The notes beneath the pieces are model-generated. The model did no database searches. It was not told where the DNA came from and saw only the letters and a program-made list of their open reading frames with translations. Below are positions 1-56,550 of a stretch of 56,550 nt of DNA, piece by piece. The position numbers were made by a program, and so were the translations under genes. This stretch comes from Acidobacteriota bacterium. GTDB lineage: Bacteria > Acidobacteriota > UBA4820 > DSQY01. Numbering within the stretch: position 1 is the first letter of the stretch; the number at the start of each line of letters is the position of its first letter. The stretch lies in contig JBBINO010000005.1 of the NCBI GenBank assembly GCA_037443845.1, positions 1 through 56,550 of the forward strand, read 5' to 3'.

Positions 1-2
1 CC

Positions 3-2984
3 TATCCGGCGACGATTTCGGGCGGGCCGACCAACTACACCGTTTCCAGCGTCACGACAGACCAATTGGGCGCCGCGGACGGCGACAACATCTGGGTTGG
101 CTTTACTGGCGATGACAGCCTTACATACACCTCTTCAAACTCGAAACTCGACTGCTCGCTGAACGTGTGCGCTTCCAGCGTTGACCCGCTCTCTGGCGGT
201 TGCGACGGCGATGCCTACATGGATGACGGAGAGACGCTGAACGTGAATGTAGCCATGACAAACAGCGAAGCTTTCGACCTTCCGACAGGCTTTACAGCCC
301 AGTTAGAGGTTGATCCTGCATATCCCAATGCCAACATAACTATCGTGAACAACACCGCTGCTTGGGATGTCATTCCAGCAGGCCAGACTGCTTATTCCGC
401 TGGCGCGCCTTTTCAGGTTCGCTACACAGCCCAAGGCGGGGGGCCCATACTCTGCCATTTCAAGGTCTATAACATTCAAGCGATTGACAGTTCCTGGACG
501 GGCAACGCCGCCTGCGCGGCTAACTCTTTCACCGAAAATGCCAACGCGAATGCCACGTTGGGCACGACCTACACGAGTAACACCTTCGATGCCAGCCTAG
601 GTTGGACGGCCACGCAGGTCTCAGGCACTGGAAATTGGGCGCGGGCGACGAGCATGACCAACCCGACGATGTCGCCCTACGCCGGGGCGGGCATGGCTTA
701 CTTTAACTCCTACAGCTTCGCATCGGGCACCCAGTCGCGGCTCGCGACGGGAAGCTTCAGCCTGGCGAGCGCGACACTGCCGAAAGTCAGCTTCTACATG
801 ACGCACGATTTAACCTATACCAACGACGATAATATTGCCGTTCAGGTATCTACAGACGGCGGCACCACGTGGACCACTCTCAACACCTTCCACCGCACCA
901 CGGGCGGGACGGCGGCGGGAGTTTGGCTTAATCACATGGTTGACTTGACCCCATACATCGGCCAAACAAATGTCAGCATAGGTTTCCTGGCGACGGGCGC
1001 CTACGGGGACAACATGGCGATTGACAGCGTGGTGGTCGCCAACTATACACTGGCGAACGACAACCAGGTCTGCACGACCGCGATGCCCAACATCACTTAC
1101 AACGATGGTGACTGGATGTTCGATGACAGCCACTGCAACAACTTGTCGGATTGGACGAAGTGGATACCTTCTCCAGATGCCGGGGAGTCGGGAAGCCTCA
1201 TCATCTACCTCGGCAACAGCGGAACGAACACCGCCTACAACGTGGTGGGGACGCTTACCTGCCCTTCATGCCCGTCCGGGGTGCAGATTTGCCAGAACAC
1301 CGCGAGTTACGGGAATATCCCTTATGGCACGAGTTACGTCTATGCCCCTGTTGATCACGGGTTCGAAATAGCCTTGCCGACGGGTCTCGCCTCGGGCGCC
1401 GATTTGCCTTTCGTGATGAACTTGACGGCCTCGAACAGCGGCTACACCCCGCCCACCGTCAGCACCGTCACCTCGCCGCACAATCCACAGAACACTAGGG
1501 GCGGAACAAGAACCATTCAGGGGAGCTGCACGTCTCCCTACTCGGGCGTAACCGGAACAACGACCGACGTGGCCTACGACAACTTCACTACGGCCCCAGC
1601 CACGGCAGGCTCCGGCGGGCGTTGTGGGTTTACCACCGCGTGGACGACGGCTGGCACAGTTGGCGCGAGCACCGCTGTCACGACGCCGACTGGCGACAAC
1701 TACAGCGCGCGAATAACGAACCGAACCTCGGGTGCTTACCTCTGGCGCAAGTTCGACACGACCGGCGTGGACGCCGATGTTCGGGTCCATGCTTTTCTTG
1801 ACCTTGCGGCAGCCAGCACAAACACCTTCTACATTGACTACACGCCGGACGGAACCAACTTCTACAACATCGCGAGCGGAGCGGGAGCCGGCACGGCGGC
1901 ATGGGCCAATTTCAGCGGCTCGATCTACTGGTCCATTTACAGTGGCACCGGCACGGGGTTCGGCCCGGCCGCCGCGAACGCCATCTTCAACAACACGCAA
2001 TTTGGCATCCGCTTCCGCGGCGTGGGAAGCAGCGGCTATTTTTATGTTGACGACGTCGAAGTGGACATGTACAAGTTCGTCAACCAGGCGACATCATGCA
2101 CGGGCACTTGCGCCGTTCCGAACGCCCCAACGATCAACCTGATCACGGACAACAGCGCCTGCGTGCAAGATGGCATCCATGTTTATTACACCGGTTCCCT
2201 GGGCGCGGCAAGCTACAACCTGACGAAGGACGGGACCTCCGTGGTCACCGGCTACGCCTCCGGCGCCCTCTACAATCCGGGCGATTCCAACAGCCACAGT
2301 TACACGGTGAGAGCCATAAACACTTACGGCTATTCCGATTCGCCCGCGCAGAGCTTCACTGACGCCGCGGGGACGGCCACGCCGACGATCACCGGGGGGA
2401 GCGGCCCCGGCAACACCCTCCTGACCACCGAAGCCGGCTTCGCCAGCTACCAGTGGTACAAAGATGGGTCAGCCATTTCGGGCGCCAACGCCAATACTTA
2501 CACCGCCAGCGCCCCGGCCGACTGCGGCAGCCATAACTATACGGTCGCCTATTCGAGCGGCGCCTGCTCCAATCTGTCGGCGGCGCACAACGTCAATATC
2601 ACGACGGGGTGCGGCACCGTTCCCCTGCCCGTCCCCTACAGCGTGACGCCGACGAAGATCACAAAGGCCACGAGCAGCAACTTGACGTGGGATGTGGCGC
2701 ACTGCGCCTCGACCAACTACCACGTCATTTACGGCTGGGGCAGCACGATGGGCAGCTCGCCGGTGGTGGTTGGCGGGCAGTGCGCGCTTGGAACCACGGG
2801 CACCGCGACGTGGACGCCGCCCGATCCGTCATCGGACTCATCGCATTACCTCTGGTTCTTCGTCGTCGGCGACGACGGCGCGACCACGGAGGGCCCGTGG
2901 GGCTTGACGACGGAGGGCACAACGCCGAGCGGCGTCTGCGGCATGACCACCAAGAACAACACGGGAACGTGCGGCACGCCGTAA
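3..2984 (+). CDS. Large extracellular Cys/Thr/Gly-rich multidomain protein, 5'-truncated: repeated beta-sandwich plus MAM/cleaved-adhesin-like jelly-roll modules, FN3/Ig-like domains and a conserved 120-aa C-terminal module
   Basis: The frame is open from base 3 (YPATISGGPTNY...), so the start lies outside the window. Jelly-roll-type motifs VSTDGGTTW and DNMAIDSV / FYVDDVEV; Ig-like YQWYKDG. The C-terminus PLPVPYSVTP...GTCGTP is shared with 9632..15076. Confidence 0.8.
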   Translation, partial: YPATISGGPTNYTVSSVTTDQLGAADGDNIWVGFTGDDSLTYTSSNSKLDCSLNVCASSVDPLSGGCDGDAYMDDGETLNVNVAMTNSEAFDLPTGFTAQLEVDPAYPNANITIVNNTAAWDVIPAGQTAYSAGAPFQVRYTAQGGGPILCHFKVYNIQAIDSSWTGNAACAANSFTENANANATLGTTYTSNTFDASLGWTATQVSGTGNWARATSMTNPTMSPYAGAGMAYFNSYSFASGTQSRLATGSFSLASATLPKVSFYMTHDLTYTNDDNIAVQVSTDGGTTWTTLNTFHRTTGGTAAGVWLNHMVDLTPYIGQTNVSIGFLATGAYGDNMAIDSVVVANYTLANDNQVCTTAMPNITYNDGDWMFDDSHCNNLSDWTKWIPSPDAGESGSLIIYLGNSGTNTAYNVVGTLTCPSCPSGVQICQNTASYGNIPYGTSYVYAPVDHGFEIALPTGLASGADLPFVMNLTASNSGYTPPTVSTVTSPHNPQNTRGGTRTIQGSCTSPYSGVTGTTTDVAYDNFTTAPATAGSGGRCGFTTAWTTAGTVGASTAVTTPTGDNYSARITNRTSGAYLWRKFDTTGVDADVRVHAFLDLAAASTNTFYIDYTPDGTNFYNIASGAGAGTAAWANFSGSIYWSIYSGTGTGFGPAAANAIFNNTQFGIRFRGVGSSGYFYVDDVEVDMYKFVNQATSCTGTCAVPNAPTINLITDNSACVQDGIHVYYTGSLGAASYNLTKDGTSVVTGYASGALYNPGDSNSHSYTVRAINTYGYSDSPAQSFTDAAGTATPTITGGSGPGNTLLTTEAGFASYQWYKDGSAISGANANTYTASAPADCGSHNYTVAYSSGACSNLSAAHNVNITTGCGTVPLPVPYSVTPTKITKATSSNLTWDVAHCASTNYHVIYGWGSTMGSSPVVVGGQCALGTTGTATWTPPDPSSDSSHYLWFFVVGDDGATTEGPWGLTTEGTTPSGVCGMTTKNNTGTCGTP

Positions 2985-3035
2985 CTTTCATAGGCTTTGC
3001 AATCAAACGGGCGGGGAGCCTTCCCCGCCCGTTTT
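2622..3035 (+). repeat. Copy 1 of a direct repeat: C-terminal module coding sequence plus terminator
   Basis: 2622..2984 aligns without gaps to 14714..15076 (24 mismatches in 363 nt by manual count). The terminator stem cgggcgggga...tccccgcccg recurs at the same 12,092-bp offset. Confidence 0.95.
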
Positions 3036-3039
3036 CTTT
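3005..3039 (+). terminator. Rho-independent terminator
   Basis: aaacgggcgggga-gcct-tccccgcccgtttt followed by ctttc, about 20 nt after the stop codon. Confidence 0.85.
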
Positions 3040-3139
3040 CTGTATGAAAGGCGCGCTGCGCGGCGCCACGGGGGTGCCTCTTTGTCTCTTCCCCTCTCGC
3101 GTGGTTAAATAACGGTGCCCGGAGAGGGCCGTGAGGTGA

Positions 3140-4990
3140 GTGATGAGAAGGTGCCGCATGACCGGCGGGGTTTCTTCAGTGCTTCTTCTCCTATTGTTAA
3201 GCATGGGAGCCTGCGGAAATCGAGATGCGAAGCAAACTAAGGAAGCGCCGAAAAGGCGTAGCGAAACCAGCGTGTATCCTGCATTTCGCCCGAGCGGGGC
3301 GCCCTCTCTTCTCCTGGTCACGATTGACACGTGGCGCTGGGACTACGTTGGCGCCTCGGGCAGCGGCAAGGTCGCGACGCCGGCGCTTGACCGGCTGGCC
3401 CGCGAAGGGGCTTACGAGCCGGAGTGCGAGACGCCCTGCCCGCTGACGACGCCGGCCCACGCCACGATCATGACGGGCCTCTGGCCGATACATCATAGGG
3501 TCCTGGATTGTATCAGCTACACCCTTCCCCAAAGCCTACATACGCTGGCGGAGGCTTTTCAGGCGGACGGCTACGCGACAGCGGCTTTCGTCTCGAGCCT
3601 GAGCCTTGACCGCAGGTTTAAGTTGGACCGGGGATTTTCGGCCTATGATGAAGGCGCCATGGCATTTGGAGGGGGGGAGAGTTCGCGCGATGGGAATAGC
3701 ACTACTGAATCGGCGATGGCGTTTATAAGCGGGCGGAAGCCGGATGAACCACTTTTTCTGTGGGCTCACTACTACGACCTCCATCTTCCCTATCGGCCGA
3801 GGCCCGATTTCGACCCCCGCTATCCGGGAAACCCCTATGCCGCCGAGACCGCCTTCGTGGACGGCCAGATCGCCCGCCTTGTTTCTTATTTGGCAAACGA
3901 CAAGGGGCGGAACTGGAGGATCATCGTCGTCGGCGACCACGGCGAGGGGCTCGGTGACCACCACGAGATGGGCCACGGCATGGCGCTCTATCGCTCGACG
4001 CTTCACGTGCCCTTAATACTCTGGCCCAAGCCCGAAAGGCCGCTGGCGCACCCAAGGCCGTGGCGGCTGGAGGACATCGACCCGACCGTGCGCGACTGGT
4101 TCGGACTTTCGGCGGCGGGCCCTATGGACGGCGAAGACCTTTTTTCGAGTGGCCGAGCGGACCGCCCGCTTCCCTCTTTCACGATTCAGCCCTCCGTTCA
4201 ATTCGCGGTGAACCCCTGCCTCGGCTTGCGCGAGGGCAGATGGATGTACATGCGGCACGGCGTGGAAGAGCTCTATGACCTGAGCGCCGACCCCGGTGAA
4301 ACAGAGGATCTGAGCGACAACCCGAAAGAGAAGGACCCACTTGCCGGGATGCGCTCGAGGTGCAGCGCCATGCTTGCGCTCTCCGCGATCCAGCGGGCCG
4401 CCGAGAATCCATCCAGCCCCTCGCCGAAGGAACTGCAGGGCTTGCAGGGCCTCGGCTACATAGGAATACCGGTCTCGAATATGGCGGCGCTCCAGCGCGC
4501 CGACATCAGAATCGTCTGTGACCACGAAGCCGCCATCGAGCGGGCCAAAAGGGAGTACGCGCGAACCCATTCACCCCAACCCATGCGCGACGCCTACGAA
4601 GCACTGCTCCGAAAATATCCCAGAGCCGTGGGATACATGAAGGATTACGGAGAGCTCCTGATCAATCTGAGGGACATCGGCCGTGCGCTAGAGGTCTACA
4701 GCCGTACGGTCCAGCTCAATCCGGACGACCTGGAGAGCTTGGCGAATCTGGGAGGGCTCTATCTGGCGAAGGGACGGCCGGAGAAGGCAAAGGAAGTCTT
4801 CGAACTCGTCCTCTCTAAGAACGACGCTGATCCCGTGGCCCACAAGAACCTCGGGATCATCTACGCCAACTTTCTGAACGACCCGGCAAAGGCGGTGGCT
4901 CACTACAAGCGCTACCTGGAGCTGGGGCCGGACTCAGACGCCAATATGGTGCGGCAGTACATCAGCCGCGTGGAGAACGGCGGGCATTAG
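3140..4990 (+). CDS. Sulfatase-like (alkaline phosphatase superfamily) lipoprotein with C-terminal TPRs
   Basis: Motifs LVTIDTWRWD, PLTTPAHATIMTG, HYYDLHLPY, VVGDHGEGLGDH and ELYDLSADPGE; TPR-like helices (SLANLGGLYL, AHKNLGIIY); lipobox-like LLSMGAC. The true start is possibly ATG 3158. Confidence 0.85.
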   Translation: MMRRCRMTGGVSSVLLLLLLSMGACGNRDAKQTKEAPKRRSETSVYPAFRPSGAPSLLLVTIDTWRWDYVGASGSGKVATPALDRLAREGAYEPECETPCPLTTPAHATIMTGLWPIHHRVLDCISYTLPQSLHTLAEAFQADGYATAAFVSSLSLDRRFKLDRGFSAYDEGAMAFGGGESSRDGNSTTESAMAFISGRKPDEPLFLWAHYYDLHLPYRPRPDFDPRYPGNPYAAETAFVDGQIARLVSYLANDKGRNWRIIVVGDHGEGLGDHHEMGHGMALYRSTLHVPLILWPKPERPLAHPRPWRLEDIDPTVRDWFGLSAAGPMDGEDLFSSGRADRPLPSFTIQPSVQFAVNPCLGLREGRWMYMRHGVEELYDLSADPGETEDLSDNPKEKDPLAGMRSRCSAMLALSAIQRAAENPSSPSPKELQGLQGLGYIGIPVSNMAALQRADIRIVCDHEAAIERAKREYARTHSPQPMRDAYEALLRKYPRAVGYMKDYGELLINLRDIGRALEVYSRTVQLNPDDLESLANLGGLYLAKGRPEKAKEVFELVLSKNDADPVAHKNLGIIYANFLNDPAKAVAHYKRYLELGPDSDANMVRQYISRVENGGH

Positions 4991-5034
4991 GCTCGCTCGC
5001 CAGGACCGCGCCACGACGTTCACGCGCGGCGCCG

Positions 5035-6681
5035 ATGCTTCCGCAAGAGGGAAGAGTGGGCAAAAAAACGCCAAGAGAGAAGAAGAGGGGCGCCGGGGCC
5101 GAGAAGAGCCGCAACGGCGCAAAGGATGGTGCTTCCCTCCTCGGGCGGGGCGCGCGGCGCTTCCGGTGGCTCTTTCTGGCCGTGGTGGCGTTCGCGATCG
5201 CCGTGGCACTCACCCATCTGCTTTTCGGCATCATCGTGAACGACGAAGGCGTCACCACGATGGGGGCGTGGCGAATCGTGCAGGGAGAGCTTCCCTACAG
5301 GGACTTCTTCTCCATCATCACCCCCTTCTCCTTCTACTACCTGGCCTTCTTTTTCAAGGCAGGCGGTATTTCGATCTTGACGGAACGGGTCGCTGGCGCT
5401 CTTCTGGGCGTACTGCTGGTGGTCCTGACGGCCAGGCTTTCCACGCGGTACATACCGAGCCCATTTTTCGCGGCCTTGCCCGTGGCCATCCTTTGCGCTT
5501 CGGGGGTGAGCCTCTGGCCTTTTCCAAGCCACCATTGGCTGGCCAGCGTGTTGGTGCTCGGCTCTCTGCTCTGCGCGGAGCGCGGTCTCGATTCCGGGGT
5601 GTCGGTATGGTCCGCGGCGGCGGGGGGGCTGGGTGCGCTGGCGTTTTGGAGCTTGCAGGACCAGGGAGCCTACCTGTGGCTGGGCGTGGCGGTTGTTCTG
5701 GTTCCGTTCCTAAAAAAGGATCGGCGCAAGCAGACCATTGCTGGTTGGTTCGCCGGCGGGGCAGCGGTTACGCTCCTCTTCCTCCCGCTTGTCTTCAAGG
5801 CCGGCTTTTCGGCGATATGGTATGACCTAGTTGTATACGGCATGACGGCCTACTGCGAAGCAAACACCGGCGGTTGGTACACGACGATCAAGGAGATGGT
5901 CTCGGTTTGGACTTCCGGCGGGTGGTCTCAGGCACCCTTCTACATGGGCAACGTCCTCGTCACATCGGTGGTGACCATTCTCATTCCGCACCTCTCCCTT
6001 CCCGTCATCGCGCTTGGCTTATGGAAGAAGTGGGGAGACAGAGCACGGCTGGCCCTTTTGGGTGCCGGCTGTCTCTCCTTCGTAGCCACCGCCTTTCACA
6101 GATGGGCCGGATTGAACTTCCAGTGGGCGCAAGCGGTGCCGGCCGTAACTGTGGCGTGGGGGCTCTGGGTATGGCACACGAAGGCCGCAAGGGGCCGAAG
6201 GTGGATTCCTGCCGCCATCACCGCGGTATTGCTGGCCTCCTTCACCTTTTATGGCGCCCAGAGGATGCTTGCAGTATTCGACGCGGCCCGCGTTCACAAG
6301 GTCTCTGCTTCCGCGGGGAGCCTCTACACCAACAACCCCTTTGAAGCACGCTTCGTTCAAGAGACGCTCGACCAGATCGAAAACCGCGTCGAGCCGAAAG
6401 AACCGTTTTTGACAACCGGCCTGCCCTTCTTGAACTTTTGGACGCTAAGGCCCAGCCCTGTTCCCTATGACTGGTTCATGCCGCCGGAGGCGACGACTCC
6501 GAGCCAGACGAAAGAGGTTATGAAGATTCTTGACGAGCAGAAGGTCCAATGGATCGTCACGACTCGGCAGTTCGAATCGTCCGCCCAGCCTTTTTCCGAG
6601 TACCTCAAATCACACTACACACGTACTTGGGAAAACCCCGCCTGCGGCCTCTGGCATCGCAACGAGGCCGAGCCTCAATGA
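5035..6681 (+). CDS. Polytopic membrane protein, GT-C (ArnT/PMT-like) glycosyltransferase-like
   Basis: About 10-12 hydrophobic segments. After TM1 the loop reads NDEG...GELPYRDFF...TP, typical of GT-C family members, and there is a soluble C-terminal domain. Confidence 0.65.
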   Translation: MLPQEGRVGKKTPREKKRGAGAEKSRNGAKDGASLLGRGARRFRWLFLAVVAFAIAVALTHLLFGIIVNDEGVTTMGAWRIVQGELPYRDFFSIITPFSFYYLAFFFKAGGISILTERVAGALLGVLLVVLTARLSTRYIPSPFFAALPVAILCASGVSLWPFPSHHWLASVLVLGSLLCAERGLDSGVSVWSAAAGGLGALAFWSLQDQGAYLWLGVAVVLVPFLKKDRRKQTIAGWFAGGAAVTLLFLPLVFKAGFSAIWYDLVVYGMTAYCEANTGGWYTTIKEMVSVWTSGGWSQAPFYMGNVLVTSVVTILIPHLSLPVIALGLWKKWGDRARLALLGAGCLSFVATAFHRWAGLNFQWAQAVPAVTVAWGLWVWHTKAARGRRWIPAAITAVLLASFTFYGAQRMLAVFDAARVHKVSASAGSLYTNNPFEARFVQETLDQIENRVEPKEPFLTTGLPFLNFWTLRPSPVPYDWFMPPEATTPSQTKEVMKILDEQKVQWIVTTRQFESSAQPFSEYLKSHYTRTWENPACGLWHRNEAEPQ

Positions 6682-6714
6682 AAGGCGGCTGGGAACAGGC
6701 GGCGAACTCCTCGC

Positions 6715-8358
6715 CTACTTTCCGCAATTTTCAGAGATCAACGCCCGATTTTTCTCGAATACTCCAAGGGCCTCTCTGAAAGCCGAACAGTCCCTCTCGA
6801 CTTGAGCCGCGACGCTGGTCCTGTCGGCGTAAATTTCGGCGAATTTTTTTCTCGTGGCCGGGTCCTTCAGAAAAGGATGCTCGCTCTGGTCCTGCGTCCA
6901 CTCGTCGAGCAATACCTTCACGTCCCGCTTGGATTTGGATTCGAGCGTCGCCCTGTACTGCGAGATCAGGCGGCATAGATCGGCCTTTATCTGCGGGGAA
7001 TCGGCCAGCGGGGACTGGAGCAGGTGGATCGCCCCTTCGGCCAGCTTGGAGGGAAATTCGCCGTCGCCCCTTCGGTCGCGTCCCAGAATATCCCTGTATC
7101 CGTAACCCACGCCCAGGTCCAGCAGGGGAGGGGCCGTCACCAGGCAGTTGTCCAGAACGTCCACGTTTCCCCTGTCGTACAGGTAGCCCGAAAAGAGCAG
7201 CAGGTTGAAAAAGGTTTCCAGCTGTTGGGGATTGAGCGGGTTGAAACGCTGGATGTCGGGCTTGAGCAAGACGCCCCCCCCGTAGAGGCTGGGGCCGTCC
7301 TCGGAGTCCAGGCGTGAGCCGTCGGGCAGGTAGACGCGCTCCCTGTGGCCGTATGGGGTGGCCGATACGGCCAGAGGATGAAACGGGGCGAGGTCGACCG
7401 GGAAGGGATAGCGCCTCAGGTCCTCCATCATGACGAAAAGCGGCGCTTTCCTCTGGGCGATTCGGGAGGAGTTGAGGAGGTCGTACAGGACTTCCAGGTT
7501 GGTTCTCGGCGAGCTGTCCCAGTCGTGGGAAATGACAAGGTCGGCCCCGTTGAAGTCGGACTGCTGGTAGTAGGCTGTGCTTCCGGGCGCTTCGTCCCTG
7601 GGCACGCTGACCAGCATGTGAATGCGGGCGCGCGTCTCTCTCACCCGGAAGGTGAAATCCGCGCTGAATCCGGGTGAGACGTGAAAGCGCCTCACGGCCG
7701 ACAAGTACCAGGAGATGAAGATTTCGGGATAAGAGCGCAGCGCCTTGGCATCCTTCGAGGAGAGCGCCTCCGCCCAGGACTCGTCGAACCCTGTGTGCTT
7801 CATGGGTGCCATGGCCACCGTGACGCCGGAGCACATGCCGCCCCGTTCCATGGTTCTCAGCAGGGCCTCGATGCGAACGGGGGCGCTCTGGTCGATTTCG
7901 GTGAAGGTGTAGGAGGCCTCCCTGAGACGGTTCGGGCCGTAGAGGAAGACCAGCGGGGCGAGGTGAGACCCTGACCCCGGATAAAGCACGTTGATAGTAT
8001 CCTTCTTCCAGTCGAGCGCGCTCCAAAGCGACCAGAAGGCCCTGTGGTTTCTGATATCGTTCAAATAGTAATAGAGGATTTCGAGCGTCTGGCGGGCGTG
8101 GGCCTCCCTTTTCTGAGAGGCCAGCGCGGCCTTTTCAATCGCGATGTACCGCCTCAGGTCGGAATCAAGCTTCGTGAATGGGCTGGGTGTGGGACCGGAA
8201 TCCCCAAGGCATACGATGGAAAGGGAAAAGAGAAAGAGAATGAAAGCCCTGCTGCTGCAACGAGGGCGCGTGGCTGGTGTCTTGCTCCAAAGAAGGCTTC
8301 GGCGCATCCGTTGGCTCCTTGGCGGCCATTGCCGCCTCATAATAAACGAGGAGGGCAA
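6715..8358 (-). CDS. Hypothetical exported protein with a possible Rossmann/SAM-methyltransferase-like core
   Basis: N-terminal hydrophobic stretch (AFILFLFSLSIVCLG), then NVLYPGSGSH...YTFTEID...ADLVISHD. The start codon is uncertain. Confidence 0.55.
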   Translation of the reverse strand: MPSSFIMRRQWPPRSQRMRRSLLWSKTPATRPRCSSRAFILFLFSLSIVCLGDSGPTPSPFTKLDSDLRRYIAIEKAALASQKREAHARQTLEILYYYLNDIRNHRAFWSLWSALDWKKDTINVLYPGSGSHLAPLVFLYGPNRLREASYTFTEIDQSAPVRIEALLRTMERGGMCSGVTVAMAPMKHTGFDESWAEALSSKDAKALRSYPEIFISWYLSAVRRFHVSPGFSADFTFRVRETRARIHMLVSVPRDEAPGSTAYYQQSDFNGADLVISHDWDSSPRTNLEVLYDLLNSSRIAQRKAPLFVMMEDLRRYPFPVDLAPFHPLAVSATPYGHRERVYLPDGSRLDSEDGPSLYGGGVLLKPDIQRFNPLNPQQLETFFNLLLFSGYLYDRGNVDVLDNCLVTAPPLLDLGVGYGYRDILGRDRRGDGEFPSKLAEGAIHLLQSPLADSPQIKADLCRLISQYRATLESKSKRDVKVLLDEWTQDQSEHPFLKDPATRKKFAEIYADRTSVAAQVERDCSAFREALGVFEKNRALISENCGK

Positions 8359-8435
8359 TTCCGGCGATTTGTAATGTTATCACAAGCGCTTGCTTTTTGA
8401 GGGAAACGGCCCTATCTTACTCTATCGGAGGCCGC

Positions 8436-8855
8436 ATGAGCCGAACGCTTTTCTTGCAAGCTCGGTCGCTTTGGAATCTCATGCTGTGCCTCGTCTTTTT
8501 GGGATGCGCCGCCTTCCCCCACAGCCTCGCTCAAAATGGCCCTCCAGAATCGGGCATCGCCGGCATTGTGCTGAAGGGCCCGATGTGCCCGGGCCCGGCC
8601 CGCTCGGACAGGCCGTGCCCTGACAAGCCGGTGAGCGGGACTTTCCAAGTATTGGGACAAGACGGGAACATGGCGGCGGCTTTTCAGTCCGATGCCCAAG
8701 GCCGCTTCAAGGTCTCTCTGGCGCCGGGGCACTACACCGTTTTGCCCGCAGGCTTGCCCGCGGGGCGCAATCCGCTTGGAGACTCGGCGAAGGTGACGGT
8801 TGTCAGCGGGGACTACGTGCAGGTCGTCCTGCATTGGGACACGGGGATGCGATGA
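8436..8855 (+). CDS. Small exported protein, carboxypeptidase-regulatory-like (prealbumin-fold) domain
   Basis: GGAGG precedes ATG 8436; signal peptide; SGIAGIVLKGPMCP...SDAQGRFKVSLAPGHYTV. Confidence 0.7.
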   Translation: MSRTLFLQARSLWNLMLCLVFLGCAAFPHSLAQNGPPESGIAGIVLKGPMCPGPARSDRPCPDKPVSGTFQVLGQDGNMAAAFQSDAQGRFKVSLAPGHYTVLPAGLPAGRNPLGDSAKVTVVSGDYVQVVLHWDTGMR

Positions 8856-9406
8856 AATCCCTTCGATTCGGGGAATCGTCAGAAGGTCCGGGGCCTGCTC
8901 CAGCTGGACGGAGCGTTTCCTGCCGTCAGCGCCAAGATGCCGCTTTCGAATGTCTGAGAATACCGCTTCTCCTCTTGGTTATCGCCTTCACATGTCTTTC
9001 GGCGTTTGGCCAAGAGGTCGTCGTCTTCAAGGATCACAGGTCGCTGGTCGTCTCCGCCCACCGCCAATCCGGCGCGTGGACCTACCTCAACCTGGATGGC
9101 GGCGAGATGGCCGTCATGACTTCCAGCATCTCGGAGGTTCGCAACGAAGGGCCCGCTGCGGCAGAGGCGGCGCAGGCCGCGAAGGCGGTGGTCACGGACG
9201 CGGCGCAAGCGCAGGAAGAGGTGATGGCCGACAAGCCGCAAGAGGCTGGCTATTCCTATGCTCCGAGGGAGCCTGCTAGCACGTCAGTGCAAGAGCCGGC
9301 GCGACCTCCTTTCAACCCGGCGGCATCTCCCTTCCGGCCGGTTGGCATGTCAAGGACAGCTCCTCTTGGAATGACGCCCATGGCACCAGGCGGCCAGAAA
9401 CGCTGA
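8852..9406 (+). CDS. Hypothetical exported protein with a low-complexity Ala/Pro tail
   Basis: ATGA overlap with the upstream stop; hydrophobic segment LLLLVIAFTCLSAFG; small beta domain (VVVFKDHRSLVV...). Confidence 0.55.
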   Translation: MKSLRFGESSEGPGPAPAGRSVSCRQRQDAAFECLRIPLLLLVIAFTCLSAFGQEVVVFKDHRSLVVSAHRQSGAWTYLNLDGGEMAVMTSSISEVRNEGPAAAEAAQAAKAVVTDAAQAQEEVMADKPQEAGYSYAPREPASTSVQEPARPPFNPAASPFRPVGMSRTAPLGMTPMAPGGQKR

Positions 9407-9511
9407 GTTTGTCGGGTTCGGCTCGCCGAGTCCCCGGCAATCGCGCCAGCTCGCCGAAGTTTGTTCTTGCGCCGAACGTGCCCTGCAGAGATTTGAGCAG
9501 GCGAGCCGCGC

Positions 9512-9540
9512 TTGCAAATCTCCGCTCTTGAAGGTATAAG
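9512..9540 (+). promoter_or_regulatory. Putative sigma70 promoter for the metallopeptidase gene
   Basis: TTGCAA-N17-TATAAG, about 90 nt upstream of the GGGAGG RBS and ATG 9632. Confidence 0.45.
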
Positions 9541-9631
9541 ATTGGGTGCGGTCGGCTTCTGGACCGTCGTCGGTCGCTGTTCTGCCAAAGTTGTGTCACG
9601 ATCTTGAGGACGAACAAACTGGGAGGTTGCC

Positions 9632-12600
9632 ATGAACGCAAGGTGGTGGAAGATTGTCGTAGTGTTTGGTTGCGCCGTGTTGTGCGCGTCAATAATTGTC
9701 GTGCCTTCGTTTGCTCAGGCTGTGAAGAAAAGGGCTTCCGGCTTGGATGACGTGGCCTTTTCAAAGGCGATCACCCAGGCGCCCACTCAGGTACAGCTTC
9801 TGGACGAAGCCAGAGCCGTAGCAGGCAGCCTTCCGGCCGCCGAGGCCTATGACAAGTTTCTCTATGATAACGGCGGCGGCCAATGGACGTTGCTCTTCGA
9901 TAGGGTCACAGGCGAGCCGGCGTTGATTGAGGGCGAGGGCATTCCCTGGATTCCGGGAACGGGGTGGCGGAATTCGGTAACCGGAAGGGATCTCGGCCTT
10001 CCAGCCGGCATCAGAGGACGGGACGTTCCACTGGCGGTGGTCGCCACCAAGGCGAGGGAATTCATCAAAGCGAATCCGGGGCTGTTCGGGACGAAGGTTG
10101 ACGAGCTGACCTTGAACCAAGCAGCCTCCGGGCCGGTCGCCGATTACCTCTACTTTCTTGAGTTCGACGTAGTACATCAAGGCGTGCCCGTCGAGAACGC
10201 GCGCGTCGTCTTTCGAATCAACCACGGCAATCTCATTCAGTTCGGGCAGGAATACATAAGCCCCGCCCTTCAAAACATCAGTGCTGCGCCGGCCATCACG
10301 CTGGACACGGCCTGGGAGATCGTCAAGTCTTTCGTTGCCGACATTCCCTCGCAAAGTGCGGACACCGTCGTCGAGCCAGGCCGCCTCTTGATAATTCCGG
10401 TTGGCACGCCACAGGCGCTTTCGGGAGCGCAGGTTGAACCGGGAACGGGGCTGGATTATCGGCTCGTATGGATCCTTTCCTTCCGCAGAGACGGCGTGCC
10501 AGGGACGTGGGAAGCGCGTGTGGACGCCCAGAGCGGCGAGATGCTCTCCTTCCGTGATTCCAACGAGTACGGCAGTATTCATGGCGGGGTCTATACGCAG
10601 GACCGGCCAGTGCCGGAAAGCGACAAGCCGATGCCCTACGCCAATTATAGCGGAACCACGACCTATGCGGACGCGGCAGGCGCGTTTCCCGGCACGAGCG
10701 GAACAACGACGCTCAACGGAAAGTACGTCACGATAGCCGATAGCTGCGGCAGCATCAGTGCCTCGACGACGACTGGTGACTTGAACCTTGGGATGAGTAC
10801 CGGAATTGACTGTGCGACGCCCGGCACCGGTGGAGCAGGCAATACGCACGCTGCTAGGACTCAATATTACAACGTCACTCTTTTGAAGATGAAAGCGTTG
10901 AACTACCTTCCGTCGAACACATGGTTGCAGGGCAAGGTGACTGATAATGTGAACGGAACCACGACGACCTGCAACGCTTACTGGAATGGCAGTTCACTGA
11001 ATTTCTTCCGCTCCGGCGGGGGCTGCTGGAATACCGGAGAGCTTCCCGGCGTCTCGCTTCACGAATTCGGCCACGGCCTCGACGCCAACGATGGAGACGG
11101 CAGCAGCCCCGATAACGGGACCGGCGAAACCTACGGGGACACTACGGCGTTGCTGCAAACCCACCTCTCTTGCCTGGGCAACGGGTTTATGGGAGTGAAC
11201 TGCACCGGGTATGGCGACACCTGCGTTGCATGCACGGGCGTTCGCGACCTAGATTACGGCAAGCACGTTCGAAACCTGCCCGCGATCTCAACGATGCTCA
11301 ACGCGACGACCGGCTTCCATTGTCAAACCAGTACCAGCTACAGAGGGCCGTGCGGTTACGAAGGCCACTGTGAATCAGCCATTTCATCGCAGGCGATTTA
11401 TGATTTGGCCGCCCGCGACCTCGTCACCTGGGGAATGGATGCCGCCACGGCCTGGCAAACGGTGGACCGGCTCTGGTATTTGAGCCGCTCCACGGCGACC
11501 GCGGCTTACGGCTGCAATACCTCGACGCTGGTAACGACTGGCTGCAACGCCGGCAACCTCTATATCGTATTCAGGGCGGTAGATGACGCCGACGGGAACC
11601 TCGCGAACGGCACGCCCCACGCCTCCGCGATTTATGCCGCGTTCAACCGCCACAATATCGCCTGCTCGACGACGGTCAATACCGATGACGGATCCTGCGG
11701 GACGATTCCAGCGCCGATCCTGAACGCCACTGCCGCGAACGGGCAGGTGCTGGTCAATTGGAGCGCCTCGGTGGGGGCCGCTTCGTACAACGTGCTGAGA
11801 AACGAGGTCGGCTGTGACGCCGGCTATACTAAAGTGGCCAACGTAGCCGTCACGACCTATACCGACTCGACGGTGGTCAATGGAGTGAACTATTCGTACC
11901 GCATCCAACCAGTTGGCAGCAACGCCAGTTGTTTCGGCGCGTTGAGCAACTGCAGCCAGGCCACCCCGCTCTCATGCACGCCGCCGAACGCCCCGTCGGG
12001 CCTCTCGGCGACCCCCAACGGGAATTACAGGATTGACTTGAGCTGGAACGCCGTTTCGGGGACAATCTCTTACAACATTTACAGGCGGACTGCCACTAGC
12101 GGTTATTCTCTGTTGACGGAAGTCTCGAGCGCATTGACGGCTTATAGCGACGTTGCCGTCAGCGGCGGGGTTACTTACTATTACGTGATTCGATCTTTTT
12201 CAACCTGCGAGTCGGTCAATTCGGCCGAAGCTTCAGCGACGGCTGCGGGTACCTGCAACCTCTCTCCAACATTCTCGGGTATAGCATCCGCCATGAACGC
12301 GCTTGCCAGCAACTGCGGGAACGTGCTAACATGGGCCGCAGGTACTTCAAATTGCGGCGGAACGCTCACCTACGGCGTTTACCGTTCGACGGTTTCAGGT
12401 TTCAATCCGTCGCCCGCAAATTCGATTGTTCAAGGCCTGTCTGGCTTGACCTACACCGATACGGGCGTAATTTTCGGAACGACATATTACTACGCCGTAA
12501 GGGCGTTCGATTCAATCAGCGGCATCGGTGACGCCAATGCGGTGACGCTGGGCGCCTCTCCTACCGGGCCTGCAACTACGATCTACCAACAGACGTTTGA

Positions 12601-15076
12601 GTCGAGCAGTGACTGGGTCGCCACAAAGGGAACTCCAGCCGCGACGACTGGAGATTTCATCCGCGGCCAACCCAACGCCACGGTTGGGAACCTCGGAGAG
12701 CCCTGCCAGCCTGGAAGCGGGCATAACAGCCCCAATTGCCTATACACCGCGGCCAACCCAGACCCGAGTCAAGCCGGTGTTGACGACGTGGACGGCGGCG
12801 AAGTGATCGCCACGTCGCCAGCCTTCAACGGCACCGGTTTCCCCAACGTCCGATTGGACATGTGGCGCTGGTTTGTCAACGAATACACCGATGACGCCGG
12901 TGACTACTACAAGCTCGAAGCTTCCAACGACGGAGGTTCCACCTGGACGCTGATAGATGAGATTCCCGATTCCGTCTCCATCAAGAATGGAGCGGCGATC
13001 AACCAGTGGAACAATTCCGTCATCAACCTGGAAGGTTTTCTCGCTTTGACCAGCAACATGAAGGTTCGCGTCCGAGTGGCCGATGGAACGGCGACGGGTG
13101 GCCTGATTGAATGCGCTCTTGACGACATCTACGTGAAGGGCTATCCGGCTTGCACCGGCTGTACGCCTACCGCCGCGCCGGGTGCACCAAGTCTAACGGC
13201 GCCATCAGCGAACAAGGTTGACCTATCATGGAGCGCCGTTTCCGGCGCCGCGACCTACGCTGTTTTTCGCACCTTCGGATCCTGTCCAGGCACCGGTTTG
13301 GTGCTGATAGCTGGTAACATTGCGGGAACGAACTATAGCGACACTTCGGTTTCCGGCGGGCAAACGTATTCCTATTACTTGAAGGCTTACACCTCCAACT
13401 ACTGCGAATCCAGCTTTTCTCCATGCGCACAGATAGCCACGACGGGGCTTTGCACCCAGCCTCCCGATTTCGCCGGCGTGACGTCGGTTTCAAGCGCGTT
13501 TGCATCCACTTGCGGGATAGCCCTCTCCTGGACCGCCGCCACTCCGCGTTGCGGGACATCGGTGACCTACAACGTCTACCGGTCTTCATCGGCGTCATTC
13601 CTTCCCGGGCCCAAGACGCTCATCGCAAAGTGCGTGAGCGGCACCAGTTATACCGACAGCGCGGGACTGGCATACGGCGTTTCCTACTACTACGTTGTCA
13701 GGGCCGAAGACAATTCCGGAACGGGGAGCGGCCCCTGCGGTGGCAATGAAGATGCCAACCTGGTGATCAAGAGCAGTGGCCCGAGCGGAGCCTATCAGAC
13801 TGGAGGCCAGATATTCTTCGACAACTTTGAGTCGGGAACGGGGACGAGAGGATGGGACACGGGCTACTTTGTAGGGAACGCGAATGATTGGCGCGGCGTA
13901 ATGGCCTGCACCCCGAACCAATCGTCGTCTCACATTTTTCGCTGGGGCGGGAGTACGTGCGTCGGGAACTACCAGGCGAGCGTCGCCTCTTTGGCCAGCC
14001 CCAGGCCAAACATATACGGGTTGGACATCCCCTTTGACGCAACGAACGTGCAGTTGACTTTCTACCAGCGAGGGAACTTTGCAGCCGGCGATGGCGCTCT
14101 CCTTCTCATGCAGAAACAGCCCACGGCCACCTACTACTTCATCCCCTCCTCGGCGATTTCCGGCCGGACGTACAACGGAATTACAGGCACCAATAATGTC
14201 TTGGGCGCCAACTATCCTTGCTGGAACGGAAATTTCAATTCGCAGATGTATTCAACGACGGTCAACCTGGACGCCGCGTGTTCCAACGTGGACGGCAAGC
14301 CGTGCGCCGGGAGCACGCTCGCCATAGCCTTTACGGGCAGCTCTGATGCGACGACACAGGCCGCGGGCTGGTTCCTCGACGACGTGCAAGTAACAGCAAA
14401 TTACGGCGCCACTTCGTGCGCCACCTCCGGGTGTGCAATGGTTGCCGACGTAACACCGAACTCGGCTTCCGCGGCCGTCGGCCAGGACGTCTTGTTATCC
14501 ATCCAGCATACGGCAGGCGTTTCGCCGTATCATTACCAGTGGACGGAGGATGGCGTGGACATCGCGGGGGCTGTTGGCGCCTACTTGCCAGTCAACAAGG
14601 CGCTGGCCGGGAGCCACACCTACAATTGCAAAGTGACAGATTCCAGCGGACTTTGCGCCAATGTTACGGACGCGCAGGCTACCACGGTTACTTGGAGTGC
14701 CGCCGCGCCAACTCCTTTGCCGGTCCCTTACAGTGTGACGCCGACGAAGATCACGAAGGACGCCAGCAGCAACTTGACGTGGGATGCGACGGACTGCGCA
14801 TCGACGAACTACCACGTCATTTACGGCTGGGGCAGCACGATGGGCAGCTCGCCGGTGGTGGTTGGCGGGCAGTGCGCGCTTGGAACCACGGGCACCGCGA
14901 CGTGGACGCCGCCCGATCCGTCCAACGACTCCTCGCATTACCTCTGGTTCTTCGTCGTCGGCGACGACGGCGCAACCACGGAGGGCCCGTGGGGTTTGAC
15001 GACGGAGGGCACGACGCCGAGCGGCGTTTGCGGCATGACCACCAAGAACAACACGGGAACGTGCGGCACGCCGTAG
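9632..15076 (+). CDS. Giant secreted zinc metallopeptidase (M4/M36-like, FTP/PepSY-like propeptide) with FN3 and jelly-roll repeats and the conserved C-terminal module
   Basis: Signal peptide; propeptide motifs (HQGVPVENARV, WEARVDAQSGE); CNAYWNG; LHEFGHG followed by GETYGD (HExxH...E); FN3 motifs (LSWNAVSG..YNIYR..YYYVIR); C-terminus shared with gene 3..2984. Confidence 0.85.
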   Translation: MNARWWKIVVVFGCAVLCASIIVVPSFAQAVKKRASGLDDVAFSKAITQAPTQVQLLDEARAVAGSLPAAEAYDKFLYDNGGGQWTLLFDRVTGEPALIEGEGIPWIPGTGWRNSVTGRDLGLPAGIRGRDVPLAVVATKAREFIKANPGLFGTKVDELTLNQAASGPVADYLYFLEFDVVHQGVPVENARVVFRINHGNLIQFGQEYISPALQNISAAPAITLDTAWEIVKSFVADIPSQSADTVVEPGRLLIIPVGTPQALSGAQVEPGTGLDYRLVWILSFRRDGVPGTWEARVDAQSGEMLSFRDSNEYGSIHGGVYTQDRPVPESDKPMPYANYSGTTTYADAAGAFPGTSGTTTLNGKYVTIADSCGSISASTTTGDLNLGMSTGIDCATPGTGGAGNTHAARTQYYNVTLLKMKALNYLPSNTWLQGKVTDNVNGTTTTCNAYWNGSSLNFFRSGGGCWNTGELPGVSLHEFGHGLDANDGDGSSPDNGTGETYGDTTALLQTHLSCLGNGFMGVNCTGYGDTCVACTGVRDLDYGKHVRNLPAISTMLNATTGFHCQTSTSYRGPCGYEGHCESAISSQAIYDLAARDLVTWGMDAATAWQTVDRLWYLSRSTATAAYGCNTSTLVTTGCNAGNLYIVFRAVDDADGNLANGTPHASAIYAAFNRHNIACSTTVNTDDGSCGTIPAPILNATAANGQVLVNWSASVGAASYNVLRNEVGCDAGYTKVANVAVTTYTDSTVVNGVNYSYRIQPVGSNASCFGALSNCSQATPLSCTPPNAPSGLSATPNGNYRIDLSWNAVSGTISYNIYRRTATSGYSLLTEVSSALTAYSDVAVSGGVTYYYVIRSFSTCESVNSAEASATAAGTCNLSPTFSGIASAMNALASNCGNVLTWAAGTSNCGGTLTYGVYRSTVSGFNPSPANSIVQGLSGLTYTDTGVIFGTTYYYAVRAFDSISGIGDANAVTLGASPTGPATTIYQQTFESSSDWVATKGTPAATTGDFIRGQPNATVGNLGEPCQPGSGHNSPNCLYTAANPDPSQAGVDDVDGGEVIATSPAFNGTGFPNVRLDMWRWFVNEYTDDAGDYYKLEASNDGGSTWTLIDEIPDSVSIKNGAAINQWNNSVINLEGFLALTSNMKVRVRVADGTATGGLIECALDDIYVKGYPACTGCTPTAAPGAPSLTAPSANKVDLSWSAVSGAATYAVFRTFGSCPGTGLVLIAGNIAGTNYSDTSVSGGQTYSYYLKAYTSNYCESSFSPCAQIATTGLCTQPPDFAGVTSVSSAFASTCGIALSWTAATPRCGTSVTYNVYRSSSASFLPGPKTLIAKCVSGTSYTDSAGLAYGVSYYYVVRAEDNSGTGSGPCGGNEDANLVIKSSGPSGAYQTGGQIFFDNFESGTGTRGWDTGYFVGNANDWRGVMACTPNQSSSHIFRWGGSTCVGNYQASVASLASPRPNIYGLDIPFDATNVQLTFYQRGNFAAGDGALLLMQKQPTATYYFIPSSAISGRTYNGITGTNNVLGANYPCWNGNFNSQMYSTTVNLDAACSNVDGKPCAGSTLAIAFTGSSDATTQAAGWFLDDVQVTANYGATSCATSGCAMVADVTPNSASAAVGQDVLLSIQHTAGVSPYHYQWTEDGVDIAGAVGAYLPVNKALAGSHTYNCKVTDSSGLCANVTDAQATTVTWSAAAPTPLPVPYSVTPTKITKDASSNLTWDATDCASTNYHVIYGWGSTMGSSPVVVGGQCALGTTGTATWTPPDPSNDSSHYLWFFVVGDDGATTEGPWGLTTEGTTPSGVCGMTTKNNTGTCGTP

Positions 15077-15129
15077 CCTATTGAAGCCTTAGATTCAGGC
15101 GGGCGGGGAGAAATCCCCGCCCGTTTTTT
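14714..15129 (+). repeat. Copy 2 of the C-terminal module plus terminator repeat
   Basis: Matches 2622..3035 and includes a 116-nt perfectly identical tract. Confidence 0.95.
15100..15129 (+). terminator. Rho-independent terminator
   Basis: cgggcgggga-gaaa-tccccgcccg followed by tttttt. Confidence 0.9.
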
Positions 15130-15147
15130 GTGGCGAAATTTGCAGGA

Positions 15148-15175
15148 GCAAGGGCCGGCGCAAGCCGGCCCTTGC
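15148..15175 (-). terminator. Hairpin just after the stop of the convergent asparaginase-like gene
   Basis: gcaagggccggc-gcaa-gccggcccttgc, a perfect 12-bp stem with a weak U-tract. Confidence 0.5.
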
Positions 15176-15187
15176 CGTCAGGTGGCG

Positions 15188-16819
15188 CTAGGCGCCTTTG
15201 AGAGCGCGGATCACTTCGCCCAGCGCATCGTTGAACGGGCGGCCGGCGAAGGGGTCCTGAGGGAGAATCCTGAGCGGGCGGTCCTTGATGCCGAGCACCC
15301 TGCGGAAGGTGTCGAGGCCGTGGGCCCTCCGCATCGAAACGCCGGAAAGAAAGGCGGCTACGTAGAGCCTCCAGCGGTCCACCCCCGCCTGCGCAGCGGC
15401 CGCCTCAACCTCCTGGCAGTGGCCGAGGAGGTAGCTCAGCTTCACTTGCGCGTCGGCGAGCGGCAGGTCGCCGCACGGAAAGCCGCCCGCTTCGAGAAGG
15501 CTCAGGCCCGTCTCGTACTCCACGTCGTAGGGCTCCAGCGGCACTTGCGAGGTGATGGCGACCAGCTTTCCTTGGGCCACCGCCTCCTTCAGCGCCGGCA
15601 GAACCGAGCGGCTCGAATCCTCCCTCACGTTGGCGTTGCCTCCGCCGTACCCGGCGAAGATCGCCCCTTTGCCGCACGCCGCGAACTGGGAGGCGTACTG
15701 CTCGGTGGTGAAAAGAGGGTTGGAGAAAACCGGCCTGACCGTCAGATCGAAAGCCGTGTCGGCGCGCGCCACGCCGATCGCGGAGATCGCCTCTGCGATT
15801 TCCGCCCACTCCTCGTAGGAAACGTTCGAGGAGTCGAGCGAGAAGAGGTCGTGGCGGTGGGCGTTTGAAAAGAGGCCCGAGAGGGGATCGTTGAGGTACT
15901 TCCAGACGAAATCGCCCGTCGGCTTCAGCGCCCCGAGGTCGGTCGAATCCCTCGCCGACTCGATCGTCCCGCCCGTCCGAATCAGGTGGAGGTCCCTCAG
16001 CTTCTGGTCCTCGTAGGGGATCAGAACCCAGTCGGAGCGCATGGCCATGATCCCGTCTACGCCGGCGCTGGCGGCCACTTTCCCGTCGAAGGCGTCGGCG
16101 TCCCACTTCCGGTACTTGGTCAGCCTCCCCGAGAAGACGTTCTTCCCGTTGTTGAAAACGGCGAAAAGCCGCGCCGGCCTCAGACGGTTCAAGAGGTAAA
16201 CGGCGGTCTTCAGGTTGCCCAATGCGTCAGAGCCCGAGAAGTATCCTTCAAGCGGGACCTGTGAGCCGGTTACGGCCACGTTGGCGGTGAGGTTCTTCAA
16301 GGCGTAGCGAAGGTAGGCGAGCCCCCAGGCCATCGTATCGGTTCCGTGGGTCACCAGGATGGCGGTGGTGTTGCGGACCCGCCCGTACTTGTGAAGCCCC
16401 GAGGAGACGAGCGCCGCCAGAGGCGCGTAGTTGCCGTGTGCCCCCATCTCCTCGCGGAAGAGGAATCCTTCGGGATCAACCTCGAGCCGCTTCATGTCCT
16501 CACCGACCGTTTCCGAGAGGAAGGCGTCGCGGAGCGCCCTGGCATCGCAGGAGCCGGAAATAAGGATGACGGGCGTCTTGGGAAGGTGGCGCCTCACGTA
16601 AAAAAGCAGGGAGACCCCTTCCCGGCCGCCCTGGGTGAACTCTATCGCCACGACGGCGGCGTCGGGCTTGAATGAGTCGAGGGCCGCCTGGGCCTCTTCG
16701 GGGGCGCGGGCGAACCGGAGATGCCAGTCGGGATGGGCCGAGAGGAAATAGGTTTCGACCTCTTTTGCGTAGCCGTCACATTCCGGGTCGGCAACCAGTA
16801 TCTTGAACCGCCTCTGCAT
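15188..16819 (-). CDS. Pseudo-receiver (REC-like) domain fused to an asparaginase/glutaminase-fold protein with permuted motif order
   Basis: REC-like KILVAD...KPDAAVVAIEF...TPVILISG. Asparaginase motifs HGTDT (aa158), TGSQVP, TGGTI (aa282), LDSSN, GYGGGN and ITSQVP. Confidence 0.85.
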   Translation of the reverse strand: MQRRFKILVADPECDGYAKEVETYFLSAHPDWHLRFARAPEEAQAALDSFKPDAAVVAIEFTQGGREGVSLLFYVRRHLPKTPVILISGSCDARALRDAFLSETVGEDMKRLEVDPEGFLFREEMGAHGNYAPLAALVSSGLHKYGRVRNTTAILVTHGTDTMAWGLAYLRYALKNLTANVAVTGSQVPLEGYFSGSDALGNLKTAVYLLNRLRPARLFAVFNNGKNVFSGRLTKYRKWDADAFDGKVAASAGVDGIMAMRSDWVLIPYEDQKLRDLHLIRTGGTIESARDSTDLGALKPTGDFVWKYLNDPLSGLFSNAHRHDLFSLDSSNVSYEEWAEIAEAISAIGVARADTAFDLTVRPVFSNPLFTTEQYASQFAACGKGAIFAGYGGGNANVREDSSRSVLPALKEAVAQGKLVAITSQVPLEPYDVEYETGLSLLEAGGFPCGDLPLADAQVKLSYLLGHCQEVEAAAAQAGVDRWRLYVAAFLSGVSMRRAHGLDTFRRVLGIKDRPLRILPQDPFAGRPFNDALGEVIRALKGA

Positions 16820-16944
16820 GGCAGGCCTCCGGGCAATACGTCACGTCAAGCAAGCGTTTGATGGCGGCGCGCAACGGCGCTCCCATCAGCGGTTCTGCTT
16901 GAGCAATGGTGGCTGGCGCGGGCTTGGCGCCCGCGGATAACCTC

Positions 16945-17325
16945 TCAGTTGTCCTGCGGCATCATGGCCCACAGCACGTTGGCCAGTTCCTCGATCCTGG
17001 CGAGGTCCTTCGCGCGTCCTTTGCGCGCCTTGATCTTGAGCGCCCTGACCGCTTCAAGCATCCGCGCCTCTATCTTCGCCGGAGGCAGCGGGCTTCCTGA
17101 GCCATCGAGCCCTGCCAGCACTTCGCAGAGCCCAGCCAATTGTCCGTCCACGCGGCTTCTATATATTTCGAGCATGTCCTTGAGGACGGGCCTTAATCCT
17201 TGAATCTCGGCCGCAAGTTCAGCCGCGAGCAGCGCGCGCTTCGAGAGAGCCTCGCCCCTCCCGCCGCCCGCCTTCGGCCCAGTCTTCTCCTTCTCGTCCT
17301 TCGAGACGGTATCTTCTGCTTCCAC
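16945..17325 (-). CDS. Small helical hypothetical protein
   Basis: 126-aa ORF with GTG start after AAGGAG, co-oriented downstream of the ppx/kinase operon. Confidence 0.6.
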   Translation of the reverse strand: MEAEDTVSKDEKEKTGPKAGGGRGEALSKRALLAAELAAEIQGLRPVLKDMLEIYRSRVDGQLAGLCEVLAGLDGSGSPLPPAKIEARMLEAVRALKIKARKGRAKDLARIEELANVLWAMMPQDN

Positions 17326-17418
17326 CGAAACTCTCCTTAAACATCAGCCATCAATTACAGCCGGCGGTCATTCTAATCCGAGCCCTCCGCCTTGGCCCTC
17401 TTCCATTGCTCGCCGGGG

Positions 17419-18120
17419 TCACCCGCCGATCGTTTTTCCCAGCACCCGCTCGACGCGCAGCCGCAGGTCGGCGTCAACCGCCCTGACGGTCCGGTTGGCG
17501 TTGACCGTTTCAAAGCCGTACTTCTTTTGCATCCTGGCGTACTCCATGCGCATCTTCCGCTGGTACTTCATGAAGCTGTCGAACCAGTCGGTCCCGAGGT
17601 TCGTGTCCATTCCCGATTCCCAGTAGTCGAGCTGGCCGTGCGCCTGGAAGGTCCTCTCGACGAGCGTCCGCGCCGACACCATGAAGTAAAGCACGGCATC
17701 GGGTACGAGCGCCATGGAGTAAACGGACTCGACCCACTCGGGGTCCGAGCCACGAACGATGTCGCGTCCCATCAGAGTGTAGATGTACCTGTCGGCGATG
17801 ACGACGTAACCGGCGCGCAACGCCGGCACCATCACGTTTTCCATCTGGTCGTAGAAATCGGTGGCGTAAAAGAGGGAGAGCGTTCGGGGGCTTAAAACGT
17901 TCCCCTGCTTGGCCTTTTCAAGCTCCGCTCCGACGAGCGCGCTTCTCTTGAGCCCGACCTGGGCGACGGCATAGCCCTTCTGTTCGAGCCACTGGGCCAA
18001 AAGCTCGACGTGGGTGCTGCGGCCAGAGGCGTCCGGCCCCTCTATGACCACGAGCGTTCCCGTAAGCTTCGACAGGTCAACACCCGGCGGTGGCAGGCGG
18101 TAGCATCGCTTCGGGCTCAT
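17419..18120 (-). CDS. Thymidylate-kinase-like protein B (degenerate P-loop; putative regulatory subunit of a PPK3-like heteromer)
   Basis: EGPDASGRST (Walker A Lys replaced by Arg), IADRYIYT; overlaps the partner gene by 4 nt. Confidence 0.8.
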   Translation of the reverse strand: MSPKRCYRLPPPGVDLSKLTGTLVVIEGPDASGRSTHVELLAQWLEQKGYAVAQVGLKRSALVGAELEKAKQGNVLSPRTLSLFYATDFYDQMENVMVPALRAGYVVIADRYIYTLMGRDIVRGSDPEWVESVYSMALVPDAVLYFMVSARTLVERTFQAHGQLDYWESGMDTNLGTDWFDSFMKYQRKMRMEYARMQKKYGFETVNANRTVRAVDADLRLRVERVLGKTIGG

Positions 18121-18794
18121 AGCGCTATCCTCTTTCTGTAAACCGCGAGGTCCACGCGCTGCGAGATGATTTCTCGCGCCCTTTCCTGCAGCGCGTGAAT
18201 CGGCTTGGTGGCGTCCATTACGGTGAAATTGAACTCCTTGGCCATGTTTTTGTAGCTTTCAAGGACGCGTCCCTGGAATATGCGGAAGCTCTCTAAGATA
18301 TCCTGGGACAGGCCGAGGTCCATCCCGGCCTCGAAGTACTTCAGCCGAGGCCGCCCTTCAAGTATCCGGCCGAGCGCCGTCTCCAAAGGCAGGTCGTAGT
18401 AGAAGGTAATGTCGGGCTGCATGGCGAAGCCATAGAGCTGTCTCAGCCAGCTTGGGTCGCAGCCCCTCACCGAATCCCTGGCGAACGAGGTGAAGATGTA
18501 TCGGTCGCAGAAGACGATGTAGCCGGCCTTCAGCATCGGCAGAATCTGCCTCTCGTACCTGTCGGCGAAATCGGTGGCGTGGATCAGGCTGAAGGTCGTG
18601 GGGGTGAGAAGCTGTCTCTTCTTGCCTTTGCGCGTTGCCTCCTTAACGAGATCGCTCGAATTCCACTGAGTAAAAAAGACGCGGTAGCCCAGCCCGGAGA
18701 GCCATTGGTGCATCAAGTGGACCTGGGTGGACTTGCCGGAGCCGTCAAGCCCCTCCACCGCGACCAGTTTGCCAGGAAGCCCGTCGCCGCTCAT
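18117..18794 (-). CDS. Thymidylate-kinase-like protein A (intact P-loop; putative catalytic subunit of a PPK3-like heteromer)
   Basis: EGLDGSGKST, FCDRYIFTS, YFEAGMDLG; ATG 18794 overlaps the ppx stop (ATGA). Confidence 0.85.
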   Translation of the reverse strand: MSGDGLPGKLVAVEGLDGSGKSTQVHLMHQWLSGLGYRVFFTQWNSSDLVKEATRKGKKRQLLTPTTFSLIHATDFADRYERQILPMLKAGYIVFCDRYIFTSFARDSVRGCDPSWLRQLYGFAMQPDITFYYDLPLETALGRILEGRPRLKYFEAGMDLGLSQDILESFRIFQGRVLESYKNMAKEFNFTVMDATKPIHALQERAREIISQRVDLAVYRKRIAL

Positions 18795-20380
18795 GCCTTT
18801 CCTCCGTTCGGAGAAACCCGCACCTTGACGCCGAAAACTTTCTCGAAGAGGTCCGATTTGCGCCGCAAGGCCCATCGCTCGAGGAGCAGGTCCCCCTCGC
18901 CGTCGAGGGCAATCTCCATCGCCCCGTTCTTCTCCGTGGCGAAAACCGACCTCACGCTCTGCCTGTGTTCTCGGTCGAGCGCGTCAGCGAGCCGGAGCAA
19001 GGCGGCGAGCACTTCGACCTTTCGCCTTTCGTCGCGGGCCAGGAGCGCGTACTCCTCGTGGCGCGGCTTCGGCCCGCCTTTCCTGTGGTACCTGGCGATC
19101 GTGGCGGCCAGGATCATCTCGCGAGGGGAGAACCCCGGCAGCTCCGAGTGGGCGATGATGTAGTAAGAATGCTTGTGGTGCGACTTGAAGCTGATGTAGG
19201 ACCCGATGTCGTGAAGGGCCGCGGCGGCCGTAAGAAGCCGCATTTCCATTGGGCCGTAGCCGTGCAGCCTCTCCGTCTGGCCGAAAAGCGAGGCCGCCAG
19301 CTTCGCGACGTGGAGCGCGTGCGACTCGTCGAAGAAATAGCGCCTGCCCAGCCCCGTCGCGCCGCGCATCGCCTGGCGGTCCTGCGAGCTTTCGTGGGAG
19401 GGTTTTTCGGTGAGCGTCTCCGCCAGGTCGTAGAGCACGCCTTCCCTCAGACCGACGTGGGGGACGTGAATTACGCCCGCGCCCGCCAGCTTGCCGAGCC
19501 TCTCGTAAACGATGGCCGCCGGCAAAACGACGTCGGCGCGGTCCTCCCCGAGGCCCATCTCGGCGATGCGCTGCCGGTATGAAAGACGGGCGAGTTTTTC
19601 GATGAGGCGGCGGAGCGATTCCATCGGGACCACGCTCACGCCTCTAGGCCCCGGCCTCTCGCCCGTAAGCGCCGCTATCGCTTCGGCGTTGCCTCCAGTG
19701 GCAATGTAGCCAAGCCGGGGTTGCGCGCCGCTGGCGGAAGGGATTTGAAGCGTCGAGGCGTATTCCTCGAGAAGCTTCATGAATCGCCCAGGATCCTCGC
19801 TGCCGCCCGAAAGTTCCTCAAGGAGCCTCACCGCTCCCATCGTATGGGACTCGCTCCAGAGGACGCCCGAGCCATCTGCGAGCGAGACCTCCACGCTTCC
19901 GCCGCCGAGGTCGGCAAGCAGCCATGCCTGGTCGCCCATCGGGATCCGCTGGCGGACGGCGAGGTGGACGAGCCTGGCCTCCTCGAAACCTGAAATCACT
20001 TCGAGGCCGAAGCCGGCCTCCTTGCGCGCCCGCTGCACGAAGCCCTCGCCGTTCATGCTCTCGCGCACGGCGCTCGTGGCGACGGCCCTGACGTGGCTAA
20101 TCTTGAGTTTGTCGAGCGTCCTTCTGAAGTTCGTCAGCGCCTGCACGGCGGCGTCCACGGCGCCTTTGGAGAGCTTGCCCGTGAGAAACACCTCGTGGCC
20201 TAGCCTCACGGCGACGCGCTCGGCGGCCAGGACGGAAAAGGCCCCGGGGGCCTGGAATTCCCCCGCCACGAAGCGGATTGCGTTGGAGCCGATGTCAACC
20301 GCCGCGGCGCGCAGCGGGAAAACAGCCTGGGGATTTTTCCCCAGCGGCGGCTCCTTCTTTGCCATCGGACCCGTTTTCAT
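18791..20380 (-). CDS. ppx: Exopolyphosphatase / pppGpp phosphohydrolase (Ppx/GppA) with C-terminal HD domain
   Basis: AVDIGSNAIR, ATSAVRE, EEARL, DLGGGSVE, GLREG, LHDIG, HHKHS, RLADALD. Confidence 0.93.
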   Translation of the reverse strand: MKTGPMAKKEPPLGKNPQAVFPLRAAAVDIGSNAIRFVAGEFQAPGAFSVLAAERVAVRLGHEVFLTGKLSKGAVDAAVQALTNFRRTLDKLKISHVRAVATSAVRESMNGEGFVQRARKEAGFGLEVISGFEEARLVHLAVRQRIPMGDQAWLLADLGGGSVEVSLADGSGVLWSESHTMGAVRLLEELSGGSEDPGRFMKLLEEYASTLQIPSASGAQPRLGYIATGGNAEAIAALTGERPGPRGVSVVPMESLRRLIEKLARLSYRQRIAEMGLGEDRADVVLPAAIVYERLGKLAGAGVIHVPHVGLREGVLYDLAETLTEKPSHESSQDRQAMRGATGLGRRYFFDESHALHVAKLAASLFGQTERLHGYGPMEMRLLTAAAALHDIGSYISFKSHHKHSYYIIAHSELPGFSPREMILAATIARYHRKGGPKPRHEEYALLARDERRKVEVLAALLRLADALDREHRQSVRSVFATEKNGAMEIALDGEGDLLLERWALRRKSDLFEKVFGVKVRVSPNGGKA

Positions 20381-20592
20381 GAGAGTTCAGCCCCTCTTCA
20401 CTTTCAAGCGTACCGCGTTTGCGCCCTATTGGCAAGCGTACGCCCGCCGATGCCGGCCCCCGCAATTTGTTTCGCTGCCGCAATGATATTGACATTAAGC
20501 AGCCAACCGGTTCGGGTATTCTGGCGCCGGTGAAGGCCCGCCGCGGGGCGAAGCGCTCCAGCATTAAAGGGCCCCCAAATAAGGAGGTGGCA

Positions 20593-21903
20593 ATGAAGAT
20601 AATGCTGAAGACCATGCTGGGAGCCGCCCTGCTCGCCCTCGCGAGCCTAGCCGCCGTGGCGCAGGAGGCGCAGGGGATGGACCCGCTCCTGAAGCTTCTC
20701 GTGGACAACAAGGTGATCACGATGGAGCAGGCGCAGGCGGTTCAGGCGCAGTACGACGCGCAAAAGGCGCAGAAGAAAGCCGAGGCAAAAACGCAGGTTA
20801 GCGAGGCGGTCACCGAGACGCTCAAGGCCAACCCGCCCAAGGCGGAGCTGCCAGATGCGCTCAAGGGCCTCAAAATAGGCGGGCTCTTCTACATCTCTTA
20901 CCAGAATGGCGACAAATATGCGGGGGTGGCAAACCAGACCGCGTCCTACAACGACTTTCTTCTGAAGCGCGGCTACTTGGACGTTCAGAAGGACATAACC
21001 CCCTATCTGAACGCTCGCTTCACGACCGACGTGACGCGCGATGCGACGGGCGACTGGAAGCCGCGCATCAAGTATCTGTATGGCAAGTTTCACTGGAGGG
21101 GGAACGAAGCCTTTTCGGCCCCTTACGCCGAGTTCGGCCAGGTCCACATCCCCTGGCTCGACTTCGAGGAGTCCATAAACGGCTTCAGGATGCAGGACGA
21201 GATGTTCATCGAGAGAAACGGCATCTTCAACAGCGCCGACATGGGCGTCATAGCCGGATCGAACTTCGGGAAGGACTTGCCCGATTCTTACAAGAAGGAT
21301 GTCAACGGCGCCTACGCTGGCAGCTACGGAAGCTGGCAGCTCGGCGTCTACACCGGCGCTGGATACCACGCCGCGGAGAACAACACGAACAAGGTCGTCG
21401 AGGCCCGCTTCAGCTACAGGCCGCTTCCAGACCTGGCGCCGGGGCTGCAGTTCAGCGTCTTCGGCATAAACGGGAAAGGCAACGTCGCGAAGATTCCAGG
21501 GAAGGAGCTTCCGGACTGGTCAACCTTCATCGGCATGGTATCCTACGAGTCCAAGCACTTCACTGGAACCGCCCAGTATTTCAACGGCAAGGGGAACCAG
21601 TCCGGCACGGCGCTCAACCTGGACGGTAGCGCCAGGAAGCAGAAGGGCTACTCGCTCTTCGCGAACGTGAGGCTTTTGGACAGCGCGAAGCTGGGGCTCA
21701 TCGGCAGGTTCGACCGCTTCGACCCCAACCCGGACGGGCTCAACGGGCCGGTTGACGACATACAGAAGACTACGATCGCCGGCGTCTCGTACACAATGTT
21801 CAAGCAGAACAAATGGCTCCTCGACTACCAGGTCAAGCAGCACGAAGACCCGAAGATTCCCAACGAGAAGCGAGTCCAGTTGACGCTGCAACTAAGTTTC
21901 TAG
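20593..21903 (+). CDS. Outer-membrane beta-barrel porin, possibly phosphate/polyanion-selective (OprO/P-like)
   Basis: AAGGAGG RBS; signal peptide; N-terminal helical/coiled segment; amphipathic beta strands with many Lys/Arg; C-terminal QLTLQLSF (BAM signal); divergent from ppx. Confidence 0.7.
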   Translation: MKIMLKTMLGAALLALASLAAVAQEAQGMDPLLKLLVDNKVITMEQAQAVQAQYDAQKAQKKAEAKTQVSEAVTETLKANPPKAELPDALKGLKIGGLFYISYQNGDKYAGVANQTASYNDFLLKRGYLDVQKDITPYLNARFTTDVTRDATGDWKPRIKYLYGKFHWRGNEAFSAPYAEFGQVHIPWLDFEESINGFRMQDEMFIERNGIFNSADMGVIAGSNFGKDLPDSYKKDVNGAYAGSYGSWQLGVYTGAGYHAAENNTNKVVEARFSYRPLPDLAPGLQFSVFGINGKGNVAKIPGKELPDWSTFIGMVSYESKHFTGTAQYFNGKGNQSGTALNLDGSARKQKGYSLFANVRLLDSAKLGLIGRFDRFDPNPDGLNGPVDDIQKTTIAGVSYTMFKQNKWLLDYQVKQHEDPKIPNEKRVQLTLQLSF

Positions 21904-21932
21904 GCAATCCTCCATTGGCTTCCTCGATTCGA

Positions 21933-21966
21933 GGCGGCAGGCCGTAGCGGGCCCGCCGCCCTTTTT
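21933..21966 (+). terminator. Rho-independent terminator after the porin gene
   Basis: ggcggc...gccgcc GC stem followed by cttttt. Confidence 0.65.
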
Positions 21967-22002
21967 GTCTTCGCCAGGGCCATTCGCCGCTTCCGCCTGA
22001 AT

Positions 22003-22031
22003 TTGACAAGCGGCCCCACAAGGCCTATTCT
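22003..22031 (+). promoter_or_regulatory. Sigma70 promoter
   Basis: TTGACA-N17-TATTCT, 27 nt upstream of GTG 22059. Confidence 0.7.
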
Positions 22032-22058
22032 CTCGTTGGTGGGGGCAAAGGCGAAGCG

Positions 22059-22745
22059 GTGGATCACGTAGTTGTCCTTATCTCACATTCTGGCATGGAC
22101 GGCTGGTGGAGGAACACCGTGCTTTCGCGGCCCGATGTCGAGGTCCACGACGCCACCGATTACCGCCAGGGGGAGAAACTCGCGCTTTCGTTGCGGCGGG
22201 GCCTCGTGGTGGCCGAGGAATGGCCGAAGGCGACGGGGTTTCTGGAGTTCGTGCGCAAGACGGCCGCTTCGCCATCGTGCGGCCGCGATTTCAGTCTTCT
22301 CCTGCTCACTCCGTCAATATCCATAGAGGAGTTGGGGCCCTCGGTTTTCGGAGTGCTTCCTTCCCCTTGCAGCGTCGAGAAGGCGAACGAGGCGCTGATC
22401 TCGGCGCTCGGGCTGACGGTCCGCGCCGGGGCGAGGCGCCAGGTAAGGATTTACGTCAACGCGCTGCACGCGCCGGGCTCCGTTTACGGAACGGCCGTCA
22501 CGCTTTCGGTGAACGCCGGCGGGATGGTGGTGGAAAGCGCGCAACATTTGCCGGCCGGGCGGCTTTTCTTTTGGGCGTTCCAGGGGATTTCGACTCTCGA
22601 CGGCCTCGTGATTCCAGGCACGGTCCTCAGGCGGGAAGGGACGCCCCAATTGACGCGCGTTTTTCGCTACGCCGTCGGTTTCGACCCCAAGGCCGCGATT
22701 GAAGTGGCACGGCTTGAAACGTACCTGGCCGAGATGAACTCCTGA
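22059..22745 (+). CDS. Degenerate receiver-like domain plus PilZ-like domain protein
   Basis: RAGAR (RxxxR) followed by SVNAGGM (degenerate D/NxSxxG) and beta strands ending in YAVGF. Confidence 0.55.
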   Translation: MDHVVVLISHSGMDGWWRNTVLSRPDVEVHDATDYRQGEKLALSLRRGLVVAEEWPKATGFLEFVRKTAASPSCGRDFSLLLLTPSISIEELGPSVFGVLPSPCSVEKANEALISALGLTVRAGARRQVRIYVNALHAPGSVYGTAVTLSVNAGGMVVESAQHLPAGRLFFWAFQGISTLDGLVIPGTVLRREGTPQLTRVFRYAVGFDPKAAIEVARLETYLAEMNS

Positions 22746-22760
22746 CGCCAGCCGGTTTCG

Positions 22761-23510
22761 CTACAGGGCCGCGGCCAGCCCGGGAAGCCTCTCCTGCCGC
22801 CTGACCAGAATCGCCTTCATCTCCGAGACGGCCTCCTTCAATCCGGTGAAGATCGCGCGCGCCAGAATGGAGTGGCCGATGTTCAGCTCGTCAATGACCG
22901 GTATGGCCGCAATCGGGGCGGTGTTCCTGTAATTCAGGGCGTGGCCGGCCAGAACCGCAAGCCCGAGCTTGGCGGCCATCCTCGCCGCCTCGTCCACCGA
23001 CTTGAGCGCCGCGGCTTGGCTCGCGTCGGTTCTCGCCGTTGCGTAGGCGTTCGTGTTTATCTCGATGGCGTTCGCTCCGGCCTTGTGGGCCGCGCGGATC
23101 TGGTCGAGCGACGCGTCAACGAAGATGCTCACCCGGATGTTTAGCGACGAAAGGCGCGACACCACCTGCCTCACGTGGCCCTCGTTGAGGATCACGTCAA
23201 GTCCTCCTTGAGTGGTCACCTCGTTCGGCTGCTCCGGGACCAGCGTGACCTGCCACGGCTGGACCGAGGCCGCCATCTCGACCATTGCCGAGGTGGCAGC
23301 CATTTCGATGTTGAGCTTCGTGGAGATGGCTTGTTTGAGCAGCTCGACGTCGCGGTCCTGGATGTGCCTGCGGTCCTGGCGAAGGTGAACCGTGATCCCG
23401 TCGGCGCCCCCCAGCTCGCAAAGAACGGCGGCGTGCACCGGGTCCGGTTCGATTCCCATCCTGGCCTGCCTCAACGTCGCCACGTGGTCTATGTTCACTC
23501 CGAGCTTCAT
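22761..23510 (-). CDS. pdxJ: Pyridoxine 5'-phosphate synthase
   Basis: LGVNIDHVATLRQAR, GADGITVHLRQDRRHI, ELNIGHSI. Confidence 0.97.
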   Translation of the reverse strand: MKLGVNIDHVATLRQARMGIEPDPVHAAVLCELGGADGITVHLRQDRRHIQDRDVELLKQAISTKLNIEMAATSAMVEMAASVQPWQVTLVPEQPNEVTTQGGLDVILNEGHVRQVVSRLSSLNIRVSIFVDASLDQIRAAHKAGANAIEINTNAYATARTDASQAAALKSVDEAARMAAKLGLAVLAGHALNYRNTAPIAAIPVIDELNIGHSILARAIFTGLKEAVSEMKAILVRRQERLPGLAAAL

Positions 23511-24865
23511 GCGGGCACCTCCGCCTTTCCCAATTCCCTGTATAGGACCACGGACAGGCGCTCCAGCACGCCGTTCACCTGCCCGTCGGTTTTCGCCTCG
23601 GCCATTAGCCGCAAGAGGGGCTCGGTACCGGAGAACCTGATGACTATCCTTCCGTCATGGCCCAGCGCTTCCGTCTCTTTTGCGAGCGCCGCCTGGATGG
23701 CCCCGTTCTCGGCCAGGTCGCACCGGCGCGAGACGCGAAGGTTCACCATCCTCTGCGGGAAGGGCACTATGCCGGACGAAAGCGCCGAGGCGTCGCCGTA
23801 GCGCCTGGCGTGCGCGGCGAAAACCATTCCCGTGTAAAGCCCGTCTCCAGTGGTCACTTCATCCAGAAACAGGACGTGGCCGGAGGGCTCGCCACCCAAA
23901 AGGGCGCCCCTGTCCTGCAAGCACGATAGAACGTAACGGTCGCCGACCGGCGCCCTGTAGAATCTCAATTTGTTCCTGCCAAGCGCCTGCTCGATCCAGA
24001 GGTTGCTCATCACCGTTCCGACCACCCAGTTGCCGGACAGGCGGTCTTCCGTCTTTCGCAGGAGAGCGTCGTGGTATAGGACGTAGTCGCCGTCGAGCAC
24101 CTCGCCGCCCGGGCCGGCGGCCAGGCACCTGTCCGCGTCGCCGTCGAAGGCGAGGCCCAGCCGCGCCCCGCGCGCCCTGACCTCGCGGGAGAGGTTCTCG
24201 AGGTGAAGGCTGCCGCACTTCTCGTTTATGTTGGTTCCGTTCGGGGCGCAGGCGGTCTTGATGACGCTGGCGCCGAGCTTTTCAAAGAGTGCTGGCGCTA
24301 GCCGGAAGGCGGCGCCGTTGGCGCAATCGAGCACGATCTTCCAGCCATCGAGGCTGGGGCCGCGCCACTTCGACAAGAGCCACAGAAGGTACTCTTCGCC
24401 GAATTGGCTTTCGGTCGCCGGAAGCCCCGCAGCGTCGCCGCCCGCGAGGACCTCCTGCTCCAGAATCTTGAGGAAGGCCTCCTCGACCGAGGTCTCGGTC
24501 TCGTCCGGAAGCTTGAACCCAGTCGGGCCGAAGAACTTGATGCCGTTGTCCCTGTATGGGTTGTGAGACGCCGAAATCACCGCGCCGAGCGTGAACCTGT
24601 GCGCCAAGGTCAAGTGGGCCACCGCCGGCGTGGGAAGGATTCCCGCGTAGTGGCATTCGACTCCCGCGGCGGCCAAGCCCTCCGCCAGGCAGGCGGCGAG
24701 CCAAGGCCCAGACTCCCTGGTGTCCGCCGCTATGAGCGCCGTCGCGCCCCGGCGCCCTAGGACCTCGCCCGCCGCCAGCCCGAGAGCCGTCACGGCGCGC
24801 CTGTCCAGGGGGAACTCTCCAGCCACGCCGCGCACGCCGTCGGTGCCGAAGAATTTACGGCTCAA
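23507..24865 (-). CDS. glmM: Phosphoglucosamine mutase
   Basis: FGTDGVRG, ISASHNP..DNGIK, AFDGDADR, GGEPSGH, RFSGTEP. Confidence 0.96.
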   Translation of the reverse strand: MSRKFFGTDGVRGVAGEFPLDRRAVTALGLAAGEVLGRRGATALIAADTRESGPWLAACLAEGLAAAGVECHYAGILPTPAVAHLTLAHRFTLGAVISASHNPYRDNGIKFFGPTGFKLPDETETSVEEAFLKILEQEVLAGGDAAGLPATESQFGEEYLLWLLSKWRGPSLDGWKIVLDCANGAAFRLAPALFEKLGASVIKTACAPNGTNINEKCGSLHLENLSREVRARGARLGLAFDGDADRCLAAGPGGEVLDGDYVLYHDALLRKTEDRLSGNWVVGTVMSNLWIEQALGRNKLRFYRAPVGDRYVLSCLQDRGALLGGEPSGHVLFLDEVTTGDGLYTGMVFAAHARRYGDASALSSGIVPFPQRMVNLRVSRRCDLAENGAIQAALAKETEALGHDGRIVIRFSGTEPLLRLMAEAKTDGQVNGVLERLSVVLYRELGKAEVPA

Positions 24866-25854
24866 GGCCTTGTCCCTGGAGAGGGGGCGTCAATCTTCAC
24901 CTGGACGAACCGTTGGATCCACGACGTGATTTCCACCTTGCCGGATAGAGACTGGCCGGCCAGCCTCACGGCCGGCCTGAGCTGGTATGGCGCCGGGGCC
25001 GGAGAGAGCCCGCGCAGGTTTATCTCCGCCTCGATATCGGAAGGCCGCATGGCCGCCACGGCTGATTCGGGGCCTTCGACCATCACTTTGAGCGAAGGCG
25101 GGTCAACGGTGACGGTCCATCCCGGCGCCGCTCCCGTCACCGAAATGGCCACCGGCATTATCGAGCGCTGCGCGCGCTGCTCGCCGACGCGGACCCGCAG
25201 GTGGTAAGTCTGCGGGTCCACCACGCTGATTTCCGAATCCGGCGGGATGGGTATCACGGCCGTGTCGAAATCCTGGACGCGTCCTTCGACCGGAACTGGC
25301 TGCGTCTGGATGTGGCCGAGATGCGCGAGCGTTCCCTCCGGCCCCTCGACGGTCACCTGGGCCGGCTCGATAGTCCAGGAAAGTATCTGAAGCCCCCTGG
25401 GGACGCGGCCGGCGAAGTTCGGTTCCAGAGGGAGGCTCTTTCGGACGCGCTTGTCCAGCGTGAAGTGGATCGTGGCGGGGATGACCTTCACGAGTTCTAT
25501 TGATGATGGAAGGCGTATGTTCTCGCTCCCCATTTCGTAAACCTGAGGCCCCAGATTCATGTGGGAGAGGTCAACCTTCGCCTCGATGTCCTCCTCTCGA
25601 ACCCGCCTCAAAAGGTCTGGGGTGCCACGCACCTCCACGGTCAGGCGCGAGTGGAGAATGTCCCCCGTGACGACCTGGTTTTGAGCCGCCCCGACGAACT
25701 GGAGAGGAACCGAGAAGTCCTTGACGGAGCGTTCCTGGCCCACCGTGAAAGCCCAATAGAGGGCCGCCACGGCCAGAGACAACAGCAGAAGCAGCGCCGC
25801 CTGGGAATCCGGGATGAAGCTGTCAAGAGGAGGCGGCAGGCGTCTCAATCGCAC
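24862..25854 (-). CDS. cdaR: CdaR/YbbR-domain regulator of diadenylate cyclase
   Basis: N-terminal TM helix, then three repeats resembling P..VTVEGP..; located between cdaA and glmM. Confidence 0.88.
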   Translation of the reverse strand: MRLRRLPPPLDSFIPDSQAALLLLLSLAVAALYWAFTVGQERSVKDFSVPLQFVGAAQNQVVTGDILHSRLTVEVRGTPDLLRRVREEDIEAKVDLSHMNLGPQVYEMGSENIRLPSSIELVKVIPATIHFTLDKRVRKSLPLEPNFAGRVPRGLQILSWTIEPAQVTVEGPEGTLAHLGHIQTQPVPVEGRVQDFDTAVIPIPPDSEISVVDPQTYHLRVRVGEQRAQRSIMPVAISVTGAAPGWTVTVDPPSLKVMVEGPESAVAAMRPSDIEAEINLRGLSPAPAPYQLRPAVRLAGQSLSGKVEITSWIQRFVQVKIDAPSPGTRP

Positions 25855-26626
25855 CTTTCTTCCCTCCTGACAAGTTGGCGCAAAGAAGAGTTTTCAACTG
25901 CGCCTCGGTTTCCATCGGCTCGAACTCGCCCTCCTTGACTAGCGTGACCGTTCCGCGCTCCTCCGAAACCACGACGCAGAGAGCGTCGGTGGTCTCGGTG
26001 ATTCCAGCGGCCGCCCTGTGGCGAGTGCCAAGCTCCATGGGCAGTGGCTGCGCCGTCAGCGGCAGAAAGCAGCCCGCCGCGGCTATCTGTCCTTCGGAAA
26101 TTATGACCGCGCCGTCGTGAAGCGGCGTTCCAGGATAGAAAATCGTCATCAACAGGTCGGCCCCCGCCTCGGCGCCGACGGGGACGCCGCTCTCGGCGAA
26201 GTTCTTGAGCCCCTGCGTCTGCTCCAGCACGACCAGCGCCCCGTGCCGCCTGCCGGCGAGGGCGAAACATGCGCGGGCCACTTCGTCGGCGCAGCGCGCC
26301 GCCGTCTTCCGCAGGACCTTTTGTCCGAAGAAAACCCCGCCCAGGGCGGCCAGCGCCCGCCTGATCGTGTCCCTGAATAGGACGATGACGGCGAACGGAA
26401 TGTAGAAGAGGACGTTCTGCAGGAGCCTCTGCGTCGAAGTCATGTGGAGCCAGCCAGCGGCGAAGTTGGCGGCGATCAGCGCCAGCACGCCGGCCATCAT
26501 CTGCGCGGCGCGCGTCCCGCGGACGTGCGTCAGCGCGTAATATACGAGGAGCGCCACGGCGAGGATGTCCAATGCGTCGTACCAATGGAATCCCCGAACA
26601 ACGATGGCCCTCCAAGCCGTCTCCAC
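25823..26626 (-). CDS. cdaA: Diadenylate cyclase CdaA/DacA
   Basis: Three N-terminal TM helices, then PLHDGAVII, GTRHRAA and VVSEERG. Confidence 0.95.
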   Translation of the reverse strand: METAWRAIVVRGFHWYDALDILAVALLVYYALTHVRGTRAAQMMAGVLALIAANFAAGWLHMTSTQRLLQNVLFYIPFAVIVLFRDTIRRALAALGGVFFGQKVLRKTAARCADEVARACFALAGRRHGALVVLEQTQGLKNFAESGVPVGAEAGADLLMTIFYPGTPLHDGAVIISEGQIAAAGCFLPLTAQPLPMELGTRHRAAAGITETTDALCVVVSEERGTVTLVKEGEFEPMETEAQLKTLLCANLSGGKKGAIETPAASS

Positions 26627-26648
26627 GAAGAGACCTCCTTAGGCTTCC

Positions 26649-26677
26649 ATTATCTTCCGCAAAGAAGGCCGGGTCAA
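26649..26677 (-). promoter_or_regulatory. Sigma70 promoter of cdaA-cdaR-glmM-pdxJ
   Basis: Minus strand TTGACC-N17-GATAAT, then AAGGAGG and GTG 26626. Confidence 0.6.
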
Positions 26678-26818
26678 GAAAAGCGAGAGCCGGAAACGAA
26701 TGTTGGCGAACCGGCAGGTGCCCCGGAGGGCGCGGAAAGCCGGGCCGTCCGCCGTGCCTCTAGGCGGTCCGGCCCTTACCGGCGAATGGATCGCGCCGCT
26801 CTCCCGCGTCCTCCTCCG

Positions 26819-29800
26819 CTATCTTCCCTCCGGCGGATAGGCGGGCAGGTGGGGCGGCGGAGCAGGCAGGACCATCGGCTTGGAACGGATCTTCTCCATG
26901 AGCACCTCGACCGCCTTTTCGAGCTGGGCGTCCTTCCCCGCGAGGACGTCGCCCGGCGCGTCGTCAATTTCGATATCCGGGTCCACGCCGTGGTTTTCAA
27001 TGACCCATTCGGAGTGCAGCCCGTAGAGCGCGTCCTCGGGTATCGTCACGCTTCCCCCGTCGCAGAGGGGCCAGAAGCCGCGTATGCCGCGAACGCCGCC
27101 CCAGGTGCGGGTCCCGATGACCGGCCCGAGGCCGTACTTGCGGAAGTAGTAGGGGAAGATGTCCCCATCCGAGGCCGAGTAATGGTTGATGAGACAAGCC
27201 ATGTAGCCGTTGAGCAGCTGCTGCGGCACCGTGTAACGCTCGCCCTCGCGGTTCGTGCCCATGCCCACGAGAACCCGCCTCAGGCGCTCAAGGACGATCT
27301 GGTCAATCTCGCCTCCGCCGTTCCAGCGGTCGTCTATGATCAGCCCCTCCTTGGAGGTCTGCCAGTAGAACTGGCGGATGAACTCCTTCATCCCTGTCTC
27401 GTCCATGTCCGAAAGATAGAGATAACCGATCTTGCCGCCCGAGAGGCGGTCCACCTCGGCGCGGTTGTGGTCCACCCAATCCTTCAGGCGAAGCCCCAGC
27501 TCGTCGGGGATGGGTCTCACGGTCACTTCGCGGCGCCCCTTTCCCGCGGCGTCGTCGGCCACCGTCAGCGTCACCGTCTGGCCGAGCGTGCCGACGAAAA
27601 GGCTGTAAGGGTTTTCCGGCGACTTGAGCGGACGGCCGTTCACCGCCAGGAGGAAGCTTCCGGCCTTGAGGTTCACCCCCTGCTCCGTGAGCGGCGAGCG
27701 CAAGGAGCTTTTCGAATTGTCTCCGGCGTAGATTTTCGAGAAGGTGTAGAGGCCCGAGGCTTCGTCAACCACGAAATCCACGCCCAGCAGGCCGGTGGGA
27801 ACCTGGGGGTTCTTGAAGTCGTCGCCTCCGCCCACGTAGGTGTGGGAGTTGTGAAGCTCGCCGAGCATCTCCCCGATTAGGTAGTTCAAGTCCTCGCGGC
27901 AGGCGGCCTCGGGTAGCAACTTCTCGTAGGAAGCCCGGACGGCGGGCCAATCCACGCCGTTCATCTCTGGGTTGAAGAAGAAGTCGCGCTCCAGGCGCCA
28001 CGCCTCCCCGAACATCTCTCGCCACTCCTCGAGGGGCGCGATGAATGCCTTCATGTGGGACAGGTCGAGCTTGTGGTCGCCCGCCTCCGCGCCAGCGCCC
28101 GCGTGCTCCCCGGGCAGGGCGGGGGCGATGGTGTAGTTCTCCTTGCCCTGGATCAGGAGGGAGGAACCGTCGGCGCTGAGGACGTAGCCTTCAAGCGAAG
28201 TGGCCAGCACGGCGTCCTTGCGCTTGGCCATGTCGAAGAGGTGGAGCGCCGTCTCCTCGCCCGAAAGGGGTGTTTCGAAGCTCCTGAGCGGAAGGGTCAG
28301 GTAGTAGACTCGGCCCGCGGCGGCGCTGAGGCCACGGATGTCTCCAGCGGGAATGGGCAGGGGGACCACGCGCTGCGCCAGCCCTTCGAGATCAATCTTC
28401 ATCGGAGCGATCGCCCCCGGTTTCCAGGGCGCCGCTTTCGCCTCATCTTCGGCTTTGTACGCGCCCTCGTCAGAGCGCGGCGCGAAGGGCGACGGCTCCT
28501 CAGCCCGAAGCGTGGCGACGTAGATGCCGTCCATCTTGAGGGTGGCCACGTTGAACTCGCTCTCGCTGAAGACGGGGCTCTCGTGGCGCGCCGAGATGAA
28601 GTAGAGGTACTTTCCGTCCGGGCTGAAGAGGGGCTCGCTGTCGTCGGTCTGGCCCGTGCTGACGAGAGTGGATTTGCCCTCCTTCAGGCTGTAGAGAAAG
28701 ATCCGCCCCATGTAGGTGGAGGCGTCGTCGTCGGAGCCCATGTCCTGCACGCCCGCCTTCGTGTAGGCGAGCCAAAGGCCGTCCGGAGACCAGGAGGAGG
28801 CGTGGATCTCCTCCCGGCGGTCCTGGTCGACCCTGACGGCCCGCTTGCTTTGCACCTCCAGAATCCAGAGAACGTGGTCGCTGTCCGAATAGGCAAGCCT
28901 GGCGCCGTCCGGAGACCAGGCCGGCCCGTAAAGGTAACCCTTTTTGCGGTCGGTCAGGAGGGTCTCCTCTCCGGAGCCGTCGGCGGGCCGCACGGCGACC
29001 TGCGCCTCACCCGTTCGATCCGTCACGTAGGCGACCGTCTTACCATCCGGCGACCACGAGGGGTACATCTCCCTCGCACCCGAGGACTGCGTGAGGTCTC
29101 GCGTGTTACCGTGCTCGGCGGGGACGGTGAAGATCTCGCCGCGCGCGCCGAACACCGCGCGCTTCCCGTTTGGCGAAATGTCGAACGAGTGGATGTTCTT
29201 AGAGGCGTCCACCCACCGTGGACGCGTCCTCGCGCCGTCGTCGGGGACGGCCACCTCCAGCTTGTGGAGCTGTTCCGAGGGCAGGTCCAGGACGTAGAGG
29301 CTCCCGCCGCACTGAAAAACGATGCCGTCGTCTCCGAGGCTCGGCCAGTCTATGTCGTAATCGGCGAAATGGGTCACCTGCCGGAAGGACTTGTCCTTGA
29401 CGTCGTAGGCCCAGAGGTTCAGGCGCCCCTCCGCCCCGCGGTCGGAAGCGAAGTAAACCGTGTCGCCGTGCCACATCGGAAAGGTATCGGTGCCCTTCCA
29501 GTCGGTCACCCGCTCGCAGGCGTGGCTCTTCAGGTCGTAGATCCAGACGTCCTGCGCGAGCCCGCCGTAGTAGCGCTTCCAGGTGCGGAAGTTCCGGAAT
29601 ATCCGGTTCATCGCCAGCTTGGAGCCGTCCGGGCTGTAGGTGCAGAGGCCGGCCGTGTCCACGGGCAGGCGCACCGGCAGGCCGCCTTCCACGGGCACGA
29701 CGAAGAGCCGCCCGAACCAGGAGTTGAAGGTGTCCCGCCTCGAAAGGAAGACGATCCCCTTGCCGTCGGGCGTCCAGGTCACCACCATGTTGTCGGGGCC

Positions 29801-30205
29801 CCAGCGCATCGGCGCGTCCTCAACAACGTCGGAATGGAAGGTGAGGCGCCTGGGGGCGCCGCCCTTCGCCGGAATGACGTAAACGTCGGTGTTGCCGTCG
29901 TACTGGCCCGTGAAGGCGATGAGCTTTCCGTCGGGAGAGAATCGCGGCATGAGGTCGTTGCCCCGCTCGGCGGTGAGGCGCTCGGCCCGGCCGCCCTGCC
30001 GGCTGACCTTCCAGAGGCTTCCGCCGCTTTCGAAGACGATTTCATTCCCGTGAATCGCCGGGAATCTGGCCAAGCCATTTTCCGACGCGCGCGGAGCGCC
30101 GGACCAGGCCCCGAACAACACGGCCGCGGCCAAAAGCGAAAGCCACGCGCGCAGGCTCCCGGAAGGCATCCTCGAAGCGGGTCTCAAGCCACAGCGCCTC
30201 TCCAT
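26819..30205 (-). CDS. Tricorn-like protease (S41; PD40 beta-propellers, PDZ, peptidase domain)
   Basis: Signal peptide, repeated P.WSPDG/FSPDG motifs, IIDDRWNGGG, SASDGD, GTRTWGG, IENHGVDPDIE. Confidence 0.93.
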   Translation of the reverse strand: MERRCGLRPASRMPSGSLRAWLSLLAAAVLFGAWSGAPRASENGLARFPAIHGNEIVFESGGSLWKVSRQGGRAERLTAERGNDLMPRFSPDGKLIAFTGQYDGNTDVYVIPAKGGAPRRLTFHSDVVEDAPMRWGPDNMVVTWTPDGKGIVFLSRRDTFNSWFGRLFVVPVEGGLPVRLPVDTAGLCTYSPDGSKLAMNRIFRNFRTWKRYYGGLAQDVWIYDLKSHACERVTDWKGTDTFPMWHGDTVYFASDRGAEGRLNLWAYDVKDKSFRQVTHFADYDIDWPSLGDDGIVFQCGGSLYVLDLPSEQLHKLEVAVPDDGARTRPRWVDASKNIHSFDISPNGKRAVFGARGEIFTVPAEHGNTRDLTQSSGAREMYPSWSPDGKTVAYVTDRTGEAQVAVRPADGSGEETLLTDRKKGYLYGPAWSPDGARLAYSDSDHVLWILEVQSKRAVRVDQDRREEIHASSWSPDGLWLAYTKAGVQDMGSDDDASTYMGRIFLYSLKEGKSTLVSTGQTDDSEPLFSPDGKYLYFISARHESPVFSESEFNVATLKMDGIYVATLRAEEPSPFAPRSDEGAYKAEDEAKAAPWKPGAIAPMKIDLEGLAQRVVPLPIPAGDIRGLSAAAGRVYYLTLPLRSFETPLSGEETALHLFDMAKRKDAVLATSLEGYVLSADGSSLLIQGKENYTIAPALPGEHAGAGAEAGDHKLDLSHMKAFIAPLEEWREMFGEAWRLERDFFFNPEMNGVDWPAVRASYEKLLPEAACREDLNYLIGEMLGELHNSHTYVGGGDDFKNPQVPTGLLGVDFVVDEASGLYTFSKIYAGDNSKSSLRSPLTEQGVNLKAGSFLLAVNGRPLKSPENPYSLFVGTLGQTVTLTVADDAAGKGRREVTVRPIPDELGLRLKDWVDHNRAEVDRLSGGKIGYLYLSDMDETGMKEFIRQFYWQTSKEGLIIDDRWNGGGEIDQIVLERLRRVLVGMGTNREGERYTVPQQLLNGYMACLINHYSASDGDIFPYYFRKYGLGPVIGTRTWGGVRGIRGFWPLCDGGSVTIPEDALYGLHSEWVIENHGVDPDIEIDDAPGDVLAGKDAQLEKAVEVLMEKIRSKPMVLPAPPPHLPAYPPEGR

Positions 30206-30434
30206 GACGATCTCCTTTCATTCCGCGTCGCGGCGCCCATCGCCTCCGGGCACCCGCCCCGCGTCTCCACCGCCCATTATAGCCACCATGGGGCCGGTAT
30301 GGCGAATGGCGATTGCGTCCGAGAAGGGTTGGATGTATGATTCGGACGAGGCGGTCGAGAGGTGTTGCCATCAATGCCGCAAAGTTCGTTTTTCATCCGT
30401 GGTCCAATTGCGCGGCGGGCCGAAGGGGGTTGGG

Positions 30435-33400
30435 ATGAGTGTGCGAAGACGCTTGTTTCGCTGGGGGGCGTTCGTTCTGTCTTCTGCGTTTTTTGTCCTT
30501 CCGGCGATGGGCGGCGCAAAGCCACCTGCCCCTTGTTTCCTTGACAAGACCCAGTTCGAAGCCAAAGGCCTCAACGAAACGCTCCTGTCCGTGAAGAAGT
30601 TCGGGCGCTGCGCCATAACCGCCAAGAGCGCCCAAGGCACTTCCATCCAGCTTGTGGACAAAATGCTTGGCCCGCTGGAGAACGACGGCGTCCCGGGGGG
30701 GCGCGACGGGAGGCTGGATTGCATTCTAGACGCGGGGTCCTACCAGATCGTCGCCCGATCATCCGATCAGGGGGCCGGCGCGCTGGTTCTTTCGGCGAAG
30801 AGCTTCTCGGAAATCAACGAGAGGGCCCCGGTCCTGCAGGAAACCGTCCCCACCGCGCTCCAGCTGTCCGATCTTCAGCAGGCCTCATACTGGCTCGAGG
30901 TGCCGGAGCGGCGCACCGTTTACATTGAAGCGATGGGGAGGAACCTCTCCGATATGCGCCTGTGGTACCAGGGCAACTGGCTTCTTCCGGACTTGCCGGA
31001 TGAAGCCGAGACCAGTCCGGTGCCGGGGCGCCCCCAAACCCGGCTCCTCATGGTGGCGACGCTGGATAAGGGAAGTTACCTGGTCACGGCTTACGGCGGA
31101 GTGGCCAAGCCCTGGGCGAAGCAGTCGGAAGACCACCCCTTCTGCCTGCGGCTGGGCATCCCTTCTCTGGAAGCCAACGCGAGACGCGATGCTTCCGTTT
31201 CCCCATTTGGCGCCGACCGTTACATCGTGCCAAGAGCATCGAGCGCGTACGTCCTGCAGCTCGGCGAGAAAAGAGATTTCCGTCTCGAAGCAAAGGCCTT
31301 CAGATCCGGCGATCCCCTTGAGCCGTTCGATCAGAGCGCTTCCATCAGCAAGAAGAGTCAGGACCCCGAATGCAGGATACTCTTCCAAACCTACAAGGAG
31401 GCGTCGCTCGTCACCGTGGTCGGCCAGCCGGGGGAAAAATACACCCTGGAGGTATTTGAGCCGAGAGACGAGTTCACGCTGAAGGAGCCGGGCCGTTTTC
31501 TGATCGAAACCCTTCACTCGGGCTTTCCGGATGACGCCATAGACGCCACCGGCATTCTCGTTTCTGACGAGGAGCGGGCGCCCCATGTCGTGTCGGCGGC
31601 GGCCGACGTGATCCACCTGGGGACGGGCAAGGGATGGGCGAGGCGGTTCAACCTGCTTGACGAAGAAACCGTCTTCTTCTTCGTGGAAGAGCCGGGAACA
31701 TACGAACTCAAATCGGAGGGGACGCCCGTCAGCGCCCGGTTCGAGCCTTTCATGCTCACCGCTCCCCCCAACCACAGCCCGCCTCCGTACAAGCCGGGAA
31801 GCTCCACCTGGGTGCTCGACCCCGGCTACTGGGTGCTCTCGCTTTCCCCGGACAAGAAGGGCATCGCAACGCTGGCGGTCAGGAAGAAGGGGGGGCTCTG
31901 GCAGAGCATCACCGGGGCGCTTCTGGGCGAGGGAGCGATCTCAGGCGGTTCCGCCAAGGGCGCTTGCCTGCTTCCGGACGTTCTCGTGAATCCGGGCCAT
32001 TCCTATACGCTCTATCTGAACGAGCAAAAGGGCGTTGAGAGGGGCATCTTGGCCCGACGGCTTCCGCTCGATCTCTCAAGCCCGCTCCCCGTCACTTTGA
32101 TGCCGGGCCAGATGGTGAAGTTGCCTTTCCACGCGGCGACGTCGGGAAGGCTCTCGTTCGAATCGAACGTGAATGGAGACTGGGGCCTCTCGGTGGAGGG
32201 GACGAAATGCGGGCAACGATGCGACGTGGGGCCGGGCGATCATGAGGTCTCGGTCACCAACAAGGGCGCCCACACCGCCGTCTTTCTCCTCAGCTTCGCG
32301 GCGGCGGACCGCCTCCCCGGAGCCGCCCCGGCGTACTTGCCTACCAGCGTCACTTCCGCGTTCGATCAATTCGACATCCTGACGGACAAGTCGCCCCTCT
32401 TTTTCGACCTGGACAGGGGTGAATCGAAAACCGTGCTCCTCGAGGTGGCGGCCCCCGCGCTCTATCGGATAGAAACGACCGGGCTTCTCGCCACTTCCTG
32501 TACCATACGCACCAGAACGCGGACGAGCCTGTTCGAGGATGCCGGAAGCGGGGCGGGCCGCAACAGCCTGATCCAAACCTACCTGAAACCGGGCGAGTAC
32601 CAAGTGACGGTGCAGGCGAGAGGCCGGTCCAAGGGCCACCTGGGGATCGAGGCGTCGCAAATGAATCTCCTCGAAGGAGGCCCGCTGCGGATCGGGGGAG
32701 AGACGCGCGAGAAGATACCGGCTGGCGCCGCCGTGGCGCACCCCTTCACCATCCTTGAGCGGGGCACCTACCTCCTCTCCACCGTAGGCGTCGACAAGAC
32801 CTTCAATTGCCGGATCGAGGACCCGGATGGGTGGCCGCTGTTGCGGCCGGGCCTGCCAGCCCGCGTGACCAGGGAGTTCTCCCCGGGAACCTACGGCTAC
32901 GTGAGCCTTCCCTGCGACGTGGAGACCCTGAGGGACACCCGCCTGGAACGGGTCGAGACAGCGCCAAAAATCGAGGGGCACGGGCCGCATCCCATCGTCC
33001 TGAACGGCAGAGTGGAAAACGTCTGGCACGAACCCGCCAAAGGGGAGCCGCGAGAGAGGGACGTGTACGATTTCACGGTACCCGCCGAGGTGACCGCCAC
33101 GATCGGACTGGGCGAGGCGCAGATGCAGGCGTACCTGCGCGAACGCAATGGAAGCGGAGGATTGGAAACGATCGCCGAGGTGCCGGCCGGAAAGGGCTGG
33201 TCGGGAAAGCTCTCTCCCGGAGACTACCGCATCGAGGCGGAATGCAGCCGGCAGAACGACCTGCTTCCCTACGCCGTCTCGGTTTCGGTCCGGGAGCTCG
33301 TGCCCGGCTTGTCCAAGGGGGTCTCGGTTCCCGCCGACCTTCTGGTCAGTCTTTCCAAGGCGGGGCTGGTCGACCTCTCTTCGGCGGGAAACCTGGACGT

Positions 33401-35675
33401 GCGGGCGAGCCTTTACCGGGACTCGGACGGCGCGCTGGTGGCGGAAGATGACGACGACTACGACAATTGGAACTTCAGGATCGACAAGCGGCTTCAACCC
33501 GGCAGATACACGCTCCGCGTGGAACCCGTCGGGGGAGGCTCGGGCAACGTGACGGTTGCCATGGCGACGCCGGAGGAGGTCACGCGAAAATCCATGGAGA
33601 TACCGGCGGAGCGGAAGATCGACCTGGAGGGAAAGATCAACGTCTTTCCGCTGCCCCCCGTTCCCGTGGGCGCGGTGCTCGCGGTGTCGGCTTCCGGCGA
33701 TTCCAGCATCGGCCTCGCGGTAGAAAAGGCCGGCGCGGATGGCCTGCGCACGCTGGCGGCGCGGTCGGGCCGAAGCTGCGAAGCGCTGGTGGCCCTGGCC
33801 GGCGGCGCGGGCTACCAGATCCGCCTCTGGTCAAGGGATCACCAGAGCGAATCGGCCATGCTGCGGATCGGTTTGGCCAAGGCCTCGGTTGCGGCGGAAT
33901 CGTCCTCAGGCGAAAGCCTGCGTATAAGTCCGTCTCTGGTCGCGGGGATGGAAGTGGCTGTCGCCGCTTTCCGGGCCGGATCTCCGGGCACCTTTGAAGT
34001 GGAGCCCTCCTCGGGGCTCTTGTTTGGCCAGGGGCAAGATTCGGAATTGGCCACGCCACCGCTTCCCTTCGTCGCCCTTCGCGGCGGTGAAAATTTCCTG
34101 GCCCTGAAAACCCGCGGATCCGAGGAAGCGAGGGTCCGCCTGATCCGGCGCCGCCTCGAGCCGGGACCGGAGGGGGCACTGCCCGTGGGCGTGGCCGGTG
34201 GCGCAGGGCAATGGATAGACGTCAGCGGCGCGGGCGACGAGATCACCCTGCTGACGGCCACTTCGGACGGCGGCGTTCCCGTATGCGATTTCGCGCCCAA
34301 GGGGGGCGTTGCCGACGGGCCCGTGCAGAGCGGGGTGTTCGACTTCTTCTCAAACGGGTGCGTCTCGGCGGTCGTGGGCGACCCGCGGCCGAGGGCGAGA
34401 ATCTGGCGGGCGACCGCCGGAGCCGCGGCGCTGCCTCCGGTCAGGGTCGGGTGCCGCCGTTTCAGGCTTCCGCAGAGCATGCCACCCCTGGCTTTCGGCC
34501 TCGATTCGGCCAGCGTCGAGCCGGGCGGCTGCGTCGGGTTCTCCCTGCCGCCTGGGCCCAAGCGGCTGGTGGTCGACATCTCCAAAGGAGGCATCCTGCT
34601 CCTGGGCGATTCCGCCGTGAACAGAATAGCCGCCGCCGTGGAGGAAGCCCTTCATGCCAGCATGGACACGACGGACGCGACGCTCTACCTCGTCAATCCT
34701 ACGGCACAGCGGGTCGACTGCTCCCTCTCCTGTCAGGCGGGCGCTGAGGTTCCGGAGCTTGAAGTCCGCGAGGGGAAACCCTTCGAGCGCCTCTTCTCTG
34801 AAGCCGGCACCGAAAGGGTGCGCGTCGTTCCACCCCAAGGAGGCGGCTGGCGCCTTTTCGCTTCGGCGCCGGGGGCTTCACTCGTGGTTATGGGGCCCAA
34901 CGGCGTCGTTCGGTCCGGCTCGCCCGTTTCCGTCAGCGGGGAAGGGTACGCATGGCTGACGCATGAAGCAGGGCTTTCCAAGATATGGATGGCGAAGGAC
35001 GAGGGCGTCGAGGCCCGGTGGGGAGCGCCTGTTCCGGAAGGCAGGGCGGTTCCGGCAAACTCGGTCAGCCCGGTTTCCGGCCGGTCCGCCGGTTTCCTGC
35101 TCCATCTGGCGGAAGGCGGCGTGCTCCACGCGCAGATGTCCTGCGGCGGGACGATCGCCCTCAAGGAAGCGGGGCTTCAGGGGCGGTTTGTCGCGGCAAC
35201 CGAAAACGCCGCCGAAACGGGATTCGATCATTACCTGGAGGCTGGAAGCTATCTGCTGATGGCGAGGGGGCCGGCGGGATCCGATCTGACGGGGACGATC
35301 GGCGTCTTTTTCGAGCCCGTCAAGCGAATCGCGGGAACCTTCGGTCCTCAGGAACTCATCGGGCCGGGAGAGTCGAAAAGCTTCGTCTTCGAAGTCAAGA
35401 CCGGAGGCTTCGTGGGGATCGGCCTGCGGACCGAAGGAGAACGGCTCTCGTGCGATCTCATGACCCAAGAGGGCCGATTGATTGGAAGGGGCATTCAGCA
35501 GTTCGTCAAGCTGGACCCCGGCCTCTATCTGTTGAAGGTGAGGGCGGACGGTGACGCCGCTCCCATCAGGGTGAGCCCGGTCGTCGTCGGCCTGCAGCCG
35601 CCATCTAGTGGTCCGCCCGAGGAGGCGCTGAGAGAATTCTTCACGTCCGTTGGCGTGATGGAGAGGGGGGAGTAA
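30435..35675 (+). CDS. Very large exported protein of tandem beta-sandwich (PPC-like) modules; first gene of the A2M operon
   Basis: ATG 30435 gives a signal peptide (MSVRRRLFRWGAFVLSSAFFVLPAMG); recurring L.PG.Y.l.v motifs; stops 1 nt before the A2M start. Confidence 0.75.
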   Translation: MSVRRRLFRWGAFVLSSAFFVLPAMGGAKPPAPCFLDKTQFEAKGLNETLLSVKKFGRCAITAKSAQGTSIQLVDKMLGPLENDGVPGGRDGRLDCILDAGSYQIVARSSDQGAGALVLSAKSFSEINERAPVLQETVPTALQLSDLQQASYWLEVPERRTVYIEAMGRNLSDMRLWYQGNWLLPDLPDEAETSPVPGRPQTRLLMVATLDKGSYLVTAYGGVAKPWAKQSEDHPFCLRLGIPSLEANARRDASVSPFGADRYIVPRASSAYVLQLGEKRDFRLEAKAFRSGDPLEPFDQSASISKKSQDPECRILFQTYKEASLVTVVGQPGEKYTLEVFEPRDEFTLKEPGRFLIETLHSGFPDDAIDATGILVSDEERAPHVVSAAADVIHLGTGKGWARRFNLLDEETVFFFVEEPGTYELKSEGTPVSARFEPFMLTAPPNHSPPPYKPGSSTWVLDPGYWVLSLSPDKKGIATLAVRKKGGLWQSITGALLGEGAISGGSAKGACLLPDVLVNPGHSYTLYLNEQKGVERGILARRLPLDLSSPLPVTLMPGQMVKLPFHAATSGRLSFESNVNGDWGLSVEGTKCGQRCDVGPGDHEVSVTNKGAHTAVFLLSFAAADRLPGAAPAYLPTSVTSAFDQFDILTDKSPLFFDLDRGESKTVLLEVAAPALYRIETTGLLATSCTIRTRTRTSLFEDAGSGAGRNSLIQTYLKPGEYQVTVQARGRSKGHLGIEASQMNLLEGGPLRIGGETREKIPAGAAVAHPFTILERGTYLLSTVGVDKTFNCRIEDPDGWPLLRPGLPARVTREFSPGTYGYVSLPCDVETLRDTRLERVETAPKIEGHGPHPIVLNGRVENVWHEPAKGEPRERDVYDFTVPAEVTATIGLGEAQMQAYLRERNGSGGLETIAEVPAGKGWSGKLSPGDYRIEAECSRQNDLLPYAVSVSVRELVPGLSKGVSVPADLLVSLSKAGLVDLSSAGNLDVRASLYRDSDGALVAEDDDDYDNWNFRIDKRLQPGRYTLRVEPVGGGSGNVTVAMATPEEVTRKSMEIPAERKIDLEGKINVFPLPPVPVGAVLAVSASGDSSIGLAVEKAGADGLRTLAARSGRSCEALVALAGGAGYQIRLWSRDHQSESAMLRIGLAKASVAAESSSGESLRISPSLVAGMEVAVAAFRAGSPGTFEVEPSSGLLFGQGQDSELATPPLPFVALRGGENFLALKTRGSEEARVRLIRRRLEPGPEGALPVGVAGGAGQWIDVSGAGDEITLLTATSDGGVPVCDFAPKGGVADGPVQSGVFDFFSNGCVSAVVGDPRPRARIWRATAGAAALPPVRVGCRRFRLPQSMPPLAFGLDSASVEPGGCVGFSLPPGPKRLVVDISKGGILLLGDSAVNRIAAAVEEALHASMDTTDATLYLVNPTAQRVDCSLSCQAGAEVPELEVREGKPFERLFSEAGTERVRVVPPQGGGWRLFASAPGASLVVMGPNGVVRSGSPVSVSGEGYAWLTHEAGLSKIWMAKDEGVEARWGAPVPEGRAVPANSVSPVSGRSAGFLLHLAEGGVLHAQMSCGGTIALKEAGLQGRFVAATENAAETGFDHYLEAGSYLLMARGPAGSDLTGTIGVFFEPVKRIAGTFGPQELIGPGESKSFVFEVKTGGFVGIGLRTEGERLSCDLMTQEGRLIGRGIQQFVKLDPGLYLLKVRADGDAAPIRVSPVVVGLQPPSSGPPEEALREFFTSVGVMERGE

Positions 35676-35676
35676 G

Positions 35677-38600
35677 ATGAGGCGCCGCTGCCTTTTTGCC
35701 GCAACCCTGTTGATGCTGCTTTCTACGGCGTTGACCTACACCGGTGAACCGCCGGCCGCTCAAGCCGGAAGATTGGTCATCCTGCCCGAGAGCATCCTGC
35801 GCGGGTATGACCCTGTGACGGTCTTCTTTCCCAAAGCCGTTGTTTCGGGGCAGGGACCGGAGGACCATGCGGAGAAGTACGTCAAGATACAACCGGCGAT
35901 GTCAGGGGCCTTCAGCTGGGTCGACGCGAAGACGCTCATTTTCGTTCCGGCCGTCCCCTGGCCCCCCTTGGCCAGCTTCGTCGTCAGCGCCGGTGGGGCG
36001 GAGCGAAAGCTCTTCACCCTCCTTGCCCCGCCGATCTCCATGGATCCAAGCGACGGCGCACGGGATCTGGAGCCCGTGGAAGAGGTGACGCTGGCTTTCG
36101 CCTCACCCATCCCTCCGGAAAAACTGGCCGAGATGGTCACCTTTGAACTGCGCCCCCTGCCGGGCGTCGGGAGGCGCAACGCGCGGGTCCTGAGCGAGCA
36201 GGATTACGCGCTGAAAGCGATAGAGCGCTCCTCGGCGAAGGATCCGGCCAAGTACGTCTTCCGCTTCAAGGAGCCGATACCGGACGGGTTGAGGGTCGTA
36301 ACGAGGCTGAAGCTTTCGCTCGATGAAAAATCGAGCGATTCCTTCATGGAGTACGCGTTTGCCACAAAAGAGCCGTTCCGCGTCGCGGCCGCCGGGTGCA
36401 TGGAAGGTGCCGACGCCGAATCATCCTACGGAAGAAGGCCGCGCGAGTACCGAGGCTCGTCTTATCTCAACGAAACCGGAGCGGACGAGGAAGAGGGCGA
36501 CGGCCAGGATGAGGCGGCGTCCGGCTCGGAAGAGGGGGCGCCGGGGCCCAGGCCGGGGATGCTGCCTCTCGCCATGGGCGGCACGCGGTACGGCAGGGAA
36601 CAGGCGCTCGACGGAGGGGCGGGCTCGCCAAGGCTCGCCATACAGTTCTCCTCTGAGCCCGAGCCCCTCACGCTCTCGCTCGTGAAGGCCCTGCTTCACC
36701 TGACGCCATCGATGGAGAACATGTCCTTCTCTCAGTCCGGCCGCTACGTGTTCGTCACCGGAAAGGTGGACAGGGCCACCCTCTACCAGGCGGAAATTCT
36801 TCCTGCGCCGATACACGACACGCAGGGGCGTCCGCTGCAGATGGAGGGGATCTCGGCGTTTTATTTCTACTTTCCCCAGCGCGCCTCCTTTCTGAGGTGG
36901 TCCCAGAGCCGGGGCATCATCGAACGGTTCGGGCCGCAGATGTTTCCGCTCTCCGGGCGGGGAGACGCGAAGGTGGACGTCAGGATCTACAAGATCGCTC
37001 CGCTGGATCGAAACTTCTGGCCCTTTCCCTCGGCCCCCGTGGTCATAGACGAGCAGTCTCGCCCCCCGGGGCCCGGCGAGGAGCCCCAGGAAGCCGAGAC
37101 CCTGACCGCCTACGTGACGGCGGGGGATCTGGCAAGGCGCATCAAGCTGCTGGGATCTCCGGCTGTGTCGAGGATCATGGACCTGCCCATAAGGCCATCG
37201 GGAGGGGCCACCGGTTTCGGCCTTCCCCTCAAAGAGGCGCTGGCCCAAATCTCGGGGCCCGGCGCCCCGGGCACCTACCTCGTGGGCATCAGGCGCTTGA
37301 ACAACGAAACGAATCGTGACTACGTGCGGATCCAGGTCACCGACCTCTGCCTCTCGACGGTGGAGGAAAAGCGGGCCGTGGAATTCTACGTCAGCTCGCT
37401 CAAGACGGGAAAGCCTGTGGAAGGGGCCGCGATCAGGGTCGAGCGCCAGCTTCCCGGAAAGGGACCGTACGACGCCGCGATCCTGGGCAGAACCGATGCG
37501 AGGGGGCTGTTCCGGTGGGAACACACGGCGCGCGTGGAGGGCAGGGTGACCCGCATCGTCGTTGCGAACGGCGAGGACACGCTGGTGATTCTCCCCTCCG
37601 ACCCCCCGTACGCCTTCGCGAACGATCACTGGTACGGTCCCAGGGGAAAATGGCTGGGCTGGGTGGAAAACGACCCCATGAAAGAACCGCCGGTGGAGGA
37701 CCTGCTGATGGCGCATCTCCTTACGGAGCGCCCCGTCTACAGGCCGGAGGATGAGGTCCACATCAAAGGCTACCTCAGGCGGAGGGAGAAGGGGAAGCTC
37801 CAGCTTCCGCCCGCGGGAGATTGGGAGATCGTCGTCACGGATCCGGGCGGGAAGGAGTACCACTACCCCGTCGAAATCACCGCCGAGGGCAGCTTCTACT
37901 TGAAATTCCAGGAGCGCGACCTCCCTTCGGGCCGGTACGGCGCCTTCCTGCACGAAGTGAAGACGGGCAAGTCTTATGGTGCGGTGGACTGGCGGATGGA
38001 GGCCTACCGTATCCCGCGCTTCGAGGTCTCCATCCAAGGTCCGGACCAAGTGCCGATGGATAGGGAGTTCACGCTCACGGCCACGGCGGACTATTACGCC
38101 GGAGGCCGCGTCATCGGGCAGGACGTGGCTTGGCGCGTCACGCAGTTCCCGTACGCCTTCGTCCCTGCGGGCATGCCCGACTTCCATTTCTCTTCGGACG
38201 AGAGGTTCTCGAAGCCGGGCCGGTTCCAGGCGCCCGGCGCCGTGGAAAAGAAGGACAAGACGGACGCCAGCGGCGCCTCCGCGCTAACGCTGAACCCCGC
38301 GCTTGAAATGGACGCCAGGCCGAGGCGTTACGTCTGCGAAGTCACGGTGACCGGGGCAGACGATCAGACCGTCTCTGCCACGAGGCAGGTCTTGGCCCTG
38401 CCGCCGTTCGTGCTCGGGCTCAAGGTCGACCGCTTCCAGCCCGAGGTCACGGCCATCCATCCCGAAGTGGTCGCCCTCGACGGGATCGGCAAGGCAGTCA
38501 AAGGGTTGGACGCGACGGTCCGGCTCCTACAGCGCCAGTGGCATTCCACCTTGACCGAATCCGACTTCGCCACGGGCAAGGCCAAGTACCAGACCGAGGT

Positions 38601-41589
38601 CGTGGACAAGGAGATTTTCAAGACGACCCTGACGACCTCCGACAAGCCCATGCCCTTAGACCTCGCCATCCCCGAATCGGGCATCTATGTCGTCGAGGTC
38701 TCCTCGCGGGACAGGCTCGGACGCCTCCAGATCGTCAGCGTCGACCTTTTTGCGGGCGGCAAAAAGCCGATGTCCTGGAAGAAGCCGGAAGCCAACATTT
38801 TCGAAACCTCCAGCGACAAGACCGAGTACAATCCGGGCGAGACGGCGAAGATCCTGCTCAAGAGCCCCTACCAGAACGCCGCCGTACTGGCGGTGACCGA
38901 GGCCCCGGAAGGAAACATCTATCAAGAACTGAGCGTGCAGGGGGGGCACGCCGTATTCAGCCTGAAGATCGAGAATGAATACAACCCGCGCATCCCCGTC
39001 CATTTTCTCCTGATGCGGGGCCGGGTGCCGGGGGCACTGCTGGCAGGCGTCGACCTCGGCAAGCCCGGCACGGTCGCCTCCACCTGCTGGCTCAAGGTCA
39101 ACCCGGTCGACGACCAGCTTCAAGTCAAGCTGGACCACCCGGACAAGGTGCTTCCCGGACAGGAGATGACCATCAAGATAGCCCTCTCCACGCCCGGCGG
39201 AAAGCCCCTTCCCGGCGAGGTCACGCTGTGGCTGGTCGACCAAGCCGTCCTCGCGCTCGGAAAGGAGAAGCGGCTGGACCCGCTCCCTTCATTCATCAGG
39301 GATGTCCAATCGGCGTTGAGCATCCGGGACACCCGAAACAGCGCGATAGGAGAGATCGCTACCGAGGAGAGTCCCGGCGGCGGGGGGACGGAGGAGGAAA
39401 ACAACCTCCTCGGGCGGGTCACGGTAAGAAAGGAGTTCAAAACCGTTCCCTATTACAATCCCCGCATTCTGGTGGACGCTTCGGGAAAGGCGGAGGTCAC
39501 CTTCAAGATGAGCGACGACCTGACGAACTTCAAGGTGCGGGCGGTCGCTTGCAGCGGGCCGGCGAGATTCGGCTCCGCCAAGTCATCCCTCAGCGTCCGG
39601 CTTCCGGTGATCGTCCAGCCCGCGCTTCCGCGCTTTGTCAGAGTGGGCGACGCCTTCACCGCCGGGGGGATAGGCAGGGTGGTCGAAGGCGGCGGGGGGA
39701 AGGGGCGCTGCGAAATCGAAGTGGAGGGCGCGAGCCTTTCCGGGGAAACGCGGCGCGAACTGGAGTGGAACAAGGAAACGCCCGAGAAGCTGTTCTTCCC
39801 GATGAAGGTTCTTCCCGTATCCGCGAAGGACGCTGGCCCCCAGGCCTCCCCCGCGCTGACCGTCAAGCTCGCGGTGAGGCGGGACTCCGACAACGCCTCC
39901 GATGCCTTTGAAGTCAAGATCCCCGTCCTGATGGACAGGGAGCCGGTCCGCAAGGAATCGTTCGAGAAGCTCATGGCGGGAGCAACGGTCGTGGCGCCGA
40001 AAATGGATTCGGCGCCGAGGGCGGGCAGCGCGCGCCAGGAACTGCTGGTCACCGACCAGGAAGCGCTTTTGAAGATGGCGGCGGGGCTGGACTATCTCTA
40101 CAGCTACCCCTACGGCTGCACCGAGCAGCGTGTCAGTTGCGCCTACCCGCTGGTGGCGCTGAAGCCGATCTACGACGACTTCCACATGGCGCCGAACGGG
40201 GAAAAGGCGAAGGATCTGCTGGAGACGGCCTTCGGCTATCTCGAAAAGACCCTGACCCCAGACGGGCTTTACTCATACTGGCCCGGCGGGCGGGGCTGCG
40301 TCTCGCTGACCGCCTACGTCGTGTCGTTTCTGGCGGAGGCCAAGCGTTCGGGCATCCCCTTCGCGCCGAAGCTTCTGGAGAGGCCGGTGGCGGCGCTCAA
40401 ACAGGCGCTCCGCTCCGACTACTCGGGCTTCATCGACGGCGCGGCGTTCATGGAGCGGTGCGAGGCGCTGCAGGCGTTAAGCCTGGCGGGTGATTTCGAC
40501 GAAGCGTACGGCAGCGAGCTCGCGAGAAAGGCCGGCTATCTGGACCTCTACAGCGAAGCCGAGGTGCTATGCGCCTACAACGAGGGGCAGAAGGGGGGCG
40601 ACGAGATGCTTGCGCCCCTCCGAAAGGACATCTGGGGCGGCACCGTGTTCAAGCTCCGGGAGGGCCACGAGGTCTACGGCGGGCTCCAGTCCAGGGTCAG
40701 CCAGTGGGGTGGTCTCGTTCTCTCCTCCGAATTGAAGACCGAAGCGGCCGTGGTCAGGGCGCTGTACCCCACCGCCAAAGACGACCCGAAGATGAAACTC
40801 ATGATCGACGACCTCATCGCCGCGGGCAGCGGCGACGGTTGGGGCAACACCAACACGAACGCCGCCGCGCTCCTCGCGCTGCGGGACGTCATGGCCAAGC
40901 CTTCGCTCCGGCAGACGGCTCGCTTCGAGGTGGCCGCCGGCCCGGATCAGACGGCGGGGAGCCTCGGGCCCGGCTCTCCGACCTTCTACTACGTGAGCGG
41001 AAGCCAGAGCCCCTTGAAAGTGACGCGCCCGGCCGGCGATGACGCAAAGCCGCTTTACGCGAGGTTCTGCGCTTCTTACCTTCCTGCAGCGGGCGGCGAG
41101 TCGGTGGCGACCGAGAGCGAAGGGTTCGTGGTTCGGCGGGAGATCATTCGGGTGCCGGCCGGCGACGCCCCCCCTTCGAGAGAGTGGATCGAGAAGGAGG
41201 GGAACACCTTCACTTTCCAGACGGGGGACATCGTCGAGGAGCACGCGCAGGTCATCAACCCCGAAGAGCGGCATTTCGTCGTCGTCGTCGTCCCCTTCGC
41301 CGCGGGGATGGAACCGCTCAATCCCAACCTCGCCACGGCGCCCCGGGAGGCCCAGCCCTCCGGCACGCTGACGCTCGAGCCGAGCTACGTCCAGTACCTG
41401 GATAATGAAGCAAGGTTCTACTATGAAACCCTGCCCCAGGGAACGTACGATTTCTATTTCCGCGTCAGGGCGGTGACGGTGGGAAGCTTCGTCCATCCGT
41501 CGGCGCACGCCAGCATGATGTACCGAGAAAGCGTCCGGGGAAACAGCCCCGGGGCGCGCTACGTCATCACGCCGAGGAAGGAGAGCTGA
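35677..41589 (+). CDS. yfhM: Bacterial alpha-2-macroglobulin
   Basis: TERPVYRP, VTLWLVDQAVL, DDLTNFKVRAVA, QPALPRF, thioester motif YPYGCTEQ, WGNTNTNA; followed by pbpC. Confidence 0.93.
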   Translation: MRRRCLFAATLLMLLSTALTYTGEPPAAQAGRLVILPESILRGYDPVTVFFPKAVVSGQGPEDHAEKYVKIQPAMSGAFSWVDAKTLIFVPAVPWPPLASFVVSAGGAERKLFTLLAPPISMDPSDGARDLEPVEEVTLAFASPIPPEKLAEMVTFELRPLPGVGRRNARVLSEQDYALKAIERSSAKDPAKYVFRFKEPIPDGLRVVTRLKLSLDEKSSDSFMEYAFATKEPFRVAAAGCMEGADAESSYGRRPREYRGSSYLNETGADEEEGDGQDEAASGSEEGAPGPRPGMLPLAMGGTRYGREQALDGGAGSPRLAIQFSSEPEPLTLSLVKALLHLTPSMENMSFSQSGRYVFVTGKVDRATLYQAEILPAPIHDTQGRPLQMEGISAFYFYFPQRASFLRWSQSRGIIERFGPQMFPLSGRGDAKVDVRIYKIAPLDRNFWPFPSAPVVIDEQSRPPGPGEEPQEAETLTAYVTAGDLARRIKLLGSPAVSRIMDLPIRPSGGATGFGLPLKEALAQISGPGAPGTYLVGIRRLNNETNRDYVRIQVTDLCLSTVEEKRAVEFYVSSLKTGKPVEGAAIRVERQLPGKGPYDAAILGRTDARGLFRWEHTARVEGRVTRIVVANGEDTLVILPSDPPYAFANDHWYGPRGKWLGWVENDPMKEPPVEDLLMAHLLTERPVYRPEDEVHIKGYLRRREKGKLQLPPAGDWEIVVTDPGGKEYHYPVEITAEGSFYLKFQERDLPSGRYGAFLHEVKTGKSYGAVDWRMEAYRIPRFEVSIQGPDQVPMDREFTLTATADYYAGGRVIGQDVAWRVTQFPYAFVPAGMPDFHFSSDERFSKPGRFQAPGAVEKKDKTDASGASALTLNPALEMDARPRRYVCEVTVTGADDQTVSATRQVLALPPFVLGLKVDRFQPEVTAIHPEVVALDGIGKAVKGLDATVRLLQRQWHSTLTESDFATGKAKYQTEVVDKEIFKTTLTTSDKPMPLDLAIPESGIYVVEVSSRDRLGRLQIVSVDLFAGGKKPMSWKKPEANIFETSSDKTEYNPGETAKILLKSPYQNAAVLAVTEAPEGNIYQELSVQGGHAVFSLKIENEYNPRIPVHFLLMRGRVPGALLAGVDLGKPGTVASTCWLKVNPVDDQLQVKLDHPDKVLPGQEMTIKIALSTPGGKPLPGEVTLWLVDQAVLALGKEKRLDPLPSFIRDVQSALSIRDTRNSAIGEIATEESPGGGGTEEENNLLGRVTVRKEFKTVPYYNPRILVDASGKAEVTFKMSDDLTNFKVRAVACSGPARFGSAKSSLSVRLPVIVQPALPRFVRVGDAFTAGGIGRVVEGGGGKGRCEIEVEGASLSGETRRELEWNKETPEKLFFPMKVLPVSAKDAGPQASPALTVKLAVRRDSDNASDAFEVKIPVLMDREPVRKESFEKLMAGATVVAPKMDSAPRAGSARQELLVTDQEALLKMAAGLDYLYSYPYGCTEQRVSCAYPLVALKPIYDDFHMAPNGEKAKDLLETAFGYLEKTLTPDGLYSYWPGGRGCVSLTAYVVSFLAEAKRSGIPFAPKLLERPVAALKQALRSDYSGFIDGAAFMERCEALQALSLAGDFDEAYGSELARKAGYLDLYSEAEVLCAYNEGQKGGDEMLAPLRKDIWGGTVFKLREGHEVYGGLQSRVSQWGGLVLSSELKTEAAVVRALYPTAKDDPKMKLMIDDLIAAGSGDGWGNTNTNAAALLALRDVMAKPSLRQTARFEVAAGPDQTAGSLGPGSPTFYYVSGSQSPLKVTRPAGDDAKPLYARFCASYLPAAGGESVATESEGFVVRREIIRVPAGDAPPSREWIEKEGNTFTFQTGDIVEEHAQVINPEERHFVVVVVPFAAGMEPLNPNLATAPREAQPSGTLTLEPSYVQYLDNEARFYYETLPQGTYDFYFRVRAVTVGSFVHPSAHASMMYRESVRGNSPGARYVITPRKES

Positions 41590-41596
41590 AGGGGCG

Positions 41597-44041
41597 ATGA
41601 TGCGGAAGTCGGCGGGAGGGGCAATCTCGGCGATACGCCGCGCCAGGGGCGCGTTCGCTCGAAAGAAGCGCCTCCTGCTGTGCGCGGTGTCCCTCTCGCT
41701 TCCCGTCCTCTTGGCGGCGGGAATGGTCTTCAGGTCCGTCGACCGGAGGGCGAGGCTGGTCGTGCCGCCGGCGACGCTCCTGTTCGAGGACGCCAGGGGA
41801 AGGTTTCTGGCGGAGCTTTCGAGGGACCAGCACCGGATGGGATTCTGGCCCCCACCGGAGCCCATTCCGGAACGGATCGCGAAGGCGACCCTCGCCGCGG
41901 AGGATTCGAGGTTTTACTCCCATCCAGGCGTAGACCCCCCCTCCGTCGTGCGCGCGCTCGTGCAGGACATCCGCCACATGAAAAGGGTTTCGGGCGCGTC
42001 CACGATCGCCATGCAGGTGGCGCGCCTGCAGAGTCCCGAGAAGAGAAACCTGGTCAACAAGGCGCTGGAGGCGCTGACCGCCGTGGCGCTGACGGAAAGG
42101 GTCGGCAGGGAGAAGATCCTGCGGCAATACCTGACGTTGGCGCCCTACGGAAATCAGAATTACGGCGCGGCCTATGCCGCGCGGCGCTATTTCGACAAGC
42201 CGCTGTGCGACCTCACCTGGGCCGAGGCCGCCGTTCTGGCCTCCCTCCCGTGCATGCCGCGCCGCATGAACGTCTACACCTACAACGGGTGGCTGGTCTG
42301 CCAAGCCCGCGCCAAGCACGTGCTCTCGCGCCTCCGCCATCTCGGGTGGCTCAATGAAGGCGACTACGCGACGGCGATAAGCCAGCTTCCCGGAGTCGGG
42401 CTGCTCCCCAAGGAGACCCGGCCCTCCTCCATGCTCCATGCCGTCTTGGCGATAGAGAATATCTGCAAGCAGGACCCCGCCTTCCGCCAGGATCGCCCGA
42501 TCGTCCGGACCACCCTCGACATGGAGATCCAGAACGCCGCCAGCGTGATCGCCTCGTCGGCGATGAAGCAGTTCCGGGCGGATGGCGCCGGGAACATCGC
42601 CGTGATCGTGGCGAGGGCCGGAACCGGAGAGGTGATCTCGTACCTGGGCTCCGAGGACTACCTCGATCAACGGAACAAAGGGGCCATCGACTACGCCCGC
42701 GTTCCCCGCTCCTCGGGAAGCACGCTCAAGCCGTTTATCTACGCCCTGGGCATGAGCGAGAAGGGGTTCACCGCGGCGACCCTGCTGACGGACGTCGGGC
42801 TCGCCTTGAATCCGCGGACAGGCGGATACGTGATCAAGAACTACGACGAGAACTACCTCGGCCCCATCCTCTACAGAAACGCGCTTGCCAACAGCAGGAA
42901 CGTTCCCGCCGTCAGCGTCCTCGAATCGGTCGGCGTCGAGACGGCCTACGCGCAGATGGCGAAGCTCGGCCTGGTGAGGCGATGGCGCGATCCGCGGAAC
43001 TACGGGTTGACGCTCGCGCTCGGCGGCCTGAGCGTCAGGCTCTGGGATCTGGTTGGGGCCTACGGCGTGCTCGCCAACGAGGGAAATTCTTGCGGATTGA
43101 CTTGGTTCCCCAGAGGGGAGAAGCCGGTCCACCCGCAGCAGCTCATTCCGGAAGACGTCGCGAGGCAGATCACGCTGTTCTTGTCGGACCCGATGGCGCG
43201 GCTTCCCTCCTTCCCCAGGATGGGCTGGCTCGAATACCCCTTTCCCGTGGCCGTCAAGACCGGGACGTCAAAGAACTATCGTGACGCGTGGTGCGTGGCC
43301 TACTCGAAGAAATACATCGTCGGCGTCTGGGTGGGGCATCCCGACTATTACGGCATGAAGCGGCGATGCGGGGCCGATTCGGCGGCCATGGTGGTGCACC
43401 AGATCATGGCGACGCTTCATCACGACGACATGGAGGGTCTCTCCGACCTCTCTTTCCCTCCGCCCAAAGGTTACGTCGCCAAGCGCATCGACCTGCTTTC
43501 GGGGAAGCTCGCCCGCGAGGACACGCCCTACGTCGCCCTGGAATGGTTCAAGCCCGGCACCGAGCCGGTCGAGGAAACTTCTGTCTACAGGACGGTCGCG
43601 ATCGACGGCAGGACGGGCCTCCCGGCGGAAGAGACGTGCCCGGCGGCCTTCCGGAAAGAAGAGCGGATCGTGGTCCTCGACCCGAAGTTCGACCGCTGGG
43701 CGAAACAGTCCGGGCTCGAGGTCTGCCTGCGGCCAGAAGACCACCCGGAGCGCTTCCTGAAAAACCTCTCGCCCTCGCTCGCGGTGACCTATCCCAAGAA
43801 CGGCGCGCGCTTCCTGCCGGACCCTGAAACGCCGCCGGAGTTCGCGACCATTTCCCTCGAGGCGAGCGTCGAGCCGCCCGTCGAACAGGTTCTCTGGTAC
43901 GTTGACGGAAAGCCCTACGAAGTGGCTGACTACCCCTACTCCGCGAGGTGGAGGATCCGCCCCGGCGCCCACACCTTCCGAATCGGCCTTCCTTCCGCTC
44001 CGCTGGCCAGCCCGCCCGTCAGAATAACCGTTGCCCAATAG
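41597..44041 (+). CDS. pbpC: Penicillin-binding protein 1C
   Basis: AEDSRFYSHPGVD, GASTIAMQVAR, GSTLKPF (SxxK), SRN, KTGTS, and a C-terminal WYVDG domain. Confidence 0.95.
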   Translation: MMRKSAGGAISAIRRARGAFARKKRLLLCAVSLSLPVLLAAGMVFRSVDRRARLVVPPATLLFEDARGRFLAELSRDQHRMGFWPPPEPIPERIAKATLAAEDSRFYSHPGVDPPSVVRALVQDIRHMKRVSGASTIAMQVARLQSPEKRNLVNKALEALTAVALTERVGREKILRQYLTLAPYGNQNYGAAYAARRYFDKPLCDLTWAEAAVLASLPCMPRRMNVYTYNGWLVCQARAKHVLSRLRHLGWLNEGDYATAISQLPGVGLLPKETRPSSMLHAVLAIENICKQDPAFRQDRPIVRTTLDMEIQNAASVIASSAMKQFRADGAGNIAVIVARAGTGEVISYLGSEDYLDQRNKGAIDYARVPRSSGSTLKPFIYALGMSEKGFTAATLLTDVGLALNPRTGGYVIKNYDENYLGPILYRNALANSRNVPAVSVLESVGVETAYAQMAKLGLVRRWRDPRNYGLTLALGGLSVRLWDLVGAYGVLANEGNSCGLTWFPRGEKPVHPQQLIPEDVARQITLFLSDPMARLPSFPRMGWLEYPFPVAVKTGTSKNYRDAWCVAYSKKYIVGVWVGHPDYYGMKRRCGADSAAMVVHQIMATLHHDDMEGLSDLSFPPPKGYVAKRIDLLSGKLAREDTPYVALEWFKPGTEPVEETSVYRTVAIDGRTGLPAEETCPAAFRKEERIVVLDPKFDRWAKQSGLEVCLRPEDHPERFLKNLSPSLAVTYPKNGARFLPDPETPPEFATISLEASVEPPVEQVLWYVDGKPYEVADYPYSARWRIRPGAHTFRIGLPSAPLASPPVRITVAQ

Positions 44042-44143
44042 CTTTGGCCTGCGCGGCGGGCGCAACCGTTCAACGCGGGGCAACACCAAGCGAGGCCGGG
44101 CAAAGCTTACGGCAAGTGGCATGCGCTGGGCTGCCATGCAACA

Positions 44144-44197
44144 ACGGCGCCGGGGACGCGCATTCCTCGCTTCGCTTCGGAATGCGGCCTACGCCGT
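44144..44197. repeat. REP-like intergenic stem-loop at the island's left boundary
   Basis: acggcg...cgcattcc-tcgcttcgcttc-ggaatgcg...cgccgt, nested inverted repeats between the convergent pbpC and hsdR. Confidence 0.45.
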
Positions 44198-44317
44198 GCC
44201 CCTGAAAAAGCTATTTTGGACAGGTGTGACCATGGCTCAGGGATGCTGCAATGCAATATCCCTAGGCCCTAAGAAGCATCGCCGTTCCGAGGGTTATCGC
44301 GAAGCCGCTGACAGATA

Positions 44318-47300
44318 TTACACTGGCTGCTCGGGCGGCCGCACCCTTCCATAAGTCAACCCGAACACCATTTCTGTCAGCCATCGTCGGAAGAACTCGT
44401 TGTCGCTGAACTGTTTGAAGAGCTCGGTGTGGTCGGCGAGGAGGTCGTTCATGACGCGGCCCAGCGCCTTGTCGTGCTCAAAGCGCGCGTTCTGCTTGTC
44501 GGAGTTGGCTTTTGCGTTCTGGTAGGTCCGGTCCGCGGCCACCCTGGCGGGGATCTCCTCGGTGATGACCTTGCGGATCTTGTCGGCGTCCTTCCACGGG
44601 ATGTTCCCGAACTGGTCGTTGAATGCCTTTAGGATGTTGCTCAGGCGGTCCAGCTCCGGCTCGGGCTTGTGCCCGCCCTCTGAAACAGGCACGGGCTGGA
44701 TCTCCCCGTCCTGGTCGAGCAAGGAGACGCTCTCGGTGGCGCGCTTCTCCACTCGGTAGCTGTCCATGTCGATGGCTTCGAGGATGCCCTTGGAGAGGTC
44801 CTCGTCGATGGGGGCCGGGAGCTTGAGGATCAAGAAGTTGAGGAAGATGGAGAGCTTTTCCCACGCCGAGCTGGTGTAGGGCAGGATGGAAGCCAGGAAG
44901 GCGTAGGTTCGGGTGAAGGACTTGGCCTTGCCCTTGAAGGCCACCTGGCCGTCCTCGTCCAGGTCCTGTTTGTAGGTCGCAACGCAGGAGTCGAGGATGG
45001 GGTCGAGCTTGCCTCGCTCCGCTCCCCCCAGGTAGAGAGTCACGAACTCCTCGACCTGCCTCTGGGAGTAAACTTGCGCTCCGTCCAGATCCGTCTTCAG
45101 GTCGTGGAGCTTGTTGGGGTCGGTCTCCTCGCTGAGGACGGTCGTCCGGTAGTACGGCTCGAAGGCCTGCACCATCGTGTCCGCGTCGTTCTGGAAGTCC
45201 AGGACGAAGGTGTCGTACTTCTGCGGGTGGGCGCGGTTCAGGCGAGACAGGGTTTGGACCGCTTTGATGCCCGAGAGGACTTTGTCCACGTACATCGTAT
45301 GAAGCAGAGGCTCGTCGTACCCCGTTTGGAACTTCTCCGCAACCACGAGGAACCGGTAGGGGTCCTTGCGGAAGCGTTCCGGGATGAGGTTGCTCGGGAA
45401 CTCGTTGAGGGACGCCTCGGTCACGGCCTTGCCCCCGTAGTCGTGTTCGCCCGAGAAGGCCACCACGGCCTTGTAGGGGCTCTTTCGTTCGCCGAGATAG
45501 TCCTTCATGGCGTGGTAGTACTGGACGGCCCTCTCGATGCCGCTCGTGACCACCATGGCCCTGGCTTTGCCCCCCACTTTCTGGTGCCCCATGACCTGCT
45601 CGTGGAAGTGGTCCACGATGATCTCCGCCTTCTTGCGGATGGCATGGTCGTGGGATTCGACGTAGTACCACAGCTTCTTCTGGGCGCGCTTGGTGTCGAA
45701 CTCGGGGTCATCCGGTACCGTCTTGGCCAGGCGGTAGTAGCTGGCCACAGGCGTGTAGCTCCTCAGGACGTCGAGGATGAACCCCTCTTGGATGGCCTGC
45801 TTCATGGTGTAGCTGTGGAAGGGGCGGTGCCCAACCTTGCCGTCCGGCTTTGGTACGGGCTCCCCGAAGATCTCCAGGGTCTTGTTCTTGGGCGTGGCCG
45901 TGAAGGCGAAGTAACTGGCGTTGGGGAGCAGCTTCCGGCTTTCCATGAGGCGGTTGATCTGGTCCTCCACCGTCTCCTCGTCGTCCTTCTCCCCGGAAGG
46001 GGCACCCTGCTCAGAGAGCACCTGGCTCATCTTGGCGGAGATCCTTCCGCCCTGGCTGGAGTGGGCCTCGTCGATGATTATGGCGAAGCTGTTTCTTCGG
46101 TGCTCGTCGCCAATGTCCTCCAAGATGAAGGGGAACTTCTGCACCGTGGAGATGATGATCTTCTTGCCAGATTCCAGGAACCGCTTCAGGTCCCCCGAGC
46201 TGTCCGCATGGCCCACCGTGGCCGAAACCTGGGCGAACTGCTTGATGGTGTTCTTGATCTGCTGGTCGAGGACCTTCCGGTCCGTCACGACGATGACCGA
46301 GTCGAAGAGGGCCTTCCCCTCCCGCTGTAGCCCCACGAGTTGGTGGGCCAGCCAGGCGATGGAGTTGCTCTTCCCGCTCCCGGCGGAGTGCTCGATGAGG
46401 TAGCGCCTCCCCACGGCCTTCTCGCGAACATCGGCCAAAATGGAGCGCACCAGGTCGAGCTGGTGGTACCGGGGGAAGATGAGGCTCCTGCGTTCCTTGC
46501 CCTTCTCGTCCTTGCTCTGGAAGAGCTGGGCGTAGTTCTCCAGGATGTCGGTCCAGCCCGAACGCGTGAGGATCTCCCGCCAGAGGTATTCGGTCTTGAG
46601 ACCGCCGGGGTTGGGAGGGTTGCCAGCCCCGTCGTTCCAGCCCTTGTTGAACGGGAGGAACCAGGACGCCTTGCCCTTCAGGTGTGTGCACATCCAGACC
46701 TGTTGGTCATCCACGGCAAAATGGACGAGGCACCGGCCGAACTGGAAGAGCAGCTCCCTCGGGTCGCGGTCCCGTTTGTACTGCTGTATCGCGTCGTCGT
46801 AGGTTTGCTTTGTGAGGCTGTTCTTCAGTTCGAAGGTCGCCACGGGCAGGCCGTTGATGAAGAGGCCTAGGTCCAGCGCAAGCTGGCTCTCGTCGCGGCT
46901 GTACTTGAGCTGACGGGTCACGCTGAAGATGTTGGCCCGGTTGAGTGCCTCGGCCTTCGCGTTTCCGGGGGAAGGGGTCCCGTAGAACAGGCTTACGCTG
47001 TGCGGACCGTCCTTGACGCCTCGCCGGAGAACCTCGACGATCCCGCGCTTGGCGATCTCCCCTTGGAGCCGGTGGAGAAAGGCCTGCCGCCGGTGGCCTT
47101 CCGAAGCTAGCCCGATGGCCTCGAAGGCGTCGGGCTGGGTGGTCTGCAAAAACTCCAGGAGCTTTGCCAGGTCCACCGCATGGTCCCGGTCGAAGTCCCT
47201 GGGGTCGCCCTGCACATACCAAGCATTGTCGTATGCGCCGGGATGCTCCCCTGTTGGTGTACCCGCCAGAGCCTCCTGACCTGTCCGACCCGTAAGGGCT

Positions 47301-47350
47301 GACACAATGAGGGATTCAAGGCCTTTTTCCGAGGTGTCAGTGGTCGTCAT
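44318..47350 (-). CDS. hsdR: Type I restriction endonuclease subunit R
   Basis: DLGLFINGLPVATFELK (PD-ExK), HSAGSGKS, IIDEAH, FTATP, FQTGYDEP, VQTLSRLNR. Confidence 0.96.
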   Translation of the reverse strand: MTTTDTSEKGLESLIVSALTGRTGQEALAGTPTGEHPGAYDNAWYVQGDPRDFDRDHAVDLAKLLEFLQTTQPDAFEAIGLASEGHRRQAFLHRLQGEIAKRGIVEVLRRGVKDGPHSVSLFYGTPSPGNAKAEALNRANIFSVTRQLKYSRDESQLALDLGLFINGLPVATFELKNSLTKQTYDDAIQQYKRDRDPRELLFQFGRCLVHFAVDDQQVWMCTHLKGKASWFLPFNKGWNDGAGNPPNPGGLKTEYLWREILTRSGWTDILENYAQLFQSKDEKGKERRSLIFPRYHQLDLVRSILADVREKAVGRRYLIEHSAGSGKSNSIAWLAHQLVGLQREGKALFDSVIVVTDRKVLDQQIKNTIKQFAQVSATVGHADSSGDLKRFLESGKKIIISTVQKFPFILEDIGDEHRRNSFAIIIDEAHSSQGGRISAKMSQVLSEQGAPSGEKDDEETVEDQINRLMESRKLLPNASYFAFTATPKNKTLEIFGEPVPKPDGKVGHRPFHSYTMKQAIQEGFILDVLRSYTPVASYYRLAKTVPDDPEFDTKRAQKKLWYYVESHDHAIRKKAEIIVDHFHEQVMGHQKVGGKARAMVVTSGIERAVQYYHAMKDYLGERKSPYKAVVAFSGEHDYGGKAVTEASLNEFPSNLIPERFRKDPYRFLVVAEKFQTGYDEPLLHTMYVDKVLSGIKAVQTLSRLNRAHPQKYDTFVLDFQNDADTMVQAFEPYYRTTVLSEETDPNKLHDLKTDLDGAQVYSQRQVEEFVTLYLGGAERGKLDPILDSCVATYKQDLDEDGQVAFKGKAKSFTRTYAFLASILPYTSSAWEKLSIFLNFLILKLPAPIDEDLSKGILEAIDMDSYRVEKRATESVSLLDQDGEIQPVPVSEGGHKPEPELDRLSNILKAFNDQFGNIPWKDADKIRKVITEEIPARVAADRTYQNAKANSDKQNARFEHDKALGRVMNDLLADHTELFKQFSDNEFFRRWLTEMVFGLTYGRVRPPEQPV

Positions 47351-48393
47351 GCCTTCTCTTCTCCTGGGCGGTCGCGCAAGAGGTGGGTCACGATGCGGAC
47401 GATGATCTCCCGCTCGGCGGGCCGGCTCTCCGCGATCATCAGGGTGATGGCCACGAGGCTGGCATCGGAGAGGCGCCGCCTTCCAGACCGGTCAACCAGG
47501 ACACCATTCTTCTCCAGAAACCACAGGAACAGGGCCGCGCCGATGCGCTTGTTGCCGTCCACGAAGGCGTGGTTCTTGACGAGGAAGTAGAGCAGGTTGG
47601 CCGCCTTCCCCTCGATGCCAGGGTAGACATCCTGGCCGTCGAAGGTTTGCATCACGGCCCCGAGGGCGCTGTCCAAGCCCCTGTCCTTCTCCCGCCCGAA
47701 CAGCGCGGAACCGCCGAACCGTTCGCGCAGGTGATTCACGAGGCGCAATGATTCTTCATAGGTCAGCGCCTGGACGATCGCCGCGCCGGTCTCCGGGGTT
47801 GCCACCCGCTGGTGGTCGTAATCGTCCAGGAGATCCAGCGCGAAGCTGTACTCCCCCACGACGCGCAGGAGCGCCGTCGCCTCGTCGCTGGAGAGGTCCC
47901 GGCGGTCGGTCAGCCCGGCCACGAGCCGTACGGCCTGGTTAAGCTCCTTCAGCCGGCGCTCGTTGGCCGAATACCCCTTGAGAATATGATCGTGCAGAAC
48001 CCTCGTCGCCCAGATGCGAAACTGCGTGCCCCGCTTCGAGTTGACGCGGTAGCCCACGGAGATGATCGCGTCGAGATTGAAGAAGTCCGTGTGGTAGGTT
48101 TTCCCGTCGGCGGCAGTATGTGCAAAATTTGCACATACTGAATCCCGTTCCAACTCACCGGCTTGGAAGATGTTGCCCAGGTGCTTGGTGATGACGCTGC
48201 GCTCAGTGGCGAACAGGAGGGCCATCTGCTTCTGGCTCAGCCAGATCGTCTCCCGCTCCAGCCGGACATCCAGGCGCACCGTGCCGTCGGGGGCGTTGTA
48301 GAGGAGGATTTCTCCGCCCGGCCCCGCATACGCGGCGGCGGCTTCGCGCACGCCAGCGGATTTTTTGCCCCGCGCATTAGGCTTCGTCGGCAT
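47347..48393 (-). CDS. RhuM-like N-terminal domain fused to a Fic/Doc domain
   Basis: ETIWLSQKQMA.LF, FNLDAIISVGYRVNS..GTQFRIWA, then HAFVDGNKRIG. The start is probably ATG 48393 (GAGGAGG upstream). Confidence 0.88.
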   Translation of the reverse strand: MPTKPNARGKKSAGVREAAAAYAGPGGEILLYNAPDGTVRLDVRLERETIWLSQKQMALLFATERSVITKHLGNIFQAGELERDSVCANFAHTAADGKTYHTDFFNLDAIISVGYRVNSKRGTQFRIWATRVLHDHILKGYSANERRLKELNQAVRLVAGLTDRRDLSSDEATALLRVVGEYSFALDLLDDYDHQRVATPETGAAIVQALTYEESLRLVNHLRERFGGSALFGREKDRGLDSALGAVMQTFDGQDVYPGIEGKAANLLYFLVKNHAFVDGNKRIGAALFLWFLEKNGVLVDRSGRRRLSDASLVAITLMIAESRPAEREIIVRIVTHLLRDRPGEEKA

Positions 48394-49864
48394 CGGCGCC
48401 CCCCTCCTCGCCCCCATCATACGCCCCGGCCTCCTCGGCGGCCTGGGAGAGGTCGAGGGCGTCCTCGGGCTCCGCGGCTTCCGCCTCGGCCTCGGGCTCG
48501 GCGGGGAGGCGGGCCGCGGCCTCGCGCACGTCCAGCTTGCCCGTCACCACGTCAGCCACGAGGCGCGTGCGGTATTCTCGGAGGAGGGAAATCTCTCGGT
48601 TGGCCTGAAGAATCGGAGCAGAACTACGTGCCAATCCGGAGGCAATTGCGTTAATGATTGCCGCCTGCTCAGGAAGAGACGGCACCACCATTTTCCACGA
48701 TCGAATGTGCCGCTGTGCAATCTTGGGCATGGTCCCGCTAGACCCACGTGCGTCTTGCTCAATCTGGCGACGTCCAACAGAACTGAGCAACTGATACATT
48801 GCGAAACGTGGAACCAAGGATTTGAGGTCTACGGCTAGCCTGTATATCAAGTCACAAAGCAATGTGCGTTCGCGAATGCCCTCTACAAGGCAGACGTCAC
48901 CGACGAGTTCCCGCGTGTTGGACCTCGTCAACAAGAGATCGCCGTCTCGAATTTCGAGGTTGCCTGGCACCTCAGAAGCTATAGGAATGGGCTTAATTGC
49001 CGTAGGGATGAAGTGCCCTCGCTTCACAGCCGATAGCGAAAGCACTGCCCACTGGCCAGGCACCAGGTCTCCCTCTGCTGCCACCGGACTCCACCCTTGT
49101 TCGATCTTCCGCAGACACCGCCCGAGGGGTGTTATGTCCCAATGCCCCGGCACATCGCGCAGCCACTCGACGCCGGAGGGTTTGTAAGCAGGGTAGGGCT
49201 TGCCGGTGCGGACGTCAATCTGGCCCGTGACGGCGCGGTGGATGAGGACCTGCTTCTGCTCCTCCAGGAGCTTTATCAGCTTCTGCTTCGCCCGGATCGC
49301 CCTCTGGATATTCCGGTCCACGTGGGTCAGGAAGCGCACGATCGCGGATTGTTCAATGGCAGGAGGCCGGGGAAAAGGTTCGGACTTCAGCAACTCCATG
49401 GGTATCCGCATCCGGTGCGCCAGAATTCCGTTGCCGATGCGGACCAGGCTCCGTTGAAACGGTTGTGTCTGGAAGTAAGCGTTTAGGTATCGCGGATTAT
49501 CTCTTTCTTCACGACGCGTTAGCACATAGTACACAGGACTCAGGCACCCAGTGTATTTGGACAAACCGACTGAGCCGATGATCACATTCATGCAATTCAC
49601 AACGATGTCGTTAGGCCGTACGATCTTGTATCGGGTAATGTCGTCGGACTTCTTGTTCCCGATGTTCCCCTTGTCCGCGTAGGGAATGACACCCCGGTCT
49701 CGCAACACGGACAGCACCTCGATTACTCGCAGATCGTCGTTTGTCTCTCCACGCTCTCGCAGGAGAGCGCCAAGCCGCCGTACTTCCCAGTGTTGTGGTA
49801 GATTCCCCAGCCACGGCACGCCGGAGTCCTTGTACGCGGGATAGGGGTTGAGGTTGTAGCTCAT
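48377..49864 (-). CDS. hsdS: Type I restriction-modification specificity subunit S
   Basis: Two repeats, YPAYKDSGVPWLG.LP.HW and YPAYKPSGVEWL.DVP.HW; P...EQ.AI motifs; AVTGQID/VVTGKLD; the TRDs are visibly AT-richer. Confidence 0.93.
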   Translation of the reverse strand: MSYNLNPYPAYKDSGVPWLGNLPQHWEVRRLGALLRERGETNDDLRVIEVLSVLRDRGVIPYADKGNIGNKKSDDITRYKIVRPNDIVVNCMNVIIGSVGLSKYTGCLSPVYYVLTRREERDNPRYLNAYFQTQPFQRSLVRIGNGILAHRMRIPMELLKSEPFPRPPAIEQSAIVRFLTHVDRNIQRAIRAKQKLIKLLEEQKQVLIHRAVTGQIDVRTGKPYPAYKPSGVEWLRDVPGHWDITPLGRCLRKIEQGWSPVAAEGDLVPGQWAVLSLSAVKRGHFIPTAIKPIPIASEVPGNLEIRDGDLLLTRSNTRELVGDVCLVEGIRERTLLCDLIYRLAVDLKSLVPRFAMYQLLSSVGRRQIEQDARGSSGTMPKIAQRHIRSWKMVVPSLPEQAAIINAIASGLARSSAPILQANREISLLREYRTRLVADVVTGKLDVREAAARLPAEPEAEAEAAEPEDALDLSQAAEEAGAYDGGEEGGADADEA

Positions 49865-50898
49865 CCCGGGGCTTTCTTCTTTTTCTTACGGGGCTTGGAT
49901 ATCGGCAAGGCCTTGATGCTCTTTTCAAAATCGTCAGGCCGCGCGGCGTTTTCGGCAAGGCGCTGGCGATGGAAAGCCTCGTATTCTTGTTCGGCATGGC
50001 TTATCGCCAGCTCATGGGTGATCTTTCCCGCGTCGGTGAGAATGCCGCGCTCGTTGAGGCGGAGGAAGCCATCGAGCTTCGTGATCCAATCGCGCATGCG
50101 CATGGGAATGCGCCGCATCGCCTGCCCTTCGGCGAAGATAAGATACTGTTCCACAAGGTTATTCAGCGCGGCCAGTTCTGGTTCGGACAGGTAATTCTTG
50201 GCGATGGCCACATCTTCCTTGCGCACTTTAGCGCCGCGCCAGTTGGTCAGGCCCATGTTGGGCTGGGAGCTGTCCGCGCGAGTGCGAATGATCTCGGCGG
50301 CGGTCTGCCCCGTGATGGCCCAGTGCATCTTGTTTTGCACGGTCTTGAAGAAAGCGATGCTTGCCTCGGCGGTGGCGTCGTAGTCAATGCTCGTGGCGTA
50401 GATGTCGGTGACCTTCTGGTAGAAGCGGCGTTCCGAGGTACGAATGTCCTGGATGCGTCGCAAGAGTTCGTCGAAGTAATCGAACGGGAGGTCGGGGTTC
50501 TTCAGCCGTTCGTCATCCAGGACGAAGCCCTTGACCATGTATTCTCGCAGGCGTCTGGTAGCCCAGATGCGAAACTGCGTGGCGACGCGGGACTTGACCC
50601 GGTAGCCCACGGAGATGATGGCGTCGAGGTTGTAAAAGTCGAGCCTGCGCTGGACATCTCGGCTGCCCTCGCGGCGAACCGACAAGAATTCCTTGTGAGT
50701 TGCCTCCGGGGTCAATTCTCCTTCGTCGTAGATGTTCCGGAGGTGAAGGCTGATATTCTGCTTGGTGGTTTGAAACAGTTCCGCCATCTGCTGTTGCGTC
50801 AGCCAGACGGTTTCGTCCTCGAAGCGAACATCTATCTTGATGGCGCCATCCTCGGCCTGATAAATCAGGAGCTGCGATTCCTGGGGTAGATCGCTCAT
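49861..50898 (-). CDS. rhuM: RhuM-family (virulence RhuM) protein
   Basis: ETVWLTQQQMAELF, YNLDAIISVGYRVKS, GFVLDDERLK, RIQDIRTSERRFYQK, VQNKMHWA, AKNYL. Confidence 0.9.
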   Translation of the reverse strand: MSDLPQESQLLIYQAEDGAIKIDVRFEDETVWLTQQQMAELFQTTKQNISLHLRNIYDEGELTPEATHKEFLSVRREGSRDVQRRLDFYNLDAIISVGYRVKSRVATQFRIWATRRLREYMVKGFVLDDERLKNPDLPFDYFDELLRRIQDIRTSERRFYQKVTDIYATSIDYDATAEASIAFFKTVQNKMHWAITGQTAAEIIRTRADSSQPNMGLTNWRGAKVRKEDVAIAKNYLSEPELAALNNLVEQYLIFAEGQAMRRIPMRMRDWITKLDGFLRLNERGILTDAGKITHELAISHAEQEYEAFHRQRLAENAARPDDFEKSIKALPISKPRKKKKKAPG

Positions 50899-52904
50899 GC
50901 CTTCTCCCCTTCGCGTGAGAGACCAACGATCTGGTCCAGCAGTCCCTCGCTCTCCTTCTCCAGGGCCAGAATGTCGGCGCGGATATCTTCGAGGGTTCGC
51001 AGGGGCTGGGGCTTGTAGAAGTACCGGTTGAAGTTGATCTCGTAGCCGACCTTGGTGGCGCCCTCGTCAATCCAGGCGTCGGGGGCGTAGGGCAGGACCT
51101 CGCGGCGGATGAACGCCTCGACACCGCCCTCCTCAAGGAGCGGGACCTGTTCAGTGTCACGCAGGTCCGTGTCGGGCTCGTACTCCACGACGCACTTCTT
51201 GCCGCAGATGGTCGCCTCGAACAGGCCGCGAATGGGATCGGGCTCGACCTTGCCTGCCTTGTGGAACTTCCTGATGACGGGAGGGGCAGTCTCGTCCCTC
51301 TCGGCCTTCTCCTTGAGCGCCTTGATCTCCTTCGGCGAATACGCGCAGGTTGGGTCGATGCCCTTGAGCCGCAGTGGCCGCTCGACGGTGACCTTCCAAT
51401 AGCCGAAGGCGGCGTTGGGAAAGATCTTGGACTCCGCCGTTTCCTCGAAGGCCTGGAAGGTATCGGAGATGCGCCGGATGTCCTCCTCGGCAAGCTCGCA
51501 GTTCTTCTTTCCCAGATTCTTGCGCAGCGGCTTGAACCAGGCCGTGGCATCTATGAGCTGGACCTTGCCCTTGCGGTGGGCGGGCTTCCGGTTCGTCAGC
51601 ACCCAGATGTAGGTGGCGATGCCGGTGTTGTAGAACATGTTCAGCGGCAGGGCCACGATGGCTTCCAGCCAATCGTTCTCGAGAATCCAGCGACGGATGT
51701 TGCTCTCCCCTTGCCCCGCGTCGCCGGTGAAGAGGGAGGAGCCGTTGTGGACCTCCGCGATGCGGCTGCCCAGCGTGGTGCCGTGCTTCATCTTGCTGAG
51801 CATGTTGGCCAGGAACATGAGCTGGCCGTCGCTGGAGCGGGTGAAGAGGCTGAACTCGGGATTGCCGTTGTGCTGGAGGATGAAGCGGGGGTCGCGGATC
51901 TCCCCCTTGCCGCCCATGCGCTCCAGGTCGGTTTTCCAGCTCTTGCCGTAGGGCGGGTTGGACAGCATGAAGTCGAACTCACGGGCCGGGAAGCCATCCT
52001 GGGAAAGCGTGGAGCCCATGCGGAAGTTCTCGGCTTCCTCCCCCTCGCCCTTGAGGAGAAGGTCGGCTTTGGTGATGGCGTAGGTCTCGGGGTTGATCTC
52101 CTGCCCGAAGAGGTGGACGGCGACCTCCTTGCCGCGCTCCTCCCCGAGAGCCTTGAGGCGCTCCTCCGCAACGGTCAGCATCCCCCCCGTGCCGCAGGCG
52201 CCGTCGTAGACGAGGTAGGTTCCCGAGGCGATCTGGCCGGCGACGGGAAGAAAGACCAGGTCGGCCATGAGTTTGACCACGTCCCTCGGCGTGAAGTGCT
52301 CCCCGGCCTCCTCGTTATTCTCCTCGTTGAAGCGGCGGATCAGCTCCTCGAAGAGGGTACCCATGCCGTGGTTGTCCAGGGCGGGCAGGCGGACGTTGCC
52401 GTCCGAGTCGTAGACGGGGTTGGGGCTGAGGTTGATGTCGGGGGAGAGGAACTTCTCGATGAGGGAGCCCAAGATGTCGGCGTCCACCAGCGTGGGGATC
52501 TGGTTGCGGACCTTGAACTTGTCGAGGATCTCCTGGACGTTGGCGGAGAAGCCGTCCAGGTAGGCTTCGAAGTCGGCCTTGAGCTGTTGCTGCTTGGCCC
52601 GGGCCTTGAGATCCCTTAGGGTGAAGGGAGAGGCGTTGTGGAAGGCCTGCCCGGCGGCCTGGCGAAGGGCCGCCTCCTGGTTTGTGATCCCGGCCTTATC
52701 GAGGCGGGCTTTCATGTCCAAGGTAGCCTGCTTGGTGGGCTCCAGGACGGCGTCCAGGCGGCGGATCACCGTCATGGGCAGGATCACGTCCCGGTACTTG
52801 CCCCGCACGTACACGTCCCGAAGGACGTCGTCCGCGATCCCCCAGATGAAGTTCGCGATCCAGTTGAGGTTGCTGCTATCCAACTTAGAGGCTCCCCCGT
52901 TCAT
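50895..52904 (-). CDS. hsdM: Type I restriction-modification N6-adenine methyltransferase subunit M
   Basis: GEHFTPRDVV, YDGACGTGGML, SNPPYG, FYNTGIATY. Confidence 0.96.
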   Translation of the reverse strand: MNGGASKLDSSNLNWIANFIWGIADDVLRDVYVRGKYRDVILPMTVIRRLDAVLEPTKQATLDMKARLDKAGITNQEAALRQAAGQAFHNASPFTLRDLKARAKQQQLKADFEAYLDGFSANVQEILDKFKVRNQIPTLVDADILGSLIEKFLSPDINLSPNPVYDSDGNVRLPALDNHGMGTLFEELIRRFNEENNEEAGEHFTPRDVVKLMADLVFLPVAGQIASGTYLVYDGACGTGGMLTVAEERLKALGEERGKEVAVHLFGQEINPETYAITKADLLLKGEGEEAENFRMGSTLSQDGFPAREFDFMLSNPPYGKSWKTDLERMGGKGEIRDPRFILQHNGNPEFSLFTRSSDGQLMFLANMLSKMKHGTTLGSRIAEVHNGSSLFTGDAGQGESNIRRWILENDWLEAIVALPLNMFYNTGIATYIWVLTNRKPAHRKGKVQLIDATAWFKPLRKNLGKKNCELAEEDIRRISDTFQAFEETAESKIFPNAAFGYWKVTVERPLRLKGIDPTCAYSPKEIKALKEKAERDETAPPVIRKFHKAGKVEPDPIRGLFEATICGKKCVVEYEPDTDLRDTEQVPLLEEGGVEAFIRREVLPYAPDAWIDEGATKVGYEINFNRYFYKPQPLRTLEDIRADILALEKESEGLLDQIVGLSREGEKA

Positions 52905-53462
52905 CCTTTGAGTCTCTCACGGCATTCTTATGACACGGGCACGCAGAATCCCTAGCCTTTCCTTCTCGCTCTTGGTCCCCCCATCTGGTCCAGCAATCAC
53001 CCCTCCCAATGGGCGCACCCTCTCTACATGGCGCAATTATATACCCCATCAAGGGTCTTTAATCAACGCTCTGTTACGGGTGTACTCAGCAAGAAACACC
53101 GTTCCGAATGCGCCAAAAGGGGAACCTGATCGTTTCTGAAGGCATGCTCCCTCCCCTTGGCGTCCTAACTGCGGGTGCTCCCTCTTCGGTCGCGCCCTCG
53201 TAACGGCTGCCAGCGGGTCTCCCGCCCTTCGAAGCCTGTTGCTTTTGACAGCAGATGCCGTTTTGCCACTTTCAAACTTGCACTTTTGTTGCAGTTGCTG
53301 GAAAGGGGAGTCACGCGGAGAAGCAATCTTTTCAGGTTGGAGCGAAGGTGGAAAGTTCAAAGTGATCCGGAGAGACCGGGGCAACCCATTTGGCCCCGTT
53401 GACCTGGGTAGACACGGGCAACCTGGTTCAACCGGCAGGTGGCCTAGAACTGTCATGGCTTG

Positions 53463-53489
53463 CAATTTTGCATTTCAAATGCAATATTG
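53463..53489. promoter_or_regulatory. Palindromic operator-like site upstream of ATPase 1
   Basis: caattTTGCATTT-c-AAATGCAAtattg: a 27-bp inverted repeat with one mismatch, directly before the GGGAGG RBS. Confidence 0.6.
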
Positions 53490-53507
53490 TATGAGGGAGG
53501 CGCGCCG

Positions 53508-54725
53508 ATGTCCTACTTAAAGAGGTCGCTCGAACCGATCGTGACGAAGGCCGCACGGGAGTTTCCGTCCGTAGTGATTACGGGCCCCAGGCAATCGGGA
53601 AAGACCACCCTCTTGAAGCATCTTTTCGCCAACAGGCTCGACTTGGTTTCCCTTGAACCTCCCGACGTTCGGGCTGCGGCCGCATCGGATCCACGAGGGT
53701 TCCTCGATCTCCATCCGGCGCCCGTCATCTTCGACGAGGTCCAGCACGCCCCTGGGCTCCTCCCCTATATCAAGGAGAGGATTGATGCCCGGCGGGCTAA
53801 GCCCGGCCAGTATCTCCTCACGGGGTCTCAGAACCTCCAGCTTGTGCAGGGCGTCACGGAATCCCTCGCGGGCCGCACGGCCGTTCTTCGGCTTCTGCCT
53901 ATGACGGAGAGGGAACTGGCCATGAGCCCCAGCGCGCCTCTCCCATGGGAGCGCAAGGGAATTCCGCGTCCCATCCCAGCTCGCTCTCCCCAACAATTGT
54001 GGACAAGATTCCTCCGAGGCTACTACCCGGAACCGGCCACATCTCCGCGCAAGGACGCGGCCCTCTGGCAGGCCGGATATGTCCAGACCTACCTTGAACG
54101 CGACGTGCGGTCGGTGCGGCAGGTAGGGGATCTCAGCCAGTTTCAGGCTTTCCTCCGGCTTCTGGCGGCGCGTAGCGCCCAACTGTTGGACCTGTCGGGA
54201 CTCTCCCGCGATCTTGGCGTGGCGGTCAACACGGTCAAAGCCTGGCTTTCGGTGCTTGAAGCGACTTATCAGGTCATCGTGCTCAGACCCTATTTTTCTA
54301 ATACGGGCAAGCGGCTCGTCAAAACTCCAAAGGTCTATTTCATGGACGTGGGGACGCTGTGCTATCTGGCTGGCCTGAAAGACCCGATGCATGCCATGGC
54401 TGGACCGATGGGAGGGGCGATCTTCGAGACAGTGGTGATCGGCGAGGTCTACCGGACGCTCGCCCACAGGGGCATCGAGCCCAGGCTTTACTTCTGGCGC
54501 ACCGCGATGGGAACGGAAGTGGACCTCATCGTCGAAACGGACTCGGGCCTTGTTCCCGTTGAAGTGAAACTGGGTGCCACACCCAGCCCTTCTATGGCCA
54601 AGGGGATCGAAGCCTTCCGCAAAGACCATGGCGGCCGGGCAGAGAGGGGATTGGTGATTCATTCCGGGGCGGAAGTGCTTCCCCTCGGCCCATCCGTTCT
54701 CGCCTGGCCATTTTCCGCTCTTTGA
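53508..54725 (+). CDS. AAA+ ATPase, COG1373 / AAA_14 + DUF4143 type, with a PD-(D/E)xK-like C-terminus
   Basis: GPRQSGKT, FDEVQH, LTGSQ, ESLAGR, YLERDV, KTPKVYFMDVG, YFWRT..G.EVDL...PVEVK. Confidence 0.9.
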   Translation: MSYLKRSLEPIVTKAAREFPSVVITGPRQSGKTTLLKHLFANRLDLVSLEPPDVRAAAASDPRGFLDLHPAPVIFDEVQHAPGLLPYIKERIDARRAKPGQYLLTGSQNLQLVQGVTESLAGRTAVLRLLPMTERELAMSPSAPLPWERKGIPRPIPARSPQQLWTRFLRGYYPEPATSPRKDAALWQAGYVQTYLERDVRSVRQVGDLSQFQAFLRLLAARSAQLLDLSGLSRDLGVAVNTVKAWLSVLEATYQVIVLRPYFSNTGKRLVKTPKVYFMDVGTLCYLAGLKDPMHAMAGPMGGAIFETVVIGEVYRTLAHRGIEPRLYFWRTAMGTEVDLIVETDSGLVPVEVKLGATPSPSMAKGIEAFRKDHGGRAERGLVIHSGAEVLPLGPSVLAWPFSAL

Positions 54726-54823
54726 GCCGGCTGATCCGCGTGGTTCCAATTCATTGAACGCCCCAAGGCAGAGACCCGTTTCCGGATGCAGGAGCGCGCA
54801 GGGGCGCCCACTTCTTGATGAAT

Positions 54824-54912
54824 GGCCGAGTTACGGGCTTTGCCCCCACGTATTTTCTTTATGCGAAGGGCGACTTCGAAGAAGGGGTGGGTGGGCAGCG
54901 AGGCCGAAGCCG
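54824..54912 (+). repeat. 89-bp direct repeat, copy 1
   Basis: ggccgagttacgggctttgccc...cagcgaggccgaagccg; 86/89 identical to 56330..56418. Confidence 0.93.
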
Positions 54913-55050
54913 CAGGACTTCCCTCGAACCGATCCCTCTGCGGTGGGCTTTGCCCAGCCGAGAATTGGAGCGGGAGGGGAAACCCCTCCCGCCCGAGTAT
55001 GCGGAGCCTCCTGCCTGGTTTCAGTTTCAGCGCGGGCGAGGGCGCTTGAT

Positions 55051-55091
55051 TATCTCAAGGTAATGAGATATATTACTCAATACGTTGAGTA
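55051..55091. promoter_or_regulatory. Two adjacent palindromes upstream of ATPase 2
   Basis: TATCTCA-N6-TGAGATA (55051-55070) and TACTCAA-N4-TTGAGTA (55074-55091), in an AT-rich patch before GAGGAG and ATG 55117. Confidence 0.55.
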
Positions 55092-55116
55092 TTATTGCTC
55101 GGCGTGAGGAGCCACG

Positions 55117-56316
55117 ATGAAAACTTTTGAGCGGGACACTTGCGGTGTCTTGAAGAAGAGGCTGACGGAAACGCGCCGGTTTATCCAGGTCATCACCGGT
55201 CCCCGCCAGGTTGGCAAGACGATTCTCTCTCTTCAGCTCAAGGAGCGGTTCAAAGGGAGAACGCTCTATGCATCCGCCGACGAACCTACCCTGAAGGACG
55301 CGGCCTGGATCGCCGCCGTTTGGGAGAACGCTCGCAGGCTCGCAAGAGAAGGTGGCCGCGGGGCGAACGTCCTCCTCACTCTGGACGAGATACAAAAAGT
55401 CCCCTACTGGCATGAAACCGTGAAGCGGCTGTGGGACGAGGACACGCGATCGGGGCTGCCACTTAAGGTCGTTCTTCTTGGCTCCTCGCAGCTCATGCTT
55501 CAACGGGGCCTCTCCGAGAGTTTGGCCGGGCGCTTCGAGGTGACGAAGCTCGGTCACTGGTCATTGGGAGAGATGAAGGCCGCCTTCGGATGGGACTTGG
55601 AGAAATACCTCTACTTTGGTGGGTACCCAGGCAGTCATGCCCTGATAAAAGACCCTGCAAGATGGAGAAGCTATATACTCGAATCCCTGATTGAGACGGC
55701 CATCTCACGCGACATCCTGCTGCTTGCAAGAGTGGACAAGCCTGCTTTGTTGAGGCGCCTCTTCTTTCTCTGTTGCGAGTCGTCCGGGCAGATCCTCTCC
55801 TACCAGAAGATGGTCGGGCAGCTTCAAGACGCCGGGAACACCACCACGCTGGCCCACTATTTGGACCTGCTGGGCGGGGCGGGCTTGGTGGCGGGGCTTC
55901 CGAAGTTCTCTCCCAACCGGCCCCGGCTCAGGGCATCGAGTCCCAAGATACAGGTTCTCAACAATGCGCTCATGACCGCGCCCCTTCAGATTGCCCTCGA
56001 AGAGATGCGCAAGACGCCGGCGGTATGGGGAAGACTCGTGGAATCGGCCGTTGGTGCTCATATCGCCAACAGCGCGCAACAGTGTGGCGCGGCCGTCTAT
56101 TATTGGCGCGAAGGTGCGTTTGAAGTCGACTTTGTCCTTCAGCTCGGCCACTCGGTAACGGCAATTGAAGTCAAAAGCGGCCTGAAAAAGCAATCCCTGC
56201 CAGGCATGAGCCTCTTCTACAAAGCCCACCCCAAGGCAAGGATGCTCGTGGTGGGGGAGGGAGGCCTTCCGCTGGAGGAGTTTCTTTCAGATCCCATCAG
56301 CCATTGGGTGGGTTGA
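55117..56316 (+). CDS. AAA+ ATPase, COG1373 / AAA_14 + DUF4143 type
   Basis: GPRQVGKT, LDEIQK, LGSS, ESLAGRF, GGYP, YYWREG..EVDFV...AIEVKSG. Confidence 0.9.
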   Translation: MKTFERDTCGVLKKRLTETRRFIQVITGPRQVGKTILSLQLKERFKGRTLYASADEPTLKDAAWIAAVWENARRLAREGGRGANVLLTLDEIQKVPYWHETVKRLWDEDTRSGLPLKVVLLGSSQLMLQRGLSESLAGRFEVTKLGHWSLGEMKAAFGWDLEKYLYFGGYPGSHALIKDPARWRSYILESLIETAISRDILLLARVDKPALLRRLFFLCCESSGQILSYQKMVGQLQDAGNTTTLAHYLDLLGGAGLVAGLPKFSPNRPRLRASSPKIQVLNNALMTAPLQIALEEMRKTPAVWGRLVESAVGAHIANSAQQCGAAVYYWREGAFEVDFVLQLGHSVTAIEVKSGLKKQSLPGMSLFYKAHPKARMLVVGEGGLPLEEFLSDPISHWVG

Positions 56317-56329
56317 TTTCCGTGTGAGA

Positions 56330-56418
56330 GGCCGAGTTACGGGCTTTGCCCGAACGTATTTTCTTTATGCGAAGGGCGTCTTCGAAGAAGGGGTGGGTGG
56401 GCAGCGAGGCCGAAGCCG
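56330..56418 (+). repeat. 89-bp direct repeat, copy 2
   Basis: Matches 54824..54912; lies 13 nt after the ATPase 2 stop and 37 nt from the tRNA 3' end. Confidence 0.93.
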
Positions 56419-56455
56419 AGCGCCTAGGGGGGACGGCGCCCCCCTTGGGTTCATT

Positions 56456-56545
56456 TGGCGGAGAGACGGGGATTCGAACCCCGGTTACCCTTTCGGGTAA
56501 ACACGCTTTCCAAGCGTGCTCCTTCGGCCACTCGGACATCTCTCC
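56456..56545 (-). tRNA. tRNA-Ser (anticodon GGA)
   Basis: Reverse complement reads GGAGAGATGTCCGAGTGGCCGAAGGAG-CACGC-TTGGAAA-GCGTG, then a long variable arm, GGTTCGAATCC and ...TCTCTCCGCCA. Confidence 0.98.
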
Positions 56546-56550
56546 GCGGC

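Follow-up and report, generated by a model that had tools for sequence, protein, structure and literature searches.

What does it mean that two proteins with different bodies, encoded on the same strand of one contig of an Acidobacteriota bacterium, end in almost the same 120 residues? In the window, i.e., the whole stretch of 56,550 nucleotides analyzed here, this near-identity extends beyond the stop codons into the transcription terminators. A preliminary description of the locus had proposed a portable C-terminal tag for sorting, anchoring or docking. The features needed for the argument are as follows:

3..2984, + strand: gene 1, multidomain protein, 993 aa visible, 5' end lost at the contig start
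576..1037, + strand: choice-of-anchor J domain (NF038128) within gene 1, 38.9 bits at a cut-off of 30
2622..2981, + strand: Cys-clasped FN3-like end domain of type A, copy 1, 120 aa, stop codon at 2982-2984
2715..2830, + strand: 116-nt core, the longest identical run, matching 14807-14922; candidate gene-conversion tract
3005..3045, + strand: intrinsic terminator 1, hairpin with 13-bp stem (3005-3034), then a U-rich run
9632..15076, + strand: gene 2, 1814 aa
9632..9721, + strand: Sec-type signal peptide of gene 2, 30 aa, ending in AQA; MNARWWKIVVVFGCAVLCASIIVVPSFAQA
11060..11074, + strand: HEFGH zinc-binding motif of gene 2, residues 477-481
14714..15073, + strand: type A end domain, copy 2, stop codon at 15074-15076
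15097..15137, + strand: intrinsic terminator 2, stems as in terminator 1, other loop, then a U-run

The gene 1 product is rich in Thr, Ser, Gly and Asn, yields only weak MAM/Reelin-like matches in Pfam and closes with the type A domain, the last residues of which read CGTP. In the gene 2 product, the signal peptide (called by eye and with a crude script, no trained predictor) is followed by a hint of a PepSY-like propeptide, an HExxH metalloprotease-like body for which no relative was found in the PDB at the sequence level, several FN3-like repeats and the type A domain. The proteins had been introduced as two giant secreted proteins; this holds for gene 2 with its clear signal peptide, while the N-terminus of the gene 1 product lies outside the contig and is unseen.

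The segments 2622-2984 and 14714-15076 align without gaps at an offset of 12,092 bp. A script counted 24 differing nucleotides among 363 (93.4% identity), 15 of them in synonymous codons, and six differing residues among 120, which corresponds to 95% identity at the protein level. Ungapped identity in the 30 to 300 nt upstream of the junction is only 27-32%, which places the end of the similarity at a PLPVP linker. The manual counts of the preliminary description, including the 116-nt core and the differing upstream bodies, were thereby reproduced. The same is true for its statement on the terminators: The stems are the same at the 12,092-bp offset, and the spacer of about 23 nt between stop codon and hairpin has diverged. 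Hairpin energies amount to -26.1 kcal/mol (z -6.2) for terminator 1 and -26.4 kcal/mol (z -3.95) for terminator 2, and in neither case did any of 200 shuffled sequences equal the real value.

Logan unitigs break near the repeat and depth is raised in bins 2137-3204, as expected of any repeat. Both copies, however, reside with unique flanks on a single 56-kb contig, and one 715-nt contig from run X1 spans positions 14038-14752, bridging the second cargo/tail junction; no bridging piece for the first junction is present among the listed contig pieces of this run. Contigs from X1 cover 30 of 30 bins, and the run is possibly the source sample and hence not independent.

The module is not confined to the window. 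In the corresponding 2.7-Mb genome, 13 ORFs end in type A and eight in type B, a homolog of type A according to hhalign (probability 97.2%, E 3.6e-11). The type A tally stems from a profile search and comprises 12 clear ORFs and a divergent one, with C3 taken from a single-sequence search that returned 11 real copies, all of them C-terminal. For the eight type B ORFs, the profile search places the end of the domain 0-4 residues ahead of the stop codon. All 21 copies are situated at the extreme C-terminus, on unrelated cargoes, and A and B genes are direct neighbors at four loci. Type B reaches up to 31 copies in another genome (G025, 2.9 Mb). Public protein data contain 1131 clusters, formed at 50% identity, with a match at E<=1e-3; their number drops to 597 at E<=1e-10. 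The distance from the end of the domain to the end of the protein did not exceed three residues in 163 of 177 fetched proteins and ten residues in 172, and none of the 177 contained a second copy. Matches to the A or B model (iE<1e-4) were C-terminal in all 58 ORFs drawn from the window and from 34 loci of 20 genomes. Note that the tallies take in the unpublished genomes G170 and G052. The closest named match outside, in a search with one tail, was a single contig of an Aminicenantes MAG. The prospect that only the two window copies exist is thus refuted by the 21 copies in the genome and the 1131 public clusters. The idea of a portable C-terminal module on unrelated signal-peptide cargoes stands, with many copies per genome in many genomes. 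We are dealing with a large family without existing annotation, made up of end domains that derive from FN3 and measure about 115-130 residues. They occur solely in last position, on multidomain proteins exported via Sec, in some Acidobacteriota lineages. The accessible literature, i.e., titles and abstract openings with subscription journals and supplements outside reach, contained nothing on such a domain.

The cargoes in this genome comprise S8 subtilases, an M14 carboxypeptidase, HExxH proteases, Kelch, RCC1 and FG-GAP propellers, a Sortilin/BNR protein, proteins with PKD domains and an MtrC/MtrF-like multihaem cytochrome. According to a crude script, 15 of the 21 tail proteins start with a signal peptide-like N-terminus, and two of the remaining six are clipped by contig ends. 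As just ten of the 75 ORFs of at least 1000 aa bear the domain, it is not generally required by large exported proteins of this organism. Five of the seven choice-of-anchor J ORFs end in A or B; of the other two, one extends past the end of its contig, and the other carries a frameshift and closes with a divergent FN3-like domain that bears Cys. Two S8 proteins of type B gave partial matches, below the cut-off, to the NCBIfam M36 models named "myxosortase-dependent" and "rhombosortase-dependent".

Which fold does the module adopt? AF2 modeling with a 50-row alignment predicts an all-beta structure for type A (pLDDT 84.8), superseding an unusable run with 11 sequences (pLDDT 57). In VIA, each of the top 50 rows was a chain of FN3 type or one that contains FN3 (Z 4.8-5.6, rmsd about 3 A), aligned over 73-83 residues across model residues 5-95. 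Among them are bacterial modules of the same fold, such as the Fn3 of CtXyl5A (5g56), the FnIII of chitinase A1 (1k85) and an Fn3-like module of C. thermocellum (3mpc), with Z 5.0-5.6 over about 76-81 residues. Foldseek found nothing in the PDB at E<=0.001 (best E 0.12). The model thus supports a divergent seven-stranded FN3 sandwich, the modest scores backing the fold class only. Similarity to FN3 at the sequence level is faint (E 0.03-0.2). Up to E 10, none of 11 type A tails matched Pfam fn3 (PF00041) or the PPC domain (PF04151), and Pfam and NCBIfam searches left the domain without a match; one type B tail reached 20.5 bits with fn3 (E 5.6e-4), below the gathering threshold of 25 bits. A W...GY.VYRG motif is common to type B tails and to the FN3 repeats inside the respective proteins. 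What had been taken for an unrecognized fold or tag is therefore, as far as the fold is concerned, a divergent FN3 sandwich. The related caveat that the module may belong to a known FN3 family occurring at internal positions is borne out for the FN3-like character, below Pfam thresholds, but not for the position, since the domain was never seen internally. Unlike ordinary FN3, the end domain is never tandem either, has a strongly conserved F-G region and adds a tail of about 25 residues that is probably clasped by disulfides.

In line with the preliminary description, the module has four cysteines (residues 28, 54, 106 and 117), and a transmembrane helix or hydrophobic tail is absent. Judged from the cysteines kept in type B, C54 probably pairs with C106 and C28 with C117. 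Four cysteines are present in 135 of 170 tails, and 161 of the 170 have one to three residues past the last cysteine. Proline is the final residue in 107 tails, and "CP" is the commonest ending (73). The strand-loop motif ...LWFLVVGDDG..TEGSWG... is 50-60% conserved over unrelated cargoes, and proline makes up 16% of the linker residues. A complex prediction for type A with type B tails, prompted by the neighboring A and B genes at four loci, gave no answer (score 0.00, no control pairs run).

Further evidence concerns the exchange of the module. The syntenic ortholog of gene 1 in genome G003 retains the cargo (62.6% identity) but not the tail (42.7%), from which we infer that the tail was exchanged by recombination. 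Homologous cargo bodies in related genomes bear type A, type B or a TIG-like end module, the last of which was not found in the genome studied here. The module thus appears to move between genes via recombination, and in the two window genes, a tract from the Pro linker through the terminator appears to be the product of recent copying or conversion. Homogenization by recent duplication or conversion, as suggested earlier, gains support from the contrast between cargo and tail identity in G003.

If the domain were a tag, a dedicated machinery might be encoded nearby. No recurrent non-cargo neighbor was detected among the ORFs within 7-8 kb of the 21 tail genes, nor at 20 loci of 19 other genomes, where the sole non-shadow match was a sirohaem-synthesis pair in three genomes of the same family. 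Two genes located between the window copies were considered as partners and rejected: P0178, a polytopic membrane protein, occurs in 28 of 41 genomes, two of which, G006 and G009, lack a match to either domain type, and P0179, present in four of the 41, does not track the domain. Por_Secre_tail (TIGR04183/PF18962) matched neither the 11 tails nor anything genome-wide. PorV was without a match in the genome (control weakly positive in B. thetaiotaomicron), as was SprA, for which the control matched nowhere, so that this blank carries little weight. Exosortase (PF09721) was not matched in the genome, which is 97.8% complete (control positive), and neither was PEP_CTERM, a blank of little weight because here, too, the control matched nowhere. 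The genome encodes two secretins. Across 401 genomes, a strong exosortase match (E<=1e-20) occurs in two of 65 type A-positive genomes versus 84 of 336 type A-negative ones, counts uncorrected for phylogeny; related genomes are not independent samples here and 252 of the 401 have neither, so that the anticorrelation is weak. A cognate export or attachment machinery had been taken as implied, together with a co-occurring gene set. Neither expectation was borne out: The 21 own and 20 foreign loci showed no linked gene, and the genome yielded neither an exosortase nor, with Por_Secre_tail, PorV and SprA as queries, a component of T9SS.

A comparison with known systems helps to frame the possible functions. 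PEP-CTERM/exosortase, MYXO-CTERM, GlyGly-CTERM/rhombosortase and LPXTG/sortase tags occupy the same place on similar cargo and share the choice-of-anchor J association. They are, however, tripartite and short, motif, transmembrane helix and basic tail together taking up about 25-35 residues, whereas the end domain is folded, comprises 120 residues and ends in C-G-T-P or C-P without a hydrophobic stretch. Dockerins, likewise portable C-terminal modules on many enzymes, are Ca-binding helical repeats. The end domain is all-beta in the model, its tails do not match Pfam Dockerin_1 (11 tails, E<=10), and a repeated receptor protein, which a dockerin-cohesin type of system would need, was not identified. 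A further parallel is offered by the T9SS CTDs of Bacteroidota. These, too, are small beta-sandwiches that form the last domain and occur once in each protein. They are borne by dozens of unrelated cargoes with signal peptides, among them proteases, propellers and adhesin-like repeats, and fall into two sequence classes, type A (TIGR04183/PF18962) and type B (TIGR04131). There is no sequence match between them and the end domain, PorV and SprA were not found here, and the phylum is another one. Furthermore, we know of no T9SS CTD with four conserved cysteines and a Cys-Pro terminus, both of which are present in the end domain. The cargo is alike as well: S8 peptidases of Bergeyella are described as combining S8, PKD, cleaved-adhesin and choice-of-anchor J domains with a T9SS CTD (PMC11982257).

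In principle, the end domain can be explained by two different kinds of function. Either it is a common localization handle, serving surface retention or export, or it caps the protein or binds a ligand. We give the localization handle about an even chance, and this reading is favored by the size of the family, the C-terminal position, the diversity of the cargo, the anchor-like context, the scarcity of other tag systems where the domain occurs, the swapping and the clustering of A and B. The proteins would be exported via Sec and the disulfides would form in the periplasm. The folded domain may then bind an envelope component and hold the protein on the cell surface, the sub-reading we tentatively prefer despite a probability well short of even. 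Alternatively, with a rather small probability, it would be recognized for passage of the outer membrane. In either case, the disulfide-pinned tail and the terminal proline might keep carboxypeptidases that the cell itself secretes from attacking the exposed C-terminus. The generic FN3 fold and the lack of an identified partner are points against a localization handle, and a cap would explain the C-terminal exclusivity and the Cys-Pro ending equally well.

Nearly as likely is the second possibility, that the terminal FN3 domain is a stabilizing cap shielding the C-terminus from exopeptidases, or an ordinary module binding a substrate or polymer, with no part in sorting or anchoring. FN3-type domains often act as spacers or binding modules, and the predicted fold, the weak sequence similarity to FN3 with the one sub-threshold fn3 match and the missing machinery or linked gene all agree with such a role. 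Self-protection is made plausible by the secreted M14 carboxypeptidase, the many proteases and the five alpha-2-macroglobulin-like paralogs of this genome, and a Cys-Pro terminus fits it. On the other hand, it is not obvious why a cap should need a strand-loop motif that is conserved to 50-60% on unrelated cargoes; a cap would not call for two or three types that replace one another on homologous bodies either, and it leaves unexplained the association with choice-of-anchor J, whose architectures elsewhere end in sorting tags. Against a binding module speaks that CBM and FN3 modules usually also occur internally or in tandem, neither of which was seen in the 177 proteins.

A more far-reaching version of the localization reading, which we consider unlikely on present evidence, is that types A and B, perhaps along with the TIG-like module, are the cargo tags of an undescribed system for surface display or outer-membrane export in non-Terriglobia Acidobacteriota, e.g., Aminicenantes. 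Such a system would take the place of exosortase/PEP-CTERM or T9SS, the clasped Cys-Pro C-terminus would be the recognized feature, and machinery genes unlinked to cargo genes would be invisible to neighborhood analysis.

By analogy with T9SS CTDs, the domain could also serve as a secretion tag for an outer-membrane system yet to be discovered, cleaved off at the Pro-rich linker with transfer of the cargo to a surface glycolipid, A and B marking two cargo classes. The beta-sandwich, strictly C-terminal and single-copy on tens of cargoes per genome, the two homologous classes, the linker and the cargo architectures that parallel those of T9SS cargo would be in keeping with this, but we hold it to be improbable. 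Por_Secre_tail, PorV and SprA are unmatched (the SprA control being silent), linked adaptor genes of the kind accompanying T9SS type B cargo are missing, and the conserved, clasped Cys-Pro end suggests a domain meant to persist.

An assembly artefact is unlikely as the origin of the repeat in view of the 24 differing sites, the unique flanks, a third copy in the same genome (77% identical) and relatives in hundreds of other genomes, and we attach next to no probability to an artefact or to chance similarity.

In sediments and digesters, Aminicenantes and their relatives among the Acidobacteriota form an abundant group of degraders, most of them uncultured. These bacteria act on their surroundings through extracellular proteases, propeller proteins and cytochromes of the outer surface, and about 21 genes, by a rough estimate close to 1% of those in the genome, end in a domain that went unrecognized in the present Pfam and NCBIfam searches. 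The window is a clean case of module exchange, in which domain and terminator moved jointly between unrelated genes. A curated domain model would at once improve the annotation of these secretomes. If the localization handle proves true, the domain would define a new class of cargo, point to an unknown envelope machinery and provide a portable tag for surface display.

Two genes of the window end in a nearly identical domain, termed type A here:
3-2984 (+): gene 1, its 5' end lost at the contig start; tail formed by the last 120 codons
9632-15076 (+): gene 2, encoding 1814 aa with a signal peptide; tail formed by the last 120 codons

Alignment of positions 2500-3100 with 14592-15192 runs without gaps from a PLPVP linker past the terminator. 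A script counted 24 differences in 363 nt, 15 of them in synonymous codons, 6 in 120 residues (95% protein identity) and a longest common run of 116 nt (2715-2830), exactly reproducing the hand counts of the preliminary description. Upstream of the junction between tail and protein body (the cargo), ungapped nucleotide identity is merely 27-32%, which bears out that similarity halts at the proline linker. The same terminator stems and a diverged 23-nt spacer had also been described correctly: the stop codons are TAA and TAG, the spacer of ~23 nt is about half identical, and the hairpins behind it have identical stems and different loops. Both hairpins reach ~-26 kcal/mol, beat 200 of 200 shuffles and are followed by a U-run. 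Contigs from a public run span the region, one of them crossing the cargo/tail junction of gene 2, but they do not provide independent support because the run may be the source sample. A third type A copy in the same genome (contig C12) is 77% identical at the protein level and has a different terminator.

The proposal that the window tails were homogenised by recent duplication or conversion gains weight from contig C220 of the Acidobacteriota genome G003. This contig is syntenic with the window and encodes homologs of P0178 and P0179, the two proteins encoded between gene 1 and gene 2 (66% and 53% identity). In its gene 1 homolog the last 171 cargo residues are 62.6% identical and the tail just 42.7%, as opposed to 95% between the window tails, so one or both window genes must have received the current tail by recombination since the split from G003. 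The copied tract took in the terminator. Behind the stop, the spacer has diverged much more than have the synonymous sites of the tails; such a spacer next to an identical 116-nt core is the pattern that would be expected from continuing gene conversion or from selection on the coding part. Ends also vary among homologs of the gene 2 cargo, compared over its final 500 residues. Within the genus these end in type A at loci L060 and L061 and in a second module, type B, at L063 and L065. In G006, G016 and G026, genomes without a type A match at E<=1e-8, the homologs close with either type B or a third, TIG-like module. The latter, ~75 residues long, sits on gene 2 cargo homologs at L070, L071 and L072 (G016:C46, G026:C63, G006:C28), and a search for it in the window's own genome (G000) was negative.

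In this genome (2.73 Mb, 155 contigs, 61.8% G+C, 97.8% complete), a single-sequence search yielded 11 genuine type A copies, each forming the very end of an ORF of 503-1822 aa; a twelfth match, with stops within, proved spurious. With a profile made from 170 public tails, 12 type A ORFs were found, those on C37 and C6 being the additions. As the profile does not pick up a divergent copy on C3, the total is 12 clear copies and one divergent copy. All-against-all comparison of ORFs near type A genes revealed type B in eight more ORFs, where it stops 0-4 residues short of the ORF end, mostly with Cys-Pro last. Types A and B are homologous by profile-profile comparison (probability 97.2%, E 3.6e-11, 109 columns), type A being set apart from type B by an extra Cys-bounded terminal loop. 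Genes of the two types are directly adjacent at four loci (C22, C12, C14, C54), compared with ~0.2 pairs expected by chance according to our own arithmetic (21 genes among ~2400). Convergent A/B pairs have one bidirectional terminator hairpin between their stops (G000:C22 28163-28232 and G000:C12 10410-10498). At G000:C80 6431-11370 (-) lies a choice-of-anchor J protein, apparently split by a frameshift; at the end of its downstream frame sits a divergent FN3-like domain that has a Cys pair at its terminus (...CGPYSGPWDCYGQ). Since the A and B profiles are blind to this domain, more subtypes probably exist.

An exhaustive search of 1.84 billion representatives with the type A profile returned 1131 clusters at E<=1e-3, of which 597 pass E<=1e-10 and 38 pass E<=1e-30. 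The case of only two copies, considered in the preliminary description, is thus set aside, and the matches have the C-terminal position it had foreseen: of 177 fetched and re-scored proteins, 163 extend no more than 3 residues beyond the domain and 172 no more than 10. Of the other five, three resemble frameshifted fragments; no protein of the set carries two copies. Likewise, all 58 ORFs matching the A or B model (iE<1e-4) in the window and 34 loci from 20 genomes have the match at the C-terminus. Type A occurs in 30 of 41 relatives (E<=1e-3) and, counting the unpublished genome G170, in 65 of 401 genomes of the phylum (E<=1e-8). Its distribution is family-coherent (f1 21/24, f4 6/6, f22 5/5; f29 0/33, f5 0/15, f23 0/11). 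Type B is found in 21 of the 41 relatives, with a maximum of 31 copies in the 2.9-Mb genome G025. Both types are missing from ten of the 41, among them G006 and G009, which are of the same family and 99-100% complete. The only organism names encountered were 'Candidatus Aminicenantes bacterium' (tail 86% identical) and 'Thermoanaerobaculaceae bacterium', and the nearest ESM Atlas clusters are hypothetical Acidobacteriota proteins without Pfam families. At L064 (G002:C25 1-1641) a type B tail is cut mid-domain and followed by unrelated sequence at the end of the contig, which is probably chimeric there.

The domain matches no model of Pfam or NCBIfam. AlphaFold with a 50-row alignment gave a type A model with a pLDDT of 84.8, residues 5-95 of which superpose on FN3 domains (VIA Z 5.0-5.6, rmsd ~3 A). 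Foldseek returned weak FN3 and monobody rows at most (best E 0.12), the A and B profiles reach FN3 chains at E 0.03-0.05, and one type B tail matches Pfam fn3 below threshold. Superposition and weak profile matches together identify it as a highly derived FN3 domain extended by a tail of ~25 residues; it shares the FN3 fold class and lies outside Pfam fn3. Of the earlier consideration that the module might be a known FN3 family found at internal positions, the likeness to FN3 stands, whereas neither an internal position nor a Pfam match above threshold was seen. Among the 170 type A tails, 135 have four cysteines, 161 have 1-3 residues beyond the last one, 107 end in proline and 73 exactly in Cys-Pro. 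Because type B mostly retains just the cysteines aligned to type A C54 and C106, we infer that C54 pairs with C106 and C28 with C117, in disulfides that would tie the tail to the sandwich.

The cargoes are mutually unrelated, in keeping with the portable module on differing signal-peptide proteins postulated at the outset. Type A is borne by an HExxH protease-like protein, an MtrC/MtrF-like multihaem cytochrome, a Sortilin/BNR-TIG protein, an FG-GAP and LamG protein, and PKD and CarboxypepD_reg proteins; type B by two S8 subtilases, an M14 carboxypeptidase, three Kelch and two RCC1 propellers. A crude script found signal-peptide-like N-termini in 15 of the 21 A/B proteins; two of the other six are cut by contig ends.

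The cognate export or attachment machinery that had been implied was not found among neighbouring genes, none of which recurs near tail genes, or in a search for PorV. SprA was not found either, but the control gave no signal. The presence of P0178 or P0179 does not follow that of the domain across genomes. With two secretins encoded in the genome, a type II route is available for crossing the outer membrane. The papers that literature searches listed, judged by titles and abstract openings and with supplements and subscription journals beyond reach, had no bearing on the domain. Further genes in the window and next to a type A gene are:
3140-4990: sulfatase domain fused to C-terminal TPR repeats; one paralog (C10)
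5035-6681: P0178, polytopic membrane protein without Pfam or NCBIfam match
17419-18120 and 18117-18875 (-): two overlapping tandem thymidylate-kinase-like genes, mutual identity 39%
26819-30205 (-): tricorn-type protease (PD40, Tricorn C1/PDZ, S41 domains)
30204-35675: ORF of 1823 aa, immediately 5' of the macroglobulin gene; sub-threshold Y_Y_Y match only in Pfam
35677-41589: alpha-2-macroglobulin (MG2, bait region, A2M, bMG10 domains)
41597-44041: PBP1C-type transglycosylase/transpeptidase, directly 3' of the macroglobulin gene
44318-47350 (-): type I restriction R subunit
L025 5913-6020 (G000:C113): 35-codon ORF after a good ribosome-binding site, just past a type A gene

By eye, P0178 looks like a GT-C-type glycosyltransferase; its family is multi-copy, with five matches in its own genome and ten in G003, often in tandem arrays, and occurs in 28 of 41 relatives. 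The macroglobulin and PBP1C-type genes form a classic pair, and the genome encodes five alpha-2-macroglobulin-like paralogs of ~2000 aa with a common C-terminal stretch of 130 residues. The L025 ORF encodes a Cys-containing peptide, MKKSYEKPRVVYREKIEARAGSCNKADSSCTIVVS, which by eye resembles the leader-core layout of RiPP precursors; the contig stops 140 bp on.

Several observations argue for a role of the end domain in localisation: its strict end position and single copy, and a set of ~21 cargoes per genome typical of surface or secreted proteomes. Characterised MtrC relatives act at the cell surface, so the MtrC-like cytochrome among the cargoes points the same way. NCBIfam choice-of-anchor J domains are named for their place before alternative C-terminal anchors, and five of the seven ORFs with such matches in this genome terminate in A or B. 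The S8 proteins give partial, below-cut-off matches to 'myxosortase-dependent' and 'rhombosortase-dependent' protease models. Exosortase, PEP-CTERM (with a control that gave no signal) and T9SS CTD were searched for in the genome and none was found, which also favours localisation, as does the scarcity of strong exosortase matches in type-A-positive genomes (2 of 65 versus 84 of 336 negative ones, G170 and the likewise unpublished G052 included; the Fisher p of ~1e-5 is an overstatement because related genomes are not independent). A further point in favour comes from Bergeyella, where S8 peptidases contain PKD, cleaved-adhesin and choice-of-anchor J domains together with a T9SS CTD (PMC11982257). 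The T9SS C-terminal domain is the closest functional likeness, but the end domain fails that family's sequence test.

That the domain is instead a cap or a plain binding module is a substantial possibility. Both the end position and the Cys-Pro terminus fit a protective cap equally well in an organism that secretes an M14 carboxypeptidase and has five macroglobulin-like paralogs. The generic fold, the failure to find machinery or a repeated neighbour gene, the presence of the domain on just 10 of 75 ORFs of >=1000 aa and the 252 of 401 genomes with neither type A nor a strong exosortase match all speak against localisation. The remaining explanations, even taken together, are improbable. We favour the localisation handle, to which we give about an even chance: the end domain may, tentatively, act by retaining its diverse cargoes and is unlikely to be an export signal.
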